Made by a program: the position numbers and the translations under genes
The notes under the pieces: generated by a model
The model's database searches: none
The model's input: the letters and a program-made list of their open reading frames with translations, nothing else
Told to the model about the DNA's origin: nothing
Shown here: piece after piece, positions 1-64,000 of the stretch
Layout of the letters: every line of letters begins with the position of its first letter
How positions within the stretch are numbered: position 1 is the stretch's first letter
Assembly: GCA_934772445.1 (NCBI GenBank)
Contig: CAKVMJ010000002.1
Location: 9,475 to 73,474 of the forward strand
DNA length: 64,000 nucleotides
DNA from: an uncultured Clostridia bacterium
GTDB taxonomy: Bacteria; Bacillota; Clostridia; Christensenellales; UBA1242
Direction of reading: 5' to 3'

Positions 1-1
1 T

Positions 2-1390
2 CTTACTTTTGATATAGATATAAAAGCAGTAATGAAAGCGTATGGATTTGCAGTATTTGAAGTTTTAGATGGTAACGATATTCAAGAGATAAACCAAAAA
101 ATATCTATGGCAAAAAAATCTCAAAGTCCAAGTTTTGTTGTTGTTAATACTAGAATTGGTTTTAAATCTGAATATGAAAATTCGAATAAAGCACATGGCT
201 TGGTTATGAAGCCTGAAGAATTGATAGCGTTAAAGAAAAAACTAAAAATAGAGAGCGAAGATAATTTTGAATTAGATAAAGATGTTCAACTCCAATTGGC
301 TATTTTGAAAGGAAGATTTAACGCTATAGAGAGTGACTTTGATGCTAAGATGAAACATTTAAAGATGAAGTATCCTAAAGATTTTGAGAGTATTGCCTCT
401 ATGAGTTTAAGAACGCCAATAAGTTTTTCAGAACACGATTTATCTAGCTTAAAAGGCAAGAGTTCGAGAGAAATGGGGGGCGAGATTTTAAACCAACTAG
501 CATTAGCCGATTTTAGAATCGTTGGTGGAACTGCTGATGTTTCGAGTAGTACAAAAGCATTTATAAAAGATAGCCAAATTGTTGGTAAAAACAACTTTAG
601 TGGTAGAAATATTTTATATGGTATTAGAGAATTTGCAATGGCGTGTATTTCAAATGGTCTTGCATTGATGGGATTTAAGGCTTTTGCTAGCACTTTCTTT
701 GTGTTTAGTGATTATATGCGAAGTGCGGTTAGAATGAGTTCTCTAATGAAACTTCCAGTTGTTTATATTCTAACGCACGATTCAATCGCCGTTGGCGAAG
801 ATGGTCCAACACACGAACCAATCGAGCAATTAGCATCTTTTAGAGCAATGCCAAACTTAAATGTTTTCAGACCTTGCAATGAAAGAGAGTGCTTTGAGGC
901 TTATAGAACGGCTTTTAGCGAGGTTTCAACACCTTCTTTGATAATTCTTACAAGACAACAATTAAGAGTTTTGGAAGGTATTGAATATGATAATATGGAT
1001 AAAGGGGCATATATAATCTCAAAAGAGGGTAAGGGTGTGTTAGATGGTATTATTATTGCAACGGGAAGTGAAGTTTATTTAGCATTAGAGGCTAAGGAAA
1101 AGTTAGCTGCTAAAAAAATAAATGTGAGAGTTGTTAGTATGCTAAACACAAATAAATTTGATGAGCAATCAGATAGTTATAAGAAAAACTTATTATGTAG
1201 TAAGAATATTGTTGCAATTGAAGCTGGAAGTGAAAACGGACTTTGTAAGTATGTAAACAACATAAATGGTGTTATTGGGATAAATACATTTGGTGAAAGC
1301 GGAAATGCAGAAATGTTATTTAAAAAATTTAATATAACCAGTGATGAGATTGTGAATAGATTAAGAGCAATTATTAAAACAAATAAATAG
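2..1390 (+). CDS. tkt: transketolase, 5'-truncated by the window edge
   Basis: The frame is open from nt 2, so there is no true start in the window. The translation carries the transketolase Pyr and C-terminal domains, including ILTHDSIAVGEDGPTHEPIEQLASFRAMPN. A terminator hairpin follows. Confidence 0.9.
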   Translation, partial: LTFDIDIKAVMKAYGFAVFEVLDGNDIQEINQKISMAKKSQSPSFVVVNTRIGFKSEYENSNKAHGLVMKPEELIALKKKLKIESEDNFELDKDVQLQLAILKGRFNAIESDFDAKMKHLKMKYPKDFESIASMSLRTPISFSEHDLSSLKGKSSREMGGEILNQLALADFRIVGGTADVSSSTKAFIKDSQIVGKNNFSGRNILYGIREFAMACISNGLALMGFKAFASTFFVFSDYMRSAVRMSSLMKLPVVYILTHDSIAVGEDGPTHEPIEQLASFRAMPNLNVFRPCNERECFEAYRTAFSEVSTPSLIILTRQQLRVLEGIEYDNMDKGAYIISKEGKGVLDGIIIATGSEVYLALEAKEKLAAKKINVRVVSMLNTNKFDEQSDSYKKNLLCSKNIVAIEAGSENGLCKYVNNINGVIGINTFGESGNAEMLFKKFNITSDEIVNRLRAIIKTNK

Positions 1391-1401
1391 TTTATATAAA
1401 A

Positions 1402-1429
1402 ATGAAGAATGATGAGTTCTTCATTTTTT
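1402..1429 (+). terminator. rho-independent terminator after tkt
   Basis: Stem atgaagaa/ttcttcat with a 7-nt loop, followed by a T-run. Confidence 0.7.
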
Positions 1430-1463
1430 ATCTTAATTTACAATTTAAATCATATATTATTAT

Positions 1464-2090
1464 ATGAATAATGGTTCAAGGATAAGAAATTTTAATAGAA
1501 TAGGTTCAAATATTTCTAAATTTTTTGAATGTTTTAAATGGGAAATAATCTTATTTTGTGTTATATGGTGTGCTGGTTTTATTTTTGGAATTGTTATGGG
1601 AAGTAAGATTGGCGGAGATTTGGAAATTGATAGAATGTCGAATACATATATTGTGGCGTTTATAAATATAGAAATTTCGTATTGGAATTTAATCGGAATA
1701 GAACTTGTATATGTGATTATAATATTTCTGCTTTCGTATGTTTTTAATAAAATGCTTGCTTTTCAGATTATAAACTTTATTTTAACCATATTTTTTGCAT
1801 ATTTATTTGGATTTGACCTTGTTGTTGCATTTGTTTGTTTTGCTTTGTTTTCAAAAATTTGTTTTCTGCTTTTCTATGTGTTGATTGGAATTATAATCTA
1901 CTTAATAAGTTGCGTGATGCTCGGTATTGGATTTAAAGTTTATAAAGTAAACAAAAAGTATGGTAGATTTTGTTTTGGAGAGGGCAACGATTTATTTATA
2001 GTGATGTTACTTCTATGTATTTTAATGATAGTGCTTCTGCTTGTTCAAGCACTATTGCTAAGCTTCGTACATTTTGTTTATGTTGGATAA
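1464..2090 (+). CDS. hypothetical polytopic membrane protein
   Basis: 208-aa ORF with several long hydrophobic segments. I recognise no family. Confidence 0.5.
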   Translation: MNNGSRIRNFNRIGSNISKFFECFKWEIILFCVIWCAGFIFGIVMGSKIGGDLEIDRMSNTYIVAFINIEISYWNLIGIELVYVIIIFLLSYVFNKMLAFQIINFILTIFFAYLFGFDLVVAFVCFALFSKICFLLFYVLIGIIIYLISCVMLGIGFKVYKVNKKYGRFCFGEGNDLFIVMLLLCILMIVLLLVQALLLSFVHFVYVG

Positions 2091-2131
2091 TTCTTATGTA
2101 TAAAGTAAAAAAAGTTAGCAATAATTAGAAT

Positions 2132-2848
2132 ATGGGATTAACGATTATTGTTAGATGTATTATTATTTACACTCTTCTTCTATTGCTTATTAGAATTATG
2201 GGTAAGAAACAAATTGGGCAAATGCAACCTTATGAATTAGTTGTAACTTTAACCATTGCCGATTTGGCTTGTATTCCAATGTCGGAAACAGCTTTGCCTT
2301 TATTGCACGGAGTTATACCCTTGGTAACTATCGTTGTAATCCACACTTTATTATCTTTTTTAGATAGAAAGAGTTTGAAGTTTAGAAAGTTCTTAAACGG
2401 AACACCTGTTATTTTAATTAGCCCTAAGGGAATTGAATACGAAAACTTAAAAAGATGCGATATGGATTTTAACGATTTGCAAGATGCTTTAAGAGGTTGT
2501 GGTTATTTCAAATTAGAGGAAGTAAACTATGCAATTATTCAAACTAATGGAAGTATTTCCGTTTTACCAAAAGCAATGTGTCAGCCAGCAACTCCTGAAG
2601 ATTTAAAGGTGGAAGTGGAAGAAGATAGTTTGCCGATGATTATTGTTTCAGAAGGCAAATTAGTTGAAGATAATTTAAAGGTGGGTAAATTTGAAGATAA
2701 CCAAATTATAAAAGAATTAAAGAAAGCGGGATTTAATAATATAAAAGATATTATGATTGCCACAATTGATTGTGCTGGTAAAATGTACTTGCAAGATTAT
2801 AAAAATGAATATAGAATTTTCGAATCTTCATTAGGCGGTGAATGGTAA
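2132..2848 (+). CDS. DUF421 (YetF-like) membrane protein
   Basis: N-terminal TM segments and the MGKKQIGQMQPYELVVTLTIADLA signature typical of DUF421/YetF proteins of spore-formers. Confidence 0.75.
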   Translation: MGLTIIVRCIIIYTLLLLLIRIMGKKQIGQMQPYELVVTLTIADLACIPMSETALPLLHGVIPLVTIVVIHTLLSFLDRKSLKFRKFLNGTPVILISPKGIEYENLKRCDMDFNDLQDALRGCGYFKLEEVNYAIIQTNGSISVLPKAMCQPATPEDLKVEVEEDSLPMIIVSEGKLVEDNLKVGKFEDNQIIKELKKAGFNNIKDIMIATIDCAGKMYLQDYKNEYRIFESSLGGEW

Positions 2849-2865
2849 TGAAGAGGGGGATATTT

Positions 2866-3234
2866 ATGATAACATTAACGGTGTTGTTACTCAGTTTAGC
2901 TATATGGGAAGCAGTTGCTGTTAATGGGGTAATTAGTAATTTATCAGATTCTATAGATTTAATTATAGATGATTTTGAAAACCATAAAAATGATATAACA
3001 GTTCTCTCTAAAGATGTTTCAGAAATTAAATCGTTCTGGGATGATAGAGAATGTACACTATGCTTAATGTTTAATCATAAAGACTTAAGCGATGTTACGG
3101 ATAGTTTAAATAAATTAAAGACTTATACTGATTTAAATGATTATGATGATGCGCTAACAGAACTTTATTTATTACAAAATTTTTCAAGTAAAGCCACCCA
3201 TATAATGGGATTCAATATTCATAATATTTTATAA
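2866..3234 (+). CDS. DUF4363-like small membrane-anchored protein
   Basis: An N-terminal TM helix followed by a helical domain. It sits directly after the DUF421 gene, the usual pairing. I prefer the ATG at 2866, which follows the GAGGGGGA RBS, over the track start at 2842. Confidence 0.5.
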   Translation: MITLTVLLLSLAIWEAVAVNGVISNLSDSIDLIIDDFENHKNDITVLSKDVSEIKSFWDDRECTLCLMFNHKDLSDVTDSLNKLKTYTDLNDYDDALTELYLLQNFSSKATHIMGFNIHNIL

Positions 3235-3248
3235 AAAAATCAAAGAGT

Positions 3249-4781
3249 TTAGGCTCTCTGATTTTTCTTTCTTGATAATGATTTTACTTTTAATCTATTC
3301 TTAATCGTTTCTATAAAAGAATGGGTATCTAGTATGTTAAATGTTGATAATAATATAAAAAATATGCCAACTGAAACTATAGATGTTATCGCTAAAGATA
3401 TAAATAATGGTAAAAAATTATAAAGTATATTAAATAAGTATTTTGTTAATAATGTGATAGGAATTGACAATAATAGTAGTATTATTGTCAATTTAATATA
3501 AGAATAAGACAAATTAGATTGTTTTGAAATTATTCTCATATTTAAAATCGTTGTAATGGTTGAAGATATTCCCATACCAATAACAATAGATGTTGCACCA
3601 ATGTATTTAGGTAAGAACCAAACAGAAGCAAGTAAGAATATGCTAGCAAATAAGTAAATCCAAAATGATTTTTTCTCTTCTCCAATTGCATTTAAAACGC
3701 TTGTTGAGATTTGTGTAAAACACATTGGAATCATAAGCCAAGCCGACATACTAAGATAAATTCCAGCCTCGCTTGAATTAAATATAAACTTGCAGGCAGG
3801 CTCGCCTAAGGCGATAAATGGTGGAATTAAAAGGAAGGTTAATATAAGTGAAAAATTTAAAGAACTCATCACTTCATTATTCATTCCATCATAATCTTTT
3901 TGTCTAAATGATAGAGCAGTTCTTGGAATAAGAGCAGTGGAGAACGCACCTATGATTGTTGATGGAATAGTTAAAAGGGGAAGGGTCATACCCATAATAA
4001 TTCCTATTTGTGAAAGAGCATAATCGTTTGTAAATCCAGCACTAACAAGTCGAAGCGGAATTAAAATTGAAATTAATGGAACTATTAAACTTCCACCAAT
4101 TCTTACAAAGGTTATAGGCAAACTGGATTTAATTATGTTTGAAAAATATCCTTTAGGGTTTCCAATTTTACCACCAACTTTAAAGTAAACACAAACGCCA
4201 ATGACAGTACTTAAAGCTCCGGCAACGCCAAAACTAATACCAGCAGGAATAGGTGAGTTATCTGGGAATAAGAATATAATTAAAATCACGCATAAAACTA
4301 TTCTTAGGATTTGTTCTATTAGTTCAACTAATCCGATGTGGAGGTACTTCTCTTTTCCATAAAGGTAACCTCTAAATGATGTGTAGAAACCAGTTGATAA
4401 AATAGCAGGAATCATTGTTAGAAGAATAATATAACTAGTTTCATCTGTAAAGAATAACCCAAATAAATTTTTAAATACCAAAACAAAAACTGTAAGAAGA
4501 ATGCTTGCGGTCATATTGATAATAAAACCAGCTGTTACAGTTCTGCCATTTTCTTTATTTCCGTTTGGATTAGTGGAAACTATTCTAGAGATTGTTAAGG
4601 GAGTACCGCTCGCTAAAAGAGTATTGAAAATACCAAAAACACTTAATGCAATTGTGTAGATTCCCAAAGTTGAATTTGTTAAGGTTCGAGATAGAAATAT
4701 TCTATAAACAAAACTCAAGCATCTTGTTAATATGCTAAAAATAGATAATAAAGCAACTGCTTTGAATAAAGATTTGATAAT
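3249..4781 (-). CDS. SpoVB-like MOP-superfamily flippase (polysaccharide biosynthesis protein)
   Basis: About 14 TM segments with a MOP/SpoVB-like N-terminus. The alignable first TM helix (IIKSLFKAVALLSIFSILTRC) lies upstream of the first canonical start, the TTG at 4718. Only ATT (4781) or ATC (4778) follow the AAAGGAGA RBS in frame. Confidence 0.7.
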   Translation of the reverse strand: MIKSLFKAVALLSIFSILTRCLSFVYRIFLSRTLTNSTLGIYTIALSVFGIFNTLLASGTPLTISRIVSTNPNGNKENGRTVTAGFIINMTASILLTVFVLVFKNLFGLFFTDETSYIILLTMIPAILSTGFYTSFRGYLYGKEKYLHIGLVELIEQILRIVLCVILIIFLFPDNSPIPAGISFGVAGALSTVIGVCVYFKVGGKIGNPKGYFSNIIKSSLPITFVRIGGSLIVPLISILIPLRLVSAGFTNDYALSQIGIIMGMTLPLLTIPSTIIGAFSTALIPRTALSFRQKDYDGMNNEVMSSLNFSLILTFLLIPPFIALGEPACKFIFNSSEAGIYLSMSAWLMIPMCFTQISTSVLNAIGEEKKSFWIYLFASIFLLASVWFLPKYIGATSIVIGMGISSTITTILNMRIISKQSNLSYSYIKLTIILLLLSIPITLLTKYLFNILYNFLPLFISLAITSIVSVGIFFILLSTFNILDTHSFIETIKNRLKVKSLSRKKNQRA

Positions 4782-4792
4782 CGTATCTCCTT

Positions 4793-5266
4793 TTAAATAT
4801 ATAGAATTTGTCCAATAAATAATTTATTAGATTTAAGATTATTTCTTCTGATTATTTCATTAATATCTGTATAATACATAGAAGCAATGTCGTTTAAATT
4901 TTCTAAAGGTTTAACAATATGCCTTTTGCCATTAACTTTTGAAAGAATTACAATATCATTGCTTGAAATATTCTCGCTTGGTGAAATTTCATAACCTAGA
5001 GCCTGAAGTGATTCTATTGTTTCATTTTCTTTAAGCTTGTAAATTCTTGGAACAAAATAATTCTCAATTATCTGAAAATCATCATCGCCATCTTTTATAA
5101 TTGCATAATCATAACCAAGCAATTTTTGATTGCTATTAAATTTTATATTGTCACTTTTTATATTGCATATCTTTGCCACTTTTTCTCTTGCTTCATTTTC
5201 TTTTAAAAGATAAACTTTTTGCATAAACTTTGTCCTTTTACTTATTTGTATGAAAATTCTTTTCAA
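4793..5266 (-). CDS. hypothetical protein with a C-terminal LysM domain
   Basis: The C-terminal 45 aa (HIVKPLENLNDIASMYYTDINEIIRRNNLKSNKLFIGQILYI) fit the LysM pattern. The stop abuts the RBS of the SpoVB-like gene. Confidence 0.6.
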   Translation of the reverse strand: MKRIFIQISKRTKFMQKVYLLKENEAREKVAKICNIKSDNIKFNSNQKLLGYDYAIIKDGDDDFQIIENYFVPRIYKLKENETIESLQALGYEISPSENISSNDIVILSKVNGKRHIVKPLENLNDIASMYYTDINEIIRRNNLKSNKLFIGQILYI

Positions 5267-5370
5267 TATTATGTTTTAATTTGTGATTTTATAATTAATT
5301 TTCTTTTAAATAAGGATATAATGTGATATAATATTAAATATATAAGATGTATAACCTAAAAGGATGAAAT

Positions 5371-6498
5371 GTGATGGTAGAAATTGTTGAGGTAAAAACA
5401 AAGAAACAAAGGAAAGCCTTTGTTAATTTTCAAGTTGAATTGTATAAAGATAATAAATATTTCGTTCCGCCAATCTTGGCTGATGAAATGGGTATATTTA
5501 ATAAAAAGAAAAATGCGAATTTTGAAGAATGTGATACTTGTTATTATTTAGCATATAAAGATGGGAAATTGGCTGGAAGAATTGCTGGTATTTTGCAAAA
5601 AGCTTGTAATAAAAAAATGAATCAAAAATATGTAAGATTTTCAAGAATCGATTTCATAAATGATTTAGAGGTTGCAAAAGCATTATTCAAAGCTGTTGAA
5701 GATTGGGCTAAGGCTCAAGGTATGGAATATGTTCACGGTCCTCTTGGATTTAATGATCTTGAGAGAGAAGGTTTATTAATTGAAGGATTTGATGAATTAT
5801 CTTGTTTTGAAGAAAATTATTCTTATGATTATTATCCAAAATTGATAGAACAATGCGGTTATTCTAAAGATGTTGATTGGCTAGAATATAGAATAAAAGT
5901 TCCTAAAACTATTGATGAGAAGATTACAAGAGTTAGTGGGAAAATCGCTCAAAGATATGGTTTTAAACTTGTTAATATTAAGAGTACTAGAGAAGTTGTT
6001 AATAAATATAGAGATCAAATTTTCAAACTTTTAAATGAATGTTATAGTCCGCTTTATGGCGTTGTTCCAATCACTCCAAAACTAGAAAAACAATTAGTTA
6101 GTCAATTCAAACTTATAGTTGATAAAAAGTTTATTGCAATGGTTACAAATGATAAAGATGAGCTGATTGGTTTTGGTTTGGTTTTCCCAAGTATTGCTGA
6201 AGCAATGCAAGAAATGAAAGGTAAATTGTTTACTCCAAAAATCTTTAAACTACTAAAAGCAGTTAAACATCCAAAGGTTGTTGACACAGTATTTATAGCA
6301 GTAAGACCAGATTATAGAGCAAAAGGTGTTCCTGCATTCATAATTAATGAAATACTTTCAAACTTAATTAAATTAGGTGTTGAAGAGGCTGAATCTTTGC
6401 TTCAATTAGAAACAAATGTAAATATCAAGAATGCGTTTGATGATTTTGATAGGCGTCAACATAAGAGAAGAAGATGCTATATTAAAAAGATTGATTAG
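5371..6498 (+). CDS. GNAT-like N-acetyltransferase family protein
   Basis: 375 aa. The N-terminus (VEIVEVKTKKQRKAFVNFQVELYKDNKYFVPPIL) is typical of a conserved Firmicutes acyl-CoA N-acyltransferase-like family. An ATG at 5374 is an alternative start. Confidence 0.6.
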   Translation: MMVEIVEVKTKKQRKAFVNFQVELYKDNKYFVPPILADEMGIFNKKKNANFEECDTCYYLAYKDGKLAGRIAGILQKACNKKMNQKYVRFSRIDFINDLEVAKALFKAVEDWAKAQGMEYVHGPLGFNDLEREGLLIEGFDELSCFEENYSYDYYPKLIEQCGYSKDVDWLEYRIKVPKTIDEKITRVSGKIAQRYGFKLVNIKSTREVVNKYRDQIFKLLNECYSPLYGVVPITPKLEKQLVSQFKLIVDKKFIAMVTNDKDELIGFGLVFPSIAEAMQEMKGKLFTPKIFKLLKAVKHPKVVDTVFIAVRPDYRAKGVPAFIINEILSNLIKLGVEEAESLLQLETNVNIKNAFDDFDRRQHKRRRCYIKKID

Positions 6499-6584
6499 AT
6501 AGGGAGAAATTAAATTTCTTCCTATTTTTTCAACTTTTATAAAGTTAAAACATAAATATAAACATATAAAAATAGGAGAAATGT

Positions 6585-7862
6585 ATGGTTATTTATGTAA
6601 TAGAAAAAGGTGATACAATTTTCAATATTGCCGAAAGATTTAATGCTTCACCTGAAAAGATTATAGAAGCAAATGGCTTAACAAACTTAGATAATTTAGT
6701 TGTTGGGCAATCAATAGTACTTCCAATTAATGTTTATGCTTATGAAGTCCAAAAAGGGGATACTTTATATAGAATTTCGCAAAGATTTAACACTAGTATT
6801 GATGCAATTTTAAATGAAAACCCAGATATAACTAATCCAGATATGCTTAGTATTGGTCAAATTGTGCTACTTCCAATTGGTATTCAACCGATTGGTAGAA
6901 TGGAAGTAAATGGATATGTTTATCCCAATATTTCAAATTCAAATTTATCTAAAACTCTTCCAAATTTAACCTATATTAGTATTTTTAGCTATGATATAAA
7001 TGCTGATGGTTCATTAAATACAATTACAGATGAGAGAATTATTAACCAAGCAAAGCTATATGGCGTTGCACCAATGATGGTTATAACAAATTTTGATAAC
7101 GAAGAGGGTAGGTTTTCAGGTGAACTAGCAAATCAAGTATTTACCAATGCAGATGCTAGAGCAGTTTTATTTGATAATGTTATTCAAACCGCACTCGCAA
7201 AGGGTTATAGGGGAATAAATGTTGATTTTGAATATCTATTCCCAAGTGATAGAGAAAACTATGTTAATTTCTTAACCGAATTAAAACAACAAACTCAAGC
7301 TAACAATTTAGAATTATTTGTGGCTTTAGCACCAAAAATTAGCGGAGAACAACAAGGAACTTTATATGAGGCACACGATTACGAACAAATCGGTAAAATT
7401 GCAGATAGAATAATATTAATGACTTATGAATGGGGTTATTTATATGGTGAACCTCAAGCAGTTTCTCCAATAAAACCAATTATGCAGGTTTTAGATTATG
7501 CCACAACTGTTATCGAACCAAGCAAAATCCTAATGGGTGTTTCAAATTATGGCTATGATTGGAAATTGCCTTATGTTGAGGGTACGCCGGCAACGATATT
7601 ATCTAATATGGAGGCGGTTGACTTAGCACGAACTAAAGGTTCGTTTATCGAATATGATGAGGTTAATCAAGCACCATTCTTTACATATAATACCACCGAA
7701 AATGAGCATATTGTTTGGTTTGATGATGCAAGGAGTTATTTATCTAGGTTTAAATTAGTGGATAAATATAATCTGGCAGGCATTAGTTACTGGACTTTAA
7801 ATAATTATTTCCCACCAATGTTCCAAGTTCAGAATGGTTTATATGAAACAATAAGAGTTTAG
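6585..7862 (+). CDS. LysM-LysM-glycoside hydrolase family 18 protein (YaaH/SleL-like spore cortex hydrolase)
   Basis: Two N-terminal LysM repeats (YVIEKGDTIFNIAERF..., YEVQKGDTLYRISQRF...), then a GH18 barrel with a GINVDFEY catalytic-type motif. Confidence 0.8.
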   Translation: MVIYVIEKGDTIFNIAERFNASPEKIIEANGLTNLDNLVVGQSIVLPINVYAYEVQKGDTLYRISQRFNTSIDAILNENPDITNPDMLSIGQIVLLPIGIQPIGRMEVNGYVYPNISNSNLSKTLPNLTYISIFSYDINADGSLNTITDERIINQAKLYGVAPMMVITNFDNEEGRFSGELANQVFTNADARAVLFDNVIQTALAKGYRGINVDFEYLFPSDRENYVNFLTELKQQTQANNLELFVALAPKISGEQQGTLYEAHDYEQIGKIADRIILMTYEWGYLYGEPQAVSPIKPIMQVLDYATTVIEPSKILMGVSNYGYDWKLPYVEGTPATILSNMEAVDLARTKGSFIEYDEVNQAPFFTYNTTENEHIVWFDDARSYLSRFKLVDKYNLAGISYWTLNNYFPPMFQVQNGLYETIRV

Positions 7863-7897
7863 AAATGGCTTTATAAAGCCGTAAATCCTCAAAAAGT

Positions 7898-7926
7898 TTG
7901 ACAAAAGGGTTGAAATGTGCTAAAAT
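7898..7926 (+). promoter_or_regulatory. sigma-A-type promoter for the ankyrin-repeat gene
   Basis: TTGACA (7898-7903), a 17-nt spacer, then TAAAAT (7921-7926) with a TGn extended -10. Confidence 0.55.
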
Positions 7927-7947
7927 ATTCGTGTGAGGTGCAAATAA

Positions 7948-9321
7948 ATGAATTTACACGAATATTTAAAAAACAAAATAAATAGTATGAAAGCAGGTAC
8001 ATATTTTGCTGATTACTACCAACAAGCTAGTGATACTTTATTTTTAAACTCATTAAAATATAGTTTTGAGAAGATTAAAAACACATCTGATGAAACTAGA
8101 GAATCTTTAAAACAAAATCACCAATTTGGTATTGAAGTGTTAACTCCTAGTGAGTTTGCAAATTTAACTTCTTCAAATGGTGTTTCGATGTTGCAATTAG
8201 CAAGTTCGAAATTAAATTCAGAAGCTGTTAAATTATTAATTGAAAATGGTGCTGATGTAAACTATAGAGCAGAGTTTGGTTTAACTAAAAACTATACTCC
8301 GCTTGCTTGGGCGTTAGGAAATAATGGCTCAATTGAAATATTAACAGAAGAAACAGCAGATGAATATAAATATGATTCATCATATAATGCAAAACCTAAA
8401 AGCTATGATTATAGTTTAGTTAATTTTGATGATTTTAAGAAAACTGTGGATGTATTGCTTGAAAATGGTGCGTTAGCATTAGGAAACGATAAAATGAATA
8501 TAACGCAAAATCAGAAAGAGAAGAACTCTGCAGAAAATGTTAATATGTTTTTATCACAAGTTTTAAATGGTCAACAAAGATTTTATTCAAGAGTTGATGA
8601 AAATGGTGAAAGAACTAACATACATAATGTTGATAGAGCTGAAGTGGTTAGATATGTTATGTCAAAACCCGAACTTGCTAAGGATATTAGTCCAGCTATT
8701 ATAAGTATTGCAAAGAGAAATGATATTGATTCGTTTGTTGAGATAATGGAAACAATTGAAGAAACTGAAAGACCAGCATTACTTAATAAAGTTCACGAAG
8801 TTGAGGCGTACGAATTAGCTGAAACATATCAAAAACTATATAAAGATGTTCAAATGGTAAAGAGTTTGGAAAGAACGATAACCGAGAATGGTGGCGATAT
8901 AAAAAATCCTGTTAACGACTTCACGGGTATGGCATATAAAGAGTACCAACAAAAAATTGATGATTTAAGTGCTGAATATAATCAAATGAGTGAAGGGCAT
9001 AGTGTTTTAACTCAATATGATTCAAAGGATACCTTTAATTTTAATTATCCGCCATATTATATGTTTAGATATGTTAATGATGGAGTTTGTGATTTAAACG
9101 ATTATAAACAATGTGCCATTGATTATTTCTTAGAAAATAATAATGATGCATATAAAACAATTGAAAGTTATGCTAACGATGTGAGAGTGGCAGTTCCAGC
9201 TTTCTCTAAAGAGGAAAATCTAGATGCTCTTGCAGATTATATCCAACCATTTAAAGAAACATTGAAAATAATCAATGAAAAGAATAATGAGTTTGAAGCA
9301 AATAAAGAACTAAAAATGTAA
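7948..9321 (+). CDS. hypothetical protein with an ankyrin repeat
   Basis: An ankyrin-type motif near residues 85-125 (LQLASSKLNSEAVKLLIENGADVNYRAEFGLTKNYTPLAWAL). The rest is unrecognised. Confidence 0.55.
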   Translation: MNLHEYLKNKINSMKAGTYFADYYQQASDTLFLNSLKYSFEKIKNTSDETRESLKQNHQFGIEVLTPSEFANLTSSNGVSMLQLASSKLNSEAVKLLIENGADVNYRAEFGLTKNYTPLAWALGNNGSIEILTEETADEYKYDSSYNAKPKSYDYSLVNFDDFKKTVDVLLENGALALGNDKMNITQNQKEKNSAENVNMFLSQVLNGQQRFYSRVDENGERTNIHNVDRAEVVRYVMSKPELAKDISPAIISIAKRNDIDSFVEIMETIEETERPALLNKVHEVEAYELAETYQKLYKDVQMVKSLERTITENGGDIKNPVNDFTGMAYKEYQQKIDDLSAEYNQMSEGHSVLTQYDSKDTFNFNYPPYYMFRYVNDGVCDLNDYKQCAIDYFLENNNDAYKTIESYANDVRVAVPAFSKEENLDALADYIQPFKETLKIINEKNNEFEANKELKM

Positions 9322-9322
9322 T

Positions 9323-9361
9323 AAAAAAAACATATTAGATTAATTTTCTAATATGTTTTTT
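9323..9361. terminator. bidirectional terminator between convergent genes
   Basis: 11-bp stem aacatattaga/tctaatatgtt, flanked by an A-run and a T-run. Confidence 0.7.
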
Positions 9362-9366
9362 CTGTG

Positions 9367-12300
9367 TTACTTATAATTATTTGTACTAGAAATTTCTTTA
9401 ATTTCTTCATTTAGTTCGTTGATTTCATTTTTAATTTCATCAACTCTAACTTTCTTGTAATCAAGTTCAAATTGAAGTTTGTTAATTTTCTTTTCAGTAG
9501 CAGCTTCAAGTTTTTCAATTTTTGCTTTAATTGCATTTTCTTGTTTTTCAATATCTGCAATCTTTTTATTGAATTCCTTATCTTCTGAAGATGTGGTTGC
9601 TCTTTTATCGATTGCTATTTTAGCATTGTGTTCTTGAGTTATTTCATCATCTTGTTTATCTAATTCCTTTAATTGTTCTTTATAGCCTTGAACATCTGCA
9701 TTTAATGAATTAGCAATTTCATCTATTTGTTTATCTGTGTTTGCTTTTGCTTGATTATAAGTTTCTTCTTCTTTAGCCAAATCTGATTTTAATTCTTCAA
9801 GCATTTGCTTTCTAAGTTCGATTTGCTCTTTAGCACTTAAACCTTTCTCTAAAGTTTTTCTTCTATCATAAGATGAAGTATTTTTCTTTTTAGAACTTGG
9901 TTTTTTCCAGTTAATTTTTCTTACTGTAAATCCAACTAATGCGATGATAAGTGCAATAGCTGTGATTGAACTTGAGATAGCCATCCAAATGCTTCCTGAA
10001 TTGATATGATTATCTGTGTGATCATTGTCGTTATCACTATTATCGTTATCATTATCATTGTTATTTTCTGTTGAAGATAATGAAATTTGTTTAACATTAT
10101 CTGAAGAATCTGTTGCATTTGTGTAATCTGTAGTGTAAGCTTCTTCATTTTCAAGTTCTGTTAATTCTAAGTTCTTGAAATCTGCAATAGCGGTTAGGGC
10201 AGTGGTATCACTTCCTAAACCAATAACTAATCTAATATCAACTTCGCTTTCACCAGTTTTGATAAAGATATAATATTTTTTAAATCCGTTTGCTTCCACG
10301 ATTTCGGTCATAGAATCTTCTTCTTTATCAATTAAAACACCAAATCTTGCGCCACCTTCAATTCCATCTAAAATTGTAGTTTTAGCAAGAACAGTTATTT
10401 TATAAAAACTATTTGATGAAAGAGTAATTTTGTTTGTTGAAGTTAAAGTTAATTTAATATCATCTAATGTTTCGATATTTAAGCCTTGTTCATTTTGTGA
10501 AATAATATAATCGTTAGTGTTGGCTGTAATATCCCAATTGTTGATATTCTTTAATAAATCTTTATTTAAGTCGATAGCATAAATATTATTCAATTTATCT
10601 TCTTCTAAAACTGTGCTAACTGTATCTAATTTAATAGCATCAAAGAAGATATAACCTCTAATGTTTTCAAAGTTTAATTCAACTTTGAATGAACCGCTAT
10701 TTAAACCAGTTGAAATATATAATGAATATTTTTCCCAATTTGAATTTGTGTTTATATCATTAAATTCATAAATAACTAAATCATCATTCAAAACTTTTAA
10801 TGAAGCTTTAGCATTTGTTCCTTTAACGGCATAAATTGAGTTTGTATAGAATGTTAGCAAGTAGTTTGAACTCTTTGAAAGTGAAAACTCATCAGATGTG
10901 TAAGTTACCTTATTTTGAGTGTTTTCAGAACCTATAGCTAAAACATAGTTTTGATTAATAGAATCATAGTTTGTGATGCTAGGGAAGGTTGGGTGATTAG
11001 CTTTAACAGCTTCAATATCGCCAGTATTAACAACACCAGCAAAGAAATTTTCATAATCTTGATGCTCGTTTAAAGTCCAGTTTGATGGAGTTAGAGGGTA
11101 TGTTAATTCATTACCTTCATAAGATGCAACATCAAAAGTATAGTTTGTAATTAAACCTGCAGTTGCATTTTTTAATAAATCCACAGCCACACAATTAGAA
11201 CCCTTAGAACCAGTTGTGTAGTTAGAAGATGAGATTTGTTTTAAGTTAACATCATCAAAGAATACATAACCTTCGCTATTTAATTTTAATTGAAGAGCCA
11301 CTTGAGTTTCTTCAAAATTTGCAGTGTGGATATAAATTGAATAATTTGTCCAACCATTTCTATAATTGTTATCAGCAGAAACAGTTGTTGAAACTTTTAG
11401 TGAACTAGCAATGCTAGAATCAGCCTTGCCTTTGTTATCAATTTTAACTAATTGAATAATACCACCATCGCCAATATTGCAATCACTCTTTGCCCAAACA
11501 GATAATAGATAATATCTATTTGCTTGTAAGGTTAGGGTAGAACTTTGTACGCCAATTTCTCTAGCACCATTTTCGCTATAAATAAATAATGCTTTATTGT
11601 TGCTTTTTGAGTTATTTGATTTTGGATTTTCAATATCATTATGAGCAAAACTTGAGAAAGAGATTTGCTTAATTGCATCATTACTTGCAATTGTTCCTAA
11701 TGATGTCCAACCGGTAATCTCATTTATTAAACCATTTTCAAAACCGTTATTTTCAACAGAAGTTAGTTCTTGATAATCTGTTAATGAAATTAAAGATTTT
11801 TTACTATCATCTGCATCTTCATAAGCAGTTTTGAATGAGCTTTCTGTATAACGAGCCACTTTAACATCGTTGAAGAATACAGCACCTCTGCAAACATCTG
11901 ATTTATTTTCGCCACCAACCCAAAGTTGAAGTTCTAAGCTTTCATTAGTATAAGGGCTAGTTTCAATAAAGAATGTTCTATTATCCCAAGCATTATTTGT
12001 GGTTAAAGTTTCAAATTTATTTTCTGTTTTGATTTCACTATTTGAAAGATTTTTTAAATAGATGCTCGCAAAACTATCACTATCGCCATAAGAACTTGAA
12101 GCTTTTGTGGTTTTATAGGTAATTGTGATGGAATAATAAGAATTTGATTCTAAAGTGAATTTAGATGAGGTTTTATAACCAAGCCTTCCAAGACCATCGA
12201 ATGAATTTAACATAAGATATGTTTCTTCTTCATCTTCCATATAAGCGCTTGGAGCTTCGATTAATTTAAACCTATTCCATAATGTTTTACCATCATCAGC

Positions 12301-12576
12301 ATCTTCTGCTTTTTGCATAGAAGTTCTCTTAACTGAACCAGATTTATATAATGAACTATTATATCCATCATAAGAGATGCTAGACCAACCTGTTAGGGAA
12401 GCTATAGAATCTGATTCACTAGATTGTTTGAATGTGTTATTAGTGATAGGATTTGTAAAAACTTCTTTAGCAAAAACTAAATTGGCATTAGCAAAAACTA
12501 AAGAGCATAAAACACCAACGATTAATAACATACTCATAACTATTAAACTGAATTTGTTTTTTTTGCCTGATTTCAT
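9367..12576 (-). CDS. large type-I membrane surface protein with tandem jelly-roll (CBM-like) modules and a cytoplasmic coiled coil
   Basis: A signal or anchor sequence, then about four repeated modules of roughly 160 aa. Each has N(S/R)(Y/F)Y..(I/L)(T/S)V and GY(V/I)FFD motifs. These are followed by an N/D low-complexity linker, a TM helix (IWMAISSSITAIALIIALVGFTV) and a K/E-rich coiled-coil tail of about 190 aa. I prefer the start at 12576, after the AAAAGGCGGA RBS. Confidence 0.65.
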   Translation of the reverse strand: MKSGKKNKFSLIVMSMLLIVGVLCSLVFANANLVFAKEVFTNPITNNTFKQSSESDSIASLTGWSSISYDGYNSSLYKSGSVKRTSMQKAEDADDGKTLWNRFKLIEAPSAYMEDEEETYLMLNSFDGLGRLGYKTSSKFTLESNSYYSITITYKTTKASSSYGDSDSFASIYLKNLSNSEIKTENKFETLTTNNAWDNRTFFIETSPYTNESLELQLWVGGENKSDVCRGAVFFNDVKVARYTESSFKTAYEDADDSKKSLISLTDYQELTSVENNGFENGLINEITGWTSLGTIASNDAIKQISFSSFAHNDIENPKSNNSKSNNKALFIYSENGAREIGVQSSTLTLQANRYYLLSVWAKSDCNIGDGGIIQLVKIDNKGKADSSIASSLKVSTTVSADNNYRNGWTNYSIYIHTANFEETQVALQLKLNSEGYVFFDDVNLKQISSSNYTTGSKGSNCVAVDLLKNATAGLITNYTFDVASYEGNELTYPLTPSNWTLNEHQDYENFFAGVVNTGDIEAVKANHPTFPSITNYDSINQNYVLAIGSENTQNKVTYTSDEFSLSKSSNYLLTFYTNSIYAVKGTNAKASLKVLNDDLVIYEFNDINTNSNWEKYSLYISTGLNSGSFKVELNFENIRGYIFFDAIKLDTVSTVLEEDKLNNIYAIDLNKDLLKNINNWDITANTNDYIISQNEQGLNIETLDDIKLTLTSTNKITLSSNSFYKITVLAKTTILDGIEGGARFGVLIDKEEDSMTEIVEANGFKKYYIFIKTGESEVDIRLVIGLGSDTTALTAIADFKNLELTELENEEAYTTDYTNATDSSDNVKQISLSSTENNNDNDNDNSDNDNDHTDNHINSGSIWMAISSSITAIALIIALVGFTVRKINWKKPSSKKKNTSSYDRRKTLEKGLSAKEQIELRKQMLEELKSDLAKEEETYNQAKANTDKQIDEIANSLNADVQGYKEQLKELDKQDDEITQEHNAKIAIDKRATTSSEDKEFNKKIADIEKQENAIKAKIEKLEAATEKKINKLQFELDYKKVRVDEIKNEINELNEEIKEISSTNNYK

Positions 12577-12839
12577 AAGTATCCGCCTTTTAAAATATAA
12601 GTAATTTCCTAGTTGCAAATAAAGTTATAATATAATATCTAATAGAGTTTATAATATAATTTACATACAAATTGATTATAACTTAATTCAAATAATTATT
12701 CAACTAAAATAATGTAGATTTATTCTTTTTTTTTCGTTATTATTTGAAATTTTGCGTTCAAATACCCATTTGGAAAATTTTTCCAATTTTATTTTGTTTA
12801 AATTTTTATTTTTTATTCATAATTGCGAATACTATTATT

Positions 12840-13280
12840 ATGAAAATTTTAGATTATAATTTTGAAGTTCGATGTAATGGCTATACTAAGTTCTTTTCTA
12901 AGAAACAAGAAAAAAGCCAACCTAAAAAAGTTTGGCTTGCGCTTATATGCGGAGTTTTTATTGGATTTATAAATGGATTCTTTGGTGGAGGGGGAGGTAT
13001 GATATGCGTACCTGTTTTAACATCTATCTTAAAACTTCCAGAAAAGGTGGCTCATGCAACCACTATTTTAATAATCCTACCAATGTGTGTTACTAGTCTA
13101 ATAATATACTTTTTAAATTCCGAATTAAATTTAGCACTCTCTTGGCCAATCTTAGTTGGATTTGTGGTGGGTGGTGTTATAGGTGCAATAATACTTAAAA
13201 AAATTAATAATGATATTTTAAAGTTAATTTTCGATTTTATCATCTTGAGTGCTGGTATTCTTAGTTTGATTAAGTTTTGA
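12840..13280 (+). CDS. half-size TSUP (TauE/SafE) family membrane protein, C-half-like
   Basis: 4 TM segments with a GGGGGMICVPVL motif. It ends right after the last TM helix. The start is uncertain: ATG at 12840, while the track starts at 12744. Confidence 0.6.
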   Translation: MKILDYNFEVRCNGYTKFFSKKQEKSQPKKVWLALICGVFIGFINGFFGGGGGMICVPVLTSILKLPEKVAHATTILIILPMCVTSLIIYFLNSELNLALSWPILVGFVVGGVIGAIILKKINNDILKLIFDFIILSAGILSLIKF

Positions 13281-13664
13281 TTTAACTTTTTGATAGATAA
13301 ACACAATAATTTGATAAACACCAATCATAATTAAAAATATGCCAAAATATAACTTTAAACTTTTGTTCGAAATAGAATTTGCAAGCATTGCACTTAAAAA
13401 AGATGTAATTGCACCTGTAATTACAATTGGTATGCCTATTTTTAAGTTTACTAATTTGTTTTTAAAATGAATAATTAGCGAAACAACTGCCATTGGTAAG
13501 AATGCAAGCAGGTTAATACCTTGAGCAGTTTTTTGAGCGAACTCGAATATAATAGTTAAAACTGGAATTAAAAAAGTACCTCCGCCCATTCCCATTCCAG
13601 CGATTATTCCGCTAATTGTTCCAGCAATAATATAAAATAAAATTTCCATAATAAAAATAAGCAA
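13224..13664 (-). CDS. half-size TSUP (TauE/SafE) family membrane protein, N-half-like
   Basis: 4 TM segments with a GMGMGGGTFLIPVL motif. It is convergent with the previous gene and overlaps its 3' end by 57 nt. An ATG at 13649 is an alternative start. Confidence 0.6.
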   Translation of the reverse strand: MLIFIMEILFYIIAGTISGIIAGMGMGGGTFLIPVLTIIFEFAQKTAQGINLLAFLPMAVVSLIIHFKNKLVNLKIGIPIVITGAITSFLSAMLANSISNKSLKLYFGIFLIMIGVYQIIVFIYQKVKSKLNQTKNTSTQDDKIEN

Positions 13665-13731
13665 AATTAATCTTTTGCTTATTTATTTTTTACTAAATTA
13701 AAAGTTTTTATACAATAATTATATCCCTAAA

Positions 13732-16164
13732 TTAAGCCTTTTTTCTGTTTTTCATTTTAATATAGAAAATAAGCAAGAATATCCCGCTAACTAAAGCAAT
13801 TGAGCTTATAATTATAGCAGTTAATTGACTAGAATTAATACCATTTAATCTTATAAATTTAGTTTCAACCCAGCCAACTTGTTCCACTTGGTTTTCATCA
13901 TAATAAGTGATATAAGTTAATGTTTTTGTGCTATCTAATTTATCAACATAAATTCTATATTCGTGAGGTAAGGTTGTTTTAATATTATTCTCATCAATAG
14001 AGTTGAATCTATAAATATTAACTGTGTTATCTTTATCATAAGCATTTATTTTGGCATTTGATTCTTTTAGGTTTACCACATCTTCTTCATTAAAGAAAAC
14101 ATCAGCTGAATTAATATAACCATAACAATTTTCTAAATAAACGATAAAGAAATTGTTGCCAGCGAAAGAGATAGGGTATTTAGAATAAATTGTTTTATAA
14201 CTATCTATTTCAAGAGTTTCTAAAACTTCAACATTAGATGAATTTAAACCTGATGGTTTTGCAAAAACATAAGTTTTAGTGTTTGCAGTTTTAATACTAG
14301 TTGGTCTTTCAATATAATTAAAATCAACATTGGTATATAATCTTATTGCACAAATTGCGTTATCAAATGCATAAATAATTCCGCTAGTTGGGTTGATAGA
14401 AATATCGTAAAAACTGCTAAAATCTGCCTTTGTTTCGGATTTTATTGTAAAATTATTATTAAGATATTTTATTTTAGAAATTGTGTTATCAGATAGAGCA
14501 TAGATGTTATCAAATTCATCAACTGCTATGCTTCTAATATTGGAAATTAATGTTGTTTTAGCTTCTAATCCGCCAAATTCGGAAAGAATATATAAACCGT
14601 TTGATGAATAGAAAATAATCTTATTTGAATTTGGTAAAACATCAATTAAGCAGTTTTCATCAAACCCTAAGATTGAATTAAAGTTTAACACAACGGCAGA
14701 AGGGGAGGAAGCACTGCAAGTAAGCAAGCCTTTAGCGGTTAAAATAATTAAAGTTTCGTTAATTTTTTTCAAACCTAGAATTGTTGGGATAGATGTTAAA
14801 GTTGAATCAATTGAATATTGGGTTATTGCAAGAGTTTCATTTGTTTCAAGGTTGTATTTAATAACTGCACTTGTTGTTGAAGAGATTTTTACGCTATAAA
14901 AAAGTATATTTTCAGTAAATTGTACAGGGTGGTTAGCGTTTACAGATAATGGATAAGTGTTTTTTAAAACATTGGCTTTATTATTTGAAATTAATTGAAT
15001 ACGGTTGTTTAATGGGTCGCCAACAAGTATTTTGTCGTTTGAACTAACACTTAATGTGGCATTCTTGTTAAATCTTCCCAAACTTCCACAAACAGAAGCT
15101 ATTAAAACATTTTCGCCAATCATCTCAGCACCATTATCACTTATATTTAATGCAAAAGATTGAATACTTTTAGTTCCGTTATCCGCAACAAGCATTTTAC
15201 CATTAAAGAATTTTATATCAATAGGAGAGTTAATTCTTCCGCATTTAAAGCCATTATTATCTTCTAAGGTTTCATCGCCTTTTTTCCAGTTTGTTTGGTC
15301 AATACTCTCAGTTAGTGGTATATCTGTTTTTACTAAGCAAACATTTTTAGTTGAAATAGCAAGCACATAGTCATTTAGATTTTTTTGTGCAACTATTAAA
15401 ACTGATGCGTTTGATGGATAAAATTTACTTGGATTATTAATTACAATCGTTGGAAGAACAGAAATTGTGAATAATTTATTTTGATTTGTTTCATCACCAG
15501 CCACTGCATAGATTTTGTTTTCGTTTGAATTTGCGATATTTGAGAACTTGGTGATAGGGCTAGTTGAACTAGTATTATCGTTTATATCTTTAATTGTGAT
15601 AATTCCAGAACTCTTAATTTGTATGCAATTTTCATTAGTGATAAGGTAGTAGTATTTCAGAAAAGTTGGATTTAGAGTTGAAATAAAGATTTGAGAAGAA
15701 TTATCATTTGCAGTTTCGATAATGGAGATTTTATCAAATAAATTAATATTGAAATTATTATTTGTTTCATCTTTTATGTTGATTTTCTCAAAATTGGATA
15801 AAGAATAAACATTTAAAATACTTCCGCTAGATTTTTTATCGCCAATAAATAAAAACTTATTTGAAAGTTTTAGATATTCAATATTTTCAAAATGTTCTAA
15901 TAATTTTTCAGATTTATTTCTTCTATTTAAAATTTCAATGCTAGAGGAATTAGTTGTGTAAACAATAAAACTGCTATTAACATCAAAGCAGGTTATGTTT
16001 GTTAAATCTTTTGAAAACTCACTATCCTCAATATAAAGTTCGCTTAAAATTGAATCATCTGCTATTTCATCGGCAAAAACATCTACTTGGTTAAAACCAC
16101 TAAATAAAGCCGAAATTAATATACAAATTGTTATAAAATATAAATAAATTTTCCTATTTTTCAT
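13732..16164 (-). CDS. surface protein with a signal peptide, NHL/beta-propeller-like repeats, two SH3b-like domains and a C-terminal TM anchor
   Basis: An N-terminal signal sequence. NHL-like strings (KMLVADNGTKSIQSF, LVGDPLNNRIQLI). Two SH3b-like modules near the C-terminus, then LTAIIISSIALVSGIFLLIFYI and a basic tail. Confidence 0.6.
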   Translation of the reverse strand: MKNRKIYLYFITICILISALFSGFNQVDVFADEIADDSILSELYIEDSEFSKDLTNITCFDVNSSFIVYTTNSSSIEILNRRNKSEKLLEHFENIEYLKLSNKFLFIGDKKSSGSILNVYSLSNFEKINIKDETNNNFNINLFDKISIIETANDNSSQIFISTLNPTFLKYYYLITNENCIQIKSSGIITIKDINDNTSSTSPITKFSNIANSNENKIYAVAGDETNQNKLFTISVLPTIVINNPSKFYPSNASVLIVAQKNLNDYVLAISTKNVCLVKTDIPLTESIDQTNWKKGDETLEDNNGFKCGRINSPIDIKFFNGKMLVADNGTKSIQSFALNISDNGAEMIGENVLIASVCGSLGRFNKNATLSVSSNDKILVGDPLNNRIQLISNNKANVLKNTYPLSVNANHPVQFTENILFYSVKISSTTSAVIKYNLETNETLAITQYSIDSTLTSIPTILGLKKINETLIILTAKGLLTCSASSPSAVVLNFNSILGFDENCLIDVLPNSNKIIFYSSNGLYILSEFGGLEAKTTLISNIRSIAVDEFDNIYALSDNTISKIKYLNNNFTIKSETKADFSSFYDISINPTSGIIYAFDNAICAIRLYTNVDFNYIERPTSIKTANTKTYVFAKPSGLNSSNVEVLETLEIDSYKTIYSKYPISFAGNNFFIVYLENCYGYINSADVFFNEEDVVNLKESNAKINAYDKDNTVNIYRFNSIDENNIKTTLPHEYRIYVDKLDSTKTLTYITYYDENQVEQVGWVETKFIRLNGINSSQLTAIIISSIALVSGIFLLIFYIKMKNRKKA

Positions 16165-16334
16165 TTGATTTATCCTATATATATTTTTATCTATAATATA
16201 TAATATAACATTATTTAATCAATAACAAACAAAATTAATTACTTTAAAGAATTTAATGTACAACTTCATAAAATTTTTGTAATGCACCAAATTTGATGCT
16301 GGTAAAAAATGGAAAAATTTGTTGACATTGACTA

Positions 16335-16364
16335 TTGATTTTTTTTATTTTAACATATTATAAT
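16335..16364 (+). promoter_or_regulatory. sigma-A-type promoter of the sigma-like regulator gene
   Basis: TTGATT (16335-16340), an 18-nt spacer, then TATAAT (16359-16364). Confidence 0.5.
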
Positions 16365-16378
16365 AGAACAAATGTTCT
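16365..16378. promoter_or_regulatory. LexA operator (Cheo/SOS box)
   Basis: AGAACAAATGTTCT, a perfect GAAC-N4-GTTC core. It matches about 12 of 14 positions of CGAACRNRYGTTYC and abuts the -10 hexamer. Confidence 0.6.
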
Positions 16379-16450
16379 AAGATATTGCAAAAAATTTTAG
16401 AAAATTTGAAACAAAATAGCAAATTGAAATTAATTAAAAGGAGTTGAATT

Positions 16451-16963
16451 ATGAAATTAGAAGATTGGAGTAAGATTATTTTATCTTATTACAGTTATTT
16501 GGAGCAATCTGTGAAAGCGATAGATAAATTTGTTTTAGATAAATGCGTTTATACATCATACTTTGATTGTGGATTAAATTTTGACATTGAGAAAAGATTT
16601 AACAAAGTTATGGAACTAATAGATAAAAAAAGGCGTTTTATAAATCTAAAAGTAATAATCGAAAAAGCTCTCACGCAAATTAATGAAAAATATAGGAAAA
16701 TATTAGTTTTGTTTTATATAGACCAATTATCTTGTGAAGAAATTGCAAGATTAATGAATTTGAATATAAGAACATTTTTTAGATATAAAAATCAGGCCAT
16801 AACATCGTTTTCAAAGGCATTATCAAGAGAGGGGTTTAATATTGAATATTTCAATGAAAACTATGCTTCAGATAAATGGTTATTTATGGTTAATACATAT
16901 CACACAAAATGCGGAAATATGAAAAGAATTAATGAATATAAGTTAATAAGTTCGTTTTTATAA
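16451..16963 (+). CDS. sigma-70 region-4-like (ArpU/Xpf/DUF1492-type) transcriptional regulator
   Basis: 170 aa. The string KYRKILVLFYIDQLSCEEIARLMNLNIRTFFRYKNQAITSF is a sigma region-4 HTH pattern. Its size and position resemble phage late-gene activators. Confidence 0.6.
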   Translation: MKLEDWSKIILSYYSYLEQSVKAIDKFVLDKCVYTSYFDCGLNFDIEKRFNKVMELIDKKRRFINLKVIIEKALTQINEKYRKILVLFYIDQLSCEEIARLMNLNIRTFFRYKNQAITSFSKALSREGFNIEYFNENYASDKWLFMVNTYHTKCGNMKRINEYKLISSFL

Positions 16964-17719
16964 AAGAGAATCGTAATCAATTTTATCGTTTGAGCGAACC
17001 ACTTTTGCTTTAACTTTTGGCTTTGATGGTGGTTTGAATAATAAAACCATTACAGCTATTACTGGTAACATTATAACACTAATTAAAATTATGCAAGTGG
17101 AATTAGATAAGGGATTTACAGTTAGAAAACCATCGTTGTTTGAAAAACTTACAGTTTCTGTGTTTACGGAAATTGCAGGCAGATTATTTAAGTAACCATT
17201 ATAAATATAGCCATAAACTCCCATATAGTCCACAAGATACCAAATATTGCCAAAGTAGTCCATAACATAGTCGCCGTAAATTTTGCCAATATAGTTAATA
17301 TCGCTGGAGTTGGCTGGAACCGTTAGTAAAACAGTGGCGTTAGATGATGGTGCGGACCTTAAATTGCATTTAAAATTGTTTGTTTTGAGTTTTGCAATAG
17401 GATATGGATTTTTAGGTATTGATGAACAAATTTTAACATTTGTTTTTTCAACATATCCATTAACTCCGTTATAATTAACATTATAGAAGTTGTCGTTTTC
17501 AAAAACGCAGATTTTAACGAAATATGTGGGTTCTAGGTAACAAACGATATTTGAAATATCTAAGTTTGAATTAGCGGTTTTATAGAGTATGCAAGATTTT
17601 TGAATTTGTGCAAATTCATTATAGGCAAAATATATTGAGTTTGGAAAAGTGCTAAGTAAAAGAATAAATAATATATTTATAAGCACGATAAAATTTAATT
17701 TATTTGTGTTAATTTTCAT
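16958..17719 (-). CDS. signal peptide, two SH3b-like domains and a C-terminal TM anchor
   Basis: It has the same C-terminal architecture as the 810-aa protein (SH3b-SH3b-TM-basic tail). It is convergent with the regulator gene and overlaps it by 6 nt. Confidence 0.55.
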   Translation of the reverse strand: MKINTNKLNFIVLINILFILLLSTFPNSIYFAYNEFAQIQKSCILYKTANSNLDISNIVCYLEPTYFVKICVFENDNFYNVNYNGVNGYVEKTNVKICSSIPKNPYPIAKLKTNNFKCNLRSAPSSNATVLLTVPANSSDINYIGKIYGDYVMDYFGNIWYLVDYMGVYGYIYNGYLNNLPAISVNTETVSFSNNDGFLTVNPLSNSTCIILISVIMLPVIAVMVLLFKPPSKPKVKAKVVRSNDKIDYDSLL

Positions 17720-17823
17720 CTTATTTATATTCTAAATAATAGAGGATTAAATCACAATTTGAAAGTTGAAAGAATTTATGTTTTTTTGACTTTTTTTGTA
17801 CTTTTCATTTAGGGGGTGAGATA

Positions 17824-19263
17824 TTGAAAGATGCGGAAATTATAGAAAAATTAAACCGAATAGAAAAAGAACTTTTATTACATTCTTCAAATAAGCTGGA
17901 AAATTATAATAAAGGTGAAAAGGTTCATAAAAAGCAATTAGAGTTCCATAAAAATATGCATAGAAATAGGTGGGTTTTTGGTGGAAACAGAAGTGGTAAA
18001 ACTGAATGTGGAGCGGTGGAAACAGTTTGGCTTGCTAGGGGCATACACCCATTTAAACCTAATAAAAAAGATGTTTGTGGTTGGGTGGTTTCTTTATCAA
18101 CTCAAGTTCAAAGAGATGTTGCACAAGCAAAAATCTTTAGCTACTTAAATAAGGATTGGATACAAGATATAAAGATGAGTACGGGCAGAAAGGATTCGCC
18201 AGAGTTTGGCGTGGTTGATACCATTATAATAAAGAATATTTTTGGAGGATTATCTAAAATTGGATTTAAAACTTGTGATCAAGGTAGAGAAAAATTTCAG
18301 GGAACTAGTTTGGATTTTGTTTGGTTTGATGAAGAACCACCATTAGATATTTATCTGGAATGTAGAATGAGAGTTTTGGATAAGTGTGGTGAGATATTTG
18401 GTACAATGACACCTTTAAAAGGATTAAGTTGGGTTTATAACTATATCTATTTAAATGAATTTAACGATGAAGATATTTGGTATATACAAATGGAATGGGC
18501 AGATAATCCGTATCTAAATTATGAAGAGATAGAGAAATATACAAAAGCTTTTAGCGAGAGTGAATTAAATTCAAGAAGATATGGATTGTTTGAAAACTTT
18601 GGAGGCATTGTTTATAACGAATTTGATCCAAATGTTCATATAATCGAGCCATTTGAAATTCCGAAAGAATGGCAGGATAACTTATCTATAGACCCAGGGC
18701 TTCATAATCCGCTTAGTTGTCATTGGTATGCAGTTGATTACGATGAAAATATTTATGTGGTGGCGGAACATTATGAGGCAAATAAAGATGTGGCATACCA
18801 TTCGAAAAAGATAAAAGAAATATCTAAGCGTTTGAATTGGAAAACCACAAAAAATGGCTACATACAAGCATTAATAGATAGTGCTGCAACTCAAAAAACT
18901 TTAGCAAGCGAAAAGAATGTTGTTGATTTGTTTTATGATAATGGCATTGTGGTAAACACAAAAGTTTGTAAGGATTTATATAGCGGAATTAATAGAGTGA
19001 AAAGTTATTTAAGAAATGGTGAGAGCAAGCCAAAACTTTTTATATTTAAAAATTGTGTGAATTTAATTCGGGAGATAAAAGGATATTTTTGGGGTAATGA
19101 TGATGTGCCAATAAAAAAAGATGACCACGCATTAGATGAACTTAGATATTATATAATGTCCCGACCTGCGCCTCCAGTTTTAAAACAAGAAAAAAGTGAG
19201 ATTGTGAGAAATAAAGAAATGCTTTATCGTAAATTGAAATATCGAAGAATGGGGTACTATTAA
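17824..19263 (+). CDS. phage terminase large subunit
   Basis: Walker A GGNRSGKT and Walker B LDFVWFDEEP. A C-terminal RNaseH-like nuclease with IDPGLHNP, LIDSAA and DDHALDELRY. TTG start after a GGGGGTGA RBS. Confidence 0.9.
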   Translation: MKDAEIIEKLNRIEKELLLHSSNKLENYNKGEKVHKKQLEFHKNMHRNRWVFGGNRSGKTECGAVETVWLARGIHPFKPNKKDVCGWVVSLSTQVQRDVAQAKIFSYLNKDWIQDIKMSTGRKDSPEFGVVDTIIIKNIFGGLSKIGFKTCDQGREKFQGTSLDFVWFDEEPPLDIYLECRMRVLDKCGEIFGTMTPLKGLSWVYNYIYLNEFNDEDIWYIQMEWADNPYLNYEEIEKYTKAFSESELNSRRYGLFENFGGIVYNEFDPNVHIIEPFEIPKEWQDNLSIDPGLHNPLSCHWYAVDYDENIYVVAEHYEANKDVAYHSKKIKEISKRLNWKTTKNGYIQALIDSAATQKTLASEKNVVDLFYDNGIVVNTKVCKDLYSGINRVKSYLRNGESKPKLFIFKNCVNLIREIKGYFWGNDDVPIKKDDHALDELRYYIMSRPAPPVLKQEKSEIVRNKEMLYRKLKYRRMGYY

Positions 19264-19562
19264 TGTTTAATGAAAAGCAGAATAATGAAGAATTGAAAAA
19301 AGCGTTAGTTAAAAAAGCGTTAGGATATAGTACGGAAGAAGTGGTGGAAGAATATTCTTTAGTGGATAACGATTTAGTTCTAATTAAAAAAAAGAAAAGC
19401 ATAAAGGATTATCCTCCAGACTTGCCAGCTATTAAATATTTGCTTGATGAAGAGTGTGAGGAAGATGAATATAAAAGTTATACAAAAGAAGAATTAGAAG
19501 AAGAAAAACAACGCTTACTTAGAATGTTAAGAGATAATAAAGGAGAAGAAGATGGAGATTAA
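19263..19562 (+). CDS. small acidic protein, possibly related to a terminase small subunit
   Basis: 99 aa. The string KKALGYSTEEV...KKKKSIKDYPPDLPAIKYLL resembles the K..PPD..A..F/YLL pattern of some Firmicutes phage small terminases. The ATG overlaps the TerL stop. Confidence 0.35.
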   Translation: MFNEKQNNEELKKALVKKALGYSTEEVVEEYSLVDNDLVLIKKKKSIKDYPPDLPAIKYLLDEECEEDEYKSYTKEELEEEKQRLLRMLRDNKGEEDGD

Positions 19563-19794
19563 AGAAGCAAAATTTAAAGTTAAATGCGATGTTGCTGGTT
19601 GCAGAAATTATGGAATGGTATATATAGAGAATAAAGGTTTTTTATTAGATAAAAGCATCTATTTATGTGAGGATTGCGTTAGGCAAATTTATGAATGGTA
19701 TGCAAAAAGAATAACTCCACCAAGCATATCTAATATGCTTAATAAAAAGGGTTTAATTGATGATAAACCTAAAAAGAAAAAGAGAGGTGAATAG
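19552..19794 (+). CDS. four-Cys zinc-ribbon protein with a basic tail
   Basis: 80 aa. It has C-x4-C, then about 27 residues, then C-x2-C (KCDVAGC...LCEDC) and ends in KPKKKKRGE. Confidence 0.5.
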   Translation: MEIKEAKFKVKCDVAGCRNYGMVYIENKGFLLDKSIYLCEDCVRQIYEWYAKRITPPSISNMLNKKGLIDDKPKKKKRGE

Positions 19795-19796
19795 AA

Positions 19797-21725
19797 TTGA
19801 AAAGAAGAGTAAAAGATGTGGAAAAAATGCGAGAAGAAAATAAAAGTATTTTTGAAGAGCAACAACTGGTAAACGAAATTTTGGAAGATTTAAAAAATAG
19901 GCAAATTGCTCGCAGACAATTAGAAACTAATTGGCAATTAAACATCAATTTCTTTATTGGTAATCAATATTGCGGAATAAACACCAATGGAGATATTGTT
20001 GATGGCTATAAACAATATTTTTGGGAAGAAAGAGAAGTTTTTAATCATATTGCACCTTTAGTAGAGCTTAGGCTTAGTAAACTTGCTAATGTTAGACCAT
20101 CTTTAACCGTTTTGCCGTTTTCTGATGAAATGGAAGATATAGCGAGTGCGAAAGTAAGCAAAAAGATTTTAAAGTCTGTTTGCCACGAGATAGGTTTTTC
20201 AAAACTTTTGCAAGAAGCCACAAGGTGGAGCGAAATTTGCGGTACTGTTTTTTATAAAATTGGTTGGAATGATAAAAAAGGCAGATTTATAGCAAAAAAC
20301 GAAACTGGTAATAAGATTTATGAAGGCGATGTGGAAGTAAGCGTGGTAAGTCCGTTTGAAATTTATCCAGATTCAAATACCTATTCTTCCATTGAAGAAT
20401 GTGAGAGTATTATATATGCCCGTTCATTTTCAAGTAAAGAAGTTAAAAATAAATGGGGAGTTGAAGTTGAGGGTAAAACGATAAATGTTTTCTCATTAGA
20501 TAATATAACTTCTGTTGGCGGACTTGGATATAATGCTACAAGTTCAGCTCTAGCAAAAACCACAAAACTTGATCAAGTTATAGTTTTGGAAAAATACGAA
20601 AGTCCATCTATAGAATATCCGAATGGCAGACTTATTATAATAGCTGGAGATAAACTTGTTTATATGGGCGAACTACCATATATAAATAAAGAAAATGGTG
20701 AGAGAGGTTTTCCGTTTGTTAGGCAATGTGCAATACCAATTCCTAATTCATTTTTTGGGATTAGCACAATTGATAGATGTATTCCAATTCAAAGGGCATA
20801 TAACGCAATAAAGAATAGAAAACACGAATTTTTAAATAGACTAACAATGGGAATTTTAGCAGTGGAAGATGGTTCTGTAGATACGGAAGATTTAGAAGAG
20901 GAGGGCTTATCTCCGGGTAAAGTTTTAATATATAGGCAAGGTGCGAATGCACCAAAACTTTTATCCACTGGCTCTGTTCCGCTAGATTTTCAATATGAAG
21001 AAAATCAGCTTTTAAGCGAGTTTTTAAATGTGAGTGGTGTAAATGATTTATTAAATGCAAAAACGATTAGTACAAATATATCTGGTGTGGCGTTACAATT
21101 ATTGATTGAGCAAGACGAGGTAAGGCTGTTATCTAGTGCGGAAGAAATACGAAACGCAGCAAAAGAAACGGCAAAACAAATGCTAAGACTATTTAAACAA
21201 TTCGCACTTTTACCACACACTTCAAGAATTGTTGGTGAAGATGGCGGAATTGAAATGTTTTATTGGCAAAATTCGGATATACAAGCTGATGATATTGTAT
21301 TCGAAACAGAAAACGAGATAAATGAAACAGTTGCACAAAAACGCAGTATGATATTGGATATTTTAAAAACAGGCTTGCTTCACGATGAAGATGGTAAATT
21401 ATCTAATTCGGTTAGAACTAAGTTGCTTGAGCAATTGGGTATGGGACTTAGTGTTTTAGATAACGAACAAGATTTAAAATCGCTTCAAACAAAACAAGCC
21501 ACAAAAGAAAATTTAAGACTTATTGATGAAGATATTATAGAGCTTCCAAAAGAAATTGATGAACACGATATTCATATTTCAAGTCATATTGGCTTTATGC
21601 TTTCAAAAGAGTTTGATAAAGCTTCTAAGAAAAATCCAAAATTAGAAAAGAAACTACTCGAACATATCAAAGACCATAAAAGATACTTAAATTTAACAAA
21701 AAAAGCAGAAGAAATGCAAAATTAA
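19797..21725 (+). CDS. phage portal protein
   Basis: 642 aa, directly after the terminase genes and before the scaffold and capsid genes. TTG start after a GAGGTGA RBS. The call rests on size and position. Confidence 0.7.
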   Translation: MKRRVKDVEKMREENKSIFEEQQLVNEILEDLKNRQIARRQLETNWQLNINFFIGNQYCGINTNGDIVDGYKQYFWEEREVFNHIAPLVELRLSKLANVRPSLTVLPFSDEMEDIASAKVSKKILKSVCHEIGFSKLLQEATRWSEICGTVFYKIGWNDKKGRFIAKNETGNKIYEGDVEVSVVSPFEIYPDSNTYSSIEECESIIYARSFSSKEVKNKWGVEVEGKTINVFSLDNITSVGGLGYNATSSALAKTTKLDQVIVLEKYESPSIEYPNGRLIIIAGDKLVYMGELPYINKENGERGFPFVRQCAIPIPNSFFGISTIDRCIPIQRAYNAIKNRKHEFLNRLTMGILAVEDGSVDTEDLEEEGLSPGKVLIYRQGANAPKLLSTGSVPLDFQYEENQLLSEFLNVSGVNDLLNAKTISTNISGVALQLLIEQDEVRLLSSAEEIRNAAKETAKQMLRLFKQFALLPHTSRIVGEDGGIEMFYWQNSDIQADDIVFETENEINETVAQKRSMILDILKTGLLHDEDGKLSNSVRTKLLEQLGMGLSVLDNEQDLKSLQTKQATKENLRLIDEDIIELPKEIDEHDIHISSHIGFMLSKEFDKASKKNPKLEKKLLEHIKDHKRYLNLTKKAEEMQN

Positions 21726-21736
21726 AGGAGAAATAA

Positions 21737-22378
21737 ATGGATAAATTGAATAATATTGGAGAACAACCTATAAATCAAGATGTGAGCAATGTTGCGGAGG
21801 CAAGTAAGGAGATTAGTGCGGACACACAAGATTTTGATGGCTCTCCAATTGGGAAATTTAAAGATGTCAAAAGTTTGTTTAGTGCCTATGCTGAACTTGA
21901 AAAGGAGTTTACAAAAAAGTGTCAGCGAGTAAGCGAACTGGAAAAGCAGAAAACCGATAATGCAGAAGCAAATGCACCGGTATTTATGCAAAATAATTGG
22001 CAAAATGAGATTGAAAGTTTTTTAAAATCTCATAACGAGGCACAAATATTTGCAAAAGACATCGCAAAAGAGTTGATGGAAAATAAAGATTTAGCAAATA
22101 ATCCAAATGCTTTAGATTTGGCTTACGCTAAAGTGCTTTCCAAAAATTATAAATCTGCAGATGAACTTTTGGGCGATGAAACTTTTGTAAATGAAAAAAT
22201 ATTAAATAATGAAAAAATTAAGAGCCAAATTATAAACGATTATTTAAAAGGTGTTGTACAAAATTCAACCCCACCATTAATTTTAGATAATAAAGGCTCT
22301 AGTTTGGGCTTTGCATTAGAGCAAACTCCAAAAAACTTAGAAGAGGCAAAAAGAATGGTGGAAAAGATGTTTAAGTAA
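21737..22378 (+). CDS. phage scaffolding protein
   Basis: 213 aa, acidic and helical. The string FKDVKSLFSAYAELEKEFTKK is typical of capsid scaffolds. It lies between the portal and capsid genes. Confidence 0.55.
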   Translation: MDKLNNIGEQPINQDVSNVAEASKEISADTQDFDGSPIGKFKDVKSLFSAYAELEKEFTKKCQRVSELEKQKTDNAEANAPVFMQNNWQNEIESFLKSHNEAQIFAKDIAKELMENKDLANNPNALDLAYAKVLSKNYKSADELLGDETFVNEKILNNEKIKSQIINDYLKGVVQNSTPPLILDNKGSSLGFALEQTPKNLEEAKRMVEKMFK

Positions 22379-22398
22379 TTTGGCAAAAGGAGAAAATT

Positions 22399-23709
22399 TT
22401 GATTACTTTAACAACCGCTGAAAAAGCATTAAAAACTGTTTATTTAGGTGCAGTTGCAAATCATTTAAACCTAAAAGCAAACCCATTTTTAGCAAAAATG
22501 AATCAATCCACTTGTAATATCATTGGAAACGAAATTGTTAAAGTTGCTCCTTATGGAGTTAATGGTGGATTTGGTGCATTGCTAGAAGATAGTGCACTTC
22601 CAGAAGCAGTAAGTACTAGTTTTGAAAAGTTTAGAGAAACTTTAAAAAATTTATATGGTAAGATTGAGATTTCAGATAAAGCAGTAAGAGCAAGTCAAAG
22701 TAGTTCGGGTGCGTTTGTAAACTTGCTTAATAGCGAAATGGAATCATTAATCAAAACTTGTTCCTTCCATTTAGCAAGAATGTTGTTTGGTGATGGAACT
22801 GGTAACCTTGGAAATGTTGCAGAACATTATCCTCAAATTGATGCTTATGCCACTTATGATGATGTAAGAAATTTTGTTGAAGGTATGATTGTAGATTTTG
22901 AAGATACAACTAATGCTTCAAAAACCTATGCTCAAAATGTGGTTACATCTGTTGATAGAAGTTTGAATAGAGTTTATTTCAAAAATTCTTTCACCACTGC
23001 ATTAAATACAAATTGTATTACATATCTTCCAAATTCAAAAAATAATGAATTAACAGGTCTTGGTAAGATATTTAAAAAAGATTCATCATTATATGGCGTG
23101 GATAGAAGTCAAAATAAATGGCTAAACCCAAAAACTGTTACTAATGCTGGACAAATTACAGATATTATAATCCAAAAAATGATTGATGATTTAGAAGATT
23201 ACTATGATAGCGATATAGACTATATCACTTGCTCTAGTGATGTTAAAAGATATTATCAAGAATACTTGCAATCATTCAGAAGAAACATTGATTATATGGA
23301 ATTAAATGGCGGATATAAAGCAATGTCTTATGGTGGTATTCCAATTGTTTCAGATAGATTTGCACCAAAAGGTAGTATGTATATCTTAAATTCAAAAGAT
23401 TTCAATCTATATCAATTATGTGATTGGACTTGGCTTGAAGGTGATGATGGTAGAATTTTAAAACAAAATCCGGGTTACGCAACTTATAGCGCAACATTAG
23501 TTAAGTATGCCGAAATGATGTGTGATAGACCTGCAGCACAAGGATTGATTACTGGTATTACATCTGGTAGTACAGATTATGCAAAACAAATTGCAACTAA
23601 TACTAGCACAATCGCCACTAAAACTGGCAATATTGCCACATCTACTGGTAAATTAGCTCAAGATTATGCCACTGTTAATGCCACTGCTTTAACAACTAAT
23701 GGTGAATAA
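22399..23709 (+). CDS. phage major capsid protein
   Basis: 436 aa, following the scaffold gene. The N-terminal pattern (LKTVYLGAVANHLNLKANPFLAKM...ISDKAVRAS) is capsid-like. The C-terminus carries an IAT-repeat tail. Confidence 0.65.
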   Translation: MITLTTAEKALKTVYLGAVANHLNLKANPFLAKMNQSTCNIIGNEIVKVAPYGVNGGFGALLEDSALPEAVSTSFEKFRETLKNLYGKIEISDKAVRASQSSSGAFVNLLNSEMESLIKTCSFHLARMLFGDGTGNLGNVAEHYPQIDAYATYDDVRNFVEGMIVDFEDTTNASKTYAQNVVTSVDRSLNRVYFKNSFTTALNTNCITYLPNSKNNELTGLGKIFKKDSSLYGVDRSQNKWLNPKTVTNAGQITDIIIQKMIDDLEDYYDSDIDYITCSSDVKRYYQEYLQSFRRNIDYMELNGGYKAMSYGGIPIVSDRFAPKGSMYILNSKDFNLYQLCDWTWLEGDDGRILKQNPGYATYSATLVKYAEMMCDRPAAQGLITGITSGSTDYAKQIATNTSTIATKTGNIATSTGKLAQDYATVNATALTTNGE

Positions 23710-23739
23710 TATAAAAAGTTTAAATTCAGGGGGAGAGTT

Positions 23740-24120
23740 ATGAGGTTAATAAAAATAGATAATGATGTTTTTGATATTTCTAAAAGAATTAAAGAAATAG
23801 ATAAAGATTATTATATTGTTTATAATTTAAAAACAAATAAATTTGAAGTTCATAATTCTTCCCAGAATTTGAACTCCTATGCATTAACTTGTCCGTATGA
23901 AAAGTTAGATAAACGGCTTTTGGATTACACTATGAAAACTAGGATTTGTAATTCAGATAAATTATTAGATGAAATTGATAACCATAATAGAAAAATAGAA
24001 AAAGAAATTGAAGAGAAAAGAAAAGATGAGAGTGGTATTATTTTTAAAGAAATTTATAAGTATGCAAACTTAAGCAAAAACTTTGATGAGAATAAAGCCT
24101 ATAAAAATAAATGGTTGTAA
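23740..24120 (+). CDS. hypothetical phage-module protein
   Basis: 126-aa intact ORF with an RBS (GGGGGAG), in the structural operon. Confidence 0.5.
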   Translation: MRLIKIDNDVFDISKRIKEIDKDYYIVYNLKTNKFEVHNSSQNLNSYALTCPYEKLDKRLLDYTMKTRICNSDKLLDEIDNHNRKIEKEIEEKRKDESGIIFKEIYKYANLSKNFDENKAYKNKWL

Positions 24121-24129
24121 GGAGAAGTT

Positions 24130-24699
24130 ATGGAAGTTAAAAAAATTTTAAAAAATGTTGCTATATATTTGCAGTTAACAGATGTTTACGATTTTTTAGT
24201 TAATAACAAATCAGCCACACTTGATTTGATGACAGAGGTGGATTTGCTGGTTTCTTGCGTAAACTTTGTTAACAATTTGATTGCAACAGATTATATAAAA
24301 CTTGTTAAAACGAAAGAACTAACAGTTAGTTCTAATTATGAAATTAAATTTGAAAATATTTCAACAGAAGAAATGCTAGGAGTTTTATCTATAAAAACTA
24401 TGAGTGGAGATAAAATTCCTTTTGTTTTAACTAACACTGGAGTGGTTGTAAATTATAGTGGAAAGGTTAAAATTAAATATGCTTATTTTCCTAATGAAGT
24501 GGAGTTAACGGGAAGTGTTAATGATTATAAAACAAAAATTAATGAAAGAATTTTTGCTTACGGTGTTGCTTCAGAATACTTATTTATTAAAGGAAATATT
24601 GATGATGCATCTATGTGGGATACTAGATTTAAGCGAGCTTTATTAAATCTAACAAGACCAATAAGCTCTATAAAAATGCCACTTGAAAAAATGATTTGA
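24130..24699 (+). CDS. hypothetical phage-module protein (head-completion or adaptor-sized)
   Basis: 189 aa with an RBS (AAGGAGAAG). Its position after the capsid gene matches head-closure proteins. Confidence 0.5.
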   Translation: MEVKKILKNVAIYLQLTDVYDFLVNNKSATLDLMTEVDLLVSCVNFVNNLIATDYIKLVKTKELTVSSNYEIKFENISTEEMLGVLSIKTMSGDKIPFVLTNTGVVVNYSGKVKIKYAYFPNEVELTGSVNDYKTKINERIFAYGVASEYLFIKGNIDDASMWDTRFKRALLNLTRPISSIKMPLEKMI

Positions 24700-24710
24700 G
24701 GGGGGGTGTT

Positions 24711-26213
24711 ATGTTTTATAATAATAACTTAGGATTAAAAAATATTACATATAAAAAATATAATTTAACATCTTTTGCAAATGGTATAAACCCAAATATT
24801 GATGAACAATTATTGCCTCTCACAACTGCTGTTACCACATATAATTTAAACTTTAATAATGGTGCATTAAAAACTGGTATGGGTGTTAAACCATTAAGTA
24901 TATCTTATAGTTTTGAAAATAAAAATTTAAAGAAAACTTTGAATAAAATTTCGGGTGTAGATTTCCTTGGAATGTGGGAATATAGTAGGTGGAATTCTGC
25001 AATGAATAGGTTTGAAAAATATCTTTTGGCGTATGGTAATGATGGGTATATGTATCAAGCATATTTATATTTTGATTATACAAATTTTATAAAATTAACT
25101 GCACTTCATTTTGATTCAATGCCTAATGTTGTGAGCTATTATTTGAATGGATTAGATGTTGCTTTAATATCAACCAACACAAATGGAATGTGGGTTTGGT
25201 CACCTGAGAAAACTCCATATAAAGTGAGTAACGCACCTAAAATTACGAGTATGTGCTTGCATTATGAAAGATTATTTGCAACCATTTCTGGAGATAATAG
25301 AACGATATGGTTTAGTGATGATTTAGATCCAACAAATTGGAATGTATCTCTCTCAGAGGGTGGTTTTATTTCTTTATATGATGAACGAGGCGGTGCAAAT
25401 AAAATAGTAAGTTTTAAAGACCATTTATATGTTTTTAGAGAGTTTGGAATATCAAGAATAACAGCTTATGCTAATCAAGAGAATTTTTGCGTAGCACATC
25501 TTTTTACCAGCAGTGAAAGAGTTTATGACAAAACTATAGTAATTTGTGGCAATAATATATTATTTCTTGCCAACGATGGGATATATTCATTTGATGGAAG
25601 TAGTACCATAAAATTGAATTTAAAACTAGAAAAATTATTAAAAAATATAAATAATGAAAATGCAGTTGGTGCATATTTTAATGGTAAGTATTATCTTGCA
25701 TTAAAATTAAATTATGGTGATGATAGAATTATTAATTGTGAATCTGAAGATGATTATGTTAATAACGCAATGATAGAATTAGATTTAAAAACAGGTAATG
25801 TTAATTTTATGAGGGGGATAGATATTAGAAATTTAAGCCCTGTGGTAACAGAACTTGATAGTGCTTTAATTTGTCTTATAAAATTAGCTGATGAAATTTC
25901 TATAACTCAATATTGTGATGATTGCGGTAAGTATATTGCTAATAACACAAATAAAGGTTGGGTATCTCCTAAAACAAGTTTTGGTTATCCTTTAAAACAA
26001 AAACTAATCAAATCTATAACGCTTGTAACTAAATATGATGTTGATATAATTTTAAATCTTGATGGCAGAAAAACCACATTCAAATTAAAGGGAAAAGAAC
26101 TTCCTCAAACTATCTATCCAAACTTAAAAGGTTACTTATTTGGTATTGAGTTTTTCACGACAACTGCTGAAGCTTATATAACCAATTCAAGCATTGTGGT
26201 GGGGATATTATGA
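24711..26213 (+). CDS. hypothetical phage structural protein (about 500 aa, beta-repeat-like)
   Basis: I prefer the ATG at 24711, after a GAGGGGGG RBS. Recurrent strand-like motifs (WFSDDLDPTNW, DHLYVFREFGISRI, ILFLANDGIYSFDG). Size and position are analogous to P22 gp10. Confidence 0.5.
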   Translation: MFYNNNLGLKNITYKKYNLTSFANGINPNIDEQLLPLTTAVTTYNLNFNNGALKTGMGVKPLSISYSFENKNLKKTLNKISGVDFLGMWEYSRWNSAMNRFEKYLLAYGNDGYMYQAYLYFDYTNFIKLTALHFDSMPNVVSYYLNGLDVALISTNTNGMWVWSPEKTPYKVSNAPKITSMCLHYERLFATISGDNRTIWFSDDLDPTNWNVSLSEGGFISLYDERGGANKIVSFKDHLYVFREFGISRITAYANQENFCVAHLFTSSERVYDKTIVICGNNILFLANDGIYSFDGSSTIKLNLKLEKLLKNINNENAVGAYFNGKYYLALKLNYGDDRIINCESEDDYVNNAMIELDLKTGNVNFMRGIDIRNLSPVVTELDSALICLIKLADEISITQYCDDCGKYIANNTNKGWVSPKTSFGYPLKQKLIKSITLVTKYDVDIILNLDGRKTTFKLKGKELPQTIYPNLKGYLFGIEFFTTTAEAYITNSSIVVGIL

Positions 26214-27379
26214 TAAATGAAGAAATGTTTGTTTTGCAATCTCAGATAAACGAACTAAAGAAAAATTACGAAGAAGTTTCTTCATATAATAAGAGCATTG
26301 AGAAATTTAATTTTATATTAAAGCCGTTAGAAACTCAGTCTGTAAAATCTTTAAATTTTAAATGCTTTGAAAAGTATATAGTTTTAAAATTTAGAGGAAA
26401 GCAGAATTGTGAAAATTCTTTTTATATAAATTTTAATTCTGTAACAATTTTTAAAACAAGCGAAAAAGTTTTTGCAAAAGAATTTATCTTAGAAGTAAAT
26501 AAGGTAAATTCAATTGAAATTTTTTATAAAGGTAATTCTGATGAAACTATAAAAACTTTTATGGAAATTTATGGTTCTATAGAGTTGGAAAATTTTAAAG
26601 GAATGAACTTAAGTAAAATTAATTCAAAATATTATTTGATAAATCAAAATGAAAAAATGTTAGAGAACTTTGATTCTTTAGATATGCTTGAAATTTTTGA
26701 TGGTGGTTTCGAAAATTTAGAAGGATATATTGCTTGTTGTGAGAAATATAATATATCTGAATTTAAAGCAGATGACTTACTTTTGCTTTTAAAAGAAGAT
26801 TCTAAATATTATGTTCGGAGTTGCTTAAATTCAAATAGAAATTTGGTTTTGGAAAATGGCGAGGCTTATGGAATGTTTCCAATTTTAGATGAAACATATA
26901 AATATGGATTGTTTTGCAAAGTTGGTAATGATTATAAAATTAAATATTTTAAATTGGATAACACCACAGATAAAGAAGATGTTTTAAATTTGAATTTAAA
27001 GTTTGATATTTTTAAAGCGGGTGGATTTTGTTATATTGAGAGCGGTATATCACATTATGGATTTTGGTTTATAGATGTTAATAATGATGCGTATTTGGTT
27101 TTTTCAAAGTTAAGTGCGGTTGGAGAAACTAACGAATTTTATGAGCCAATCTATGTTGGAAAATCTAACCACATTAATATATATTTATATAATAGTAATA
27201 TAGTAAGTTTTAATAGTATAAATAATTTTGTGGTTTATAGTGAGTACTCGCTCTCAATATTATCAAGCGTTGCATCGCTTACAAAAACTCAATTAAAAAA
27301 ATATAAGAATGTGGAATATGGATTTGTTGTTGGAGAAAATAAAATGCTTTATTCAAATGGGTGCTTAACATATTTATAA
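26210..27379 (+). CDS. hypothetical phage-module protein
   Basis: 389 aa. Its start overlaps the previous stop (ATGA). It has an N-terminal coiled coil. Confidence 0.5.
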   Translation: MINEEMFVLQSQINELKKNYEEVSSYNKSIEKFNFILKPLETQSVKSLNFKCFEKYIVLKFRGKQNCENSFYINFNSVTIFKTSEKVFAKEFILEVNKVNSIEIFYKGNSDETIKTFMEIYGSIELENFKGMNLSKINSKYYLINQNEKMLENFDSLDMLEIFDGGFENLEGYIACCEKYNISEFKADDLLLLLKEDSKYYVRSCLNSNRNLVLENGEAYGMFPILDETYKYGLFCKVGNDYKIKYFKLDNTTDKEDVLNLNLKFDIFKAGGFCYIESGISHYGFWFIDVNNDAYLVFSKLSAVGETNEFYEPIYVGKSNHINIYLYNSNIVSFNSINNFVVYSEYSLSILSSVASLTKTQLKKYKNVEYGFVVGENKMLYSNGCLTYL

Positions 27380-27390
27380 GAGGAGAAACA

Positions 27391-28320
27391 ATGAATAAAT
27401 ATATAGATAAGGAAACTTCAAAGAAAGTTGATGCAATCACAAATGATGCTTTTGCAAACGATCTTGTTGAAAAGATTAAAGATTTTAATTCAAAGTTTGA
27501 TACAAGTGTTGGAAATGTTCCTAAAAACGAGCTTGATTTAGATAGGCTTGAAGATATTGTTATAGATGATAATAAAATTGCAAAACAAGTTGAGGAAGAA
27601 TTATTTGATTATAAGAAATCTGGAATAGATAAAATCAATAATCAAACTAAATTAAAAGAAGAAGAGTTAAACTTAAATAAAGAGAGTTTAAAAAATTCAT
27701 ATAATAGTTCAAAAGAAAAAATAGAAGAGAATTATGCAAATGCAAGGCAAAGAACGAGTGATGAGGCATTGAAAAGGGGTATTAGTAGAAGTAGTATTGT
27801 TATAAACCAGCTAGATGCTTTTAATAGAGAGGAATTGGATTTATATAATAAGTTAGATGAAGAACTAACATCAAAGATAAATCAAGTAGATTTCGAATTA
27901 AATGCTTTGCAAACTCAGCAAGATTTAGCACTTAGCGAGTTTGATATTGCTTATGCAGTTAAATTAAATTCAAAGATAAATTCTTTAAAACAAGGATTAA
28001 TAGATAAACAAAACGAGGTTTTGAAATATAATAATCAAATTGCAGAAAAGGAAGCCCAATATAAATTGAAATACGAACAATTAGAACAAGATTTAAGAAA
28101 CGAGGCTTGGGATAAAGAAAAGGATTTAATAAATCTTGCAAGTAAGTATGGAGTAAAAGCAGTTGAAAAATATAAACAAACTAAAATATATAATATGGTA
28201 GATGAATATTTGGCATCACTTTCAAAAGAAGAAGCGAAAAAGATTTTAGAAAATAATGAAGAGGTTAGAAACTATTTAACTTCCACAAACTTAAATGCTC
28301 TGTTAAATAAATATAAGTAA
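27391..28320 (+). CDS. coiled-coil phage-module protein
   Basis: 309 aa from the ATG at 27391, after an AGAGGAGAAA RBS. Long heptad-like K/E/L/N-rich stretches. Confidence 0.5.
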   Translation: MNKYIDKETSKKVDAITNDAFANDLVEKIKDFNSKFDTSVGNVPKNELDLDRLEDIVIDDNKIAKQVEEELFDYKKSGIDKINNQTKLKEEELNLNKESLKNSYNSSKEKIEENYANARQRTSDEALKRGISRSSIVINQLDAFNREELDLYNKLDEELTSKINQVDFELNALQTQQDLALSEFDIAYAVKLNSKINSLKQGLIDKQNEVLKYNNQIAEKEAQYKLKYEQLEQDLRNEAWDKEKDLINLASKYGVKAVEKYKQTKIYNMVDEYLASLSKEEAKKILENNEEVRNYLTSTNLNALLNKYK

Positions 28321-28335
28321 ATTTAAGGGGGAAAT

Positions 28336-28581
28336 ATGTGGGAAGAAATATTTAATCTCGCAATAAATAATGGATTATGGTCAGTTTTGTTTTTAATATT
28401 GTTGGTTTATGTTTTAAAAGATAGTAAGGCAAGAGAATTAAAATACCAGCAAACTATCACCACATTAGCAGATAGCTTAGAGATAATTCAAGATGTTAAG
28501 GAAGATGTACAAGAAATAAAAAGCAAGTTGTTAAATTCAGATTTGTCTAATCCTAAAAAGGAAGATAAAGATGAAAAATAA
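28336..28581 (+). CDS. BhlA/UviB-family holin-like peptide
   Basis: 81 aa. The string MWEEIFNLAINNGLWSVLFLILLVYVLKDSKARELKYQQTI matches the BhlA/UviB pattern: an N-terminal TM helix followed by YVLK..S..RE..Y. Confidence 0.65.
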   Translation: MWEEIFNLAINNGLWSVLFLILLVYVLKDSKARELKYQQTITTLADSLEIIQDVKEDVQEIKSKLLNSDLSNPKKEDKDEK

Positions 28582-28954
28582 CTTTTCTTCGTATGCATTT
28601 TGGGTTGCAGTTACTGGTGCTATAGTAGTTTTTTTGCAAAACTTAGGCAAAGTGGTTGGTTTCAACTTTAATTCTTCAGCATTTGAAAGCATTGTATTAT
28701 CTTTTTGCGGAATTTTGGTAGTTTTGGGCGTTTTAAACCAAAATAAAGATGAAAACTCAGATTTAAAAGAAGATGAACCAAATTTAAAGGATAGTTCGAA
28801 TGAAAATGAAGAATTATCTAAAGAAATAAAGGAAGAAAATGAGGAAAATATAGCCAAAACTAATAATGAAAACATAGAGAATAATGAAAATGATATAAAA
28901 AATGAAACAAGTGATGAGATTAATAAAATAGACCATAAAAACGAAAAAGACTAG
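28571..28954 (+). CDS. two-TM holin-like protein with a long acidic N/E/K tail
   Basis: 127 aa. Two hydrophobic helices in the first 55 aa, then a highly charged low-complexity tail. It overlaps the BhlA-like gene by 11 nt. Confidence 0.45.
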   Translation: MKNNFSSYAFWVAVTGAIVVFLQNLGKVVGFNFNSSAFESIVLSFCGILVVLGVLNQNKDENSDLKEDEPNLKDSSNENEELSKEIKEENEENIAKTNNENIENNENDIKNETSDEINKIDHKNEKD

Positions 28955-28975
28955 ATTAAATTCTAGTCTTTTTTG
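28947..28975 (+). terminator. rho-independent terminator closing the phage-like operon
   Basis: Stem aagactaga/tctagtctt overlapping the stop codon, followed by a T-run. Confidence 0.7.
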
Positions 28976-29266
28976 CTTTTTAGATAGATATATAACTAAA
29001 TCAAAACTGAAATTAAATCTTATGTGCAATTCTCGAATTATCTATGTAATTTAAAAAGGTATGCTTATATATTCTTAGGTATAGGTAGTAATAGAATAAA
29101 TAAATCTATTACACCATAAAATTCAATAAAATGGCTTTAAATTAGGTAATAAAGCAAAAAATATAATAATTTTTTTAATAAGTTAGATAAAAATATTATT
29201 AAGTTAAGAGAATTATGGCAAATTTTGTTTAATTTAAAAATTTAGATGTTTTTATATAAAATACAC

Positions 29267-29295
29267 TTGAAATTTATTTTATTTTATGATATACT
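29267..29295 (+). promoter_or_regulatory. sigma-A-type promoter upstream of the RNase J gene
   Basis: TTGAAA (29267-29272), a 17-nt spacer, then TATACT (29290-29295) with a TGn extended -10. It leaves a leader of about 255 nt. Confidence 0.5.
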
Positions 29296-29556
29296 CTCAT
29301 CAGATTTTTAAATGGTATGCTTTTGGGCAATCATTAATTGAATAAAGGATAATTAAAAAGTTTGAGATTTTGTGCTTTTCAAATTTTTTGGAAGATTATC
29401 GAGCTTAATTTTCTATTTTAGCTAGAAATTGGTTTTGTTTTATTTTGGTGATTATTTTGGATAATACAAAAGTTTTTAGCAATATTTAATAGAAATTAAT
29501 ATATTATTTAAAACATTTAAAAATAAATAAAAATATTTACATAAAGGGAGAAATAT

Positions 29557-31224
29557 ATGAAAAATACTCAACCAGCGTTGAAGTTGTCTTTTTTGGGTGG
29601 TGTTGGCGAAGTTGGAAAAAATATGCTAGCCGTTGAATATAAAGATGACATAATTATTATTGATGCCGGTGTTGCATTTCCTAGCGATGATATGCCCGGT
29701 GTTGATTTATTAATTCCAGATTTTGCTTATATTCAAGCAAATAAACATAGAGTTAAGGGAGTTTTCGTAACTCATGGTCACGAGGACCATATTGGCGCAA
29801 TCCCTTATCTTATGCAAGAAATTGATGCTCCAATTTATGCAAGCAAACTAACTGCTGCTTTGCTTGAGAATAAATTTAGAGAACATAAAAATGTTAGATG
29901 CAAAGTTAATGTAGTTAAACCAAAACAATCTATTAAATGCGGAGCATTCTCCGTTGAATTTGTTAAAGTTACTCATTCAATCACAGGTTCTTTTGCCTTG
30001 GTTATAACCACTCCAGTTGGTGTTTGGTTTCATACAGGCGATTTTAAAATGGATTTCACTCCAATTGATGATGAACCAATGGATTTAGTAAGATTAGCAG
30101 AAATTAGTAAAAAAGGAGTGTTGCTTCTAACAGCGGATTCCACAAATGCTGAGCGTTCTGGATATAGTATGAGTGAAAAGAGAGTTGGTCAAACATTAGA
30201 TGCTCTATTCGCTCAGAACAAACAAAAGAGAATTATTATTGCAACATTTGCTTCAAACATCCATAGAATCCAACAAATCTTGGATATTTGCGAAAAATAT
30301 GGAAGAAAAGTGTTATTCTCGGGAAGAAGTATGTTAAACAACTGTGAAACAGCTTCTAAAATCGGCGAACTTAAGTTTAATAAAGAAAATATTGCTGATG
30401 TTTCAAAAGTGGATAAATACGATGATGATAAAATGTGCATTATCTGTACTGGTAGCCAAGGTGAACCGGGAAGTGCGTTATCTAGAATGGCAGCTGGTGA
30501 ATTTCCTAAAATTGAAATCACTAATAACGATTATGTTATCTTCAGTGCTTCTTCAATCCCAGGTAACGAAACTGAGATAAACACAGTTATTAACCAACTT
30601 TACAAGAAAGGCGCTAAAGTAATTTACGAGAGCTTGGCAGAAGTTCATGTATCTGGTCACGCTTACCAAGAAGAATTAAAAATTATTCATAGCATATTGA
30701 AACCTAAGTATTTTATTCCAGTTCACGGTGAATACAGACACTTAATGGCTCACGCAAACCTTGCAATGGATTTAGGTATGCCAAAACGCCATATTCATAT
30801 TCCAGATTTAGGCGAAAGCATTACAATCACTCAAAATTCTATTAGAAAAACTGGTACAGTTCCAGCAGGTATTAAACTTATTGATGGTTTGGATATTAGT
30901 GATGCAGGCGGTGTTGTTCAAAGAGATAGAATGCAACTTGCCACAGAAGGTTTGTGCGTTGTATTGCTAACAATCTCTGCGCGTTCTGCTGTTTTAACAA
31001 GCAAACCAGAGATTATTACTAGAGGTTTCTTATATGGAAAAGATAACTCTCAAACAATTGAAGAAGCAAAAGATTTGCTTATAAACACAATTATTAGCGT
31101 TAATTTCAAAACTCAAGATTGGAATTTTATAAAAGATAACATTAAGAAAACTTTAACCACATTCTTCTTCAAGAAATTTAAGAGAAAACCAATGATAATT
31201 CCAATTATTATTGAAACTGCTTAA
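29557..31224 (+). CDS. rnj: ribonuclease J
   Basis: 555 aa. An MBL motif (HGHEDHIGAIPY), a beta-CASP region and a C-terminal domain. The N-terminus (LSFLGGVGEVGKNMLAVEY) is typical of RNase J. Confidence 0.9.
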   Translation: MKNTQPALKLSFLGGVGEVGKNMLAVEYKDDIIIIDAGVAFPSDDMPGVDLLIPDFAYIQANKHRVKGVFVTHGHEDHIGAIPYLMQEIDAPIYASKLTAALLENKFREHKNVRCKVNVVKPKQSIKCGAFSVEFVKVTHSITGSFALVITTPVGVWFHTGDFKMDFTPIDDEPMDLVRLAEISKKGVLLLTADSTNAERSGYSMSEKRVGQTLDALFAQNKQKRIIIATFASNIHRIQQILDICEKYGRKVLFSGRSMLNNCETASKIGELKFNKENIADVSKVDKYDDDKMCIICTGSQGEPGSALSRMAAGEFPKIEITNNDYVIFSASSIPGNETEINTVINQLYKKGAKVIYESLAEVHVSGHAYQEELKIIHSILKPKYFIPVHGEYRHLMAHANLAMDLGMPKRHIHIPDLGESITITQNSIRKTGTVPAGIKLIDGLDISDAGGVVQRDRMQLATEGLCVVLLTISARSAVLTSKPEIITRGFLYGKDNSQTIEEAKDLLINTIISVNFKTQDWNFIKDNIKKTLTTFFFKKFKRKPMIIPIIIETA

Positions 31225-31234
31225 AAGAAAAAAT

Positions 31235-31265
31235 AAACTCCTAAATAATGCTTTTAGGAGTTTTT
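31235..31265 (+). terminator. rho-independent terminator after rnj
   Basis: 11-bp stem aaactcctaaa/tttaggagttt followed by a T-run. Confidence 0.75.
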
Positions 31266-31279
31266 ATTTTAATTAAAAC

Positions 31280-31308
31280 TTGCAAAATTTGCATTGTTAA
31301 GATATAAT
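31280..31308 (+). promoter_or_regulatory. sigma-A-type promoter of the methyltransferase/U32 operon
   Basis: TTGCAA (31280-31285), a 17-nt spacer, then TATAAT (31303-31308). Confidence 0.55.
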
Positions 31309-31331
31309 AAATACATTAAGAGGAAAAGATT

Positions 31332-31916
31332 TTGGGAATTTTAGAAGAAATATATGCGTATGCTAAAGAAAATCATGTTCCGATTGTTAGAGATATAACT
31401 AAAGATTATTTGATTGAAGAGGTGAAACATTCAAAACCAAATAGTATTTTAGAGATTGGTACGGCAATTGGATATTCTGGAAGTTTGATGCTATTAAACT
31501 CAAACGCAAAATTAGTAACATTAGAAAAAAACGAAACCAGTTTTGAAATTGCTAAATCCAATTTTGAAAAGCTTGGTTTAACTGATAGGGTTGAACAAAT
31601 ATTGGGTGATGCAATGGAAACCTTGCAAGAATTAGTGAAACAGGGAAGAACTTTTGATTTTATCTTTTTAGATGGACCTAAAGGACAATATTTTAGGTAT
31701 TTGCAAATTATAAAGCACCTTGTGAAAAGTGGTTCTGTGATATTTGCAGATAATGTTGAATATTTCGGTATGGTTAAATCTAATGTTTACCCTCATAGAA
31801 AGAAAACAATAGTTGTTTCATTGCAAAACTATTTAAACGAAGTGGAAAATAGCCCATCGTTTGAAACTAAGGTTTATGATATAGATGATGGATTTTCTAT
31901 AACTAAAGTCAAATAA
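31332..31916 (+). CDS. class I SAM-dependent O-methyltransferase (YrrM/TrmR-like)
   Basis: 194 aa with a SAM-binding motif (ILEIGTAIGYS) and LDGPK. It sits directly upstream of a U32 peptidase gene, as in the B. subtilis yrrMNO tRNA-xo5U locus. Confidence 0.7.
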   Translation: MGILEEIYAYAKENHVPIVRDITKDYLIEEVKHSKPNSILEIGTAIGYSGSLMLLNSNAKLVTLEKNETSFEIAKSNFEKLGLTDRVEQILGDAMETLQELVKQGRTFDFIFLDGPKGQYFRYLQIIKHLVKSGSVIFADNVEYFGMVKSNVYPHRKKTIVVSLQNYLNEVENSPSFETKVYDIDDGFSITKVK

Positions 31917-31933
31917 ATATAAAGGAGAAAAAT

Positions 31934-33142
31934 ATGTTAGAATTATTATCGCCAGCTGGAAGTATGGATAAATTAAAAACTGCATTTTATTTTGGTGCTG
32001 ATGCTTGTTATTTTGCTGGTAAAAAATTTGGATTGAGAGCTTTTGCAGATAACTTTGATGATGATGAGTTAAAAGAAAGTGTTGATTATGCTCATTCACT
32101 TGGAAAGAAATGTTATATAACTGTGAATATTCTAGCGCATAATGGAGATTTTGATGGATTAAAAGAATATTTGCAATACCTTGAAAAAATTAAGGTTGAT
32201 GCAATAATTGTTAGTGATATTGGTATTATGTCTTATGCAAAACAATATGCACCATCTCTTCCTATTCATATTTCCACTCAAGCAAATATTACAAATAAAT
32301 ATTCTGCTATGGAATTTGTTAAGATGGGTGCTTCAAGATTAATCCTAGCTAGAGAACTTTCAATAAATGAAATAAAAGAGATTAGGGAAGCAGTTCCTAA
32401 AGATGTTGAGATTGAATGTTTTGTTCACGGTGCTATGTGTATTTCATATTCTGGTAGATGTTTGCTATCTAATTATTTGTCTGGTAGAGATAGTAATAGG
32501 GGTGCTTGTATTCAAGCTTGCAGATTTGAATATTGTATCACAGAGAAGAGTAGGCACGAAGGCGAGCAATATGAAATTCAAGAAGATAATCGCGGAACAT
32601 ATATTTTAAATAGCAAAGACCTTTGTATGATAAAACATCTTAAAGAGATGGTTGATGCTGGTATTACAAGTTTTAAAATTGAAGGAAGAATGAAAAGTCC
32701 ATATTATGTTGCCACTGTAACAAATGCTTATAGAAGAGCAATTGATGCCATAACTAAAAATAAAGATGTAAACCTAGATGAGCTAGAACAAGAATTGCAA
32801 AAGGCTAGCCATAGAAGATATACCACTGGTTTTTATTTTGGAGCAAAAGATAAAGAATGTATTGAATCAAGTATGCCAGTTCAAACTCACGAATTTATGG
32901 CTGTTGTGTTAGAAAATTCAAATGATGGTTATGCTTTGATTGAGCAAAGAAATAGATTTAAAGTTGGGGAAACTTTAGAAGTGTTATCTCCATCTGAAAA
33001 CTTTAATAAGCAAATTGAAATAACAGAAATGTTAAATGAAAATGGCGAACAAGTTTTAGATGCAAGTTTGGTTCAACAAAAACTAAGATTAAAAACTTCA
33101 TTAAATCTAAATGCTGGCGATATTTTAAGAAAGAAAATTTAA
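31934..33142 (+). CDS. peptidase U32 family protein (TrhP/YrrN-YrrO-like)
   Basis: 402 aa. A typical U32 N-terminus (LELLSPAGSMDKLKTAFYFGADACYFAGKKFGLRA) and a Cys-rich centre (CISYSGRCLLSNY). Confidence 0.8.
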   Translation: MLELLSPAGSMDKLKTAFYFGADACYFAGKKFGLRAFADNFDDDELKESVDYAHSLGKKCYITVNILAHNGDFDGLKEYLQYLEKIKVDAIIVSDIGIMSYAKQYAPSLPIHISTQANITNKYSAMEFVKMGASRLILARELSINEIKEIREAVPKDVEIECFVHGAMCISYSGRCLLSNYLSGRDSNRGACIQACRFEYCITEKSRHEGEQYEIQEDNRGTYILNSKDLCMIKHLKEMVDAGITSFKIEGRMKSPYYVATVTNAYRRAIDAITKNKDVNLDELEQELQKASHRRYTTGFYFGAKDKECIESSMPVQTHEFMAVVLENSNDGYALIEQRNRFKVGETLEVLSPSENFNKQIEITEMLNENGEQVLDASLVQQKLRLKTSLNLNAGDILRKKI

Positions 33143-33161
33143 TTTTACTATAATAATTAAA

Positions 33162-33206
33162 AACAAAAAAGAAGCAATATTATAAATTTATATTGCCTCT
33201 TTTTTT
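33162..33206. terminator. bidirectional terminator between the U32 gene and groEL
   Basis: Stem gaagcaatat/atattgcctc with one mismatch, flanked by an A-run and a T-run. Confidence 0.6.
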
Positions 33207-33207
33207 A

Positions 33208-34791
<1,584 letters not shown>

Positions 34792-34801
34792 TCATTTCTC
34801 C

Positions 34802-35083
34802 TTATTCAATAATTGCTAAAATATCTGATTGTTTTATTAAAATAAATTCTTCTCCATCAATGTTAAATTCATTGCCTGCATATTTATTGTATAAAACATT
34901 ATCTCCAACCTTAACTTTGAAATCTATCTCTTCGCCATTTAATTTTCCACCAGTGCCAATCTCCATAACTTTTGCAAGTATGGGTTTTGCTTGAGCAGTG
35001 TCTGGTAAAATAATATTTGTTTTTTCTCGTTGCTCTTTAATTTGTTTTAAAACAACTCTATCAAATAATGGGGTAATCTTCAT
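34802..35083 (-). CDS. groES: co-chaperonin GroES
   Basis: 93 aa. MKITPLFDRVVLKQ...GDNVLYNKYAGNEF is a GroES pattern. It is located upstream of groEL. Confidence 0.95.
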   Translation of the reverse strand: MKITPLFDRVVLKQIKEQREKTNIILPDTAQAKPILAKVMEIGTGGKLNGEEIDFKVKVGDNVLYNKYAGNEFNIDGEEFILIKQSDILAIIE

Positions 35084-35164
35084 ATTTATCTCCTTTTAAA
35101 TTTTTAGACAAAAATTCCTCTATTTATGATTTATTTCCAAAAATTCTTGCCTTAAACCTATGCT

Positions 35165-35194
35165 ATTATATATCTATGATTTAAGTATTTTCAA
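35165..35194 (-). promoter_or_regulatory. sigma-A-type promoter of groES-groEL
   Basis: On the minus strand: TTGAAA, an 18-nt spacer, then TATAAT. No CIRCE inverted repeat lies between the promoter and the start codon. Confidence 0.5.
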
Positions 35195-35264
35195 TTTGAA
35201 CTGACATTTAAAAATCATAATTTGCCAAGTTTTAAAATATCTTATTTTAATAGGAGATAGAATA

Positions 35265-36074
35265 ATGAAAGAACAGTATGCAGATGGAGTGAAAATAATA
35301 AAGAGAAAAAGAAAATTTAAGGTTTTTGGAATTTTAATGATAGCACTAAGCTGTATTTTAGTTGTTTGCTCATTAAGTTCAATTTTATCTCGAACTTTAA
35401 ATTTAGAAAATTTCTCGCTAGTTTCATTTATTTTCGGACAAAGTGATAATAAAATTGAAAAGCATACTCTTTATGCTGTAACATTAGGCGAGTTTGAAGA
35501 TAAAAAACAATGCCAAGATGTGGCACTTGGTTCATCTGTGGCTGGTGCTAGCGGATATGTTTGGAAAAATAAAGATAAAAGTTTTTACGCAATCGGCTCA
35601 ATATATTTAAGTGAAGATGATGCAAAGAAGGTGGCTGAGGGGTTAAATAGCAGTGTTTACACAGTTGATGTTAAGCAAATAGAGTTTAAAGAAGTTACAT
35701 TTGACATAACAAAAAAAGATAAGGATACTATTTCTTTGTGTGTTTCCGCTTTATCTTATTTAAACGATTTATTTAATAATTTTTCAACCACATCTATGCA
35801 ATTAGAAAAAGGTGAAATTTCGTATGTGGCAAGTGCTAGTTTTATAAACGCATATAAAAGCGAAATTAAAACCTATGAAACAAAGTTTGATTTGCTTTTA
35901 AAAGAAAATTCAGATGAAACGCTTAAAAAATTGCTTGCTGGATTTGTTGCAATAGAAACGAGCCTTGATAGTACGGTAAACACTCTTCTATCCAATTTTT
36001 CGCCAGTAAGCGACATAAAATATGGTTTAGCGGATTTTGTTTTTCATTATCACGCACTAATTTTATCAATATAA
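35265..36074 (+). CDS. membrane-anchored protein with a SPOR-like domain
   Basis: An N-terminal TM helix. The region HTLYAVTLGEFEDKKQCQDVA...YAIGSIYLSEDDAKKVAEGL resembles a SPOR fold repeat. Confidence 0.45.
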   Translation: MKEQYADGVKIIKRKRKFKVFGILMIALSCILVVCSLSSILSRTLNLENFSLVSFIFGQSDNKIEKHTLYAVTLGEFEDKKQCQDVALGSSVAGASGYVWKNKDKSFYAIGSIYLSEDDAKKVAEGLNSSVYTVDVKQIEFKEVTFDITKKDKDTISLCVSALSYLNDLFNNFSTTSMQLEKGEISYVASASFINAYKSEIKTYETKFDLLLKENSDETLKKLLAGFVAIETSLDSTVNTLLSNFSPVSDIKYGLADFVFHYHALILSI

Positions 36075-36120
36075 GTTAAAAAGAATTTGTAAATAGTTAA
36101 AAATTTGTTATACTTACAAT

Positions 36121-36621
36121 ATGAGGAAAATCAATGTAAAGAGTATTTTAATAAAGGTTGCGATTGTTGTTGGACTTGTGGCAGTGGATTTAATTACAAA
36201 AAAACTGGCACAAGTTTATTTGCAGAATAAAGAAACAATAACACTTATTCCGAATATACTTGAGCTTAGTTTTGTTAAAAACTCAGGTGCTTCTTTTGGT
36301 ATGATGTCGGATAAAACATTAATTTTAACGATTTTTTCAGGCGTTTTTATTGTTGGTATAATTATTTATGATTATTTCTTAGGAGATAATAATAAATTGT
36401 ATATTTCTGCATTTGTATTAATCTTGGCTGGTGCAATTGGCAATTTTGTTGAAAGAGTTGGTGTAATGCACGAAGTTACAGATTTTATAGGTATGTTTAA
36501 TTGGTATGTTTGTAATATAGCGGATATATTTATTTGCGTTGGTATTGCATTATATATGTTATATTGCATTTTGGATATTGTTAATAAAAGGAAAACTAAA
36601 GATGCTAAAGATAATAGTTGA
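36121..36621 (+). CDS. lspA: lipoprotein signal peptidase II
   Basis: 166 aa with 4 TM segments and the motifs FVKNSGASFGM and NFVERV...VTDFI. Confidence 0.85.
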   Translation: MRKINVKSILIKVAIVVGLVAVDLITKKLAQVYLQNKETITLIPNILELSFVKNSGASFGMMSDKTLILTIFSGVFIVGIIIYDYFLGDNNKLYISAFVLILAGAIGNFVERVGVMHEVTDFIGMFNWYVCNIADIFICVGIALYMLYCILDIVNKRKTKDAKDNS

Positions 36622-37501
36622 AAAAAGTTCGAGGCTTGATTTGTTGCTTTTGGAAAACATTCCTTCCCACACTCGTTCGTATATAAAAAATATGATAACC
36701 GAAGGCAAAGTACTAGTTAACGGAAAAGAAGAAAAAAAAGCGGGCTTTGAAGTAAAAAAAGGTGATGAAGTTGAATTTGAACTTCTAGAACCAATTCCAT
36801 TAGAGGCTAAAGCGGAAAATATACCGCTAGATATAGTTTATGAAGATGATGATTTGTTGGTTATAAATAAACCTCAAGGAATGGTGGTTCATCCAGCTGT
36901 TAAGAATTATGAAGGTACACTTGTTAATGCGCTTTTATATCAAGTTAAAGATTTAAGCGGAATAAATGGTGTAATGAGGCCGGGAATTGTTCATAGGCTT
37001 GATAAAGATACATCTGGACTTTTGCTTGTTGCTAAAAACGATTTTGCTCATAATTCTCTATCTAAGCAAATTCAAGAAAAAACTTGTAAAAGATATTATA
37101 TCGCTTTAGTACAAAATAGAATGAAAGAAAGCGAAGGCGAGATAAAAACATATATTGGAAGAGATCCAAAAAATAGGCTGAAGATGGCAGTTGTAAAAGA
37201 TGGTAAGATTGCAGATACATTCTTTAAAGTTTTGAAAAATTATGTTGGTTATTCGCTTTGTGAATTTGAATTAAAAACTGGTAGAACACATCAAATAAGA
37301 GTTCATAGTGCGTATATTAATCACCCAATCGTGGGAGATAAATTATATAATCCTAATAAATGCAAATTCGATGTTGTGGGTCAGATGCTCCACGCATATA
37401 AAATAAAATTTTATCAACCAACCACTAATAAACTCTTGGAGTTTGAAGTTCCGTTGCCTGAATATTTTACAAAGATTTTGGAAAGGTTAAAAGAAGAATA
37501 G
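36602..37501 (+). CDS. rluD: RluA-family 23S rRNA pseudouridine synthase (RluD-like)
   Basis: An N-terminal S4-like domain and the catalytic HRLDKDTSGLL motif, plus GRTHQIRVH. I prefer the ATG at 36602, which overlaps the end of lspA, over the track start at 36539. Confidence 0.85.
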   Translation: MLKIIVEKSSRLDLLLLENIPSHTRSYIKNMITEGKVLVNGKEEKKAGFEVKKGDEVEFELLEPIPLEAKAENIPLDIVYEDDDLLVINKPQGMVVHPAVKNYEGTLVNALLYQVKDLSGINGVMRPGIVHRLDKDTSGLLLVAKNDFAHNSLSKQIQEKTCKRYYIALVQNRMKESEGEIKTYIGRDPKNRLKMAVVKDGKIADTFFKVLKNYVGYSLCEFELKTGRTHQIRVHSAYINHPIVGDKLYNPNKCKFDVVGQMLHAYKIKFYQPTTNKLLEFEVPLPEYFTKILERLKEE

Positions 37502-37514
37502 AGAGGAGAAAAAT

Positions 37515-37796
37515 ATGGGAAATAATAATTCAACAAATAATTGGCGTCATTTTATTAATTTTCTTGCTTATGTTGCCGTAATAATGATAGGACTAGCCTT
37601 AGCATTATCATTTATATTAAATAAACTAGGCGTTAGTTCAAGCGTTTGTGGTAGTTTAACCACGATTGCAAACGCGCTTGCATATATCATAGTTTCAATA
37701 TCTGCATTTTACTATTCAAGAAGTAAAAGAAATGCTTGGTTCTTTGTTTTATGGTTAATTGCAACAGTATTAATTATTGTATTTATGATTTTATAA
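37515..37796 (+). CDS. small hypothetical membrane protein
   Basis: 93 aa with three hydrophobic helices. The RBS is GAGAGGAGAAA. Confidence 0.5.
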   Translation: MGNNNSTNNWRHFINFLAYVAVIMIGLALALSFILNKLGVSSSVCGSLTTIANALAYIIVSISAFYYSRSKRNAWFFVLWLIATVLIIVFMIL

Positions 37797-37818
37797 TTTT
37801 AATTCTAACGGAAGAAAA

Positions 37819-38166
37819 ATGAATTTTTTGAAGAAAATTTGGTCGAGTAAACTTAATAGAGTGATAATAATCACAGTTTGTGTAACTGCTATAAGTTTTT
37901 TCGTTTCTATTTATATAGGATTTTTAAAGTACTTAACTTTAGCAAGTTTGCTTGCTCTTTGTATTGAAGGTGCAATAAAATGTTTTGTAAAGCCAAAGAA
38001 TGAAAATAATATAAAAGAATTTTTTCCGCAATCTAATAATATAAAGGAAAATTTAAAAGAAGAACATGAGGAAAATTTGAATAAACTTAATAGAATGATG
38101 TTTGGCTTTTTATGTATTGTTTTAGCAATTGTTATAATATTTATGTTTATTAGGAATATTTTTTAA
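37819..38166 (+). CDS. small hypothetical membrane protein
   Basis: 115 aa with TM helices at both ends. A terminator hairpin lies downstream (agaatac/gtattct plus a T-run). Confidence 0.45.
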   Translation: MNFLKKIWSSKLNRVIIITVCVTAISFFVSIYIGFLKYLTLASLLALCIEGAIKCFVKPKNENNIKEFFPQSNNIKENLKEEHEENLNKLNRMMFGFLCIVLAIVIIFMFIRNIF

Positions 38167-38335
38167 GAAAACTAGATATAAAGAATACTCAAAATAGGTA
38201 TTCTTTTTTTTGTTCTCTAATATATTAGTTGTATAAAAAGTAACATTCGACATTTAATTATAAAAGCATACATTATTAGATAAAAATCTTTTAAAGTTAA
38301 ATTTGAATTATGAGTTAATATAAAGGAGTTCAGGC

Positions 38336-39100
38336 TTGAAATTTTTAGTTATTTATAAAAAGTACTTAAAACTTGCATTGGTTTGCTTGGTATGTATTAT
38401 TCTACTTTCGCTAAACTTTGGTGGCGGAGCGAGTGCTTCAGTTTACTTTGGTTATGCGCCAAGGCTTGTACCAATCTATAATGTTGACACAACCGAAAAA
38501 CGAGTTGCTATTTCATTTGATTCAGCTTGGGGTGCGGATAAAACAACGAAGATTGTGGATATTGTAAAAGAATATGGCTTTAATGCAACATTCTTCTTGG
38601 TAGGTTTTTGGGTTGATGATTATCCAGATATGGTGAAATATATTATGGATAATAATCTTGAAATCGGTACACATTCAAATACTCATCCAGATTTTACCAC
38701 TCTTTCAGCTTCTCAGATGCGATTAGAACTAGAAACCAGTATTGAAAAAATAGAGAAAATCACAAATAAAAAGGTGGAATTATTTAGAGCACCTTATGGT
38801 GCGTATAATAATCAAATGTTAAATATCACTGGTGAGATGGGATTAAAAACAATTCAATGGGATGTGGATACCCTTGATTGGAAAGGTTTGAGCGGATTGG
38901 AAATTTGCGAGAGAGTTATGGGCAGGGTTAAAGAAGGTTCAATTATTCTTTGCCATAACAATTCCGACCATATCTTAGATGCGTTACCATTATTGTTAGA
39001 ACGCTTAAAAAATGCGGGATATACTGTTGGAAGTGTTGGAGAATTGATATATCAAACAGACTATTATATAGATAATCTAGGAATTCAGCATAAAAATTAA
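38336..39100 (+). CDS. polysaccharide deacetylase (NodB domain; PdaB-like)
   Basis: A signal or anchor sequence, then ISFDSAWGADKT...ATFFLVGFWVDDYP...EIGTHSNTHPDF. TTG start after an AAAGGAG RBS. Confidence 0.8.
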   Translation: MKFLVIYKKYLKLALVCLVCIILLSLNFGGGASASVYFGYAPRLVPIYNVDTTEKRVAISFDSAWGADKTTKIVDIVKEYGFNATFFLVGFWVDDYPDMVKYIMDNNLEIGTHSNTHPDFTTLSASQMRLELETSIEKIEKITNKKVELFRAPYGAYNNQMLNITGEMGLKTIQWDVDTLDWKGLSGLEICERVMGRVKEGSIILCHNNSDHILDALPLLLERLKNAGYTVGSVGELIYQTDYYIDNLGIQHKN

Positions 39101-39119
39101 AAACATAGGAGATAAAATT

Positions 39120-39815
39120 ATGAGCAACAATGAAATAAATAATAAGGTGCAGATTGCAGGAGAGGTGGTAAGCGAACCAAAGTTTAGTCACGAAATATAT
39201 GGCGAAAACTTTTATGAGTTTGATGTGAAAGTTAATAGACTTTCAAATAGTTTTGATACCATTCCAGTAACTGTTTCAGATAGACTTTTAAATGGTAAGG
39301 AATTAAGTGTTGGTAAATTTATAGAGGGAATTGGTCAATATAGAAGCTATAATAAATTAGATGGTGAAAAGAGCAGGCTTCTTCTAACTATATTCTTGCG
39401 TGAGTTAGAGGTTAAAGAAACTATCGAACAAACAAATAGTATTCAAATAGTTGGTTATGTATGTAAAGAACCGATTTATAGAACAACACCTTTTAATAGA
39501 GAAATATGCGATGTTTTACTAGCAGTTAACAGAAATTATGGGAAAAGTGATTATATTCCTTGCATTGCTTGGGGTAGAAACGCTAGATTTGTTAAAAACT
39601 TTAAGGTTGGCGATAAAGTGAGAGTGGAAGGAAGAATACAGAGCCGTGAATACCAAAAGAAAGTTGAAAACGAAGAAACTCTAACTAAAACAGCGTATGA
39701 GGTTTCATTAAGTAAGATTAGTTTGGTAAATGATAGTAATATAACATTTAGCGAAACTTCAAGGGAAGCCGATGTTGTTAGTAAGGAAATTATAAAAGGG
39801 GTTTATGCGATATAA
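39120..39815 (+). CDS. tandem OB-fold, SSB-like protein
   Basis: Two internal repeats of an SSB-type OB fold (KVQIAGEVVSEPKFSH..., SIQIVGYVCKEPIYRTT...GDKVRVEGRIQSREY). It lacks the acidic SSB C-terminal tip. Confidence 0.6.
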   Translation: MSNNEINNKVQIAGEVVSEPKFSHEIYGENFYEFDVKVNRLSNSFDTIPVTVSDRLLNGKELSVGKFIEGIGQYRSYNKLDGEKSRLLLTIFLRELEVKETIEQTNSIQIVGYVCKEPIYRTTPFNREICDVLLAVNRNYGKSDYIPCIAWGRNARFVKNFKVGDKVRVEGRIQSREYQKKVENEETLTKTAYEVSLSKISLVNDSNITFSETSREADVVSKEIIKGVYAI

Positions 39816-39822
39816 TGATTTT

Positions 39823-39865
39823 AAAAAAAGAAGCTTAGTCAATGCTGTTTGAAACTAGCAAAATA
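39823..39865 (+). repeat. left inverted repeat (IR-L)
   Basis: AAAAAAGAAGC, 13 nt, then TTTGAAACTAGCAAAATA. Both blocks recur reverse-complemented at 45560-45604. Confidence 0.8.
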
Positions 39866-39868
39866 TAA

Positions 39869-39901
39869 GCACTTTAATCTACAAAAGATTAAAGTGTTTT
39901 T
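39869..39901 (+). terminator. rho-independent terminator just inside IR-L
   Basis: Stem cactttaatc/gattaaagtg followed by a T-run. Confidence 0.7.
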
Positions 39902-39940
39902 CCTCTCTCTTAACTAAAAAAAGAAACAAAAATTACTGAA

Positions 39941-39989
39941 GTTGTCAAGGATTGTCGCCAATAGCGACATACACTTTAACCTTGACAAC
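39941..39989. other. nested hairpin A
   Basis: Outer 10-bp stem GTTGTCAAGG/CCTTGACAAC encloses an inner GTCGC-CAATA-GCGAC hairpin and an 11-nt asymmetric bulge. It contains ATAGCGACA. Confidence 0.7.
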
Positions 39990-40040
39990 AAAGAATATTT
40001 GTTTACCATAATAAGAAAGAGAAGAAAAAATAACAGCAAA

Positions 40041-40082
40041 AAGCGAAAGTGTGTTATGTTTACCAACACTTTCGCTTTTTGC
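40041..40082 (+). terminator. terminator-like hairpin between the nested hairpins
   Basis: 12-bp stem aagcgaaagtgt/acactttcgctt followed by a T-run. Confidence 0.6.
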
Positions 40083-40106
40083 ATTCTTTAATTTAGTTTA
40101 TAAGTG

Positions 40107-40160
40107 TGTGCTTGTCTTCGGTGGAGCATAGCGACACCGACTTGTATCAAGACAAGCACA
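40107..40160. other. nested hairpin B
   Basis: Outer 12-bp stem TGTGCTTGTCTT/AAGACAAGCACA encloses an inner CGGTG...CACCG hairpin and a 9-nt asymmetric bulge. It contains ATAGCGACA. Confidence 0.7.
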
Positions 40161-40198
40161 TGTTTAACTGCCAAATTATAGTTTTATATCTTCAAACA

Positions 40199-40227
40199 TT
40201 GAAGAATATTTAATTTCGTGCTATAAT
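40199..40227 (+). promoter_or_regulatory. sigma-A-type promoter of the first methyltransferase gene
   Basis: TTGAAG, a 17-nt spacer, then TATAAT with a TGn extended -10. The -35 lies inside the palindrome TCTTCAA-aca-TTGAAGA (40189-40205). Confidence 0.55.
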
Positions 40228-40255
40228 TTTAGAAAATTTTAACAAAGGAAAAGTT

Positions 40256-41209
40256 ATGCCATTAAAAGTATGTAGTTTATTCAGTGGAATTGGTGGAATA
40301 GATTTAGGTTTCAAGCAAGCAGGTTTTGAAATAGTTTGGGCAAATGAAATAGATAAAGCAGCTTGTGAAACATACAAATCAAATTTTGGTGATGAACATT
40401 TAGTAAATTGCGATATTAGAAAAGTTGACACAAAGAATATTCCTGACTTTGATGTTTTAGTTGCAGTTTTTCCTTGTCAACCTTTTTCATTAGCAGGCGA
40501 ACAAAAAGGATTTTGTGATGCAAGAGGACAATTGTTTTTTGAAATAAAAAGAATTATACATGCCAAGATGCCAAAAGTAATTTTTTTAGAGAATGTTGCA
40601 AATTTGATTGAACACGATAATGGTAAATCTTTTGAACAAGTTTATTTATCTTTAATGGAAGAAGGTTATGCAGTTAGATATGCCACACAAAATCCAAAGA
40701 CACATGCAAATATTCCTCAACAAAGAGATAGAGTTTTTATAGTTGCCTTTTTAGATATAGAACAATGTAATAATTTTCAATATCCCGAGGAAACACTATT
40801 AACAACGAAGCTTTCCGATATAGTGAATATTTATGAAAAGCATGATGATTGCTACTATTATACAAATGATAATAGGTATTATATAGATATGAAAAAATAT
40901 ATAATTCATAGTGATTTATTTTATAGAATTTTTGATTTTGGCTTAAAGACAAATGGTTTTACCATTTGCCCAACATTGACAGCTACTATGGGAACAATGA
41001 AGGACAGAATACCTATTATTAAAGATTTTTATGGAATAAGAAAGCTTACACCGTATGAATGTTTAGCCTTGCAAGGTTATCCCAAGGATTTTATTTTTCC
41101 TAAAGGAATAACGCTATCTCAAGCTTACAAACAAATAGGAAATTCTGTTTGCATTCCTATTATTAAAAATATTGCAGTAAATATTTATAATATTCTTAAT
41201 AAAAAATAG
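40256..41209 (+). CDS. DNA (cytosine-5)-methyltransferase M1
   Basis: Motifs I (FSGIGG), IV (FPCQPFS), VI (ENV), VIII (QQRDR) and X (GNSV), in canonical order. Confidence 0.9.
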   Translation: MPLKVCSLFSGIGGIDLGFKQAGFEIVWANEIDKAACETYKSNFGDEHLVNCDIRKVDTKNIPDFDVLVAVFPCQPFSLAGEQKGFCDARGQLFFEIKRIIHAKMPKVIFLENVANLIEHDNGKSFEQVYLSLMEEGYAVRYATQNPKTHANIPQQRDRVFIVAFLDIEQCNNFQYPEETLLTTKLSDIVNIYEKHDDCYYYTNDNRYYIDMKKYIIHSDLFYRIFDFGLKTNGFTICPTLTATMGTMKDRIPIIKDFYGIRKLTPYECLALQGYPKDFIFPKGITLSQAYKQIGNSVCIPIIKNIAVNIYNILNKK

Positions 41210-41228
41210 GTGCGTTTTAGTTTGATAT

Positions 41229-41264
41229 ATGTTATAATATTAATGTTATAGCAAATATGTTATA
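41229..41264 (+). promoter_or_regulatory. three phased ATGTTATA repeats upstream of the C gene (putative operator or C-box)
   Basis: ATGTTATA at 41229, 41243 and 41257, an exact 14-nt spacing. They overlap an extended -10 (TGtTATAAT, 41230-41238). Confidence 0.35.
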
Positions 41265-41276
41265 TAAGAGGTATAT

Positions 41277-41477
41277 ATGGAATTTAACAATAAGTTAAAA
41301 AAAGTACGAACATTGTTGAATATAAGTCAAGAAACGATGGCGAGAGAGTTAAATGTATCATTTGCAACAATCAATAGGTTAGAAAAGGGCAAAACATTGC
41401 CAAGTTATAAGACATTAAAAAAATTTGAAATTTTATGCCAAAATTATAATATTATATTGGGGGATAAAAATGTTTAA
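41277..41477 (+). CDS. XRE-family HTH controller (C) protein
   Basis: 66 aa. The HTH is ISQETMARELNVSFATINRLEKGKTLPS. It is located inside an R-M cluster, and its 3' end overlaps the next MTase gene. Confidence 0.75.
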   Translation: MEFNNKLKKVRTLLNISQETMARELNVSFATINRLEKGKTLPSYKTLKKFEILCQNYNIILGDKNV

Positions 41478-42537
41478 AGGATTATCATTATTTGCAAGTG
41501 CAGGAATTGCGGAAATGAATTTATCAAAATGTAATATTGATATAAAAATTGCAAATGAACTTATCCCAATTAGATGTAAAGTACATGAATATTGGAATCC
41601 CAAAACAAAAGTTATTTGTGGAGATATTACAAAAGATGAATTAAAACAAAATATAATTAATGAATCTATAAAAGAAAATATAGATTTCATTTTAGCAACT
41701 CCACCATGTCAAGGGGTATCTTTGATTGGCAAAAACAAAAGTAACGATGATATGTTAAGAGATGAAAGAAATTTCCTAATTTTCCACGCATTTGATATTG
41801 TTGATGCAATAAAACCAAAAGTTATTGTAATTGAAAATGTTGCAAGATTTTTAGGTATGAAATTTCCTTATAATGGAAATATGTACAATATCGAAAGTAT
41901 ATTAAAAGATAAATATGGCTCTCAATATTCTATTTGTGTATCGGTGTATAATGCGGCCGATTATGGCATTCCTCAAAATAGACTTAGAACAATAATGGTT
42001 TTATGTCAAAAAGGATATTCTTTCGTAATGCCTAAAAAATTAAAGCCAATAACGGTTAGAGATGCTATTGGATATTTGCCATCTATTGAAGCCGGAGAAA
42101 AAACTAACATAAAAAATCATAATGCGAGAAAACATTCTCAAAATCATATTTTGTGGATGAAACATACCCCAACAGGTAAATCGGCAACTGAAAATGAAAA
42201 ATACTATCCACAACATGAAGATGGCACACCATTAAAATGTTATTCAGCATCATATAAAAGAATAGAATGGGATAAACCTGCTCCAACGATTACAATGCGT
42301 AATGATGCCATTTCTTCACAAAGTAATGTTCATCCAGGCAGATTATTAGCTGATGGAACATATAGTGATGCGAGAGTTTTAACTCTTAGAGAATTATTTA
42401 TTTTAAGTTCTATTAATCCTGATATTGATGTACCAAATTTTGCAACGGATATTCAAATTAGACAAATGATCGGAGAGGCTGTCCCACCTATGTTAATGGA
42501 ACAGGTTTGTAAAAATATAAAAAAGGATGAAAATTAA
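41470..42537 (+). CDS. DNA (cytosine-5)-methyltransferase M2
   Basis: LFASAGIAE (variant motif I), PPCQGVS, ENV, QNRLR, RVLTLRELF, IGEAVPP. I prefer the ATG at 41470, after a GGGGGA RBS. Confidence 0.8.
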   Translation: MFKGLSLFASAGIAEMNLSKCNIDIKIANELIPIRCKVHEYWNPKTKVICGDITKDELKQNIINESIKENIDFILATPPCQGVSLIGKNKSNDDMLRDERNFLIFHAFDIVDAIKPKVIVIENVARFLGMKFPYNGNMYNIESILKDKYGSQYSICVSVYNAADYGIPQNRLRTIMVLCQKGYSFVMPKKLKPITVRDAIGYLPSIEAGEKTNIKNHNARKHSQNHILWMKHTPTGKSATENEKYYPQHEDGTPLKCYSASYKRIEWDKPAPTITMRNDAISSQSNVHPGRLLADGTYSDARVLTLRELFILSSINPDIDVPNFATDIQIRQMIGEAVPPMLMEQVCKNIKKDEN

Positions 42538-43583
42538 TGAAAGGATTATCATTATTTAGCAGTGCAGGTATTGCTGAAACATATTTTAAAGATTGTGGAA
42601 TAGATATAGTTGTTTCAAATGAATTAATAAGGAAAAGAAATGAATTACATTCTGCACTATATCCTAATTGTCAATCTATTTGTGGAGATATAACCAATAG
42701 CAATGTTTTTAACGAAATATTAAACATAACCCAAAAAGAAAAATGTGAATTTTTACTAGCGACACCACCATGTCAAGGAATGAGTAGTTTAGGGAAAAAA
42801 GATTATGATAACGATAAAAGAAATTACTTAATTTTTTATGTTTTTGACATGATTGATAAAAATGATTTTAATTATATTTTAATAGAAAATGTACCAAAAT
42901 TTTTGAAAATGTATTTTCCCTATAATAACAAATTAGTTCCTCTTCTTGATATTATTAATGATAAGTATGCTAATAAATATAATATAGATTCCTTTGTGTT
43001 AAATGCGAAAGACTATGGTGTGCCACAAAGTCGTCCGAGGGGGTTTATTAGGTTGTGGAAAAAAGGTTTAATTTGGGGAAAACCACAAAAACAAAAGATT
43101 ATTACACTAAGAGATTCTATAGGGAATTTACCATCACTAGAATCTGATGAAGACAGTGGTATTAAATGGCATTTTGCAAAGCATCATAATGAACGAGAAA
43201 TAATAGCAATGAAACATACAAAAGAAGGGTGTTCTGCAATGAAAAATGAAATTTTTTATCCTAAAAAATCAAATGGAGAAAAAATAAAAGGATTTCATAA
43301 TACTTATAAAAGAATGAAATGGGATGAACCATGTCCAGCAAGAGCGATGAATAATGGTAATATTGGAGGTCATAATAATGTTCATCCAGGTAGACTTTTA
43401 GCGGATGGCACATATAGTGATGCACGAGTTTTAACATTAAGAGAATTGTTTATAGTAAGCTCATTACCTGCAGATTGGAATTTGCCAGATTGGTGTACCG
43501 ATAATTTAATTAGAACAGTTATTGGGGAAGCCATTCCACCAATGCTTAGTAAATCAATAATTGACATGATAGGAAAAAATTAA
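42537..43583 (+). CDS. DNA (cytosine-5)-methyltransferase M3, a paralogue of M2
   Basis: LFSSAGIAE, PPCQGMS, ENV, QSRPR, IGEAIPP. It shares an identical 26-aa block with M2 (NVHPGRLLADGTYSDARVLTLRELFI). The start overlaps the M2 stop (TAATG). Confidence 0.8.
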   Translation: MKGLSLFSSAGIAETYFKDCGIDIVVSNELIRKRNELHSALYPNCQSICGDITNSNVFNEILNITQKEKCEFLLATPPCQGMSSLGKKDYDNDKRNYLIFYVFDMIDKNDFNYILIENVPKFLKMYFPYNNKLVPLLDIINDKYANKYNIDSFVLNAKDYGVPQSRPRGFIRLWKKGLIWGKPQKQKIITLRDSIGNLPSLESDEDSGIKWHFAKHHNEREIIAMKHTKEGCSAMKNEIFYPKKSNGEKIKGFHNTYKRMKWDEPCPARAMNNGNIGGHNNVHPGRLLADGTYSDARVLTLRELFIVSSLPADWNLPDWCTDNLIRTVIGEAIPPMLSKSIIDMIGKN

Positions 43584-43593
43584 GGAGTTGTTT

Positions 43594-45084
43594 ATGATTA
43601 ATTTAGAAAGGAAGAAAGACCATAAGTGGATTTTTCAAAAAAATATTAGCTCTTCAGAATTAATGAAAGCATATGTAGAAGCTTTAAGTGATATTGGGAA
43701 CAATATTAATCTTGATAATGTTAAACAAAAATTAAGAAATAAAAATTTATATAAAGGCAGGTCTACATCTGGAAATGTAAATACTATGGGAGTTAGATTT
43801 AGCCAAATGTGTTTCTATATGTTTGGGTATAAAATTGGTAAAAAGTTTATGCCTTCTCCTATGACTTTAAATATTCTAAATTCTGATAATAATAAAATTA
43901 ATATAAAGTCAAATTCACTAATAAATTTATTTAGTATGCAGTTTCCTCAACCTTATAGTAACACTCCTGCAACTTTCAATATTTATTGCGGAAGATTAAT
44001 TGTTAAATTATTGTTAGATAAACGGATTGATAATAAATTATATATCGATGAAATGATTTGGTTTCTTCCGTTTTTGGAAAAAATTAATGAAAATATTTAT
44101 AATGAATTAATTGAAAGCATTTTAGAGTTTAGAAATTTGTCATATATGGAGAAATTGAATTTGTTTAAAAGTGTAAGAGACTATGATAATGTGTTTTCTA
44201 ATGTTACACATGAAGTAAATTATTACTTTTTAAGAATTTTTCAATCATTTGGAGTACTAGATATTAATAAAGATGAAAATCATAATGAGGGCCATTTATT
44301 TTCATTTAATCATGGTAGAGGTGTTACCAAAAGAACTGATGCATATAAATCTGGAGCAAAAGTGTCTGGATATGTCACTCTCTCAAAAGAAGTTGTTTCA
44401 GATGCAACCAAATTAATTGATAAATTTTCAGCTTTTGATTATCCAACAACACAGGCATCTGAAGGAATTTTTTCATTAAGAGATTGGCTTACTGAATTGT
44501 ATGAAGTTGAGCCACTAGAGTATCTTAATTGTATTTCAAATAAATTTACACAAGACAAAATAATTACAGATGTAATAACAAGAATGACTTATGTTTCAAA
44601 GTATGGTAGTAGTGATGGTAAAGAATTTGAACAAGCACTAAAACCATTTATTGAATTGTTTAGGGAAACTGAAAATGTTGAAATTATTAGTGGTGCTGGA
44701 AATACTGATTTATTGTGTGCTATGAGAGATATAGATACTGATGTTGTATATAATATGAATGTTGATGCAAAGACTCGAAAGTCAGCACTAGAAGAAATTA
44801 ATGCTCGAAGAATTAATAATCATTTAGAAAAACATGGTTCAAAGTTTTGTATTATCGTAGCGCCTAAGTTTGCAATGGGTGTTAAAAAGGATATCGAGGG
44901 ACATAAAATAGTTGTTGTACGTGCTGAAGAATTAGGTGCATATTGTTATAGAGAATGCACATCTTCTCGCGATGGATATGCAGATTTTACATCTTTATTA
45001 AATATTATAAAAAGCAAGTACGGTTCTGATATTACTGAAGAACTTAGAGATTTAACTCAATATAGATATGGAATTGCTGTTTAA
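43594..45084 (+). CDS. type II (possibly IIS or AlwI/Bsp6I-like) restriction endonuclease
   Basis: About 496 aa, the last gene of the MTase operon. A C-terminal PD-(D/E)XK-like pattern (E...TDLLC...NVDAK). The family assignment is only an impression. The ATG at 43594 follows an AAGGAG RBS. Confidence 0.6.
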   Translation: MINLERKKDHKWIFQKNISSSELMKAYVEALSDIGNNINLDNVKQKLRNKNLYKGRSTSGNVNTMGVRFSQMCFYMFGYKIGKKFMPSPMTLNILNSDNNKINIKSNSLINLFSMQFPQPYSNTPATFNIYCGRLIVKLLLDKRIDNKLYIDEMIWFLPFLEKINENIYNELIESILEFRNLSYMEKLNLFKSVRDYDNVFSNVTHEVNYYFLRIFQSFGVLDINKDENHNEGHLFSFNHGRGVTKRTDAYKSGAKVSGYVTLSKEVVSDATKLIDKFSAFDYPTTQASEGIFSLRDWLTELYEVEPLEYLNCISNKFTQDKIITDVITRMTYVSKYGSSDGKEFEQALKPFIELFRETENVEIISGAGNTDLLCAMRDIDTDVVYNMNVDAKTRKSALEEINARRINNHLEKHGSKFCIIVAPKFAMGVKKDIEGHKIVVVRAEELGAYCYRECTSSRDGYADFTSLLNIIKSKYGSDITEELRDLTQYRYGIAV

Positions 45085-45207
45085 TAATTTATATTCATAA
45101 AACATATTGAAACAGATATTAAAATTCTCAATAACTGGTAATATAAATAATGGGGAAAATATGGGAAAAAAGAAAATAAACGCAAAAAACACAAATTTAT
45201 AAAAACA

Positions 45208-45402
45208 TTGATACAGTCCAAATATTTTTATATTACTTTAGTAATTATAATAGGTCTTTTGCTCACTATGATATTTTCAAATATATATATAGATTGTGAT
45301 ATTGTATTTGCTATTGGTTCAGGTGTTTTTGGTTCAGCTTTTGTCACACTTTTAATTGAAATTTTAAATGATATTCGTGAAAATAAAAATATTAAAAGAT
45401 AA
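45208..45402 (+). CDS. small two-TM membrane protein, doubtful
   Basis: 64 aa with a TTG start and no clear RBS. An out-of-frame 12-codon ATG ORF with a good RBS begins at 45161, so this may be a remnant. Confidence 0.3.
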   Translation: MIQSKYFYITLVIIIGLLLTMIFSNIYIDCDIVFAIGSGVFGSAFVTLLIEILNDIRENKNIKR

Positions 45403-45486
45403 AAAAATTTACTTTATCGCATTAAATTAATCATTATCATAAACATTCCGAATAATTATAATTACTTTATTCTTATTCATAATAAA

Positions 45487-45524
45487 AAATAACACGGACC
45501 TTGATTTCTCTTGGTTCGTGTTAT
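45487..45524 (-). terminator. inward-facing terminator-like hairpin near IR-R
   Basis: Stem AATAACACGgACC/GGTtCGTGTTATT. The T-run follows only on the minus strand, yet no minus-strand gene lies upstream of it. Confidence 0.45.
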
Positions 45525-45559
45525 TCATGAATAGTATAAACTATAATTATTGAATTAAT

Positions 45560-45604
45560 TATTTTGCTAGTTTCAAAATTGCCAGCCCTTAGGCTTCTTT
45601 TTTG
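45560..45604 (-). repeat. right inverted repeat (IR-R)
   Basis: The reverse complement reads AAAAAAGAAGC, 15 nt, then TTTGAAACTAGCAAAATA. It matches IR-L in an 11-nt and an 18-nt perfect block. Confidence 0.8.
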
Positions 45605-45703
45605 TACTTTTCAAGGCTTTTTTGTTAATTAATTTGACTTAAATTTGTTAATTGTATATAATTTAAAAAAGAACTTTGATTAATGGAAAAAGGAGGCTAA
45701 GAT

Positions 45704-46816
45704 ATGAAAGATAAGAATGTTGTTATTTTAGATATACAATCATCTAAGATTTGTGTTTTAGTGGGTTCTGAAGGCGTTAATCAAAATTTAAGAATAGTTA
45801 GTAGAAGTGTTTTAGATTATGCTGGTTTTATGCAAGGGAAATTCTTGTTAGAGGAAAAACTTGAAGATGAAATATCAGATATATTAAATTTAGCGCAGAT
45901 AAATTATGATAGAAAAATTGAAAAAGTTTATGTTGGCGTACCAGCAGAGTTTTGTTTTAATGGCTTGAATGAGGCGGAATTACAATTTAAAATGCCTATG
46001 AAAATAAAGCAAAAACAATTGGATATGATGTTTGAAAGAACAAATCCTTTAAATATCACTGGCAAAACATTGATAAATCGTTCGCCAATTCAATATTTAG
46101 TTGATGAGAGAGAAATTGAAAACCCAGTTGGAAGTATAGCAAGTAGAGTATGGTGTAGAATAAGTGAAGTGTTTGCATCAAATTATTTTTTAGATATTAT
46201 CGGGGGTGCATTAGAAAAATGTAAGATTAGATCCGTGGAATTTGTAAGTGCGGAGCTAGCTGAAGGCTTATATTTAATTGAGGAAAATATAAGAAAAGAT
46301 GGTGCTATAATTGTTGATTGCGGATATATTACCACGGCATTGTTATCGGTAAAAAATGAGGGTTTGCTGGATTTAAGGTGCTTTTCGATGGGTGGCGGAT
46401 ATATCACAAGTGATTTAGCGGAGATTTTAGAGCTTAGTTATGATGAAGCTGAAACGCTAAAAAGAAAACTTGTTTTAACAATTAAGCCAACAGAACTAGA
46501 TTTTTACCAGTTGCCAATGGATAAAACTATAGATGTAAAAACCGCAAATGATATTGCACTTGCCCGAATAGATGCGATAATTGATGGGATAAAGAAGTGT
46601 TTAGGTAAGTTTAGAATGGAAACAGATACTATTTATCTAACAGGCGGTGGTATCGCAAAAATCAAAGGAATTAAATATTATTTAAGTAATAGATTGAATA
46701 AAAAAATAAAAATTGAGTTTCCAAAACAGTGTAATTTAGATGGTTTTGAAGATTCAAGTTCGATGGCAATTTTGAAGATGGCTGTCGTTTTAGAAAAAAA
46801 ATATCAAAATTCTTAG
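45704..46816 (+). CDS. ftsA: FtsA-like actin-fold cell division protein
   Basis: 370 aa, immediately upstream of ftsZ. It has actin/HSP70-fold phosphate motifs (ILDIQSSKICVLVG, DCGYITT, LTGGGIAKIKG). It is shorter than a typical FtsA. Confidence 0.7.
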   Translation: MKDKNVVILDIQSSKICVLVGSEGVNQNLRIVSRSVLDYAGFMQGKFLLEEKLEDEISDILNLAQINYDRKIEKVYVGVPAEFCFNGLNEAELQFKMPMKIKQKQLDMMFERTNPLNITGKTLINRSPIQYLVDEREIENPVGSIASRVWCRISEVFASNYFLDIIGGALEKCKIRSVEFVSAELAEGLYLIEENIRKDGAIIVDCGYITTALLSVKNEGLLDLRCFSMGGGYITSDLAEILELSYDEAETLKRKLVLTIKPTELDFYQLPMDKTIDVKTANDIALARIDAIIDGIKKCLGKFRMETDTIYLTGGGIAKIKGIKYYLSNRLNKKIKIEFPKQCNLDGFEDSSSMAILKMAVVLEKKYQNS

Positions 46817-46891
46817 CAAATAATTTGACTTTTGTTAAATGTTTCAATACTATATATATAGATAATTCCGTTATTTTTAGGAGAATGTGTT

Positions 46892-48043
46892 ATGGAAAAT
46901 GAATATTATGGAAATCAAGAAGAAGTATTTCGCCCAGTTTGTAATATCAAAGTTGTAGGTATTGGCGGTGGCGGAAACAATGCAGTTAATAGAATGGTGA
47001 ACGCAGGAATTAAAAGTGCGGAGTTTGTTGCTGTAAACACAGATAAGCAAGCGCTTTTAATGAGTAAGGCTAAGCATAGAATACAAATCGGTGAAAAGCT
47101 TACTGGCGGTAAGGGTGCAGGTTCTGAGCCGGAAATCGGAATGAAGGCTGCTGAAGAAAGCAAAGATATATTGGTTTCAATGCTTGAAGGTACTGATCTT
47201 GTGTTTATAACTGCTGGTATGGGTGGCGGTACTGGTACTGGTGCTGCTCCAGTTATTGCAAAACTTGCAAAAGATATGGGAATTTTAACTATTGCAGTTG
47301 TAACAAAACCTTTCGGCTTTGAAGGTAGAAAGAGAATGGAAAATGCTGAGAGAGGTTTGAAACTTTTAAAAGATGCGGTTGATACTCTCGTTGTAGTTCA
47401 AAACGAAAAGTTGTTGAAAATTGTTCCAAAGGGTACTCCAATTGTTGAAGCTTTCAGAACAGCTGATGATGTGTTAAGACAAGGTATTCAAGGTATTTCA
47501 GATTTGATTGTTACTCCAAGCTTGATAAACCTAGATTTTGCCGATGTTAAAACCACTATGAAAAATAAAGGCTATGCTCATATGGGATTAGGTAGAGGTA
47601 GAGGCGATAATAGAACAATCGAGGCTGTTAGACAAGCCGTTTCAAGTCCGCTTTTGGAAACAACTATTGAGGGTGCAACTGGTATCATCTTGAATATTAA
47701 GGGTGGTATGGATTTAACATTAGATGAAGTTTATGAAGCTGCAGATTTAGTTAAAGAAGTTGTTGACCCAACTTGTAATATCATCTTTGGTAGTGGAATT
47801 GATGAAAATATGAGTGACGAAGTTGAAATTACAGTTATTGCAACTGGATTTAATAACGCTTACTCTGATGAAGATAGACCTCAACCAAAAGAATTGATAA
47901 ACCAAGAAGAAGAGGAGGAGGAAGCTCCTGAGGAAGAAACTGAGGAGAACACTCAAGAAGAGGAAGAATCTAGTATTGAAACATTAGATGATTCAGATAT
48001 TCCTCCATTTATTAGAAATAGATTAAAAAATAAAAGAAGATAA
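46892..48043 (+). CDS. ftsZ: cell division GTPase FtsZ
   Basis: The tubulin signature [13 protein letters not shown], an acidic linker and the conserved C-terminal peptide [10 protein letters not shown]. Confidence 0.97.
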
Positions 48044-48069
48044 ATCTAAATTTGAATAGATAAAATTAG

Positions 48070-48097
48070 AGCAAAACAGACAAAGTTTTGCTTTTTT
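48070..48097 (+). terminator. rho-independent terminator after ftsZ
   Basis: Stem gcaaaac/gttttgc followed by a T-run. Confidence 0.6.
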
Positions 48098-48153
48098 CTT
48101 TTAACTTAATTAGGTTTAAATATTATAAAATCAAAATGTGAAAAAGGGAAAAT

Positions 48154-48969
48154 ATGGAAATTATAATAGAACAAGTGTTATTTGATAATTTTTTTATAGA
48201 CCTTATCGTTTTGCTTTTAACAAATAAAATTTTAAAACTAAATGCAAAAAAATTAAATATATTTTTAGGTTCGGTTATTGGAACAATTGGTGCGGTAATT
48301 CTTCCATTGCTATATTTTAATAACATTCTAATGTGGTTGTTTAAAATAAGTATTGGATTTTGTATGGTTGTAGTTCTTAAAAAGTTTCAATCATTCAGAG
48401 AAATTGTGGTTGCATTTTTAACTATCCTAACTTTAACATTTGTATTTGGTGGACTTTGCTTTGCGGTGTTGATAGCTATAAATAAGCGGACAGATATAAA
48501 TTCTTTAGTGATAGGAAAATATAGCGTGCCAGTGGGAGTATGTATTTTAGTAGTGCTTATTTATTGGTGGCTGTTTGAAAAACTGTTGAATTATATCAAA
48601 AGCAAAAATATATTATCTAAATTCACTTATGATATTCAAATCCAAGTTAAAGAACAAGTCTTTAGTTTTAAGGCCTATCTTGATAGTGGTAATAGACTAA
48701 CAGATGAAGATGGTAAAGATGTTTCGTTAATTTCACTAAGTTGCTTTAATAAAATTAATAAAACTTTTAAAAACTTTAATAACATACATTTTATAAAAAC
48801 CAGGTCTGCCGTTGGAGAAAATGCTGTTATGGTTTTTGAAGTGGATAAACTAATTATCAAAAAAGAAAACGAAAAGATTTTCAATAAAAATGCTCTTATT
48901 GGAGTATCGGAAAATGAGTTTAAAAACTTTGATTGTTTGCTTAATTGCAACACTCTAAAATATATTTAG
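48154..48969 (+). CDS. spoIIGA: sigma-E processing peptidase SpoIIGA
   Basis: 271 aa with five N-terminal TM segments and the aspartic protease motif YLDSGN. It is located directly upstream of sigE. Confidence 0.85.
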   Translation: MEIIIEQVLFDNFFIDLIVLLLTNKILKLNAKKLNIFLGSVIGTIGAVILPLLYFNNILMWLFKISIGFCMVVVLKKFQSFREIVVAFLTILTLTFVFGGLCFAVLIAINKRTDINSLVIGKYSVPVGVCILVVLIYWWLFEKLLNYIKSKNILSKFTYDIQIQVKEQVFSFKAYLDSGNRLTDEDGKDVSLISLSCFNKINKTFKNFNNIHFIKTRSAVGENAVMVFEVDKLIIKKENEKIFNKNALIGVSENEFKNFDCLLNCNTLKYI

Positions 48970-48980
48970 CGGAGGGATAT

Positions 48981-49697
48981 ATGTTTAAAAAGTTGTTAAA
49001 TCTATTCAAAAAAGTATTTAATTTCCAATTCACGGAAAAAGAAAGTGAGGTTAATTATTTATCTTTAGGAGAGGCACTTCCTAAGGCACTAAAACCAAAT
49101 GAAGAAAAAGAACTTGTATCTAAGGTTATGGAAAATAAAGATGAAGTTGCAAAACAAAAACTTATAGAACATAATTTAAGATTGGTAATCTATATTGCAA
49201 AAAAGTTTGAAAATACAGATGCGGATATGGAAGATTTAATTAGTATTGGAAGTATCGGACTTATAAAAGCTATAAATTCTTTTAAGGGTGAAAAAAATAT
49301 AAAGATTGCCACTTACGCATCTCGATGTATTGAAAATGAAATATTGATGTATTTAAGAAAGATAAGTAAGTTAAAAAAAGAGGTTAGTTTGAATGAACCT
49401 ATTAATTGCGATAGCGAAGGTAATGAATTATTGATCACAGATTTAGTTTCAAACGAAGATGTTGCACCTCAAAGCGAATTTGAAAGACAAACCGAAGTGC
49501 AAATACTCTGGTCTGTTTTAAATAAATTAAATTCTAGGGAACGCCTTATTATGGTGATGCGTTTTGGTCTTGATGGAGATAATGAGAAAACTCAAAAAGA
49601 AGTTGCAGATGATTTAGGTATTAGCCAAAGTTATATATCAAGGCTTGAAAAGAAAATTTTAAGCAGAATTAAAAAAGAAATTTTAAAACTTGCATAG
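48981..49697 (+). CDS. sigE: sporulation sigma factor SigE (pro-sigma-E)
   Basis: A pro-sequence followed by the YLSLGEALPKAL motif, and sigma-70 regions 2-4 (HNLRLVIYIAKKF). The ATG at 48981 follows a GGAGGGA RBS. Confidence 0.9.
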   Translation: MFKKLLNLFKKVFNFQFTEKESEVNYLSLGEALPKALKPNEEKELVSKVMENKDEVAKQKLIEHNLRLVIYIAKKFENTDADMEDLISIGSIGLIKAINSFKGEKNIKIATYASRCIENEILMYLRKISKLKKEVSLNEPINCDSEGNELLITDLVSNEDVAPQSEFERQTEVQILWSVLNKLNSRERLIMVMRFGLDGDNEKTQKEVADDLGISQSYISRLEKKILSRIKKEILKLA

Positions 49698-49763
49698 TAT
49701 AATAATTGACATAAAATCTATATTATATGACAAAAATATACTCAATATAGACAATTTAATACA

Positions 49764-49792
49764 ACATAAAAAAATAAAGAATCTACATACTA
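49764..49792 (+). promoter_or_regulatory. forespore-type (sigma-F/sigma-G) promoter candidate for sigG
   Basis: ACATA (49764-49768), a 17-nt spacer, then CATACTA (49786-49792). This resembles the gHATA-17/18-CATnnTA consensus. Confidence 0.4.
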
Positions 49793-49814
49793 AAATAAAG
49801 GAGTAGATTTTTTT

Positions 49815-50585
49815 ATGGCTAATAAAGTTGAAATAACAGGTATAAACACAAATAATCTTCCAAAGGTATCTGCAAGTGTTCAAGCAGAACTTATGGAAAA
49901 AATAAAACTTGGGGATATGAAAGCCAGAGATGAATTTGCAGTTGCTAATCTAAGATTGGTTTTAAGTGTGGTTCAAAGATTTCAAAATAGAACAAATAAT
50001 TTTGATGATATTTTCCAAGTGGGTTGTGTTGGACTTATGAAAGCCATAGATAATTTTGATGTTAGTTTAGGCGTTAGATTTTCAACCTATGCAGTGCCGA
50101 TGATAATTGGTGAGATTAAAAGATATTTAAGGGATAATAATTCTATTAGAGTTTCAAGAAGTTTAAGAGACACGGCATATAAAGCATTAAAGGCGAAAGA
50201 AGAATTGATAAGAATTAATAGTAAAGAACCAACAGTTACAGATATTGCAAAATATTTAGATATGAAAGAATCCGAGATTAGTGTTGCCTTGGAAGCAATT
50301 AGTGAGCCTATTAGTTTGTGTGACCCCGTATATAATGATGGAGATGACACAATATATTTAATGGACCAATTAAGTGATTCTGAAGATAGGGAAGAGAGTT
50401 GGTTAGAAAAATTAAATTTAAAAGATGCTTTAAGAAAATTATCTCCAAGGGAAAAGCAAATAGTGATGTTAAGATATTATGTTGGAAAAACTCAAATGGA
50501 AGTTTCAGATGAAATTGGAATTAGTCAAGCACAAGTAAGTAGGCTTGAAAAAAATGCAATTAATAGCATTAGAAAAAATTTTTAA
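49815..50585 (+). CDS. sigG: sporulation sigma factor SigG
   Basis: The N-terminus NKVEITGINTNNLPKV and ANLRLVLSVVQRF are typical of sigma-G. It follows spoIIGA-sigE. Confidence 0.9.
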   Translation: MANKVEITGINTNNLPKVSASVQAELMEKIKLGDMKARDEFAVANLRLVLSVVQRFQNRTNNFDDIFQVGCVGLMKAIDNFDVSLGVRFSTYAVPMIIGEIKRYLRDNNSIRVSRSLRDTAYKALKAKEELIRINSKEPTVTDIAKYLDMKESEISVALEAISEPISLCDPVYNDGDDTIYLMDQLSDSEDREESWLEKLNLKDALRKLSPREKQIVMLRYYVGKTQMEVSDEIGISQAQVSRLEKNAINSIRKNF

Positions 50586-50722
50586 TTTTATGAATAATTT
50601 GTCGAATTTTGCGAAAAATAAAAGTACAAGGAATTGAATTAGTGTTTATCGTTTCATAGTTTTATGTGTAAACCATTCACAAAAAATAGTTTTGTTCCTT
50701 GTGAATATATGGAGGTGAAATT

Positions 50723-50896
50723 ATGGCTAGAGCAAACTCTTCTAGATCTAACCAGACCACAACAAAATCTTGTGGTTCATCTAGTACAAAATCTTATGGC
50801 TCAACCAAAACAAAAGGTTGCAGTTCAAAACTAGAGGCTGGTAAAGAAGCTAAAAGAAAAAAATGCGGTTGTAAAACTTGTAAATGTTGCAATTAG
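50723..50896 (+). CDS. 57-aa basic, S/T/K-rich protein with a Cys-rich C-terminus (not in the ORF track)
   Basis: ATG 8 nt after a GGAGGTGA RBS. The translation is MARANSSRSNQTTTKSCGSSSTKSYGSTKTKGCSSKLEAGKEAKRKKCGCKTCKCCN. A strong terminator follows at 50916-50941. Confidence 0.55.
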   Translation: MARANSSRSNQTTTKSCGSSSTKSYGSTKTKGCSSKLEAGKEAKRKKCGCKTCKCCN

Positions 50897-50915
50897 TTAA
50901 ACAATTTCATTTTAA

Positions 50916-50941
50916 AAAGCACCAAATCATTGGTGCTTTTT
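50916..50941 (+). terminator. rho-independent terminator after the small Cys-rich ORF
   Basis: Stem gcaccaa/ttggtgc with a 4-nt loop, followed by a T-run. Confidence 0.75.
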
Positions 50942-51018
50942 GTGTTTAAATAAATTTATTGTGTTTTTGAATATTTTAATGTTAGAAAATAAAAACACTA
51001 GAAATCTAGTGTTTAAAT

Positions 51019-51615
51019 TTAAAAATCAATTTTATTCATTAATTCGTTGTATTCCTCTAAAGTGATTTGACCTTTTGCATACATTTCTTTTAATTTCATA
51101 ATTTTGGCTTCCATTTCATTTGCCGAATTAGATTGTGCAGGTTGAGTATAGAAACCACTTTGAAGTGTAAGATTGTTTTTAGTGTTGTGAGCTAAAATAC
51201 CTAGTAATCCAGAAATCCAATTTGAAAGAATTAGGCTAAGGATACCAATAAGAAGGTTTTTAGTTTGGCTAAATTCAATATCATCATAAATTTTTGCATA
51301 TTTTAATTGTTTTATAGCAAAGAAAATAAATAATCCAGCTAATGCAATTAAGATAACCCCTAGGATAATGTTAATTCCGCTTTGGAATGTTTCTATAACT
51401 TGTTGCCATTCTTCAAAAGACAAATCGTCTGGCGCACCAGTATAATATAAGTTGCGGTAATTTTCATAAGTTGTTTCTATTTTAAAGAACATTACTAAAA
51501 TACCAATAAAGAAATAAGCGATAGCAGTTGCAATATTTAAACCGCCAGCCCATTTCAACATAGCAGATCTTCTATTTTTAACTGGTTGCGAAGATGAGGT
51601 TGTCATTTCATCCAT
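51019..51615 (-). CDS. membrane protein with a C-terminal SHOCT domain
   Basis: Four TM segments, then KIMKLKEMYAKGQITLEEYNELMNKI, a SHOCT motif. Confidence 0.6.
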   Translation of the reverse strand: MDEMTTSSSQPVKNRRSAMLKWAGGLNIATAIAYFFIGILVMFFKIETTYENYRNLYYTGAPDDLSFEEWQQVIETFQSGINIILGVILIALAGLFIFFAIKQLKYAKIYDDIEFSQTKNLLIGILSLILSNWISGLLGILAHNTKNNLTLQSGFYTQPAQSNSANEMEAKIMKLKEMYAKGQITLEEYNELMNKIDF

Positions 51616-52168
51616 AAAAATTTCTCCTTTCTTTTCATTTTAACATATTCTTTAATTTATTCAAAACTTATTTGTTGCTATTTTTAATAAAATAAAACTA
51701 ATATATTTTTATGTAAGTTTTTAAATAGTTATGTATTAAAATGACATTAAGTTAGGTATGTAAAAACTTTAATTAAGTGCTTTATATTCTGTTGCTGTTA
51801 AAAATTATTAAATTTTCTTAAATCTAAAATGATTAATATTTCTTATTTTAATATAAGGTTTCCATTGCATAACTTAATATTTGTTTAATCCTATTAGTTA
51901 AACAAAGTTTTTCTAAATTGAATTTAGTAATTTGAAAATTTGTCACATTTTCCTATTTATAATTAAATGTGGAAAACATAAGAATTTATTTATATATGAT
52001 TTTACTTCTATATAACATTTATATATAATATATATGGGAAAATGGTGGAAATTCTCTCTTAAAATATGGAAAATGGCTTAAAATAGCGGTAAAACCAGTA
52101 AAATCGTTGATTTTTATAAAAAAATATATAAAAATTTATCAAAATTTTAAAAAAGTTAGTAAAATTGC

Positions 52169-52197
52169 TTGCAATTTATCTTAAGATTTGCTATATT
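52169..52197 (+). promoter_or_regulatory. sigma-A-type promoter of the tRNA cluster
   Basis: TTGCAA, a 17-nt spacer, then TATATT with a TGn extended -10. It lies about 55 nt upstream of tRNA-Val. Confidence 0.55.
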
Positions 52198-52250
52198 ATT
52201 AAAGCAATCGTTTGAAAGAGGTTGCAAGCAGGTTTAATTCCTATTAATTT

Positions 52251-52326
52251 GGGAGCTTAGCTCAGTTGGGAGAGCATCTGCCTTACAAGCAGGAGGTCGT
52301 AGGTTCGAGCCCTACAGTTCCCACCA
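52251..52326 (+). tRNA. tRNA-Val (anticodon TAC)
   Basis: The cloverleaf folds by hand: acceptor gggagct/agttccc, anticodon loop cTTACaa, T-loop ggttcgagcc and an encoded CCA. Confidence 0.9.
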
Positions 52327-52420
52327 AATCTTAAGTGCCTGTTCTAATTTGAACAGGCATAAATTGATTTAAGAAACAAATTAAGAATTAAATCATATAA
52401 GATTATAGATAAAATTATAT

Positions 52421-52495
52421 GCGGGAGTGGCTCAGTGGTAGAGCGTCGCCTTGCCAAGGCGAATGTCGCGAGTTCGAATCTCGTCTTCCGCTCCA
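52421..52495 (+). tRNA. tRNA-Gly (anticodon GCC)
   Basis: Acceptor gcgggag/cttccgc, anticodon loop tTGCCaa, T-loop agttcgaatct and an encoded CCA. Confidence 0.9.
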
Positions 52496-52571
52496 AAAGA
52501 TTAAAGGAAGCATAATTTTATATTATGCTTTAAACTTTAAATAAAGTAAGAGAGAAACTAGGGAAGAATAT

Positions 52572-52646
52572 GGCACCATAGCCAAGCGGTAAGGCCAAGG
52601 TCTGCAAAACCTTTATGCCCCAGTTCGAATCTGGGTGGTGCCTCCA
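52572..52646 (+). tRNA. tRNA-Cys (anticodon GCA)
   Basis: Acceptor ggcacca/tggtgcc, anticodon stem aaggt/acctt with loop cTGCAaa, and an encoded CCA. Confidence 0.9.
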
Positions 52647-52654
52647 AATCTTAT

Positions 52655-52741
52655 GCTGAAGTGGCGGAATAGGCAGACGCACAGGACTTAAAATCCTGCG
52701 GGGGCGACTTCGTACCGGTTCAAGTCCGGTCTTCAGCACCA
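52655..52741 (+). tRNA. tRNA-Leu (anticodon TAA)
   Basis: Acceptor gctgaag/cttcagc, anticodon loop cTTAAaa, a long variable arm and an encoded CCA. Confidence 0.9.
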
Positions 52742-52745
52742 GTTA

Positions 52746-52771
52746 AAAGTCCTTCAAAAGGACTTTTTTTC
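52746..52771 (+). terminator. rho-independent terminator after the tRNA cluster
   Basis: Stem aagtcct/aggactt followed by a T-run. Confidence 0.75.
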
Positions 52772-52900
52772 TTGCTTAAAGATAAAGTATTTAAAGATGT
52801 AAATTTTTAAAGAGTTATATAGTTAATTTTCTCATAACTTTAATATTAGAATAGGGGGATATAAAAAATAGCATTAAAAAATTTAGTGCTATTTTTTCAT

Positions 52901-53350
52901 TTATTCTTTCTCTCCACCAATCAAATAATCTATGCTAACATCAAAGTATTTAGCAATAGCAATTATTGATTGCATTGATGGTTTATTGTTATCGTTTTTC
53001 CACCTATAATAGTTAGCCTCGCTCATATTAAGGCTTTTCATAAGCTTTTCAATAGAGATATGGTTATCTTTCATTAATTTTTTAAGTGTTTCGATAAAAG
53101 ATAAATTATTTTTATCGCCATTGTTGTAATCTTCGCTCAAACCCATTAAGTATTGTAAAGAACAATCAAAATAAGTTGCTATTTTAATGGAAACTGAAAG
53201 CTCCGGATAAAAATCTTTGTTAAAGTATCCATTCAAAGTTTCAAATGATATACCTATATTTTTTGATAATTTCAATCTGCTTAAATCGTTTTCACTTAAT
53301 AATTCTTGTAATCTTTCTTGAAATTCATTCATTTTATTAAGTAGTTTCAT
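52901..53350 (-). CDS. double XRE-type HTH protein (paralogue 3 of 3)
   Basis: 149 aa. Both the N- and C-terminal halves carry Cro/C1-type HTH strings, each ending in (S/N)(L/I)(Q/D)YL(M/I)G. Confidence 0.7.
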   Translation of the reverse strand: MKLLNKMNEFQERLQELLSENDLSRLKLSKNIGISFETLNGYFNKDFYPELSVSIKIATYFDCSLQYLMGLSEDYNNGDKNNLSFIETLKKLMKDNHISIEKLMKSLNMSEANYYRWKNDNNKPSMQSIIAIAKYFDVSIDYLIGGEKE

Positions 53351-53353
53351 TTA

Positions 53354-53785
53354 TTATTTCTCTCTGCCGATTAAATAATCAATACTAACATCGAAATATG
53401 ATGCAATTATAATTAGTGAGCTCATATTTGGAATTGAACCTCTTTTCCAAGCGTAATGGCTAGAATAATTTAATCCCTTTTCTTTGCTAAGCCTATAATG
53501 AGTTATATTATATTTTCTTAATAAGTCATCGTATCTGTTAGCAAATAATGAAATATCATAACTATCTTTAAATTTAGTGGTACTTGGTTCATCATCTATA
53601 CCCATTAAATAATTTAATGAGCAATTTAATTCATTTGCAAGAATAACAGCGTATTTAACATCGGGATAAGCACCATACAAATAATCATAGAGTACAGAGT
53701 CATCAATTCCTGTTTGCTTGCTAATTTTTTGTATGTTAGTATTTCTCTCTAACATAATATCTTTAAACACTTCTTTAAATTCCAT
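53354..53785 (-). CDS. double XRE-type HTH protein (paralogue 2 of 3)
   Basis: 143 aa with the same two-HTH architecture (…NCSLNYLMGI…, …FDVSIDYLIGRE). Confidence 0.7.
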   Translation of the reverse strand: MEFKEVFKDIMLERNTNIQKISKQTGIDDSVLYDYLYGAYPDVKYAVILANELNCSLNYLMGIDDEPSTTKFKDSYDISLFANRYDDLLRKYNITHYRLSKEKGLNYSSHYAWKRGSIPNMSSLIIIASYFDVSIDYLIGREK

Positions 53786-54239
53786 AACTTATCTCCATAA
53801 CATCTGTTCTGCCAATAAGATATTCAATATTAGTATGGAGCTCTATGGATAATTTTATTAATATGCTTAATTTAGGGAATAAGTGTTTGTTTTGCCAATT
53901 ATAAATACAATTCCTATTTATAGATGTGTGTTTTGAAACTCTATTAATATTGGTGTTATTTATTTTGAGTAAATTATTAAATCTCTTATAAAACAGTTCA
54001 GCGTTTTCATTTTTTAAAGCACCAAAATTATTTCTATTTTTATTAAGACCACATAAGTAATCAATTGAACAAGAAAAACTATTGCAAATAATAATTGCAT
54101 TTTTTAATGATGGCTCATAAAAACCACTTGCATACTTACTTAATTGAGAACTGCTAATTCCAGTAATTTTTGAAAATGATTGCAATGTTAATTTTTCATT
54201 TTCAAGTTCATTTTTAAATCTTTCAACAAAATTAGACAT
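53775..54239 (-). CDS. double XRE-type HTH protein (paralogue 1 of 3)
   Basis: 154 aa with the same architecture (…SCSIDYLCGL…, …HTNIEYLIGR). Its 3' end overlaps the next paralogue by 11 nt. Confidence 0.7.
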   Translation of the reverse strand: MSNFVERFKNELENEKLTLQSFSKITGISSSQLSKYASGFYEPSLKNAIIICNSFSCSIDYLCGLNKNRNNFGALKNENAELFYKRFNNLLKINNTNINRVSKHTSINRNCIYNWQNKHLFPKLSILIKLSIELHTNIEYLIGRTDVMEISYGI

Positions 54240-54381
54240 AATTAGTGCCTTTTACACTAAATATTCTATTTAAAAGTGTCTGTTTAGTATTTATTCCCGT
54301 GTTAAAAGATGGTATAATACAATAGTTGCAACATAGAACGAACACTTTTTAAACGAGTGAAAAACAAAAGGAGAAGCATAA

Positions 54382-54525
54382 ATGAGTGATACACTAATAA
54401 CTGAAATTCTATCCCAATACTTCAATATGGAAATATCAAATAAAATAGAGATATTAAATAATGAAATAATTGTTAATCTTGAAAATGGAAAAATAGCGAA
54501 AATTAAAGTTACCGAATTAAATTAA
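54382..54525 (+). CDS. 47-aa hypothetical protein (not in the ORF track)
   Basis: ATG 8 nt after an AAAGGAGAAG RBS, downstream of a TGgTATAAT extended -10. It is divergent from the HTH genes. Confidence 0.4.
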   Translation: MSDTLITEILSQYFNMEISNKIEILNNEIIVNLENGKIAKIKVTELN

Positions 54526-54568
54526 GTATTTACATATAAAAAAATAAATTTCATCAAAGGAGAAAATA

Positions 54569-54787
54569 ATGAAAATAAAAAATAGTAGAGATTATGTTTT
54601 AAATCATCAATATGGATATGGATTAGAAAAAGAAAAAAGAGAACTTAACAAATTAAAGTTAAGAATTCTTGAAGATTTAAAAGTTTATTTGAAAGATATT
54701 CTAGAAAATGCGTTTAACGCAACCTATAAAAATAATATACTTGAATTTAATATAGATAAATCCAAGTTTGAAATTATTTTCGAATAA
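54569..54787 (+). CDS. 72-aa hypothetical protein
   Basis: ATG after an AAAGGAGAAAA RBS. No family is recognised. Confidence 0.45.
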   Translation: MKIKNSRDYVLNHQYGYGLEKEKRELNKLKLRILEDLKVYLKDILENAFNATYKNNILEFNIDKSKFEIIFE

Positions 54788-54896
54788 TCAATAGTGCTTT
54801 AAAATTTTTATTGAAAAACATTTAAAATTCTTTTTTCATAAATTTTTTTATGTGATATACTCTATCTGTGCGAAAAATAAAACAAAGGAGTGAAAA

Positions 54897-55568
54897 ATGG
54901 CGGAAAAGAAATATGAAAATGCTAAGGCAACTAAATCTTCAAATAAAGCGTTTATTCCTTGGCCAAATGCAAATAAAAATAAATCTTCAAGTTCTTCTAA
55001 ATCCAATAGGGCTTCAACAAAATCTAGCGTAAGCAAAAAATCTTCCACAAGTTCTAGTGCTAAGAAAAATTCGAGTGTGGAACAAGCTAAAGCCACAAGA
55101 GTTGAAAAAAATTTAGAAATCTCAGTTCCTTCAAATAGTAAGGTTAGTAAAAAAGTTACAAAAGAGCTTACAAAGAAAACAAATCAGCCTTTAGTTATTT
55201 CAATAGTGCTATGCTTGGTTATTGGAATAGTGATTGGATATTTCTGTTTGGTTTATCTTTGCAAAAACGATTGTTTTGAAATGAATGTTGATGCTCATAA
55301 CCAAATAGACATTTATTTAAACGATGATGATGGTATAACTGAATATACAGAACTTGGTGCAAAATGCGTGTTGTTTGGTAAGGATATATCTAGTCAGGTT
55401 AAAGTGCAATATAAATATAGGGAAGATATATCTTTTGATCCAGAAGTTGTAAGCGGTATAGATTCTTCAAAAGCAGGAATTTATTATGCTATCTACACAA
55501 TTGATAACCCAAGATATAAATCTGTAACATTAATCAGAAATATTATAGTTTTGAGGGAGGAAGAATAA
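54897..55568 (+). CDS. membrane protein with an S/K-rich N-terminal region, a TM helix and an Ig-like extracellular domain
   Basis: A low-complexity Ser/Lys tract, a TM helix (LVISIVLCLVIGIVIGYFCLVYL) and a beta-rich C-terminal domain of about 95 aa. Confidence 0.55.
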   Translation: MAEKKYENAKATKSSNKAFIPWPNANKNKSSSSSKSNRASTKSSVSKKSSTSSSAKKNSSVEQAKATRVEKNLEISVPSNSKVSKKVTKELTKKTNQPLVISIVLCLVIGIVIGYFCLVYLCKNDCFEMNVDAHNQIDIYLNDDDGITEYTELGAKCVLFGKDISSQVKVQYKYREDISFDPEVVSGIDSSKAGIYYAIYTIDNPRYKSVTLIRNIIVLREEE

Positions 55569-55569
55569 T

Positions 55570-56793
55570 ATGGCAAGACCTAAAAAAGTATCGGTAGCAA
55601 AAATAATAATTTGTTCGTTTTTATGCTTTGTTGTTGGTGTTGTGATTGGTAGTTTCTTTAGATTATACTACGCAACTCCAGATTCTTATATGATTCCAGA
55701 AACAGTAACAGTTTCAAATAATAATGGTTCAAATACCGCCCACGAAGGTGAGATTAATGCCGAAACAGTAAAGAGTAATGATTTATCTATTCATTTTCTA
55801 GAACTTGGCAATAAATATACAGGCGATTGTACTTTTATTAAAATTGGAGATGTTGAAATATTAGTTGATGCTGGTTCAAAGTCAACATCTGTTCAAACTA
55901 TTTATGATTATATAAATCCATATATTGAGGGTGAACTTGATTATGTTATCGTAACCCACGCCCATCAAGACCACTATGCTGGTTTTGCAACGAGCAATAG
56001 CCTATTTGATAAGTTTGAAATTACAAATGTAATAGAATTTAATAAATGTAACCAAAACTCAAGCAAAGGCTTATATAAAGCATATATTAATGAAAAGAAG
56101 CAATTAGCTGAAAAAATGGAGTCTTTAGGCAAAGAACATCATCAATATAAGGTTACAAAATTTGTTAATAAAGATGATATATCTAATAGAGAGATTGATT
56201 TAGGAAATAATGTTAAATTGCAATTCTTATATCAAAAATATTATGATTTAGAAACTGCAACCACAGAAAATAATAATTCTGTTTGCTTCCAACTTGTTCA
56301 ACAATTAGGAACAGAAACTAAAAAATATATGTTCACAGGCGATTTAGAGAAAGAGGGCGAGGCTTCATTGGTTAATGCAAGTCAAAACGCAGGTTTGCTT
56401 AGCGAAGTTGAATTGTATAAAGCAGGTCACCATGGCTCAAAAACAAGTTCTTCAAAAGCACTTTTAGAAGTAATTAAACCTAAAACAGTTTGTGTTTGTT
56501 GTTGTGCTGGTAGCCCAGAATATACAAAAACAAATGCAAATCAATTCCCAACTCAAGAATTTGTAGATAATGTTGCTAAATATGCTCAAACAGATAAAGT
56601 TTATGTAACAAGTTTGTGTGTTGATTATGATAAAGCAGAATTTACATCAATGAATGGAAATATCGTAATTTGTGCTAAAGCACACGAAAGTTCAATAGAA
56701 ATAAATATCTATTGTTCAAATAATAGCAAACTTTTAAAAGAAACAGATTGGTTTAAAGCTAATAGAACAATGCCAGCGGAATGGGCTGCTTAA
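55570..56793 (+). CDS. membrane-anchored MBL-fold protein resembling the ComEC C-terminal domain
   Basis: An N-terminal TM helix, the metallo-beta-lactamase motif THAHQDHYAGF, and YKAGHHGSKTSSS, which is characteristic of ComEC/Rec2 MBL domains. The start is 1 nt after the upstream stop. Confidence 0.7.
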   Translation: MARPKKVSVAKIIICSFLCFVVGVVIGSFFRLYYATPDSYMIPETVTVSNNNGSNTAHEGEINAETVKSNDLSIHFLELGNKYTGDCTFIKIGDVEILVDAGSKSTSVQTIYDYINPYIEGELDYVIVTHAHQDHYAGFATSNSLFDKFEITNVIEFNKCNQNSSKGLYKAYINEKKQLAEKMESLGKEHHQYKVTKFVNKDDISNREIDLGNNVKLQFLYQKYYDLETATTENNNSVCFQLVQQLGTETKKYMFTGDLEKEGEASLVNASQNAGLLSEVELYKAGHHGSKTSSSKALLEVIKPKTVCVCCCAGSPEYTKTNANQFPTQEFVDNVAKYAQTDKVYVTSLCVDYDKAEFTSMNGNIVICAKAHESSIEINIYCSNNSKLLKETDWFKANRTMPAEWAA

Positions 56794-57091
56794 TGCTTTA
56801 ATAGGATAAAAACAAAAAGAGTCTTTAAAATATAATCTAAGGCTCTTTTTTTATAAATCAAAATAGTTAATTTATATAGAAATTGAACGAATATTAAGCA
56901 AAGTAAAAATCTATCTTAAAATTTGGTTAAAAACTTTAAAATTGTATAAATTTTTAAAAAAATCGGTAGAAATTTCTGAAAAATTTTTTAGGTAAAAGCT
57001 ATTTTATTTGACTAGCGGGAAAAAAATAGATAATATATATTCGAAGTTAATCTGTAGATTATGGATAAAATAATATAAGGAGAATTGGAAA

Positions 57092-59284
57092 ATGAAAAAA
57101 TCTACAAAAGTTGTAGCAACAATAATTGCGGTTACCCTTGTAATTTCAGCAATGATAATAGCAATTTATGCAGCAACAGCAGGTAACTTTGGAATAAACG
57201 CAAATGTATCGTGGACTGCTCAAGCGGGTGTTGACCTAGAGTTTTGGGCAAAAGTTTCTGGCGGAAGCGAAACTAAAGAAATAGCAAAAACAAGTATTAC
57301 TCCATCAACCACAAATGCTAACGCAAATATTATTGGGGATTTAAGTTGTAATTTCTCAGATACATCGGAAGATGGCGTTAATAATCCAAATGCTATTGAA
57401 TATGTTTATTATGTAAAAAATAAAAGTTTAACACCGCTTAATATTAGGGTTACTAAAACTCCAGCTCAAGCGGAAGAAGCAGGTACAAGCCCAGAAAATC
57501 ATACACCAAAAGTTGTTTTAAATTCGGAAACTGAAGGAACAAACACTCTAACTGCTGTATTAGGTTCATCTGGATATAATCTAGGTGCGGGAGATGTGTT
57601 TGCATACACTGTAACACTATCTCTAGCAAGTGGCGGAGAAGGAACAATCAATGCTGATACCGGTATCAGCACAAGTTTTGATGCTGGCGTAACATTTAAT
57701 TTTGCAGTTGGTGGAAGTTCTCAAGGAACAATCATCACCACAGTTGATGGTGTTGGTGAAACCACTGTAAATTCAAGCAGTTTAGTAGGCCAAACTCTAG
57801 GAACTTACTTATCAACATTGCAAACACCAGAATATTTTACAGGTTGGTTCTTTGATGAAAATCTAACAAAAGCCGTTTCTGATGATTATCTAAATGTTGA
57901 ATTAAAAGAATCTTCAATATCTTCTCTATATGGCAAAACAGCTTCAACCACAGGCTTAACTTTTGAATTAGATTCAGATACCGACACATATATGGTGAGG
58001 GGTGATAGTACCACACCTCCAAGTGGAGAAGTAATAATTCCGAATAAGTATAATGGTAAAAAGGTTACCATTTTAGGTTCAGCATCATCTGGTTCTGGTG
58101 ATCTTTTGGGAAGTAATAAGGGAATTAATGCAACATCTTCGGTAAGTTCTACATTTGAAAACAATACAAATATAACAAGCGTAGTTCTACCAAATACAAT
58201 AGAATATATTAAAGATAGTGCATTCTCTGGTTGCGAAAATCTAGTAGGCATATATTTGCCAGATAGCCTTAAAAAAATTGGTTCTTCAGTATTTTCAGGT
58301 TGTGGTATATCTAGCATTGTTATACCAAGCAGTGTAGAAGAAATCAATTATGTTAAAATGCAAAATATCCTATTGAGTGGTAATGATTCCAAACCGCTTA
58401 CAAAAAGTATAGGAACAAATAAAGAATTAGGTGGCTTAGGTGGCGGTAGTAGTTATAAAGGTGTAGATACGGTTAATTATTACCATATCTTTATGAATTG
58501 TCCTAATCTAATAAGTATTACCGTTGCATCTGGTAATACCAAATATGATAGCAGAAATAATTGTAATGGTATAATTCTTAGTAAAACAAATACTTTAATT
58601 GCAACTTGTAAGAATACAGTTATTCCTAAAACTATTGAAAGTATTGCTTATTTTGCATTCCAAGGCTGTAAAGGGTTAACAAGTGTGGTAATTCCTAGTA
58701 GTGTTAAAAGTATAATTAATAATGGCAGTAATATTCGTGACACAGATATGGCAAAACCAATGTCCATACAAGCTTTGGATAATTTAAATGGAAATCAAGG
58801 GCAATTATTTGCATATTGCAATGAACTAACATCTGTTTATGTTGAAAGCGGAAATCGTTATTTTGATAGTAGGGAAAATTGTAATGCTATTATTGAAAAA
58901 AAATCAAATACTATTCTAGCCACTTGTTCAACATCTAAAATTCCTTCAACAGTTGAATATATTGGTGCATCTGCATTTAAAGATAATTTAGGAATTACAA
59001 GCATCTCAATTCCATCAGGTGTTAAAGTTATTGGCACTCAAAGTTTTGCTAATTGCTCAAATCTAACAAAGATATTCATACCTTCTTCTGTAACGAGTAT
59101 TATTGCTGATCAATATGCTCCATTCTATGGTTGTTCTTCTGTAAAGATTTATTGTGAAGCAAGTAGCCAACCAACTGGCTGGGGAACATATTGGAATAAC
59201 TATGATAGTAGTAAAACTAATAAACTTACTCCAACTTGGAATTATTCTCGTGAACAATTTGATTCAATTCAAAACATACTTTAA
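57092..59284 (+). CDS. BspA-like leucine-rich-repeat surface protein
   Basis: An N-terminal TM or signal sequence. Repeated LRR_5-type units (IPxSVxxIGxxAFxxCxxLTSI), and a C-terminal GWGTYWNNYD motif. Confidence 0.8.
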   Translation: MKKSTKVVATIIAVTLVISAMIIAIYAATAGNFGINANVSWTAQAGVDLEFWAKVSGGSETKEIAKTSITPSTTNANANIIGDLSCNFSDTSEDGVNNPNAIEYVYYVKNKSLTPLNIRVTKTPAQAEEAGTSPENHTPKVVLNSETEGTNTLTAVLGSSGYNLGAGDVFAYTVTLSLASGGEGTINADTGISTSFDAGVTFNFAVGGSSQGTIITTVDGVGETTVNSSSLVGQTLGTYLSTLQTPEYFTGWFFDENLTKAVSDDYLNVELKESSISSLYGKTASTTGLTFELDSDTDTYMVRGDSTTPPSGEVIIPNKYNGKKVTILGSASSGSGDLLGSNKGINATSSVSSTFENNTNITSVVLPNTIEYIKDSAFSGCENLVGIYLPDSLKKIGSSVFSGCGISSIVIPSSVEEINYVKMQNILLSGNDSKPLTKSIGTNKELGGLGGGSSYKGVDTVNYYHIFMNCPNLISITVASGNTKYDSRNNCNGIILSKTNTLIATCKNTVIPKTIESIAYFAFQGCKGLTSVVIPSSVKSIINNGSNIRDTDMAKPMSIQALDNLNGNQGQLFAYCNELTSVYVESGNRYFDSRENCNAIIEKKSNTILATCSTSKIPSTVEYIGASAFKDNLGITSISIPSGVKVIGTQSFANCSNLTKIFIPSSVTSIIADQYAPFYGCSSVKIYCEASSQPTGWGTYWNNYDSSKTNKLTPTWNYSREQFDSIQNIL

Positions 59285-59357
59285 TTTTAAGAATGTTAAT
59301 AGAATAAGAATTATTAAAATATATTCTTAAAAAATTCTAACCTAATTTAAAATTTAA

Positions 59358-59537
59358 ATAAAAATTTATAATTCTATAACTGTTACAAAAATAACATTAG
59401 ATGCTTCTGTATATTTTTATTTTCCATTTTATGAGTGCTCTTCAAACTTAACGATATGGTGTGAAGTTGAAAGTAAGCCAAGTGGTTGGGATGAATATTG
59501 GAATTATTATGATAGTAATCAATTTGAAGTTTATTGA
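59358..59537 (+). pseudogene. C-terminal remnant of a second BspA-like LRR gene
   Basis: A start-less frame that translates to ...KIYNSITVTKITLDASVYFYFPFYECSSNLTIWCEVESKPSGWDEYWNYYDSNQFEVY*. It aligns with the last 60 aa or so of the upstream LRR protein (...PFYGCSSVKIYCEASSQPTGWGTYWNNYDSS...). Confidence 0.7.
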
Positions 59538-59636
59538 GGTAGTAACTTAAATGCTTTTTTAGGTATTAAGTAAACTAATTATTATTAACAACAAAAAAAA
59601 GAACATTATTTAAAATGTTCTTTTTCGTTTTTAATT

Positions 59637-60200
59637 TTAAGCGTGACCATTAATAAAATCGTTAATAGCCTCTTGGTCAAATTCAACGTATGCTTCTCTA
59701 GATGTTATGCGTTGGCTAGCTCTATTAATCATATTATCAATATTTTCAATTGGGTCTGCTTGAGTTCTAATTTGACCTTCTTCAATAACAATTTTACCAT
59801 TTTCATCTAATGATGCGCCAGCATAACCGCCTTCGTTTCTTGTACAAATATCGTGGAAACCATTGAATCCTTTAATATATTCGCCATAAACTAAGTTAAA
59901 TTCGCTTGAATCTGCATCTAGATATAATTTCTTATTTGGAGCTTGAATTGTAATAACTCCTTGATTGAATTTATATGAAATAGTTCCTTTTTCATCTTTA
60001 GATAATCCTGTGTTAATTTCGCTTTTATCTGAATCTAATGTTTTATTCATATCTGCAAGCAAGCTATCCATTCTTTCAGAATTATTATCGCAAACATAAC
60101 TAACTCCATCAACTAAGCTATCAAAAATCTCTTTGCAAGCGTAATTTTTGATGTTGTCAAAATTTTCTAAAAATCTAATTAGTTCATCATTATTATTCAT
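59637..60200 (-). CDS. hypothetical acidic protein
   Basis: 187-aa ORF with a GGGAGAAATTATT RBS context and a bidirectional terminator at its 3' end (agaacatt/aatgttct). No family is recognised. Confidence 0.5.
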   Translation of the reverse strand: MNNNDELIRFLENFDNIKNYACKEIFDSLVDGVSYVCDNNSERMDSLLADMNKTLDSDKSEINTGLSKDEKGTISYKFNQGVITIQAPNKKLYLDADSSEFNLVYGEYIKGFNGFHDICTRNEGGYAGASLDENGKIVIEEGQIRTQADPIENIDNMINRASQRITSREAYVEFDQEAINDFINGHA

Positions 60201-60715
60201 AATAATTTCTCCCTTTTTTGGTAATCTATGGCTATTATACCACTTTAGAAACTAAATTTCAATACTCTTTTTTAAATTAATTATGCTTTAGTTTCTTTAC
60301 ATTCAATCTTTTTTAGTGCTATAAATAATGAATTTTATCTTATAATATTAATTTAGATATAATATAAGAAAAAGATAAAATATTTTTGAAAAAAGTATGA
60401 AAAAACATTGACAAATCAGTTCGAATTTTGATAAACTCTTAATCGTATTATAATATGCCGAATATTGCTATGCTTTTTTTGCTATGCGATGTAAGGCTAT
60501 GCAAGTGTAAAATAATGGTGTGAGAAAATTTTATAGTTTGCAAATTCCTGCGATATTATAATCAAACATTAAATTGTTGTGCTATGCAGGGAAAATTGGC
60601 GAGTTTTAAAGGGTTGAATTAAAATTTGCTAACTTGTTTTGGTTTGAAGAAAAGCGAAAAATTGGCTAAAACAAGTATTATGCTTTTCAATAAAAATATC
60701 AAGGGAGGAAAGATT

Positions 60716-61087
60716 GTGCCTACAATTAATCAATTAGTAAAAAAAGGCAGAAAAACTGTTGCAACAAAATCAGCAGTTCCAATTCTAGATGAAAATCCTC
60801 AAAAAAGAGGTGTTTGTTTGTCTGTTACAACAACATCTCCTAAAAAACCAAACTCAGCTTTAAGAAAGATTGCAAGAGTTCGTCTTTCTAATAGCCAAGA
60901 AGGTACTGTTTATATCCCAGGTGAGGGACATAACCTTCAAGAACATAGCGTTGTTCTAATCCGTGGCGGAAGAGTTCGTGACCTTCCGGGTGTTCGTTAC
61001 CACATTATTAGAGGTACTATGGATACAGCTGGTGTTGCTAAGAGGAAACAAGCGCGTAGTAAATACGGTGCAAAAAAAGGTAAATAA
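60716..61087 (+). CDS. rpsL: 30S ribosomal protein S12
   Basis: GTG start after an AAGGGAGGA RBS gives (M)[12 protein letters not shown]..., the canonical S12 N-terminus. The track start at 60626 is an artefactual extension. Confidence 0.95.
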
Positions 61088-61110
61088 ACTATAAAATAAA
61101 TTTAAGATAA

Positions 61111-61596
<486 letters not shown>

Positions 61597-61616
61597 TCAT
61601 TTAGGAGAAAAATATT

Positions 61617-63695
61617 ATGCCTAGAAAAGTAGCATTAAATAATTTAAGAAATGTTGGTATTATGGCGCATATTGATGCCGGTAAAACCACTACTACTGAA
61701 AGAATATTGTTCTACACTGGTAAAACTCACAAAATTGGTGAAGTTCACGAAGGTGAAGCAACAATGGACTGGATGGCTCAAGAACAAGAAAGAGGTATCA
61801 CAATCACTAGTGCTGCCACAACTTGCTATTGGAAAGGTCATCAAATTAATATTATTGATACCCCAGGTCACGTTGACTTTACTGCGGAAGTTGAAAGAAG
61901 TTTAAAGGTTCTTGATGGTTCTGTTGCGGTATTCAGCGCAAGAGAGGGTGTTCAACCACAAAGTGAAAAAGTTTGGCGTCAAGCTGATAAATATCATGTA
62001 CCTCGTATGATATTTGTCAACAAAATGGATAGACCAGATGCAAACTTCTTTAATGTTGTTGAAGGTATCAAAACAAGACTTGGTTCTAATGCAGTTCCAG
62101 TTCAAATTCCAATCGGTACTGCTGAAACATTCACAGGTATTATCGACCTTGTAGAAAACCAAGCATATATTTATAAAAATGATTTAGGAACTGATATTCA
62201 AGTTACTGAAATCCCAGCTGAATATAAAGCTGATGCAGAAAAATATAGAACTCAACTTATCGAAATCGCTGCAGAGCAAGATGATGAGTTGTTAGAAAAA
62301 TATTTTGCTGGAGAAGAATTAACAATCGAAGAATTGAAGCGTGGTATTAGAAAAGGTACATTAAATATGACTATTTTCCCAGCCACTTGCGGTACAGCTC
62401 TTGGAAATAAAGGTGTTCAAAAATTGTTAGATGCAATTTGCGATTATATGCCTGCTCCAACAGATATTAAAGCAATTAGAGGAACAATTCCAGGTACTGA
62501 CATTGAGGAAGATAGACATAGTTCTGATACAGAACCATTCGCTGGTCTTGCATTCAAAATTATGACAGATCCTTATGTTGGTAAATTAACTTTCTTCCGT
62601 GTTTATAGCGGTACTGTTACAGCTGGTACTTATGTTTATAACCCAGTTAAAGATAAGAAAGAAAGAGTTGGCAGACTATTAAGAATGCACGCAAATAATA
62701 GAGAAGAGATTGAAGAAGCTTACGCTGGTGAAATCGTTGGTATCGTTGGTTTAAAAGATACAACAACTGGTGAAACTCTATGTGATCCAGCACATCCAAT
62801 CGTGCTTGAAAGTATGGATTTCCCAGAACCAGTTATTAAAGTTGCAATCGAACCTAAAACTAAGCAAGATCAAGAAAAAATGATTTTAGCATTAGTAAAA
62901 CTTGCTGAAGAAGATCCAACATTTAAAACTTACACAGACCAAGAAACTGGTCAAACTATCATTGCTGGTATGGGTGAACTTCACCTTGAAATCATCGTTG
63001 ATAGATTAAAGAGAGAATTTAAGGTTGAAGCAAATGTTGGTGCTCCACAAGTTGCTTATAGAGAAACTATCAGAAAAGAAGTTGAAGTTGAAGGTAAGTA
63101 TATTAAACAATCTGGTGGTCACGGTCAATATGGTGATTGCTGGGTTAGATTTACTCCACTTAAACCGGGCGAAGGCTATAAATTTGAAAACAAAATTGTT
63201 GGTGGTGTTATTCCTAAAGAATATATCCCAGCAGTTGATGCAGGTATTCAAGAAGCAAGACAAAATGGTGTTCTAGCTGGATATGAAGCAGTTGACTTCC
63301 AAGCAACATTATTCGATGGATCATTCCACGATGTCGATTCTTCAGAACTTGCGTTCAAAGTTGCAGCATCTTTAGCATTTAAAGATGGTTTCAGAAAAGC
63401 AGACCCAGTTCTATTAGAACCAATTATGAAAGTTGAAGTTGAAATGCCTGATGATTACCTTGGTAATGTTATGGGTAATATCAACCGCAGACGTGGTGTT
63501 CTAAGCGGAACAGAGGTTAAAAATGGGTTACAAGTTATCAATGCTGAGATTCCACTAGGTGAAATGTTTGGTTATGCCACAGAACTTAGAGGATTAACTC
63601 AAGGCAGAGGTACTTTTAATATGGAATTTTCACATTATGCGGAAGTTCCGAGAAACATCGCCGAGAAAGTAATCGGCGAGAGAAAATCAAATTAA
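61617..63695 (+). CDS. fusA: elongation factor G
   Basis: 692 aa. G1 is AHIDAGKTT and G3 is DTPGHVDF, with the overall EF-G sequence. Confidence 0.97.
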
Positions 63696-63721
63696 TTTGA
63701 ATTTTAAAGGAGAATTTTAAA

Positions 63722-64000
63722 ATGGCTAAAGCAAAGTATGAAAGAACTAAACCACACGTTAACGTTGGTACCATTGGCCACGTTGACCACGGCAAAACTA
63801 CATTAACTGCCGCTATCACAACAACCCTAGCTAAAATGGGTCAAGCATTAGCAATGGACTATGGCGCTATTGATAAAGCACCAGAAGAAAGAGCAAGAGG
63901 TATTACTATAAACACTGCTCACGTTGAATATGAGTCAAAAACTCGTCACTATGCACATGTTGACTGCCCAGGACACGCAGACTATGTTAAAAATATGATT
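63722..64000 (+). CDS. tuf: elongation factor Tu, 3'-truncated by the window edge
   Basis: [28 protein letters not shown]...DCPGHADY. The frame runs off the end of the window. Confidence 0.95.

Follow-up and report, generated by a model that had tools for sequence, protein, structure and literature searches.

A short-tailed phage-type head, packaging and lysis block in gut Clostridia, probably a domesticated particle-making element

The 12.6-kb block of head, short-tail, DNA-packaging and lysis genes described here is probably a chromosomally fixed, vertically inherited 'viriform' of the gene transfer agent (GTA)/PBSX type, derived from a short-tailed phage (podovirus). Since hundreds of gut Clostridia species carry it as a fixed part of the chromosome and it evolves with its host, it is most likely domesticated and not a prophage, and the comparative evidence appears decisive for a domesticated, vertically inherited element over one arm of a prophage. 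We infer a GTA function, in which random host DNA would be packaged and transferred: the cargo is most likely host DNA and the benefit most likely gene transfer or DNA-repair templating among kin, with PBSX-like killing as the main alternative to such a benefit. The block lies in a window of 64 kb, which is the whole stretch of DNA that was analysed, and comprises the following features.

16335-16364 and 16365-16378, + strand: promoter TTGATT-18-TATAAT and LexA box AGAACAAATGTTCT (sequence match)
16451-16963, + strand: sigma-70 region-4-type late activator, ArpU/RinA/Xpf-like, 170 aa (Sigma70_r4_2 5.4e-09)
16958-17719, - strand: divergent membrane protein with tandem bacterial SH3 domains (SH3_3 3e-10)
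17824-19263, + strand: large terminase (TerL), packaging ATPase and nuclease (Terminase_6N 1.1e-12, phrog_2 4.5e-30)
19263-19562, + strand: small-terminase (TerS)-like protein, 99 aa (phrog_309 positions 195-261 of 319)
19552-19794, + strand: 80-aa protein, zinc-ribbon pattern CxxxxC...CxxC, basic tail (sequence reading)
19797-21725, + strand: portal protein, P22/SU10-like (P22_portal 1.7e-17, phrog_156 3.3e-34)
21737-22378, + strand: putative scaffolding protein (position and composition)
22399-23709, + strand: major capsid protein (NCBIfam NF033394 capsid_maj_Podo 254 bits, cut-off 80; phrog_14242 9.5e-55)
23740-24120, + strand: 126-aa candidate virion or assembly protein (conservation; weak phrog_17018 match only)
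24130-24699, + strand: predicted head-to-tail adaptor, 189 aa, T7 gp11/SU10-type (AF2 pLDDT 86.5 and Foldseek)
24696-26213, + strand: predicted tail nozzle, 505 aa, beta-propeller of the P22 gp10/T7 gp12 class (AF2 pLDDT 87.9, pTM 0.87)
26210-27379, + strand: hypervariable post-nozzle protein (position, fast evolution)
27361-28320, + strand: coiled-coil DUF7934 protein (PF25588 6.6e-37)
28336-28581, + strand: BhlA-family holin-like protein (PF10960 1.9e-16, phrog_2429)
28571-28954, + strand: second holin (phrog_297 3.9e-10, weak Phage_holin_1)
28942-28975, + strand: intrinsic terminator hairpin, a 14-bp stem followed by a T run, closing the operon

The ORF listing reproduced the run of tightly packed, intact, same-strand genes that had been predicted, with exactly 13 ORFs between 17824 and 28954, all on the + strand, no broken frame, and junctions that overlap or are very short (19263/19263, 19552/19562, 24696/24699, 26210/26213, 28571/28581). 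The inventory of the original prediction holds for these 13 ORFs and had left out the conserved divergent SH3 gene, which belongs to the unit. Its product has an N-terminal signal or anchor and a C-terminal transmembrane helix, an architecture shared by the orthologues in two related loci (L002 and L003), and the gene was found by tblastn in 26 of 50 full loci.

The proposed LexA box in the regulator promoter proved to be a perfect site directly abutting the -10 hexamer. It is one of two GAAC-N4-GTTC sites in the 64 kb (0.37 expected), and 23 of 28 loci carry a GAAC-N4-GTT[CT] box in front of the orthologous regulator gene, compared with 2.4% of background windows. The regulator itself, predicted to resemble sigma region 4, is confirmed as such by its Pfam match and by further matches to DUF1492 (2.8e-06), phrog_36 (1.6e-12) and phrog_248 (3.7e-08); similarity to ArpU (TIGR01637) is weak, at 19.7 bits against a cut-off of 43.1. 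The position of the activator is kept across related loci, where a search upstream of TerL for its candidate target promoter yielded no obvious shared motif.

The packaging and head genes bear out the identities suggested for TerL, for the 642-aa portal-sized protein and for the capsid-like protein, each by the profile matches given above. TerL carries Walker A (GGNRSGKT) and Walker B (DFVWFDEE) motifs, which are invariant in 73 orthologues together with a TMTP motif and the nuclease residues D290, D434 and D438; its dN/dS is 0.025, and it weakly matches the PBSX-family terminase TIGR01547. The 99-aa protein aligns only with the C-terminal third of TerS, the N-terminal two thirds being absent, and no DNA-binding domain is recognisable in it; phrog_309 is matched by 29 of 30 of its orthologues (best E 2.9e-07). 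The zinc-ribbon-pattern protein is conserved in 24 of 50 loci with a dN/dS of 0.019, and the portal gene is present in all 50. Between portal and capsid gene, the presumed scaffold ORF has no family match in Pfam or PHROGs and occurs at this position in 47 of 50 loci, a position also filled in Arthrobacter phage Brad. Relatives of the capsid protein fall into more than 5670 clusters when grouped at 90% identity, with 2275 representatives at the 50% level, and the 126-aa protein is conserved in 38 of 50 loci as well as in a phage-like contig (L121).

A short-tailed particle had been foreseen, and structure prediction with fold search agrees. The 189-aa protein is predicted to be a podovirus head-to-tail adaptor, its model matching in the PDB those of KHP30 (7wmp_m, 1e-06), Pa223, SU10, VP1, N4, crAss001 and T7 gp11, with an E value of only 0.2-0.4 for the RcGTA neck. 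The 505-aa protein is modelled as a podovirus tail nozzle, with Pa223 as best PDB match (9nwi_Y, E 5e-23, TM 0.74), further matches to VP1, GP4, PhiM1, P22 gp10, SU10 and T7 gp12, and P22 Gp10-like matches in BFVD. The suggested P22-type gene order thus stands for the presence of a short-tail adaptor and nozzle and falls for the adaptor fold, where P22 gp4 was rejected because the structure matches the T7 gp11/SU10 type. Fold and profile searches of the ORFs that had been of unknown nature returned short-tail parts, and neither long-tail genes nor a lysin.

Behind the nozzle lies the fastest-evolving gene of the block (61% amino acid identity and dN/dS 0.21 against the related locus L006), detectable in only 1 of 50 loci despite its conserved neighbours. 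No Pfam match was found for its product here or in six counterparts; in L121 the position is occupied by a 1394-aa tail fibre, and the protein is a candidate fibre or receptor-binding protein. The coiled coil predicted for the next ORF was recovered as DUF7934 (gene in 26 of 50 loci), its length being 319 aa from a GTG and the earlier 309 aa counting from an internal ATG only. By analogy with the 'TolA-like' coiled coil RCH50844, at the same ordinal position in the GTA of Faecalibacterium prausnitzii (FpGTA) and the third most abundant protein of its particles (PMC12946183 supplement 4), it is probably a virion component. Both predicted holin-like peptides were recognised by profile, and the BhlA-family gene occurs in 33 of 50 loci.

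These parts suggest a course of events. Upon DNA damage LexA would be inactivated, as the position of the box implies, freeing the activator promoter, whose elements are seen in the sequence; the activator would then switch on the 13-gene operon from TerL, by analogy with RinA/ArpU and with Xpf of PBSX. Scaffold, capsid protein and portal would build a procapsid, which TerL, with the motifs described, and the truncated TerS without DNA-binding domain would fill by a headful mechanism, presumably with little sequence specificity. The adaptor and nozzle, judged by their folds, and probably the variable post-nozzle protein would close the portal as a stubby tail. Finally, the BhlA-type protein and the second holin, placed by family, would permeabilise the cell and release the particles without a dedicated lysin.

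The same genes could be read as SOS-triggered altruistic lysis or defence, in which DNA, such as that of an invading phage, is destroyed or trapped through capsid assembly and packaging and the holins bring about cell death. Holins, SOS control and a nuclease-bearing TerL are all conserved, and the failure to find a lysin suggests membrane killing rather than release; we nevertheless hold this improbable, as the full portal, adaptor and nozzle set for a sealed, ejection-competent particle is maintained.

The chromosomal setting favours a domesticated element. Upstream of the block lie TauE and surface proteins, and downstream RNase J, an O-methyltransferase, a U32 peptidase, GroEL, LspA, RluD and then ftsAZ-spoIIGA-sigE-sigG, which places the spore-former context assumed earlier inside the window. 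The flanks, where the missing prophage modules might have lain, hold host genes on both sides and no such modules, and the same is true, without mobility or replication genes, of L002, L003 and L005. The reported absences were also upheld when the scan was extended to 3.2-64 kb: ORFs of at least 100 aa not nested in a larger gene, compared with Pfam (and for the block itself also with PHROGs and NCBIfam), included no integrase, recombinase, replication protein, tape measure, sheath, tailspike or endolysin, and profile scans of the window ORFs gave no recognisable receptor-binding protein. Having no integrase, excision or replication genes, the element cannot propagate itself.

An ordinary or decaying prophage arm, in which the structural half of a temperate podophage is parted from its lysogeny and replication modules, these lying elsewhere or having recently been lost, would explain the purely phage-like gene content, the 40 such fragments listed as viral contigs in IMG/VR and the differing neighbourhoods among loci. 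It is largely refuted, and we give it very little credence: host genes flank the block directly, in the window as well as in contigs spanning 400-700 kb, and integrase is absent within at least 10 kb on either side. Far from being patchy or strain-specific, a relative of the capsid protein occurs in at least 563 GTDB species representatives (uncultured gut Clostridia with Christensenellales-type labels) whose host GC spans 25-60%, and the gene order is common to the 80 loci fetched from such carriers. All genes are intact and under purifying selection (dN/dS 0.02-0.21), with dS similar to that of flanking host genes and, against the nearest relative, near saturation. Distances between element genes follow those of the host RNase J, itself linked to the element (Mantel r: portal 0.88, nozzle 0.71, TerL 0.60, capsid protein 0.55; p <= 0.0005 in each case). 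Synteny, selection and co-divergence, with the host flanks and short-tail parts, all favour the domestication first proposed. Only 19 of the 53 loci whose flank is long enough have RNase J downstream, so that in other lineages the element moved or its neighbourhood was rearranged. In one subclade TerL, the activator and the SH3 gene are absent beside the head genes, and packaging could have been lost there.

Equally little credence goes to a capsid-forming phage satellite (cf-PICI-like), which would make its own small capsids and would need a helper phage to be induced, to replicate or to obtain tails. It would suit the compactness of the unit (about 12 kb), which brings its own terminase genes (TerL and TerS-like), portal, scaffold and capsid protein and in which neither fibre nor lysin was recognised. 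However, the unit is without integrase, primase/replicase, repressor and att sites, and is controlled by LexA and not by a helper antirepressor; with an adaptor and nozzle of its own, it has no need of a helper tail, and it holds a fixed chromosomal position and co-diverges with the host.

For a domesticated GTA-like element of podovirus type there is a precedent, and the original impression that no podovirus-type counterpart had been described is outdated by FpGTA (Borodovich et al., Nat Commun 2026, PMC12946183; bioRxiv 2024.11.15.623857). The particles that FpGTA forms measure ~40 nm, look tail-less and carry 8.4-8.9 kb of host DNA, and the same study reports unexplained GTA-like packaging of ~4-6 kb fragments in Christensenellaceae MAGs, for which no gene cluster was identified (PMC12946183). 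Like the window element, it is a podovirus-type head/short-tail cluster of ~10 kb from gut Clostridia, without integrase or replication genes and near-ubiquitous in its host genus; its published order, TerL-portal-X-MCP-x-adaptor-nozzle-x-coiled coil, is that of the window, and its TerS also lacks a DNA-binding domain (PMC12946183). The two differ in that the scaffold position of FpGTA is taken by a Prp-like gene, its TerS lies upstream of TerL, its adaptor was matched to Sf6 gp7 (7sp4), and a separate locus at a distance of 125 kb holds its fibre, holin and endolysin, with no LexA or sigma-like control described (PMC12946183). Its capsid protein, by published annotation N4-gp56, is apparently of another family than the NF033394 protein of the window, to which N4 gp56 bears no similarity (hhalign probability 0.2%). 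In the window, holins and activator share one locus, and no lysin or fibre is recognised.

PBSX of Bacillus subtilis, also a spore-former, is chromosomally fixed and SOS-inducible, with Xpf as its sigma-factor-like late activator; it packages DNA but does not propagate, and it lyses through holins. Our element shares the fixed position, SOS box, sigma-like activator, holins and spore-forming host; unlike it, PBSX is built of myovirus hardware (sheath, tube, tape measure) and has an Xre repressor and a dedicated amidase, XlyA. A PBSX-like killer particle, or phage-like bacteriocin, induced by SOS and killing competing strains on adsorption with incidental, undelivered DNA, is an option that the FpGTA authors leave open (PMC12946183). 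The chain from SOS through a sigma-like activator to a late operon is PBSX logic, the BhlA family is annotated as bacteriocin production or immunity (phrog_2429), and the hypervariable post-nozzle gene suits strain-level targeting. We still find it unlikely, though less so than the other rivals: no mechanism is known by which a podoviral nozzle alone could kill, and all known particle bacteriocins do so through a tail, contractile or flexible. Constraint is, moreover, very strong on the TerS-like gene and on the ATPase and nuclease motifs of TerL, which would be unexpected were the DNA content irrelevant.

With the alphaproteobacterial GTAs (RcGTA, CcGTA) the element has in common vertical inheritance, purifying selection, host regulation, the absence of replication and integration genes and a TerS without DNA-binding domain. 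Those agents differ in their siphovirus-type HK97 heads with a long tail, in the regulators CtrA/GafA and in proteins unrelated in sequence; their auxiliary loci may lie scattered, a possible parallel to split loci of the type seen at L020.

The phage ancestry of the block is supported by true phage relatives with the same head and tail order. The free podophages of Arthrobacter Jasminevirus (Brad, Adat, Jasmine) and the 60-kb IMG/VR contig L121 share the order TerL, two small ORFs, portal, X and MCP. In contrast to the window element, these are genomes of 45-60 kb with lysin, tail fibres, HNH and replication or nucleic-acid-metabolism genes, no host flanks and no LexA-controlled activator. 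Identity to the window proteins is 26% (capsid protein) and 24% (portal) for Jasminevirus, and 40% and 42% for L121, in which the nozzle is followed by the fibre.

The block between 17824 and 28954 is most likely a domesticated, SOS-wired, podovirus-derived particle module. Its thirteen ORFs lie on the forward strand with overlapping or almost abutting junctions, and the GC content remains at ~29% throughout the window, without a compositional step at the block. The ORF listing and family searches bear out the thirteen packed, intact, same-strand ORFs and the sigma-region-4 protein of the original prediction, which did not list the SH3 membrane gene on the opposite strand between the activator and the large terminase. 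Searches against Pfam, PHROGs and NCBIfam provided family names for six of the 13 block ORFs.

Features of the block and of the region directly upstream
16335-16364: candidate promoter TTGATT-18-TATAAT, upstream of the activator
16365-16378: perfect palindrome AGAACAAATGTTCT (predicted LexA box), directly 3' of the candidate promoter
16451-16963: activator, 170 aa, upstream of the block; Sigma70_r4_2, DUF1492 and PHROG 'transcriptional activator' families
16958-17719 (-): SH3 membrane protein, 253 aa, between activator and TerL; N-terminal signal/anchor, tandem bacterial SH3 domains, C-terminal transmembrane helix
Block (+): large terminase (TerL); Terminase_6N, phrog_2
Block (+): portal, P22/SU10-type; PF16510, 1.7e-17
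Block (+): major capsid protein (MCP); phrog_14242, 9.5e-55; NCBIfam NF033394 'capsid_maj_Podo', 254 bits (cut-off 80)
Block (+): coiled-coil protein; DUF7934
Block (+): BhlA-family holin, from the family search
Block (+): second holin; phrog_297
28942-28975: hairpin terminator closing the block

Two small features of the block deserve mention. An 80-aa ORF carries a zinc-ribbon pattern; its match to 'Recombinase' (E 0.006, 33 residues) lay below the cut-off and was dismissed. The MCP ends in a Thr/Ala-rich C-terminal extension of ~45 residues (23566-23709, residues 390-436) common to its closest relatives only, most orthologues (388-410 aa) being devoid of it.

Profiles based on orthologues of the adaptor, nozzle, TerS-like protein and MCP retrieved nothing significant among PDB sequences. 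The structures of the 505-aa and 189-aa proteins were therefore predicted from alignments of database homologues and submitted to Foldseek, and structure prediction was the only approach that resolved the adaptor and nozzle. According to its model (pLDDT 87.9, pTM 0.87), the 505-aa protein is a beta-propeller tail nozzle. The best match was the nozzle of Pseudomonas phage Pa223 (E 5e-23, TM 0.74), with further matches to VP1, GP4, PhiM1, P22 gp10, SU10 and T7 gp12; the comparison with P22 gp10 (8u10, 9jg6) gave E about 1e-12 and TM 0.57-0.63, and P22 Gp10-like proteins were also matched in a viral structure library. The 189-aa model (pLDDT 86.5) matches the podovirus head-to-tail adaptors of KHP30, Pa223, SU10, VP1, N4, crAss001 and T7 (gp11), P22 gp4 and Sf6 gp7 being absent among its fold matches. 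These searches, which matched no long-tail family, favour the short tail initially proposed, the unknown proteins being a predicted adaptor and nozzle. The proposed P22-type order holds for the P22-type portal (PF16510) and the gp10-type nozzle, both present in the element, and fails for the adaptor, which has the T7 gp11/SU10 fold instead; neither a gp4-type adaptor nor a gp9 tailspike was found in the element by Foldseek and family searches.

The 99-aa ORF following TerL (19263-19562) matches only positions 195-261 of 319 in the small-terminase family phrog_309, as do 29 of 30 orthologues, and its sequence identifies it as a TerS-like protein in which the N-terminal part that usually binds DNA is missing. 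A TerS devoid of a DNA-binding domain is also found in RcGTA and FpGTA. The 389-aa gene behind the nozzle is the fastest-evolving of the element (61% identity and dN/dS 0.21 with the nearest relative), and its product is practically unalignable outside close relatives; this position and fast divergence would be expected of a receptor-binding protein. Pfam recognised no domain in this protein or in six counterparts, and no fibre, lysin or carbohydrate-binding domain in the six variable post-nozzle ORFs or in two ORFs located between the holins and RNase J at other loci.

The only recognisable part of the activator is sigma-70 region 4. Its position fits the ArpU/RinA type, a small region-4 protein just upstream of the terminase genes, and the ArpU model TIGR01637 gave a weak match (19.7 bits, cut-off 43.1). 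The LexA box anticipated at its promoter corresponds to the perfect palindrome at 16365-16378; the 64 kb contain two GAAC-N4-GTTC sites, this one included, against an expectation of 0.37. A GAAC-N4-GTT[CT] box is kept upstream of the activator in 23/28 loci, against 2.4% of background windows. The predicted box would place the element under a host regulatory circuit, as is demanded of a gene transfer agent (GTA). No shared late-promoter motif was readable by eye in 63 regions upstream of TerL, which are AT-rich and too divergent.

The flanks of the block are host chromosome. On the upstream side, a TauE gene in two pieces is accompanied by genes for two large surface proteins with membrane anchors, for an ankyrin-repeat protein and for a LysM-GH18 protein. 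Downstream follow RNase J, an O-methyltransferase, a U32 peptidase, GroEL, LspA and RluD and, further on, a polysaccharide deacetylase, SSB, three C5 methyltransferases, ftsA, ftsZ, spoIIGA, sigE, sigG and EF-G. The ftsA-ftsZ-spoIIGA-sigE-sigG cluster (45704-50585) reveals the core sporulation sigma operon in the host and backs the spore-former context assumed at the outset. Pfam, PHROGs and NCBIfam were searched with the block and with the window ORFs of >=100 aa; among the non-nested ORFs of this size between 3.2 and 64 kb, no integrase, recombinase, replication protein, long-tail protein, tailspike or endolysin was found. Replication, integration and excision functions were likewise not found at the related loci L002, L003 and L005. 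The element is a phage-derived structural and packaging cluster without these three functions, which is also demanded of a GTA. That it might be one arm of an ordinary prophage, with the missing modules in the flanks, was checked within the window: host genes occupy both sides and no such modules accompany them.

Comparison with related genomes provides the strongest argument for domestication of the element. MCP relatives form >5670 clusters at 90% identity, many on contigs of 0.1-1 Mb, and 2275 representatives at 50% identity. In a scan of one genome per species, at least 563 GTDB species carry such a relative, and the best 80 of these at least 563 loci belong to uncultured Clostridia, Christensenella- or Christensenellaceae-labelled MAGs, Ca. 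Borkfalkia, Ca. Alloclostridium and 'Subdoligranulum sp. CAG:314'. The tblastn map revealed the same order throughout: activator, SH3 gene (- strand), TerL, TerS-like gene, (80-aa ORF), portal, scaffold and MCP, then the 126-aa ORF, adaptor, nozzle, variable gene, DUF7934, BhlA and holin.

Detection of element genes by tblastn among 50 loci with full flanks
Portal: 50/50
MCP: 50/50
Adaptor: 45/50
Nozzle: 44/50
TerL: 39/50
BhlA holin: 33/50

At 19 of the 53 loci whose downstream sequence is long enough, RNase J comes next, in many cases ahead of the methyltransferase and U32 peptidase; these loci, only about a third, occupy the same chromosomal site as in the window. The GC content of the element tracks that of its hosts, which ranges from 25 to 60%. 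Compared with the nearest relative (L006, MCP 89% identical), every element gene has a dN/dS of 0.02-0.21, and the dS of element genes resembles that of the flanking host genes. Mantel tests on pairwise protein distances across 15 genomes correlated the element with RNase J (r = 0.88 for the portal, 0.71 for the nozzle, 0.60 for TerL and 0.55 for the MCP; all p <= 0.0005). The Walker A and B motifs and nuclease acidic residues of TerL, noticed at first sight, were confirmed and, with the TMTP motif, are invariant in 73 orthologues. These sequence comparisons point to an element passed on vertically along with the host lineage and kept by purifying selection, as is likewise demanded of a GTA. 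Spread, order, site, dN/dS, co-divergence, TerL constraint and the conserved box together exclude a recently acquired or decaying prophage. At the sequence level, the comparative results show a long-maintained, host-controlled function that would include DNA packaging. The synteny and dN/dS comparison suggested in the original prediction therefore speaks for domestication, through the conserved order, the dN/dS of 0.02-0.21 and the RNase J site, and spread, RNase J co-divergence and box conservation support the same reading.

Some loci depart from this architecture. A subclade of eleven related loci (L020, L026, L028, L030, L031, L043, L058, L061, L080, L081 and L085) keeps the genes from TerS-like through the holins; in the ~6.5 kb upstream (about 1-6900 in each locus), tblastn and custom HMMs detected neither TerL nor the activator nor the SH3 gene. 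At the L020 locus, an amidohydrolase, Tex, a pseudouridine synthase and PGI precede the TerS-like gene. Either the locus of the L020 type is split, in the manner of classical GTAs, or packaging has been lost. In several lineages, TerL and the TerS-like gene are separated by an inserted ORF of about 700-800 aa, 758-805 aa at some loci, for which Pfam gave no confident domain (L024 4623-6899; L043 3970-6246; L058 3536-5953; also L007, L029, L057, L067 and L070); its product could be a fibre or an accessory protein of the virion.

At the nucleotide level the block matched none of 50,697 phage records, and it has no close relative among cultured phages. Its proteins are best matched by 45-kb Arthrobacter podophages of the genus Jasminevirus (MCP 26% and portal 24% identical), which share with the element the order TerL, two small ORFs, portal, X, MCP. 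The module is also present on 40 IMG/VR contigs (L086-L125). For the most part these contigs are short, keep the gene order and often the host-like flanks as well, and therefore represent the chromosomal element itself, filed as virus. Virus-detection pipelines thus mis-file fragments of the element as viral contigs, inflating virome diversity and prophage counts. One contig, L121 (IMGVR_UViG_3300001682_000242, 60 kb; 1-21161), encodes an MCP 40% identical to that of the element, a portal, a nozzle, an HNH endonuclease and a polynucleotide kinase, with a TerL of different type and a 1394-aa tail fibre directly after the nozzle; it is probably a free or temperate podophage related to the ancestor of the element. 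From its kinship with Jasminevirus and L121, the element is a pared-down descendant of a podophage lineage.

Most GTAs described come from Alphaproteobacteria and, to our knowledge, only PBSX and FpGTA, the podovirus-like GTA of Faecalibacterium, are on record as GTA-type elements in Gram-positive bacteria. FpGTA consists of a 10.5-kb operon (TerS, TerL, portal, Prp-like gene, MCP, adaptor, nozzle and an abundant 'TolA-like' coiled-coil particle protein) and a separate 5.5-kb fibre and lysis operon; its particles of ~40 nm carry 8.4-8.9 kb of host DNA, and its authors claim the first podovirus-like GTA (PMC12946183). The belief that no podovirus-type equivalent had been described must be abandoned, as FpGTA precedes the present element (PMC12946183). 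Both share the ordinal architecture TerL, portal, MCP, adaptor, nozzle, coiled-coil (published tags RCH50852 to RCH50844). On other points they differ. The FpGTA capsid protein is assigned to the N4-gp56 family, whereas the window MCP matches only NF033394; in an indirect comparison via N4 gp56, its profile gave an hhalign probability of 0.2% against N4 gp56 and no capsid match in the PDB. The FpGTA adaptor is of Sf6 gp7 type and the window adaptor of T7 gp11/SU10 type, the Prp-like gene is present in FpGTA only, and the window element has its own activator, under predicted SOS control, and holins in the main locus. FpGTA has a second locus with fibre, baseplate, holin and endolysin; in the 64-kb window, no locus for a fibre or an endolysin was found. 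MCP family, adaptor type, the lack of a Prp-like gene and the own activator and holins suggest that the element belongs to a different sequence lineage, as far as FpGTA's descriptions and N4 gp56 set the two apart. We found no other description of such an element in the literature; it is apparently an undescribed, very widespread member of a kind known only since FpGTA, and not categorically new. GTA-like packaging was also reported for Christensenellaceae MAGs, with peaks at 4.07 kb (HGM11616) and 6.3 kb (QANA01) and no gene cluster named (PMC12946183). The window-type element is an obvious candidate for the cluster behind it.

Other particle-forming systems compare less well. The integrase, rep and pri genes of capsid-forming PICI were not found in the element, which possesses its own adaptor and nozzle. 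What the sequences establish is the inventory of parts, the podoviral type of adaptor and nozzle, the conservation of the LexA box at the promoter of the activator and of the catalytic TerL, and the lack of self-propagation genes; with a function that is predicted, a GTA-like particle is the most likely reading of the block. The main alternative is a PBSX-style killer particle: the predicted LexA box and the Sigma70_r4_2 protein would match, by analogy, the SOS induction of PBSX via a sigma-like late activator, whereas no family of its contractile long-tail hardware (sheath, tube, tape measure, baseplate) was matched in the element, with its predicted tail of adaptor and nozzle.

In a GTA-like particle system, LexA cleavage would derepress the activator, which may then switch on the operon from TerL to the holins. 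Xpf is the corresponding late-operon activator for PBSX. In staphylococcal phages, RinA and ArpU turn on such operons (PMC3152322). TerL would fill heads by a headful mechanism, presumably with little specificity because the TerS-like protein is devoid of a DNA-binding domain, and the holins would release the particles. The cargo expected of a GTA is largely random host DNA in pieces too short to encode the element; the TerS-like protein without its DNA-binding domain and the 4-6 kb fragments reported for Christensenellaceae MAGs bear on this indirectly.

Going one step further, the element may stem from an independent, ancient domestication of a Jasminevirus-like podophage, older than the radiation of a gut Clostridia clade of order rank (Christensenellales-type, with spore-formers among them), and at the same time be the cluster behind the packaging of ~4-6 kb chromosomal fragments in Christensenellaceae. 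We put this joint proposal forward tentatively, at somewhat less than even chances. It would imply a second, far more widespread podovirus-type GTA lineage, wired to LexA/SOS via a sigma-like activator. The element is of interest for its presence in at least 563 species-level genomes of abundant, mostly uncultured gut Clostridia, its strong purifying selection and its clear conserved regulatory input, the predicted LexA box. Should DNA-carrying particles be made, they would constitute a major route, so far overlooked, by which DNA damage induces gene flow, or DNA is released towards kin, in the gut of humans and animals, and would offer a concrete genetic handle on the packaging of Christensenellaceae bacterial DNA in virome data.

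Several observations concern the surroundings of the element. The two large surface proteins upstream (9367-12618 (-), 1083 aa; 13732-16164 (-), 810 aa) each combine a signal peptide with a big ectodomain and a membrane anchor at the C-terminus, and matched neither Pfam nor PHROGs. They were considered as fibres or receptor-binding proteins and rejected, since with their signal peptides and anchors they resemble proteins of the host envelope retained through synteny. The 810-aa protein has homologues directly upstream of the element in eight related loci (L014, L038, L052, L054, L087, L102, L103 and L106), reflecting either conserved synteny or an accessory part of the element. The halves of the TauE/SafE sulfite-exporter-family gene overlap on opposite strands (C-terminal 12744-13280 (+), N-terminal 13224-13664 (-)), which suggests an inversion or disruption. 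On the other side, a 600-bp AT-rich gap (28976-29556) separates the holins from RNase J, a place where many related loci carry a conserved ~315-aa ORF without Pfam match (L002 15943-16887; L014 16688-17638; L003 16291-17220) and sometimes an extra ORF of ~270 aa. The pair of polysaccharide deacetylase and long SSB, 10 kb downstream in the window (38336-39815), is directly upstream of the element in L003 (1991-3466), which indicates local rearrangement around the element. The three C5 cytosine DNA methyltransferase genes lie in tandem ahead of a 498-aa protein without family match (40256-45084) and probably form with it a restriction-modification or defence island, and three consecutive small Xre/Cro-type genes with two helix-turn-helix motifs each are located at 52901-54239 (-).

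Follow-up and report, generated by a model that had tools for sequence, protein, structure and literature searches.

Does the palindrome that abuts the promoter of a small sigma-like regulator in this uncultured Clostridia bacterium put a phage-type particle cluster under the control of host LexA, or has it arisen by chance in AT-rich intergenic DNA? The former was proposed in a sequence-only reading of the window, that is, of the whole stretch of 64,000 nucleotides analysed here. The regulator gene, which we term REG (16451-16963, plus strand), is preceded by a -35 hexamer TTGATT (16335-16340) and, after an 18-nt spacer, by a -10 hexamer TATAAT (16359-16364), both on the plus strand, both read directly from the sequence and both recovered in a promoter scan, where the TTGATT-18-TATAAT pair gave 10 of 12 matches. 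A ribosome binding site AAAGGAG (16437-16443, plus strand) is found 7 nt ahead of the REG ATG at 16451. The predicted LexA operator AGAACAAATGTTCT (16365-16378), a strandless 14-mer of the Cheo/DinR type recognised by its motif, matrix score and conservation, begins at the base right after the -10, and its GAAC-N4-GTTC core (16366-16377), a perfect palindrome, begins one base further on. Compared with the consensus CGAACRNRYGTTYC, 12 of the 14 positions match and the central AAAT fits RNRY, the outer bases being A and T where the consensus has C...C. The positions and the 18-nt spacing of the hexamers, the perfect core, the RNRY-fitting AAAT and the abutment of the 14-mer on TATAAT, all of which had been claimed previously, are in every coordinate borne out by the sequence. 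From the usual distance of about 7 nt, transcription of REG would be predicted to start near 16371, and the box spans roughly -6 to +8 of this predicted (not mapped) promoter, which is the only recognisable REG promoter that the promoter scan returned in this genome.

The claim that the eight fixed bases of the core are expected less than once per window is correct as a number (0.37 expected), but it does not hold as an argument against chance, since the 1.25-Mb genome contains eight perfect GAAC-N4-GTTC cores where 9.0 are expected. Counting of bare cores was therefore dropped as evidence. The window itself contains two, a number that is reached in 5 of 100 shuffles, and the second of these, GAACTTGCGTTC (63345-63356), has a spacer that does not fit RNRY, falls below the 12.4-bit matrix threshold and looks like a chance match. 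With the bare core thus at chance level, the significance of the REG site rests on an 11-base identity, on its top matrix score and on its conservation in relatives. The identity concerns the 11 bases GAACAAATGTT, which are common to the REG, lexA and recA boxes of this genome, the lexA promoter box being CGAACAAATGTTTG, located over a TTGACT -35, and the recA box being CGAACAAATGTTTC, located 6 nt downstream of TATAAT. Scoring was done with a matrix of the 12-mer core, for which the training set consisted of the lexA-promoter boxes of 16 other family genomes only; a 16-mer matrix with flanks had taken up the -35 of the lexA promoters and given recA too low a score, and the 12-mer was used instead. 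The REG box scores 18.3 bits, the highest value in the whole genome, against 17.0 bits each for recA and lexA, with which a single coding-region hit inside an ABC-transporter gene is tied, and the three top intergenic scores of the genome are those of REG, recA and lexA. No good LexA box was found in the uvrA and uvrB promoters of this genome. The comparison with the SOS genes suggested by the sequence-only reading places the REG site at least on a par with recA and lexA.

The genome (1.25 Mb, 29% G+C, 55 contigs, 77% complete) encodes a single full LexA orthologue of 207 aa, found by a genome profile search with 210.8 bits to TIGR00498 against a cut-off of 110.95, and its Ala-Gly cleavage site, the serine of its GESM motif and the lysine of its VKR motif align to the LexA structures of E. 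coli and T. maritima. The orthologue that any LexA interpretation presupposes is in other words present, with the cleavage site and the Ser/Lys dyad intact. The SOS regulon of this genome appears to be very small, with REG among its three clear members. Outside the window, at 50773-50788 of contig C4, a weaker Cheo-like site, TCAAACTTTTGTTCTA, is found between genes for a RecD2-like helicase and a SpoIIE-like protein, and it may constitute a fourth SOS target.

Conservation was assessed at several distances. At the locus of the nearest relative, the metagenome-assembled locus L009, whose REG is 87% identical, both promoter hexamers and the box are intact and the spacer and flanks have diverged; the TTGACA and TTGACT hexamers that neighbour TTGATT are furthermore mutated there. 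A family sample was composed of one genome per genus, and a box was called where the 400 nt upstream of REG contained a site scoring 12.4 bits or more. Counted in this way, and bearing in mind that related genomes are non-independent and that neither these nor the following box and lexA counts amount to a formal test, the box is found at REG in 20 of 24 genomes with lexA and in none of the five without lexA, and the 172 control windows taken from these loci contain no box. The four genomes that have lexA and no box include G332, which is the only other genome of the same genus sampled. Genus g2 has REG and no box in 11 genomes, nine of which are without lexA and two of which have low-scoring hits only, and in other families of the order the box is found in 9/10 genomes with canonical lexA. 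A TerL-anchored sample, which partly overlaps the family sample, has the box 97-325 nt ahead of REG in 29 of 59 loci, with 13 other hits in 595 kb, and when 50 of these genomes were checked for lexA, canonical meaning at least 180 bits, the box was present in 22 of 24 genomes with canonical lexA as opposed to 3 of 26 without. Exceptions are G345 and G357, which have a box of at least 12.4 bits despite no lexA match having been found, and G352, where such a box occurs and only a low-scoring LexA-like gene was found; G101, which has a perfect-core box by a mismatch criterion, was likewise counted against the link between box and lexA.

This pattern nonetheless calls for several separate joint losses of box and lexA. 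Box loss that follows lexA loss in this way, over dozens of genera, supports a regulatory link with a clarity that is unusual for uncultured bacteria, and the interpretation of the palindrome as a LexA site gains from it, the box being conserved at REG across family and order and, apart from the exceptions named, absent where lexA is absent. As regards lexA itself, 8 of 41 family genomes and 9 of the 11 genomes of genus g2, most of them more than 95% complete, yielded no canonical gene, and those lexA-less, small-genome Christensenellales that were examined all retain at least part of the particle cluster.

The notion that the palindrome AGAACAAATGTTCT is a product of chance in intergenic DNA rich in A+T, or that it serves the divergent gene for an 810-aa surface protein (13732-16164), draws on the chance rate of perfect cores genome-wide (8 vs 9 expected) and on the fact that the box, being palindromic, is strandless. 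It is however in poor agreement with the box being kept at REG in dozens of species where the upstream neighbour varies, and with the lack of a box in all 172 control windows; furthermore the -10 that the box abuts is on the REG strand, and some 200 nt separate the box from the start of the 810-aa gene, for which promoter-like sites of its own are seen at 16195-16228. We therefore consider this explanation very improbable and AGAACAAATGTTCT to be, with considerable confidence, a genuine LexA operator, to which LexA would be expected to bind.

It should also be asked whether the repressor would be host LexA, since relatives possess extra proteins of this kind. Two groups of additional LexA-like S24 repressors, with 135-172 bits, occur in other genomes of the order (L196-L213), and a mobile-element LexA-like or a cI-type repressor that recognises Cheo boxes could in principle use AGAACAAATGTTCT in place of LexA. 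The operators of these paralogues, which are located just after their own -10 and read ATCGTGGAA-N4-TTCCACGAT or AAAGAAC-N5-GTTCTTT, are however quite unlike the box, and of the 15 genomes that have paralogues only, just one carries a box at REG. As the genome studied here has one full LexA and the same motif in its lexA promoter, a repressor other than host LexA seems a most improbable user of the site. The idea that the low-scoring LexA-like genes are the true LexA of the box-less genomes was likewise rejected, their own operators being unrelated; these genes look like mobile-element repressors. Three of the paralogues (L207, L208 and L211) have a canonical Cheo-like box within their own promoter, and these would therefore be under host LexA themselves.

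The gene that LexA would thus control encodes a protein of 170 aa in which Pfam and the AlphaFold2 model point to a sigma-70 region-4 domain only. REG matches Sigma70_r4_2 (PF08281) with 36 bits (cut-off 25.7) and DUF1492 (PF07374) with 27.9 bits (cut-off 21.5), it remains below the cut-off of the ArpU model TIGR01637 with 19.7 bits, and it matches phage transcription-regulator PHROGs. The region-4 part of the AlphaFold2 model (mean pLDDT 77.3) superposes on ECF sigma4 domains within 1-2 Å, and a fold search found no sigma2, the two long N-terminal helices having no sigma2-like match and the whole-chain TM being about 0.35. When REG was tested as a complete sigma factor, the Pfam and NCBIfam matches were to region 4 only (residues 50-127) and below the family cut-offs. 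Since the matches are confined to region 4 and no sigma2 is found, REG is not a complete sigma factor, and the ECF-type alternative was rejected for lack of region 2. By its domains and its model, REG rather resembles the late activators LtrA and LtrB. The gene is monocistronic, and its 3' end overlaps a convergent gene by 6 nt.

This convergent gene (16958-17719, minus strand) encodes an SH3b-domain protein of 253 aa, assigned by Pfam SH3_3, and separates REG from the capsid operon. REG is found 860 nt before the terminase gene TerL with this one opposite-strand gene between, an order that is kept in relatives, where the SH3 gene has the same place and orientation in 17 of 20 regions and also in L009. 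The SH3b gene has no Shine-Dalgarno sequence, and a -10-like hexamer ends 8-10 nt before its ATG (17720-17760, minus strand), TAGAAT here and TAAAAT within a conserved ATTTTAA motif in relatives, which suggests that its mRNA is leaderless or near-leaderless.

The particle operon (17824-28954, plus strand; Pfam and PHROG matches, synteny) comprises 13 same-strand ORFs, all of them open. TerL (17824-19263, plus strand) is followed by a TerS-like 99-aa ORF, an 80-aa ORF, a portal protein of the P22/SU10 type, a scaffold-like protein and an SU10-like major capsid protein, and thereafter by five more structural ORFs (one with DUF7934), a BhlA holin and a second holin-like protein, the particle genes being podovirus-like. 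REG thereby heads a 12.5-kb terminase-portal-capsid-holin cluster, and RNase J follows it. When the ORFs of at least 50 aa in 13224-31224, apart from those nested inside longer ones, were scanned with Pfam, PHROG and NCBIfam, no integrase, replication or cI/Xre-type repressor domains were revealed, and no endolysin was recognised in the cluster by the domain scans. The lack of a cI/Xre-type repressor in the cluster sits well with the previous claim that no phage repressor is involved.

For synteny, regions of 20 kb from 20 relatives were compared with the window proteins by tblastn. In 18 of them the complete cluster is kept in the same order; these regions come from four families, four of the genomes belonging to three families of the order other than that of the present genome, and one further region runs out at a contig end after TerL. 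RNase J is the neighbour of the cluster in seven family members and, outside the family, in one genome. Identity to the window proteins across relatives is 58-69% for TerL (93% in L009), 44-64% for the portal, 41-55% for the capsid protein, 45-71% for RNase J and 28-41% for REG. A TerL-anchored scan of species representatives gave at least 595 carriers, the best 80 of which bear record titles with the names Christensenellales, Christensenella, CAG:314 and related candidate genera, and the closest phage TerL among 50,697 phage records is less than 30% identical. Synteny across Christensenellales, frequent adjacency to RNase J and the lack of a close phage relative together argue for a domesticated GTA-like element. 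Particle and lysis genes are indeed found without genes for integration, replication or lysogeny, and inheritance is vertical at a fixed site, as is characteristic of GTAs. Of the earlier designation as a phage-like late operon, the phage-type particle genes stand and the implied prophage does not: the cluster is by the above evidence a vertically inherited GTA- or PBSX-like element.

Individual loci show peculiarities of their own. Insertions of about 2.5-5.8 kb are located between TerL and the 99-aa ORF in L097, L102, L105, L109 and L111, two tandem capsid genes occur in L103 (genome G186), and in L107 (genome G337), where lexA is missing, only REG, SH3 and TerL are left before RNase J, the rest of the cluster being deleted.

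It could be argued from the remnant in G337, and from the fact that no endolysin is recognised in the cluster, that a prophage has decayed here, leaving an operator without function and an inactive cluster. This is however difficult to reconcile with the open state of all thirteen operon ORFs, with the preservation of synteny in 18 of 20 relative regions, often at the same chromosomal position and with a TerL that is 58-69% identical, or with the occurrence of TerL in at least 595 species representatives. Nor would a leftover explain why the presence of the box follows that of lexA, and GTA-like packaging of Christensenellaceae DNA has furthermore been seen in faecal particle preparations (PMC12946183). 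A decayed state is thus highly improbable.

Since an opposite-strand gene separates REG from TerL, the capsid operon needs a promoter of its own, which must be located in the intergenic region 17720-17823 (plus strand) and is the candidate for a REG-dependent one. No strong sigma-A promoter was found in it by promoter scan. A strand-specific TGTC element occurs 12-75 nt before TerL in 39 of 81 relative loci, compared to 8.9 ± 2.8 in shuffles and to 8 loci only in a reverse-complement control. This element is absent upstream of TerL in the present genome, which has TTTTGTAC at the corresponding place, and no -35-like partner at a fixed spacing from the element emerged. Repeats were likewise not found ahead of TerL in this genome, and cognate pairs of REG-upstream and TerL-upstream regions share no excess of 9-mers over non-cognate pairs (averages of 0.93 and 0.95, respectively). 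Enrichment of k-mers before TerL was dominated by the divergent SH3 start codon and by AT-richness, and of that approach only the TGTC count was kept. As we infer from its protein family, from where its gene is located and from the fact that the operon needs a promoter of its own, REG would activate the TerL promoter.

The promoter layouts of the relatives bear on the question of whether LexA acts alone. In most relatives, too, the box is located next to a TATAAT-like hexamer, at a distance of 1-2 nt, but the promoter in question is distal to REG. At many of these loci (L071-L095 and L116-L195) a palindrome TGACA-N5-6-TGTCA is observed 20-45 nt upstream of the boxed -10 and at a fixed distance from it; its left half is about 23 nt and its right half 12 nt from the -10, the one too far and the other too close to serve as a normal -35. 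This palindrome, which is absent from the REG promoter of the present genome, may be the operator of a second regulator. A second, near-consensus promoter TTGACt-17-TATAAT, preceded by TGTCAcA and two to three direct repeats TTTTGTACAAAA, is furthermore often observed between box and REG in relatives (e.g. L072, L076, L077 and L084). By a strict pattern this proximal promoter is found between box and REG in 13 of 29 boxed loci, and the pattern also occurs in 22 of 30 box-less loci. This promoter may serve REG under autoregulation or under separate repression. In a search of the relatives, no conserved small ORF was found between box and REG. Given the second promoter, LexA alone could not keep REG off in these relatives, and LexA is probably not the sole input at REG.

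The present genome and L009 have instead a single REG promoter with the box directly on it. This is the switch in its simplest form, and it suggests that the operator has been relocated or that two promoters have merged. Upstream of this promoter, 36 nt from the -35, there is an imperfect 16-bp palindrome GCACCAAATTTGATGC (16284-16299, no strand), which is part of a stretch of 22 nt without any difference between this genome and L009, the flanks having diverged. It is a possible candidate site for a second regulator and hints at a further input.

It can therefore be envisaged that LexA binds but is one of several inputs, a second regulator acting at the upstream palindromes or REG needing a further signal, and that DNA damage by itself would be insufficient to trigger particle production. 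The conserved palindrome-bearing block upstream of the -35, the palindrome 23 nt upstream of the -10 in most relatives and the second promoter with TTTTGTACAAAA repeats between their box and REG all speak in this direction, as does the fact that known GTAs integrate several signals (PMC9638019). In the present genome however only one REG promoter is recognisable and its start is covered by the box, and the cluster has no candidate gene for a second regulator, so that a decisive share of other inputs is here improbable, as is the insufficiency of DNA damage.

With LexA as the direct repressor of REG, the circuit may then be pictured as follows. In the undamaged cell a LexA dimer on the box would block RNA polymerase and no REG would be made. 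DNA damage would lead to RecA filaments and these to self-cleavage of LexA, and with LexA gone the sole recognisable REG promoter would fire. REG, as a region-4-only protein of the LtrA/LtrB type, would turn on the separate promoter ahead of TerL, whereupon the cell would produce short-tailed, DNA-packaging particles and holins, and the likely outcome would be that the damaged cell lyses and GTA-like particles are released. LexA binding, repression, SOS induction, the action of REG on the TerL promoter and the function of the particles are all predictions from sequence, and we regard the full chain from DNA damage to particle production as reasonably likely. We are more hesitant about the wider proposal that the LexA box serves the Christensenellales as the master switch of a GTA-like particle inherited vertically throughout the order, and that this switch has been rewired repeatedly, which may be regarded as tentative. 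In that event the rewiring might have taken the form of a move from a distal to a proximal promoter in this lineage and of the box being dropped wherever lexA was lost, a scheme that we put forward with equal reserve.

How the GTA-like particles that have recently been detected in gut Firmicutes are regulated is less well understood than any other aspect of them, and the two-step circuit from LexA over a region-4 activator to the capsid operon would provide a concrete trigger, such that mitomycin C or fluoroquinolones should induce the particles. It would also represent a short route to host control, with an SOS operator replacing the phage repressor at a late-activator promoter. If the box is indeed a master switch throughout the order, DNA damage in the gut, including that by SOS-inducing antibiotics, would result in lysis and in export of chromosomal DNA in capsids, and the Christensenellales would offer a natural series for studying how hosts take over the control of domesticated viruses. 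In full-text literature searches, no account was found of a LexA box at the activator of a particle cluster in Christensenellales. New here are the co-loss of box and lexA, the genome-wide ranking of the site, the comparison of the two promoters and the distinction between LexA and its paralogues.

How then does the arrangement relate to known systems? The Gram-positive LexA/DinR operator, the Cheo box CGAACRNRYGTTYC of recA and lexA promoters, has the same GAAC-N4-GTTC palindrome with an A/T-rich RNRY spacer and the same overlap with the core promoter, but unlike its usual targets the gene concerned here is not a repair gene but a phage-type activator of a domesticated particle cluster. A comparison with PBSX is likewise instructive. 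PBSX has an Xre repressor layer of its own and a contractile tail. In the present cluster a repressor encoded by the element is not seen, the LexA box is located on the promoter of the activator itself, and the particle genes are podovirus-like. The two are however alike in being chromosomal, non-replicating and phage-derived particle clusters, and the induction of PBSX by genotoxic stress, where a sigma-like positive factor acts after RecA-dependent induction (PMC9836290), corresponds to what is predicted here.

Late activators of the Ltr type (RinA, ArpU, LtrA/Sigma70_r4, LtrB/DUF1492 and LtrC; Quiles-Puchalt 2013, PMC3753634) provide the closest likeness for REG itself, which is likewise small and combines matches to Sigma70_r4 and DUF1492. 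Ltr proteins have been shown experimentally to activate packaging and lysis operons (PMC3753634), and since REG is likewise located just ahead of packaging genes, its expected role would by analogy be that of an on-switch for the packaging, head and lysis operon. In the Ltr phages it is the cI repressor of the phage that controls ltr (PMC3753634), a place that would here be taken directly by host LexA. The present locus furthermore differs from the Ltr phages in having the opposite-strand SH3 gene between REG and the operon and TerL as the first gene of the latter, and no 7-nt direct repeats such as would invite comparison were found ahead of TerL in this genome.

By its layout the operon can be likened to FpGTA of Faecalibacterium prausnitzii (Borodovich 2026, PMC12946183), likewise a podovirus-like TerS/TerL-portal-scaffold-capsid operon of about 10 kb without replication genes. 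The same paper reports GTA-like packaging for Christensenellaceae MAGs in faecal particles and describes no promoter, regulator or LexA control for FpGTA (PMC12946183).

Direct control by LexA has a counterpart in the Bacillus thuringiensis phage GIL01, where host LexA replaces a cI repressor (PMC4551915, PMC6182141). Host LexA at SOS boxes on the promoter of the element would then be the primary off-switch in both cases, as a prediction in ours. GIL01 is however a replicating temperate phage with the co-repressor gp7 and several boxes on an early promoter, whereas a single box, the promoter of a late-type activator and a non-mobile cluster are found here. RcGTA of Rhodobacter capsulatus finally shares with the present cluster the link between the SOS regulator and a GTA, LexA being required for its production (PMC9638019). 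In RcGTA this effect is indirect, through cckA/CtrA (PMC9638019), whereas in the Christensenellales cluster LexA is predicted to repress a dedicated activator directly.

Follow-up and report, generated by a model that had tools for sequence, protein, structure and literature searches.

The locus raises the question of how an island of restriction-modification (R-M) genes came to lie between an SSB-like gene and ftsA in an uncultured Clostridia bacterium, and by what means such an island could move. It is located in a window of 64 kb, the whole stretch of DNA analyzed here. The initial annotation described it as bracketed by imperfect inverted repeats of about 44 bp, which might be the terminal repeats of a non-autonomous mobile R-M cassette, inversion sites, or copies of a REP-like element that had captured the island.

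The inverted blocks lie where they were placed by that annotation. The 18-mer TTTGAAACTAGCAAAATA occurs at 39848-39865 on the plus strand and at 45560-45577 on the minus strand, with 100% complementarity and 5,694 nt between the arms, while the 11-nt block AAAAAAGAAGC occurs at 39824-39834 (plus) and 45593-45603 (minus), separated from the 18-mer by 13 nt on the left and 15 nt on the right. The two exact copies of the 18-mer in the 64-kb window are both island ends; when up to three mismatches are allowed, four matches are found against 0.77 expected, a number reached in 0 of 100 shuffles. The 11-nt block has one additional copy (three matches against 0.38 expected). The ‘44-bp inverted repeat’ is in fact two separate things. 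The outer 11-nt blocks, AAAAAAGAAGC/GCTTCTTTTTT, form the opposite arms of the terminator hairpin that belongs to the SSB-like gene itself, and are host DNA that was not inserted. The inner 18-nt blocks are part of the imperfect 29-bp ends that bound an insertion of 5,752 bp (window 39837-45588), each end being composed of an 11-nt end-specific tip and the 18-mer. Only these inner 29 bp can be retained as element ends from the original description. The site is organized as follows:

39120-39815, plus strand: SSB-like host gene upstream of the insertion (Pfam SSB, E = 5.5e-24; NCBIfam PRK05813, E = 1.6e-90)
39823-39834, plus strand: left arm of the split host terminator hairpin (A-tract and GAAGC), host DNA according to the empty sites L003 and L006
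39835-39836, plus strand: left copy of the TT dinucleotide (one TT in the empty site, one per side when occupied)
39837-39865, plus strand: left end (LE), 11-nt tip AGTCAATGCTG and 18-mer TTTGAAACTAGCAAAATA
45560-45588, minus strand: right end (RE), read on the minus strand as tip GGGCTGGCAAT and 18-mer
45589-45590, plus strand: right copy of the TT dinucleotide, from the junction and empty-site comparison
45591-45603, plus strand: right part of the split host terminator (loop residue AG, GCTTC and T-tract), host DNA according to the empty-site comparison
45634-46816, plus strand: ftsA, downstream host gene with a promoter-like site (Pfam FtsA), left untouched by the insertion

The island is an insertion polymorphism. 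It is absent from two contigs of the same species (L003, L006), whose flanks are 99.3-99.6% identical to the window, and present in L002, L007, L008 and L009; across empty and occupied contigs the flanks are 99.3-100% identical. When the empty contigs are aligned to the window, the breaks fall at 39838 and 45588 and the two segments share an ambiguous overlap of 5 nt (CTTAG); this is direct proof that the repeats enclose exactly the non-core material. The empty sites read AAAAAAAAGAAGC TTAG GCTTCTTTTTTT, that is A8-GAAGC-TTAG-GCTTC-T7, an intact terminator hairpin with a perfect stem and a TTAG loop that folds at -13.4 kcal/mol. They contain no copy of the 18-mer and a single TT, found once on each side of the element when the site is occupied; this TT may be a crossover core or a 2-bp duplication. 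The element is thus located in the terminator of the SSB-like gene. The SSB-like protein is identical on contigs with and without the island, the FtsA protein is identical on the empty-site contigs, and the ftsA promoter-like site (45634-45662, TTGACT-17-TATAAT) matches at 11/12 positions. No relative carries the repeats at the SSB-like/ftsA junction without the R-M genes.

The cargo comprises a type II R-M system, with three C5 methyltransferases, a controller and an endonuclease, together with a 64-aa ORF:

40256-41209, plus strand: M1, C5 cytosine DNA methyltransferase (Pfam DNA_methylase, E = 3e-82; PADLOC MTase_II PDLC03272, E = 8.5e-105)
41277-41477, plus strand: C, small HTH controller-type protein (Pfam HTH_3, E = 9e-13)
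41425-42537, plus strand: M2, C5 methyltransferase (Pfam, E = 3e-48; PADLOC PDLC03384, E = 3e-119)
42537-43583, plus strand: M3, C5 methyltransferase (Pfam, E = 2e-46; PADLOC PDLC03384, E = 1.8e-130)
43588-45084, plus strand: R, type II restriction endonuclease (PADLOC REase_II PDLC03533, E = 5.2e-37, near full length)
45208-45402, plus strand: 64-aa ORF inside the element, its DNA conserved in L008 and L009

M1 has its own promoter-like site at 40199-40227, gene callers start M2 at 41470, and M2 and M3 are paralogues. The R protein has no match in Pfam, NCBIfam or PDB, and the 64-aa ORF has no family match in Pfam, NCBIfam or PADLOC. The Pfam search finds no recombinase among the island's genes, in agreement with the first description, and neither a large serine recombinase (LSR) nor a Rep gene is visible in the 64-kb window.

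Outside the window, the exact 18-mer identifies a family that is scattered among uncultured gut Clostridia, with 111 loci in species-representative genomes, 66 of them with family-type tips. Family members range from MITE-sized copies of ~100 bp, through accessory or defense cassettes of 0.8-3.4 kb, to autonomous members of 10-11.5 kb; the complete elements tabulated by hand (n = 25) measure 0.83-5.75 kb. Throughout the family, 43 of the 61 ends that were paired automatically have the same dinucleotide on either side, and the core is fixed per subfamily, being TT where the tips are AGTC/CCC and AT where they are ATAG/ACC. When the two flanks of a complete copy are joined, most give back a terminator hairpin of the A-tract/T-tract kind, bidirectional and of the intrinsic type, with TT (or AT) in the loop. 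For 33 bona fide complete elements, the median folding energy of the rebuilt empty sites is -10.1 kcal/mol versus -3.7 kcal/mol for chimeric flank pairs (Mann-Whitney p = 2e-6), with the dinucleotide in the loop, loops of 3-9 nt and stems of 4-9 bp; ~40% of rebuilt sites fold poorly, mostly those of MITE-sized copies beside other copies. The spacing between the core and the A- or T-tract is not constant, which is odd for a serine integrase reading double-stranded DNA and may point to structure being recognized, or to another or a further enzyme. A TMEM164-like cassette is found at different terminators in different species (L040, L071, L103), as is an APH cassette (L100, L113), and some cassettes form tandem arrays (L081, L026).

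These observations bear on two of the original proposals, programmed inversion of the R-M cassette and capture of the island between host REP-like repeats. Both start from the inverted repeats that bracket the island and from the dispersal of the 18-mer in related genomes, but they are now very hard to credit. The island, or its right part, has the same orientation on 5/5 independent contigs (L002, L007, L008, L009 and the window), it contains no invertase, and its ends act as insertion junctions in dozens of other genomes. The empty allele is an intact terminator lacking the 18-mer; elsewhere, pairs of 18-mers delimit discrete insertions with unrelated cargo. The repeat does occur in many genomes, but in every case as an element end.

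Candidate enzymes are found in the autonomous relatives. Elements with the same ends contain LSR and Rep genes at L241, L247, L249, L250/L251, L253 and L256/L257. The LSR (~500 aa) has Resolvase, Recombinase and Zn_ribbon_recom domains, and its gene lies at most ~100 nt from one element end, with an HUH Rep (REP_ORF2-G2P) and a small HTH protein upstream and defense cargo on the opposite side; L250 and L257 are complete autonomous elements in split terminators. The first 25 nt of the window's LE, including TT, are identical to the end adjoining the LSR gene in L249. Its RE shares ~80% identity with the end closest to the recombinase gene in the autonomous element of L256/L257, a subfamily in which the LSR adjoins the other end type.

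Given these relatives, window 39837-45588 is probably a non-autonomous, CIME-like member of the family, moved in trans by a family LSR that crosses over at TT in the loop of a terminator hairpin. In a circular intermediate, of which no junction was seen, the joined ends RE-TT-LE would form an attP-like site with dyad symmetry around TT, which the LSR supplied in trans would pair with a terminator holding TT in its loop. Strand exchange at the 2-nt TT core would leave one TT per side and cut the terminator stem into two halves, the 11-nt blocks of the initial annotation, while hairpins of the element located just inside both ends would replace the lost terminator. A core specific to each subfamily fits serine recombinase chemistry and argues for this reading. 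The R-M cassette itself is found at one site only; the case for its mobility comes from presence/absence and from its relatives.

A DDE transposase encoded elsewhere, for example of the IS30 type, could also mobilize the cassette as a MITE-like element or mobile insertion cassette, and would agree with the imperfect terminal inverted repeats of 29 bp, the 2-bp repeat at the junctions, the many short non-autonomous copies and the lack of an internal enzyme gene. IS30-type enzymes generate 2-3-bp duplications, and Mycoplasma IS1630 targets terminators. This origin is nevertheless quite improbable. No DDE transposase occurs in ~60 elements or their surroundings, ORF clustering of loci L010-L122 yields no recurrent transposase, enzyme genes other than LSR and Rep were not found within elements bearing these ends, and the duplicated dinucleotide is fixed per subfamily, as for a recombination core.

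The window's element retains every non-coding piece of the autonomous elements, namely the ends and hairpins A-D, and neither of the enzyme genes; its hairpins, including one on the cargo side, are as follows:

39869-39901, plus strand: hairpin A and T-run, conserved in the family alignment
39905-40006, plus strand: CTCTCTTAAC remnant and long hairpin B (outer stem 39923-39934/39994-40006, inner stem 39941-39950/39980-39989)
40036-40082, plus strand: hairpin C, 17-bp perfect stem (-26 kcal/mol, z = -7.5)
40104-40176, plus strand: hairpin D (GTGTGCTTGTCT...AAGACAAGCACA) and module end ...TAACTGCCA, with inner stem GGTG/CACC and loop GAGCATAGCGA
45487-45525, no strand assigned: cargo-side terminator-type hairpin inside the right end, from folding

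The terminator-type hairpins reported inward of each repeat both fold strongly. On the left, 39866-39906 folds at -14.8 kcal/mol (z = -7.9) with T5 directly after; the equivalent of hairpin A follows the recombinase gene in autonomous relatives (L241, L247), and here it may stand in for the host terminator against read-through from the SSB-like gene. On the right, 45482-45530 folds at -19.1 kcal/mol on the plus strand and at -15.5 kcal/mol on the minus strand, where it has a T6 tail; right ends of other members have a hairpin of unrelated sequence at the same place. Hairpin B has its homologue between the Rep and recombinase genes of autonomous elements and carries a promoter-like TTGACA-16-TACCAT in and after its 3′ arm; its outer stem covaries (AU to GC in 10 sequences) and its inner part folds at -21.7 kcal/mol. 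In hairpin C, 5/7 predicted pairs show changes on both sides, in 5-11 sequences. Hairpin D (-30.8 kcal/mol) covaries in its inner stem, and its motif, which matches autonomous elements, adjoins Rep (REP_ORF2-G2P) genes in 53/120 metagenome loci. Hairpins C and D may serve the Rep.

The strongly conserved hairpin D beside Rep and the HUH Rep of autonomous relatives invite another possibility, that this Rep or another structure-specific enzyme moves the cassette as single-stranded DNA. The 18-nt repeats would pair with TT in the loop and be joined to an extruded terminator hairpin, as in IS200/IS605 or CTX-phage integration. Targets are alike in structure and not in sequence, with TT always in a loop and variable stem and loop sizes, and the non-coding module folds on one strand only (G·T pairs). 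This route appears unlikely: orientation relative to local GC skew is unbiased (32 versus 40, p = 0.41), whereas IS200/IS605 are biased; an LSR lies at the element end in every autonomous member seen; an identical 2-nt core is a hallmark of serine recombinases; and copies lacking hairpin D, namely the MITE-sized ones and some cassettes (L100, L113), are inserted alike.

The 340-nt structured module could also be considered as a bridge or seek RNA of the IS110/IS1111 type, guiding a DEDD recombinase to hairpin targets with a 2-nt core. Subterminal inverted repeats, the core, palindromic targets and a structured non-coding module with a promoter-like site by one end would agree with this, and IS110 elements, for which REP hairpins serve as targets, are reported to be able to move modules (PMC12288879). 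In 25 elements, however, no module complementarity of at least 7 nt to tips or flanks occurs at a consistent position, no DEDD gene was found, and module-less copies are inserted alike. Target stems vary in sequence and are therefore unreadable by a fixed guide, which leaves a guided recombinase highly improbable.

An LSR acting in trans remains the preferred reading, and it relates the family to several known systems. In Tn4451 the recombinase gene lies at one element end, as the LSR gene does in the autonomous members. Like Tn4451/Tn4453 and Tn5397-type elements (TnpX/TndX), these would be integrative elements of Clostridia moved by an LSR. Tn4451 recombines at 2-bp identical sequences, and the 2-bp sequence in both partners, the dinucleotide left on both sides and the many possible targets are shared (PMC5704250). 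The family differs in its TT or AT core instead of GA, in its specific use of A-tract/T-tract terminator hairpin loops, in its HUH Rep (REP_ORF2-G2P) and conserved hairpin motif instead of a MobV relaxase, in its mostly defense or accessory cargo, and in its many enzyme-less cassettes and ~100-bp copies, the window's element being without any recombinase. Durrant et al. (2022) described LSR clusters that integrate at many sites, one of them with a conserved TT core and T/A-rich flanks (PMC10083194). Many sites and a TT core are found here too, but the main multi-targeting clade there has DUF4368, which was not detected in the family LSRs; in that text ‘terminator’ and ‘palindrome’ have 0 occurrences, and non-autonomous derivatives are unmentioned.

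CIMEs (cis-mobilizable elements) are decayed integrative elements that retain attL and attR (PMC5704250). The window's element has likewise lost its integration and replication genes and kept both recombination ends, so that it would be movable only with help. CIMEs are mostly reported from one specific site in tandem with a helper, whereas family members sit singly at many terminators in many species, decay down to ~100 bp and keep internal non-coding modules with covarying structure. MITEs and mobile insertion cassettes, such as the IS231-derived MICs of Bacillus cereus, have short terminal inverted repeats with a passenger gene or nothing between them. The lack of an internal transposase, the multiple copies and the autonomous partners with the same ends are similar; the differences lie in the partner enzyme, here most likely of the serine recombinase type instead of a DDE transposase, and in the target, which is structural (a terminator loop). 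Integron cassettes also are small, often one-gene accessory or defense units; they bear a recombination site able to form a hairpin, encode no enzyme, are handled by a recombinase from elsewhere and occur in tandem arrays (here L081, L026), but their attC R/L-box architecture, tyrosine integrase and attI platform are all absent here, and family members are scattered in terminators chromosome-wide instead of being gathered at one locus.

Palindromic, hairpin-forming intergenic DNA is also preferred as a safe site by other elements. IS1630 (IS30-type) inserts in terminators and IS1397 in REP loops. IS110-family ISPpu9 inserts in REP sequences (PMC12288879). These systems use DEDD or DDE enzymes; IS1630 insertion duplicates the inverted repeat in full, whereas in the present family the hairpin is divided at the loop. 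The targets of this family do not belong to a set of repeated sequences. With replacement hairpins from the element inside both ends, neighboring genes would keep their termination and promoters, which would make terminator loops low-cost landing sites. The 18-mer family appears to be a large and undescribed group of serine-recombinase elements that use terminator loops as landing sites in gut Clostridia.

The nature of the inserted DNA is best seen by comparing alleles of the site with and without the restriction-modification (R-M) island. A look-up of contigs encoding exactly identical SSB-like and FtsA proteins returned occupied alleles (L002, L007, L008 and L009) and island-free alleles (L003 and L006), whose flanks share 99.3-100% identity with the window. 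Aligned to it, the empty alleles break off at 39838 and 45588. After the SSB-like stop codon, these alleles read ...AAAAAAAAGAAGC TTAG GCTTCTTTTTTT..., a perfect A-tract/T-tract hairpin with a computed energy of -13.4 kcal/mol and the shape of a putative intrinsic terminator acting in both directions. In the occupied allele, GAAGC-TT is followed from the left junction by AGTCAATGCTG...GCCAGCCC, and beyond the right junction lies TT-AGGCTTC. It follows that insertion took place in the terminator loop, and that the features of the region are to be read as follows.

39824-39834: 11-nt block AAAAAAGAAGC, one arm of the host terminator
39835-39836: TT, left core dinucleotide
39837-45588: inserted element, 5,752 bp, with TT at both sides
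39848-39865, plus strand: 18-mer TTTGAAACTAGCAAAATA, inner part of the left end
45560-45577: exact reverse complement of the 18-mer, inner part of the right end
45589-45590: TT, right core dinucleotide
45593-45603: inverted copy of the 11-nt block, other arm of the host terminator

The initial annotation had described imperfect inverted repeats of about 44 bp bracketing the island. Both blocks and their spacers of 13 and 15 nt are present as described, and the inner part of the repeat stands as the end of the element; the 11-nt blocks, however, are host sequence. This is a warning for annotation, as split host palindromes can pass for part of the terminal repeats of a mobile element. The inward hairpins near both ends fold strongly, as proposed, and no recombinase domain is found in the island with Pfam, NCBIfam or PADLOC. 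The further suggestion that the whole segment might be invertible finds no support, given its single orientation in five contigs and the lack of an invertase gene in the island.

An autonomous partner of the element would be expected to have the end TTAGTCAATGCTG-TTTGAAACTAGC. The left (LE) and right (RE) ends of the element itself, each made of an 11-nt tip and the 18-mer, match at 20 of 29 positions, with the 18-mer perfect and beginning 11 nt from the core on either side. They form imperfect dyad half-sites around a core, as in serine-recombinase elements, where attL and attR yield an attP-like joint; here this joint is short (~62 bp) and would read TATTTTGCTAGTTTCAAAATTGCCAGCCC-TT-AGTCAATGCTGTTTGAAACTAGCAAAATA, while the circle joint expected for the window element is ...GCCAGCCC TT AGTCAATG.... 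A 2-bp core is likewise apparent, since the empty sites hold a single TT where the occupied site holds one at each end. At this locus alone the junction is ambiguous over CTTAG, and it is the wider family that sets the dinucleotide as the repeated unit. In the 64-kb window, the exact 18-mer occurs only in these two copies, with four matches at up to three mismatches against 0.77 expected.

Beyond the window, a scan with one genome per species finds the exact 18-mer in 111 loci, overwhelmingly from uncultured Clostridia/Christensenellales-type gut MAGs and often several per genome. A family-type 13-nt tip lies beside the 18-mer in 66 of these loci and an A-run just past the tip in 66, the other 18-mer loci being subfamily variants or chance matches within genes. 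Two types of tip are recognized.

Left-type tip, as at the left end in the window: AGTC-N7, preceded outside the element by (T/A)T
Right-type tip, as at the right end in the window: N7-(G/A)CC(C), followed outside the element by T(T/A)

Complete elements delimited by hand number 25 and range from 0.83 to 5.75 kb. To describe their targets, the empty sites of 33 bona fide complete elements, some of them from a metagenome scan, were rebuilt by joining the two flanks on either side of the dinucleotide. The median folding energy is -10.1 kcal/mol in the rebuilt sites and -3.7 in chimeric pairs of flanks (p = 2e-6, Mann-Whitney), and 58% of the rebuilt sites reach -8 kcal/mol or better versus 8.5% of the chimeric pairs. 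Where a site folds well, the dinucleotide is in the loop, which measures 3-9 nt, and the stems are unlike in sequence, as in three examples.

L060: stem GCACGGA/TCCGTGC
L084: stem GAGGTG/CACCTC
L120: stem AAAAACAAAC/GTTTGTTTTT

Most elements have a TT core, AT being the core of a subfamily whose tips differ; across the family, 43 of the 61 raw end pairs show TT/AA or AT on each side. Folding energies of curated elements are preferred here to the longest complementary run and its G/C count, a noisy statistic in which A-tract/T-tract pairing raises control values and spurious end pairs intrude. Exceptions to folding are mostly copies of ~100 bp (RE, hairpin, LE) lying beside other copies. Such copies also occur in head-to-tail arrays with one dinucleotide in common (L081 3240-3600 and L026 2306-2500; also L049 and L090). 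Chromosomes thus also contain RE-TT-LE in the order that a circle joint would have, the arrays themselves not being circles, and new ~100-bp copies seem to insert next to resident ones.

The cargo of the window element comprises three C5 cytosine methyltransferases (Pfam, PADLOC; M1, M2 and M3), a 66-aa HTH protein (HTH_3; C), a 498-aa protein (R) and a 64-aa ORF. The R protein matches the PADLOC type II REase model PDLC03533 (E = 5e-37) and nothing in Pfam, NCBIfam or PDB. Judged from gene content, the cluster qualifies as a predicted type II R-M system with a controller protein. M2 and M3 are tandem paralogs (41425-43583) with register-keeping direct repeats 1,052 nt apart, and this pair, together with the separately promoted M1, suggests either that the recognition site is asymmetric or that there are two specificities. 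The 64-aa ORF (45208-45402), located between R and the right-end hairpin, is hydrophobic and has no match in Pfam, NCBIfam or PADLOC. Positions 39835-40185 are 66-95% identical to dozens of loci, unlike the R-M genes, which have a nucleotide match in none of the other loci. The exact R protein is found at this site only, so that this particular cassette has no second insertion site.

Other loci carry genes for a TMEM164-like membrane protein, SAM methyltransferases, peptide deformylase, an APH-type kinase, an ABC transporter, an extra tryptophanyl-tRNA synthetase, Eco47II R-M, a CBASS-like pair (AGS_C + SAVED), an AAA_21/OLD-like ATPase, DUF6994, HTH-ankyrin, a histidine phosphatase and, judged from sequence only, an HD-type protein. 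Among these, the TMEM164-like cassette, which has the odd right tip AAAATTAATGAGT, lies at different terminators in different species (L040, L071 and L103, with partial copies in L031 and L082), and so does the APH cassette (L100 and L113). This is direct evidence that enzyme-less members move, and the distribution of the TMEM164-like cassette implies recent spread between species.

The question of which enzyme moves these elements is addressed by their relatives. A search of ~30 cargo proteins with Pfam and an all-versus-all clustering of ORFs of at least 150 aa from L010-L122 reveal no transposase or recombinase, the recurrent proteins of the clustering being host genes as judged from their sequences. 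A MITE or cassette moved by a DDE transposase is therefore unlikely: no DDE-transposase partner is seen in the elements or in L010-L122, and the partners that are found encode a large serine recombinase (LSR). These relatives have the same ends as the island (L241, L247, L249, L250, L253 and L256). As it encodes no LSR whereas they do, the island is classed as a non-autonomous derivative and not as a full member. In L241, a bona fide family end abuts a host gene and is followed inward by a 500-aa LSR (Resolvase + Recombinase + Zn_ribbon_recom), an HUH Rep protein, an HTH protein and hairpins C-D of the non-coding module. This LSR belongs to a large clade of ~500-aa relatives, and contexts were inspected for four of these. 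All inspected relatives contain a block made of a protein of about 207 aa, a small ORF, Rep and LSR (L247, L249, L250/L251, L253 and L256/L257), and within ~100 nt past the LSR come a hairpin, a family end, TT or AT, and half a terminator. Two autonomous elements are complete within a split terminator, one of ~10.1 kb with type I R-M and MazE as cargo (L250) and one of ~11.5 kb with type I R-M and an hsdS shufflon, located between SerRS and inositol-phosphatase genes (L257).

In the latter element (L256/L257, 1-11600), the shufflon consists of several hsdS genes and a tyrosine recombinase gene, and the LSR of this subfamily adjoins the right-type tip, not the left-type one. Elsewhere, a MITE-sized copy (L247 1549-1643) forms the far boundary of a ~10-kb LSR-Rep element, an arrangement that may be nested or composite. 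Family ends are linked to one LSR clade only, and other LSR-Rep elements (L126, L153 and L209) are without them. The apparent end beside an LSR in L221 is a chance match within a coding region. On the viral contig L126 (1988-7046), Rep and LSR of a different element are separated by a hairpin resembling B, and a second LSR lies on the opposite strand; as Rep, hairpin and LSR are joined there without family ends, this core seems older than the end family.

The LSR-proximal end of L249 is identical to window 39835-39859 (25 nt), and motif D of the window matches autonomous elements. Given these shared ends and hairpin homologies, the window element corresponds to an autonomous element minus the LSR ORF and the 207-aa/Rep block, with LE, hairpins A-D and RE kept. 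Since att ends are retained, enzyme genes are gone and autonomous relatives share the ends, it is in kind a serine-recombinase integrative element that has decayed to a CIME-like form.

An alignment of 25 modules with a consensus fold resolves the non-coding DNA inside LE into four hairpins.

Hairpin A: terminator-like
Hairpin B: long, with an outer stem that covaries (AU to GC in 10 sequences)
Hairpin C: compensatory changes in 5 of 7 predicted pairs
Hairpin D: invariant outer stem GTGCTTGTCT/AGACAAGCAC, conserved loop GAGCGAAGCGA

The inner stem of D covaries as well (GGTG/CACC, GTTC/GAAC, GCTG/CAGC and GGCG/CGCC), and the G.T pairs of the module fit one strand only. Rfam yields nothing for the module, either with the whole window at gathering thresholds or with 39700-40350 at E <= 10, and there is no match among PLSDB plasmids. 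The sole outside match, a partial hairpin D in one unannotated phage-like faecal contig, is the lead to Rep: there, D lies 3' of an HUH Rep (REP_ORF2-G2P) gene with defence genes beyond, as in one IMG/VR contig. A metagenome scan with motif D then gives at least 120 loci (L127-L246), with Rep in at least 53, mostly ending 150-200 nt before D, a cassette end core within 600 nt in at least 21, and LSR in at least nine. Hairpin D, preceded by a C-like hairpin, is widespread beside Rep genes (L123 4001-4051, L124 4967-5012), also in elements without cassette ends; the defence genes 3' of D in these two loci are PAPS-reductase/DUF4007 genes, and GmrSD with type I HsdM. Hairpin D may be the Rep origin or nick site. 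Published ssoA origins have the conserved motifs RSB TTATGCCGAGAAAATTT and CS-6 TAGCGT (PMC4598088). As an account of the whole module, an ssoA origin finds only weak echoes (TAGCGA in the B and D loops), and window hairpin B aligns with the Rep-LSR intergenic region of autonomous elements, the stretch CTCTCTTAAC lying directly upstream of the would-be LSR start codon (alignment A3). An ssoA-type origin is retained as a possibility for C-D alone.

Directly observed are a terminator loop polymorphic for the insertion, a 2-nt repeat fixed per subfamily, imperfect dyad ends and LSR-bearing relatives. Strand exchange by serine recombinases takes place at a 2-nt core of the same sequence in the two partners. 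Such a core is used with low target specificity by Tn4451 (PMC5704250), and a multi-targeting LSR has been described with a TT core and A/T-rich flanks, terminators being unmentioned (PMC10083194). In the proposed mechanism, an LSR supplied in trans would join the RE-TT-LE joint to the loop TT, and excision would restore the terminator exactly. C-D would probably serve Rep in replication or transfer of the excised circle, and hairpin B may act in LSR regulation or as the binding site of an accessory factor. Retention of B-D in enzyme-less copies suggests cis functions; insertion does not depend on them, since some or all of B-D are missing from MITE-sized copies and from L100/L113. The variable distance from A/T-tract to core argues tentatively for some reading of structure.

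Other mechanisms agree less well with the data. The IS200/IS605 type, which has no terminal inverted repeats and shows a strand bias towards the lagging-strand template, fits poorly: the elements here have such repeats, and no Y1 TnpA gene is seen. A single-strand replication-fork mechanism in general is disfavoured, because orientation is not biased relative to GC skew (32:40, p = 0.41). Targeting by an IS110/IS1111 bridge or seek RNA, to which a structured module might lend itself, meets with target stems unrelated in sequence, no Rfam match and no consistent complementarity: across 25 elements, the only stretches of 7 nt or more in which the module is complementary to tips or flanks are A/T runs. 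Integron cassettes differ in their ends, as the GTTRRRY core is missing here. Tyrosine recombinases are encountered only twice in the surveyed loci, in the hsdS shufflon cargo of L256/L257 and in the neighbouring host DNA beyond the LSR-proximal end of that element.

For the neighbouring genes, hairpin A, 33 nt inside the left junction and ending in T5, is predicted to be able to end transcription from the SSB-like gene. M1 is provided with a separate promoter-like site, the cargo is closed off by the hairpin at 45487-45525, and the ftsA promoter-like site (45634-45662) is outside the element and undisturbed. Landing in a terminator loop and bringing along replacement terminators explains how an R-M system without its own recombinase arrived in a highly conserved cell-division and sporulation neighbourhood without harm to its neighbours. 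Downstream of the ftsA-ftsZ-spoIIGA-sigE-sigG block of the initial annotation, of which ftsA and ftsZ alone are confirmed here, lies a cluster of four tRNA genes (52251-52738; Rfam tRNA, 60-71 bits).

In their logic, the nearest described relatives are the Tn4451/Tn5397 group and multi-targeting LSRs. No description was found in the open-access literature of the terminator-loop target rule, of the LSR + Rep(G2P) + hairpin-D architecture, or of the proliferation of enzyme-less cassettes and ~100-bp copies, although any of these may have been described elsewhere. A serine recombinase choosing terminator loops with a TT core would follow an unusual, possibly structure-directed, target rule, and the short attP-like joint with its many natural target examples is of interest for genome engineering. 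A broader and speculative proposal, to which we give limited credence, is that an LSR clade of gut Clostridia reads the structure of terminator hairpins or cruciforms and not their sequence, and serves a distributed cassette system in which autonomous elements supply LSR and Rep, enzyme-less cassettes and ~100-bp copies contribute att ends and a Rep-recognised origin-like module, and defence and accessory genes are shuttled between terminator loops across species. If true, the system would work as a gene-exchange network resembling integrons but with no fixed platform, in a phylum reported to lack integrons. The family seems to offer a substantial, hitherto undescribed route by which defence and accessory genes, including those for type I and type II R-M, CBASS-like, GmrSD and OLD-like systems, kinase, deformylase and tRNA synthetase, travel among uncultured gut Clostridia.
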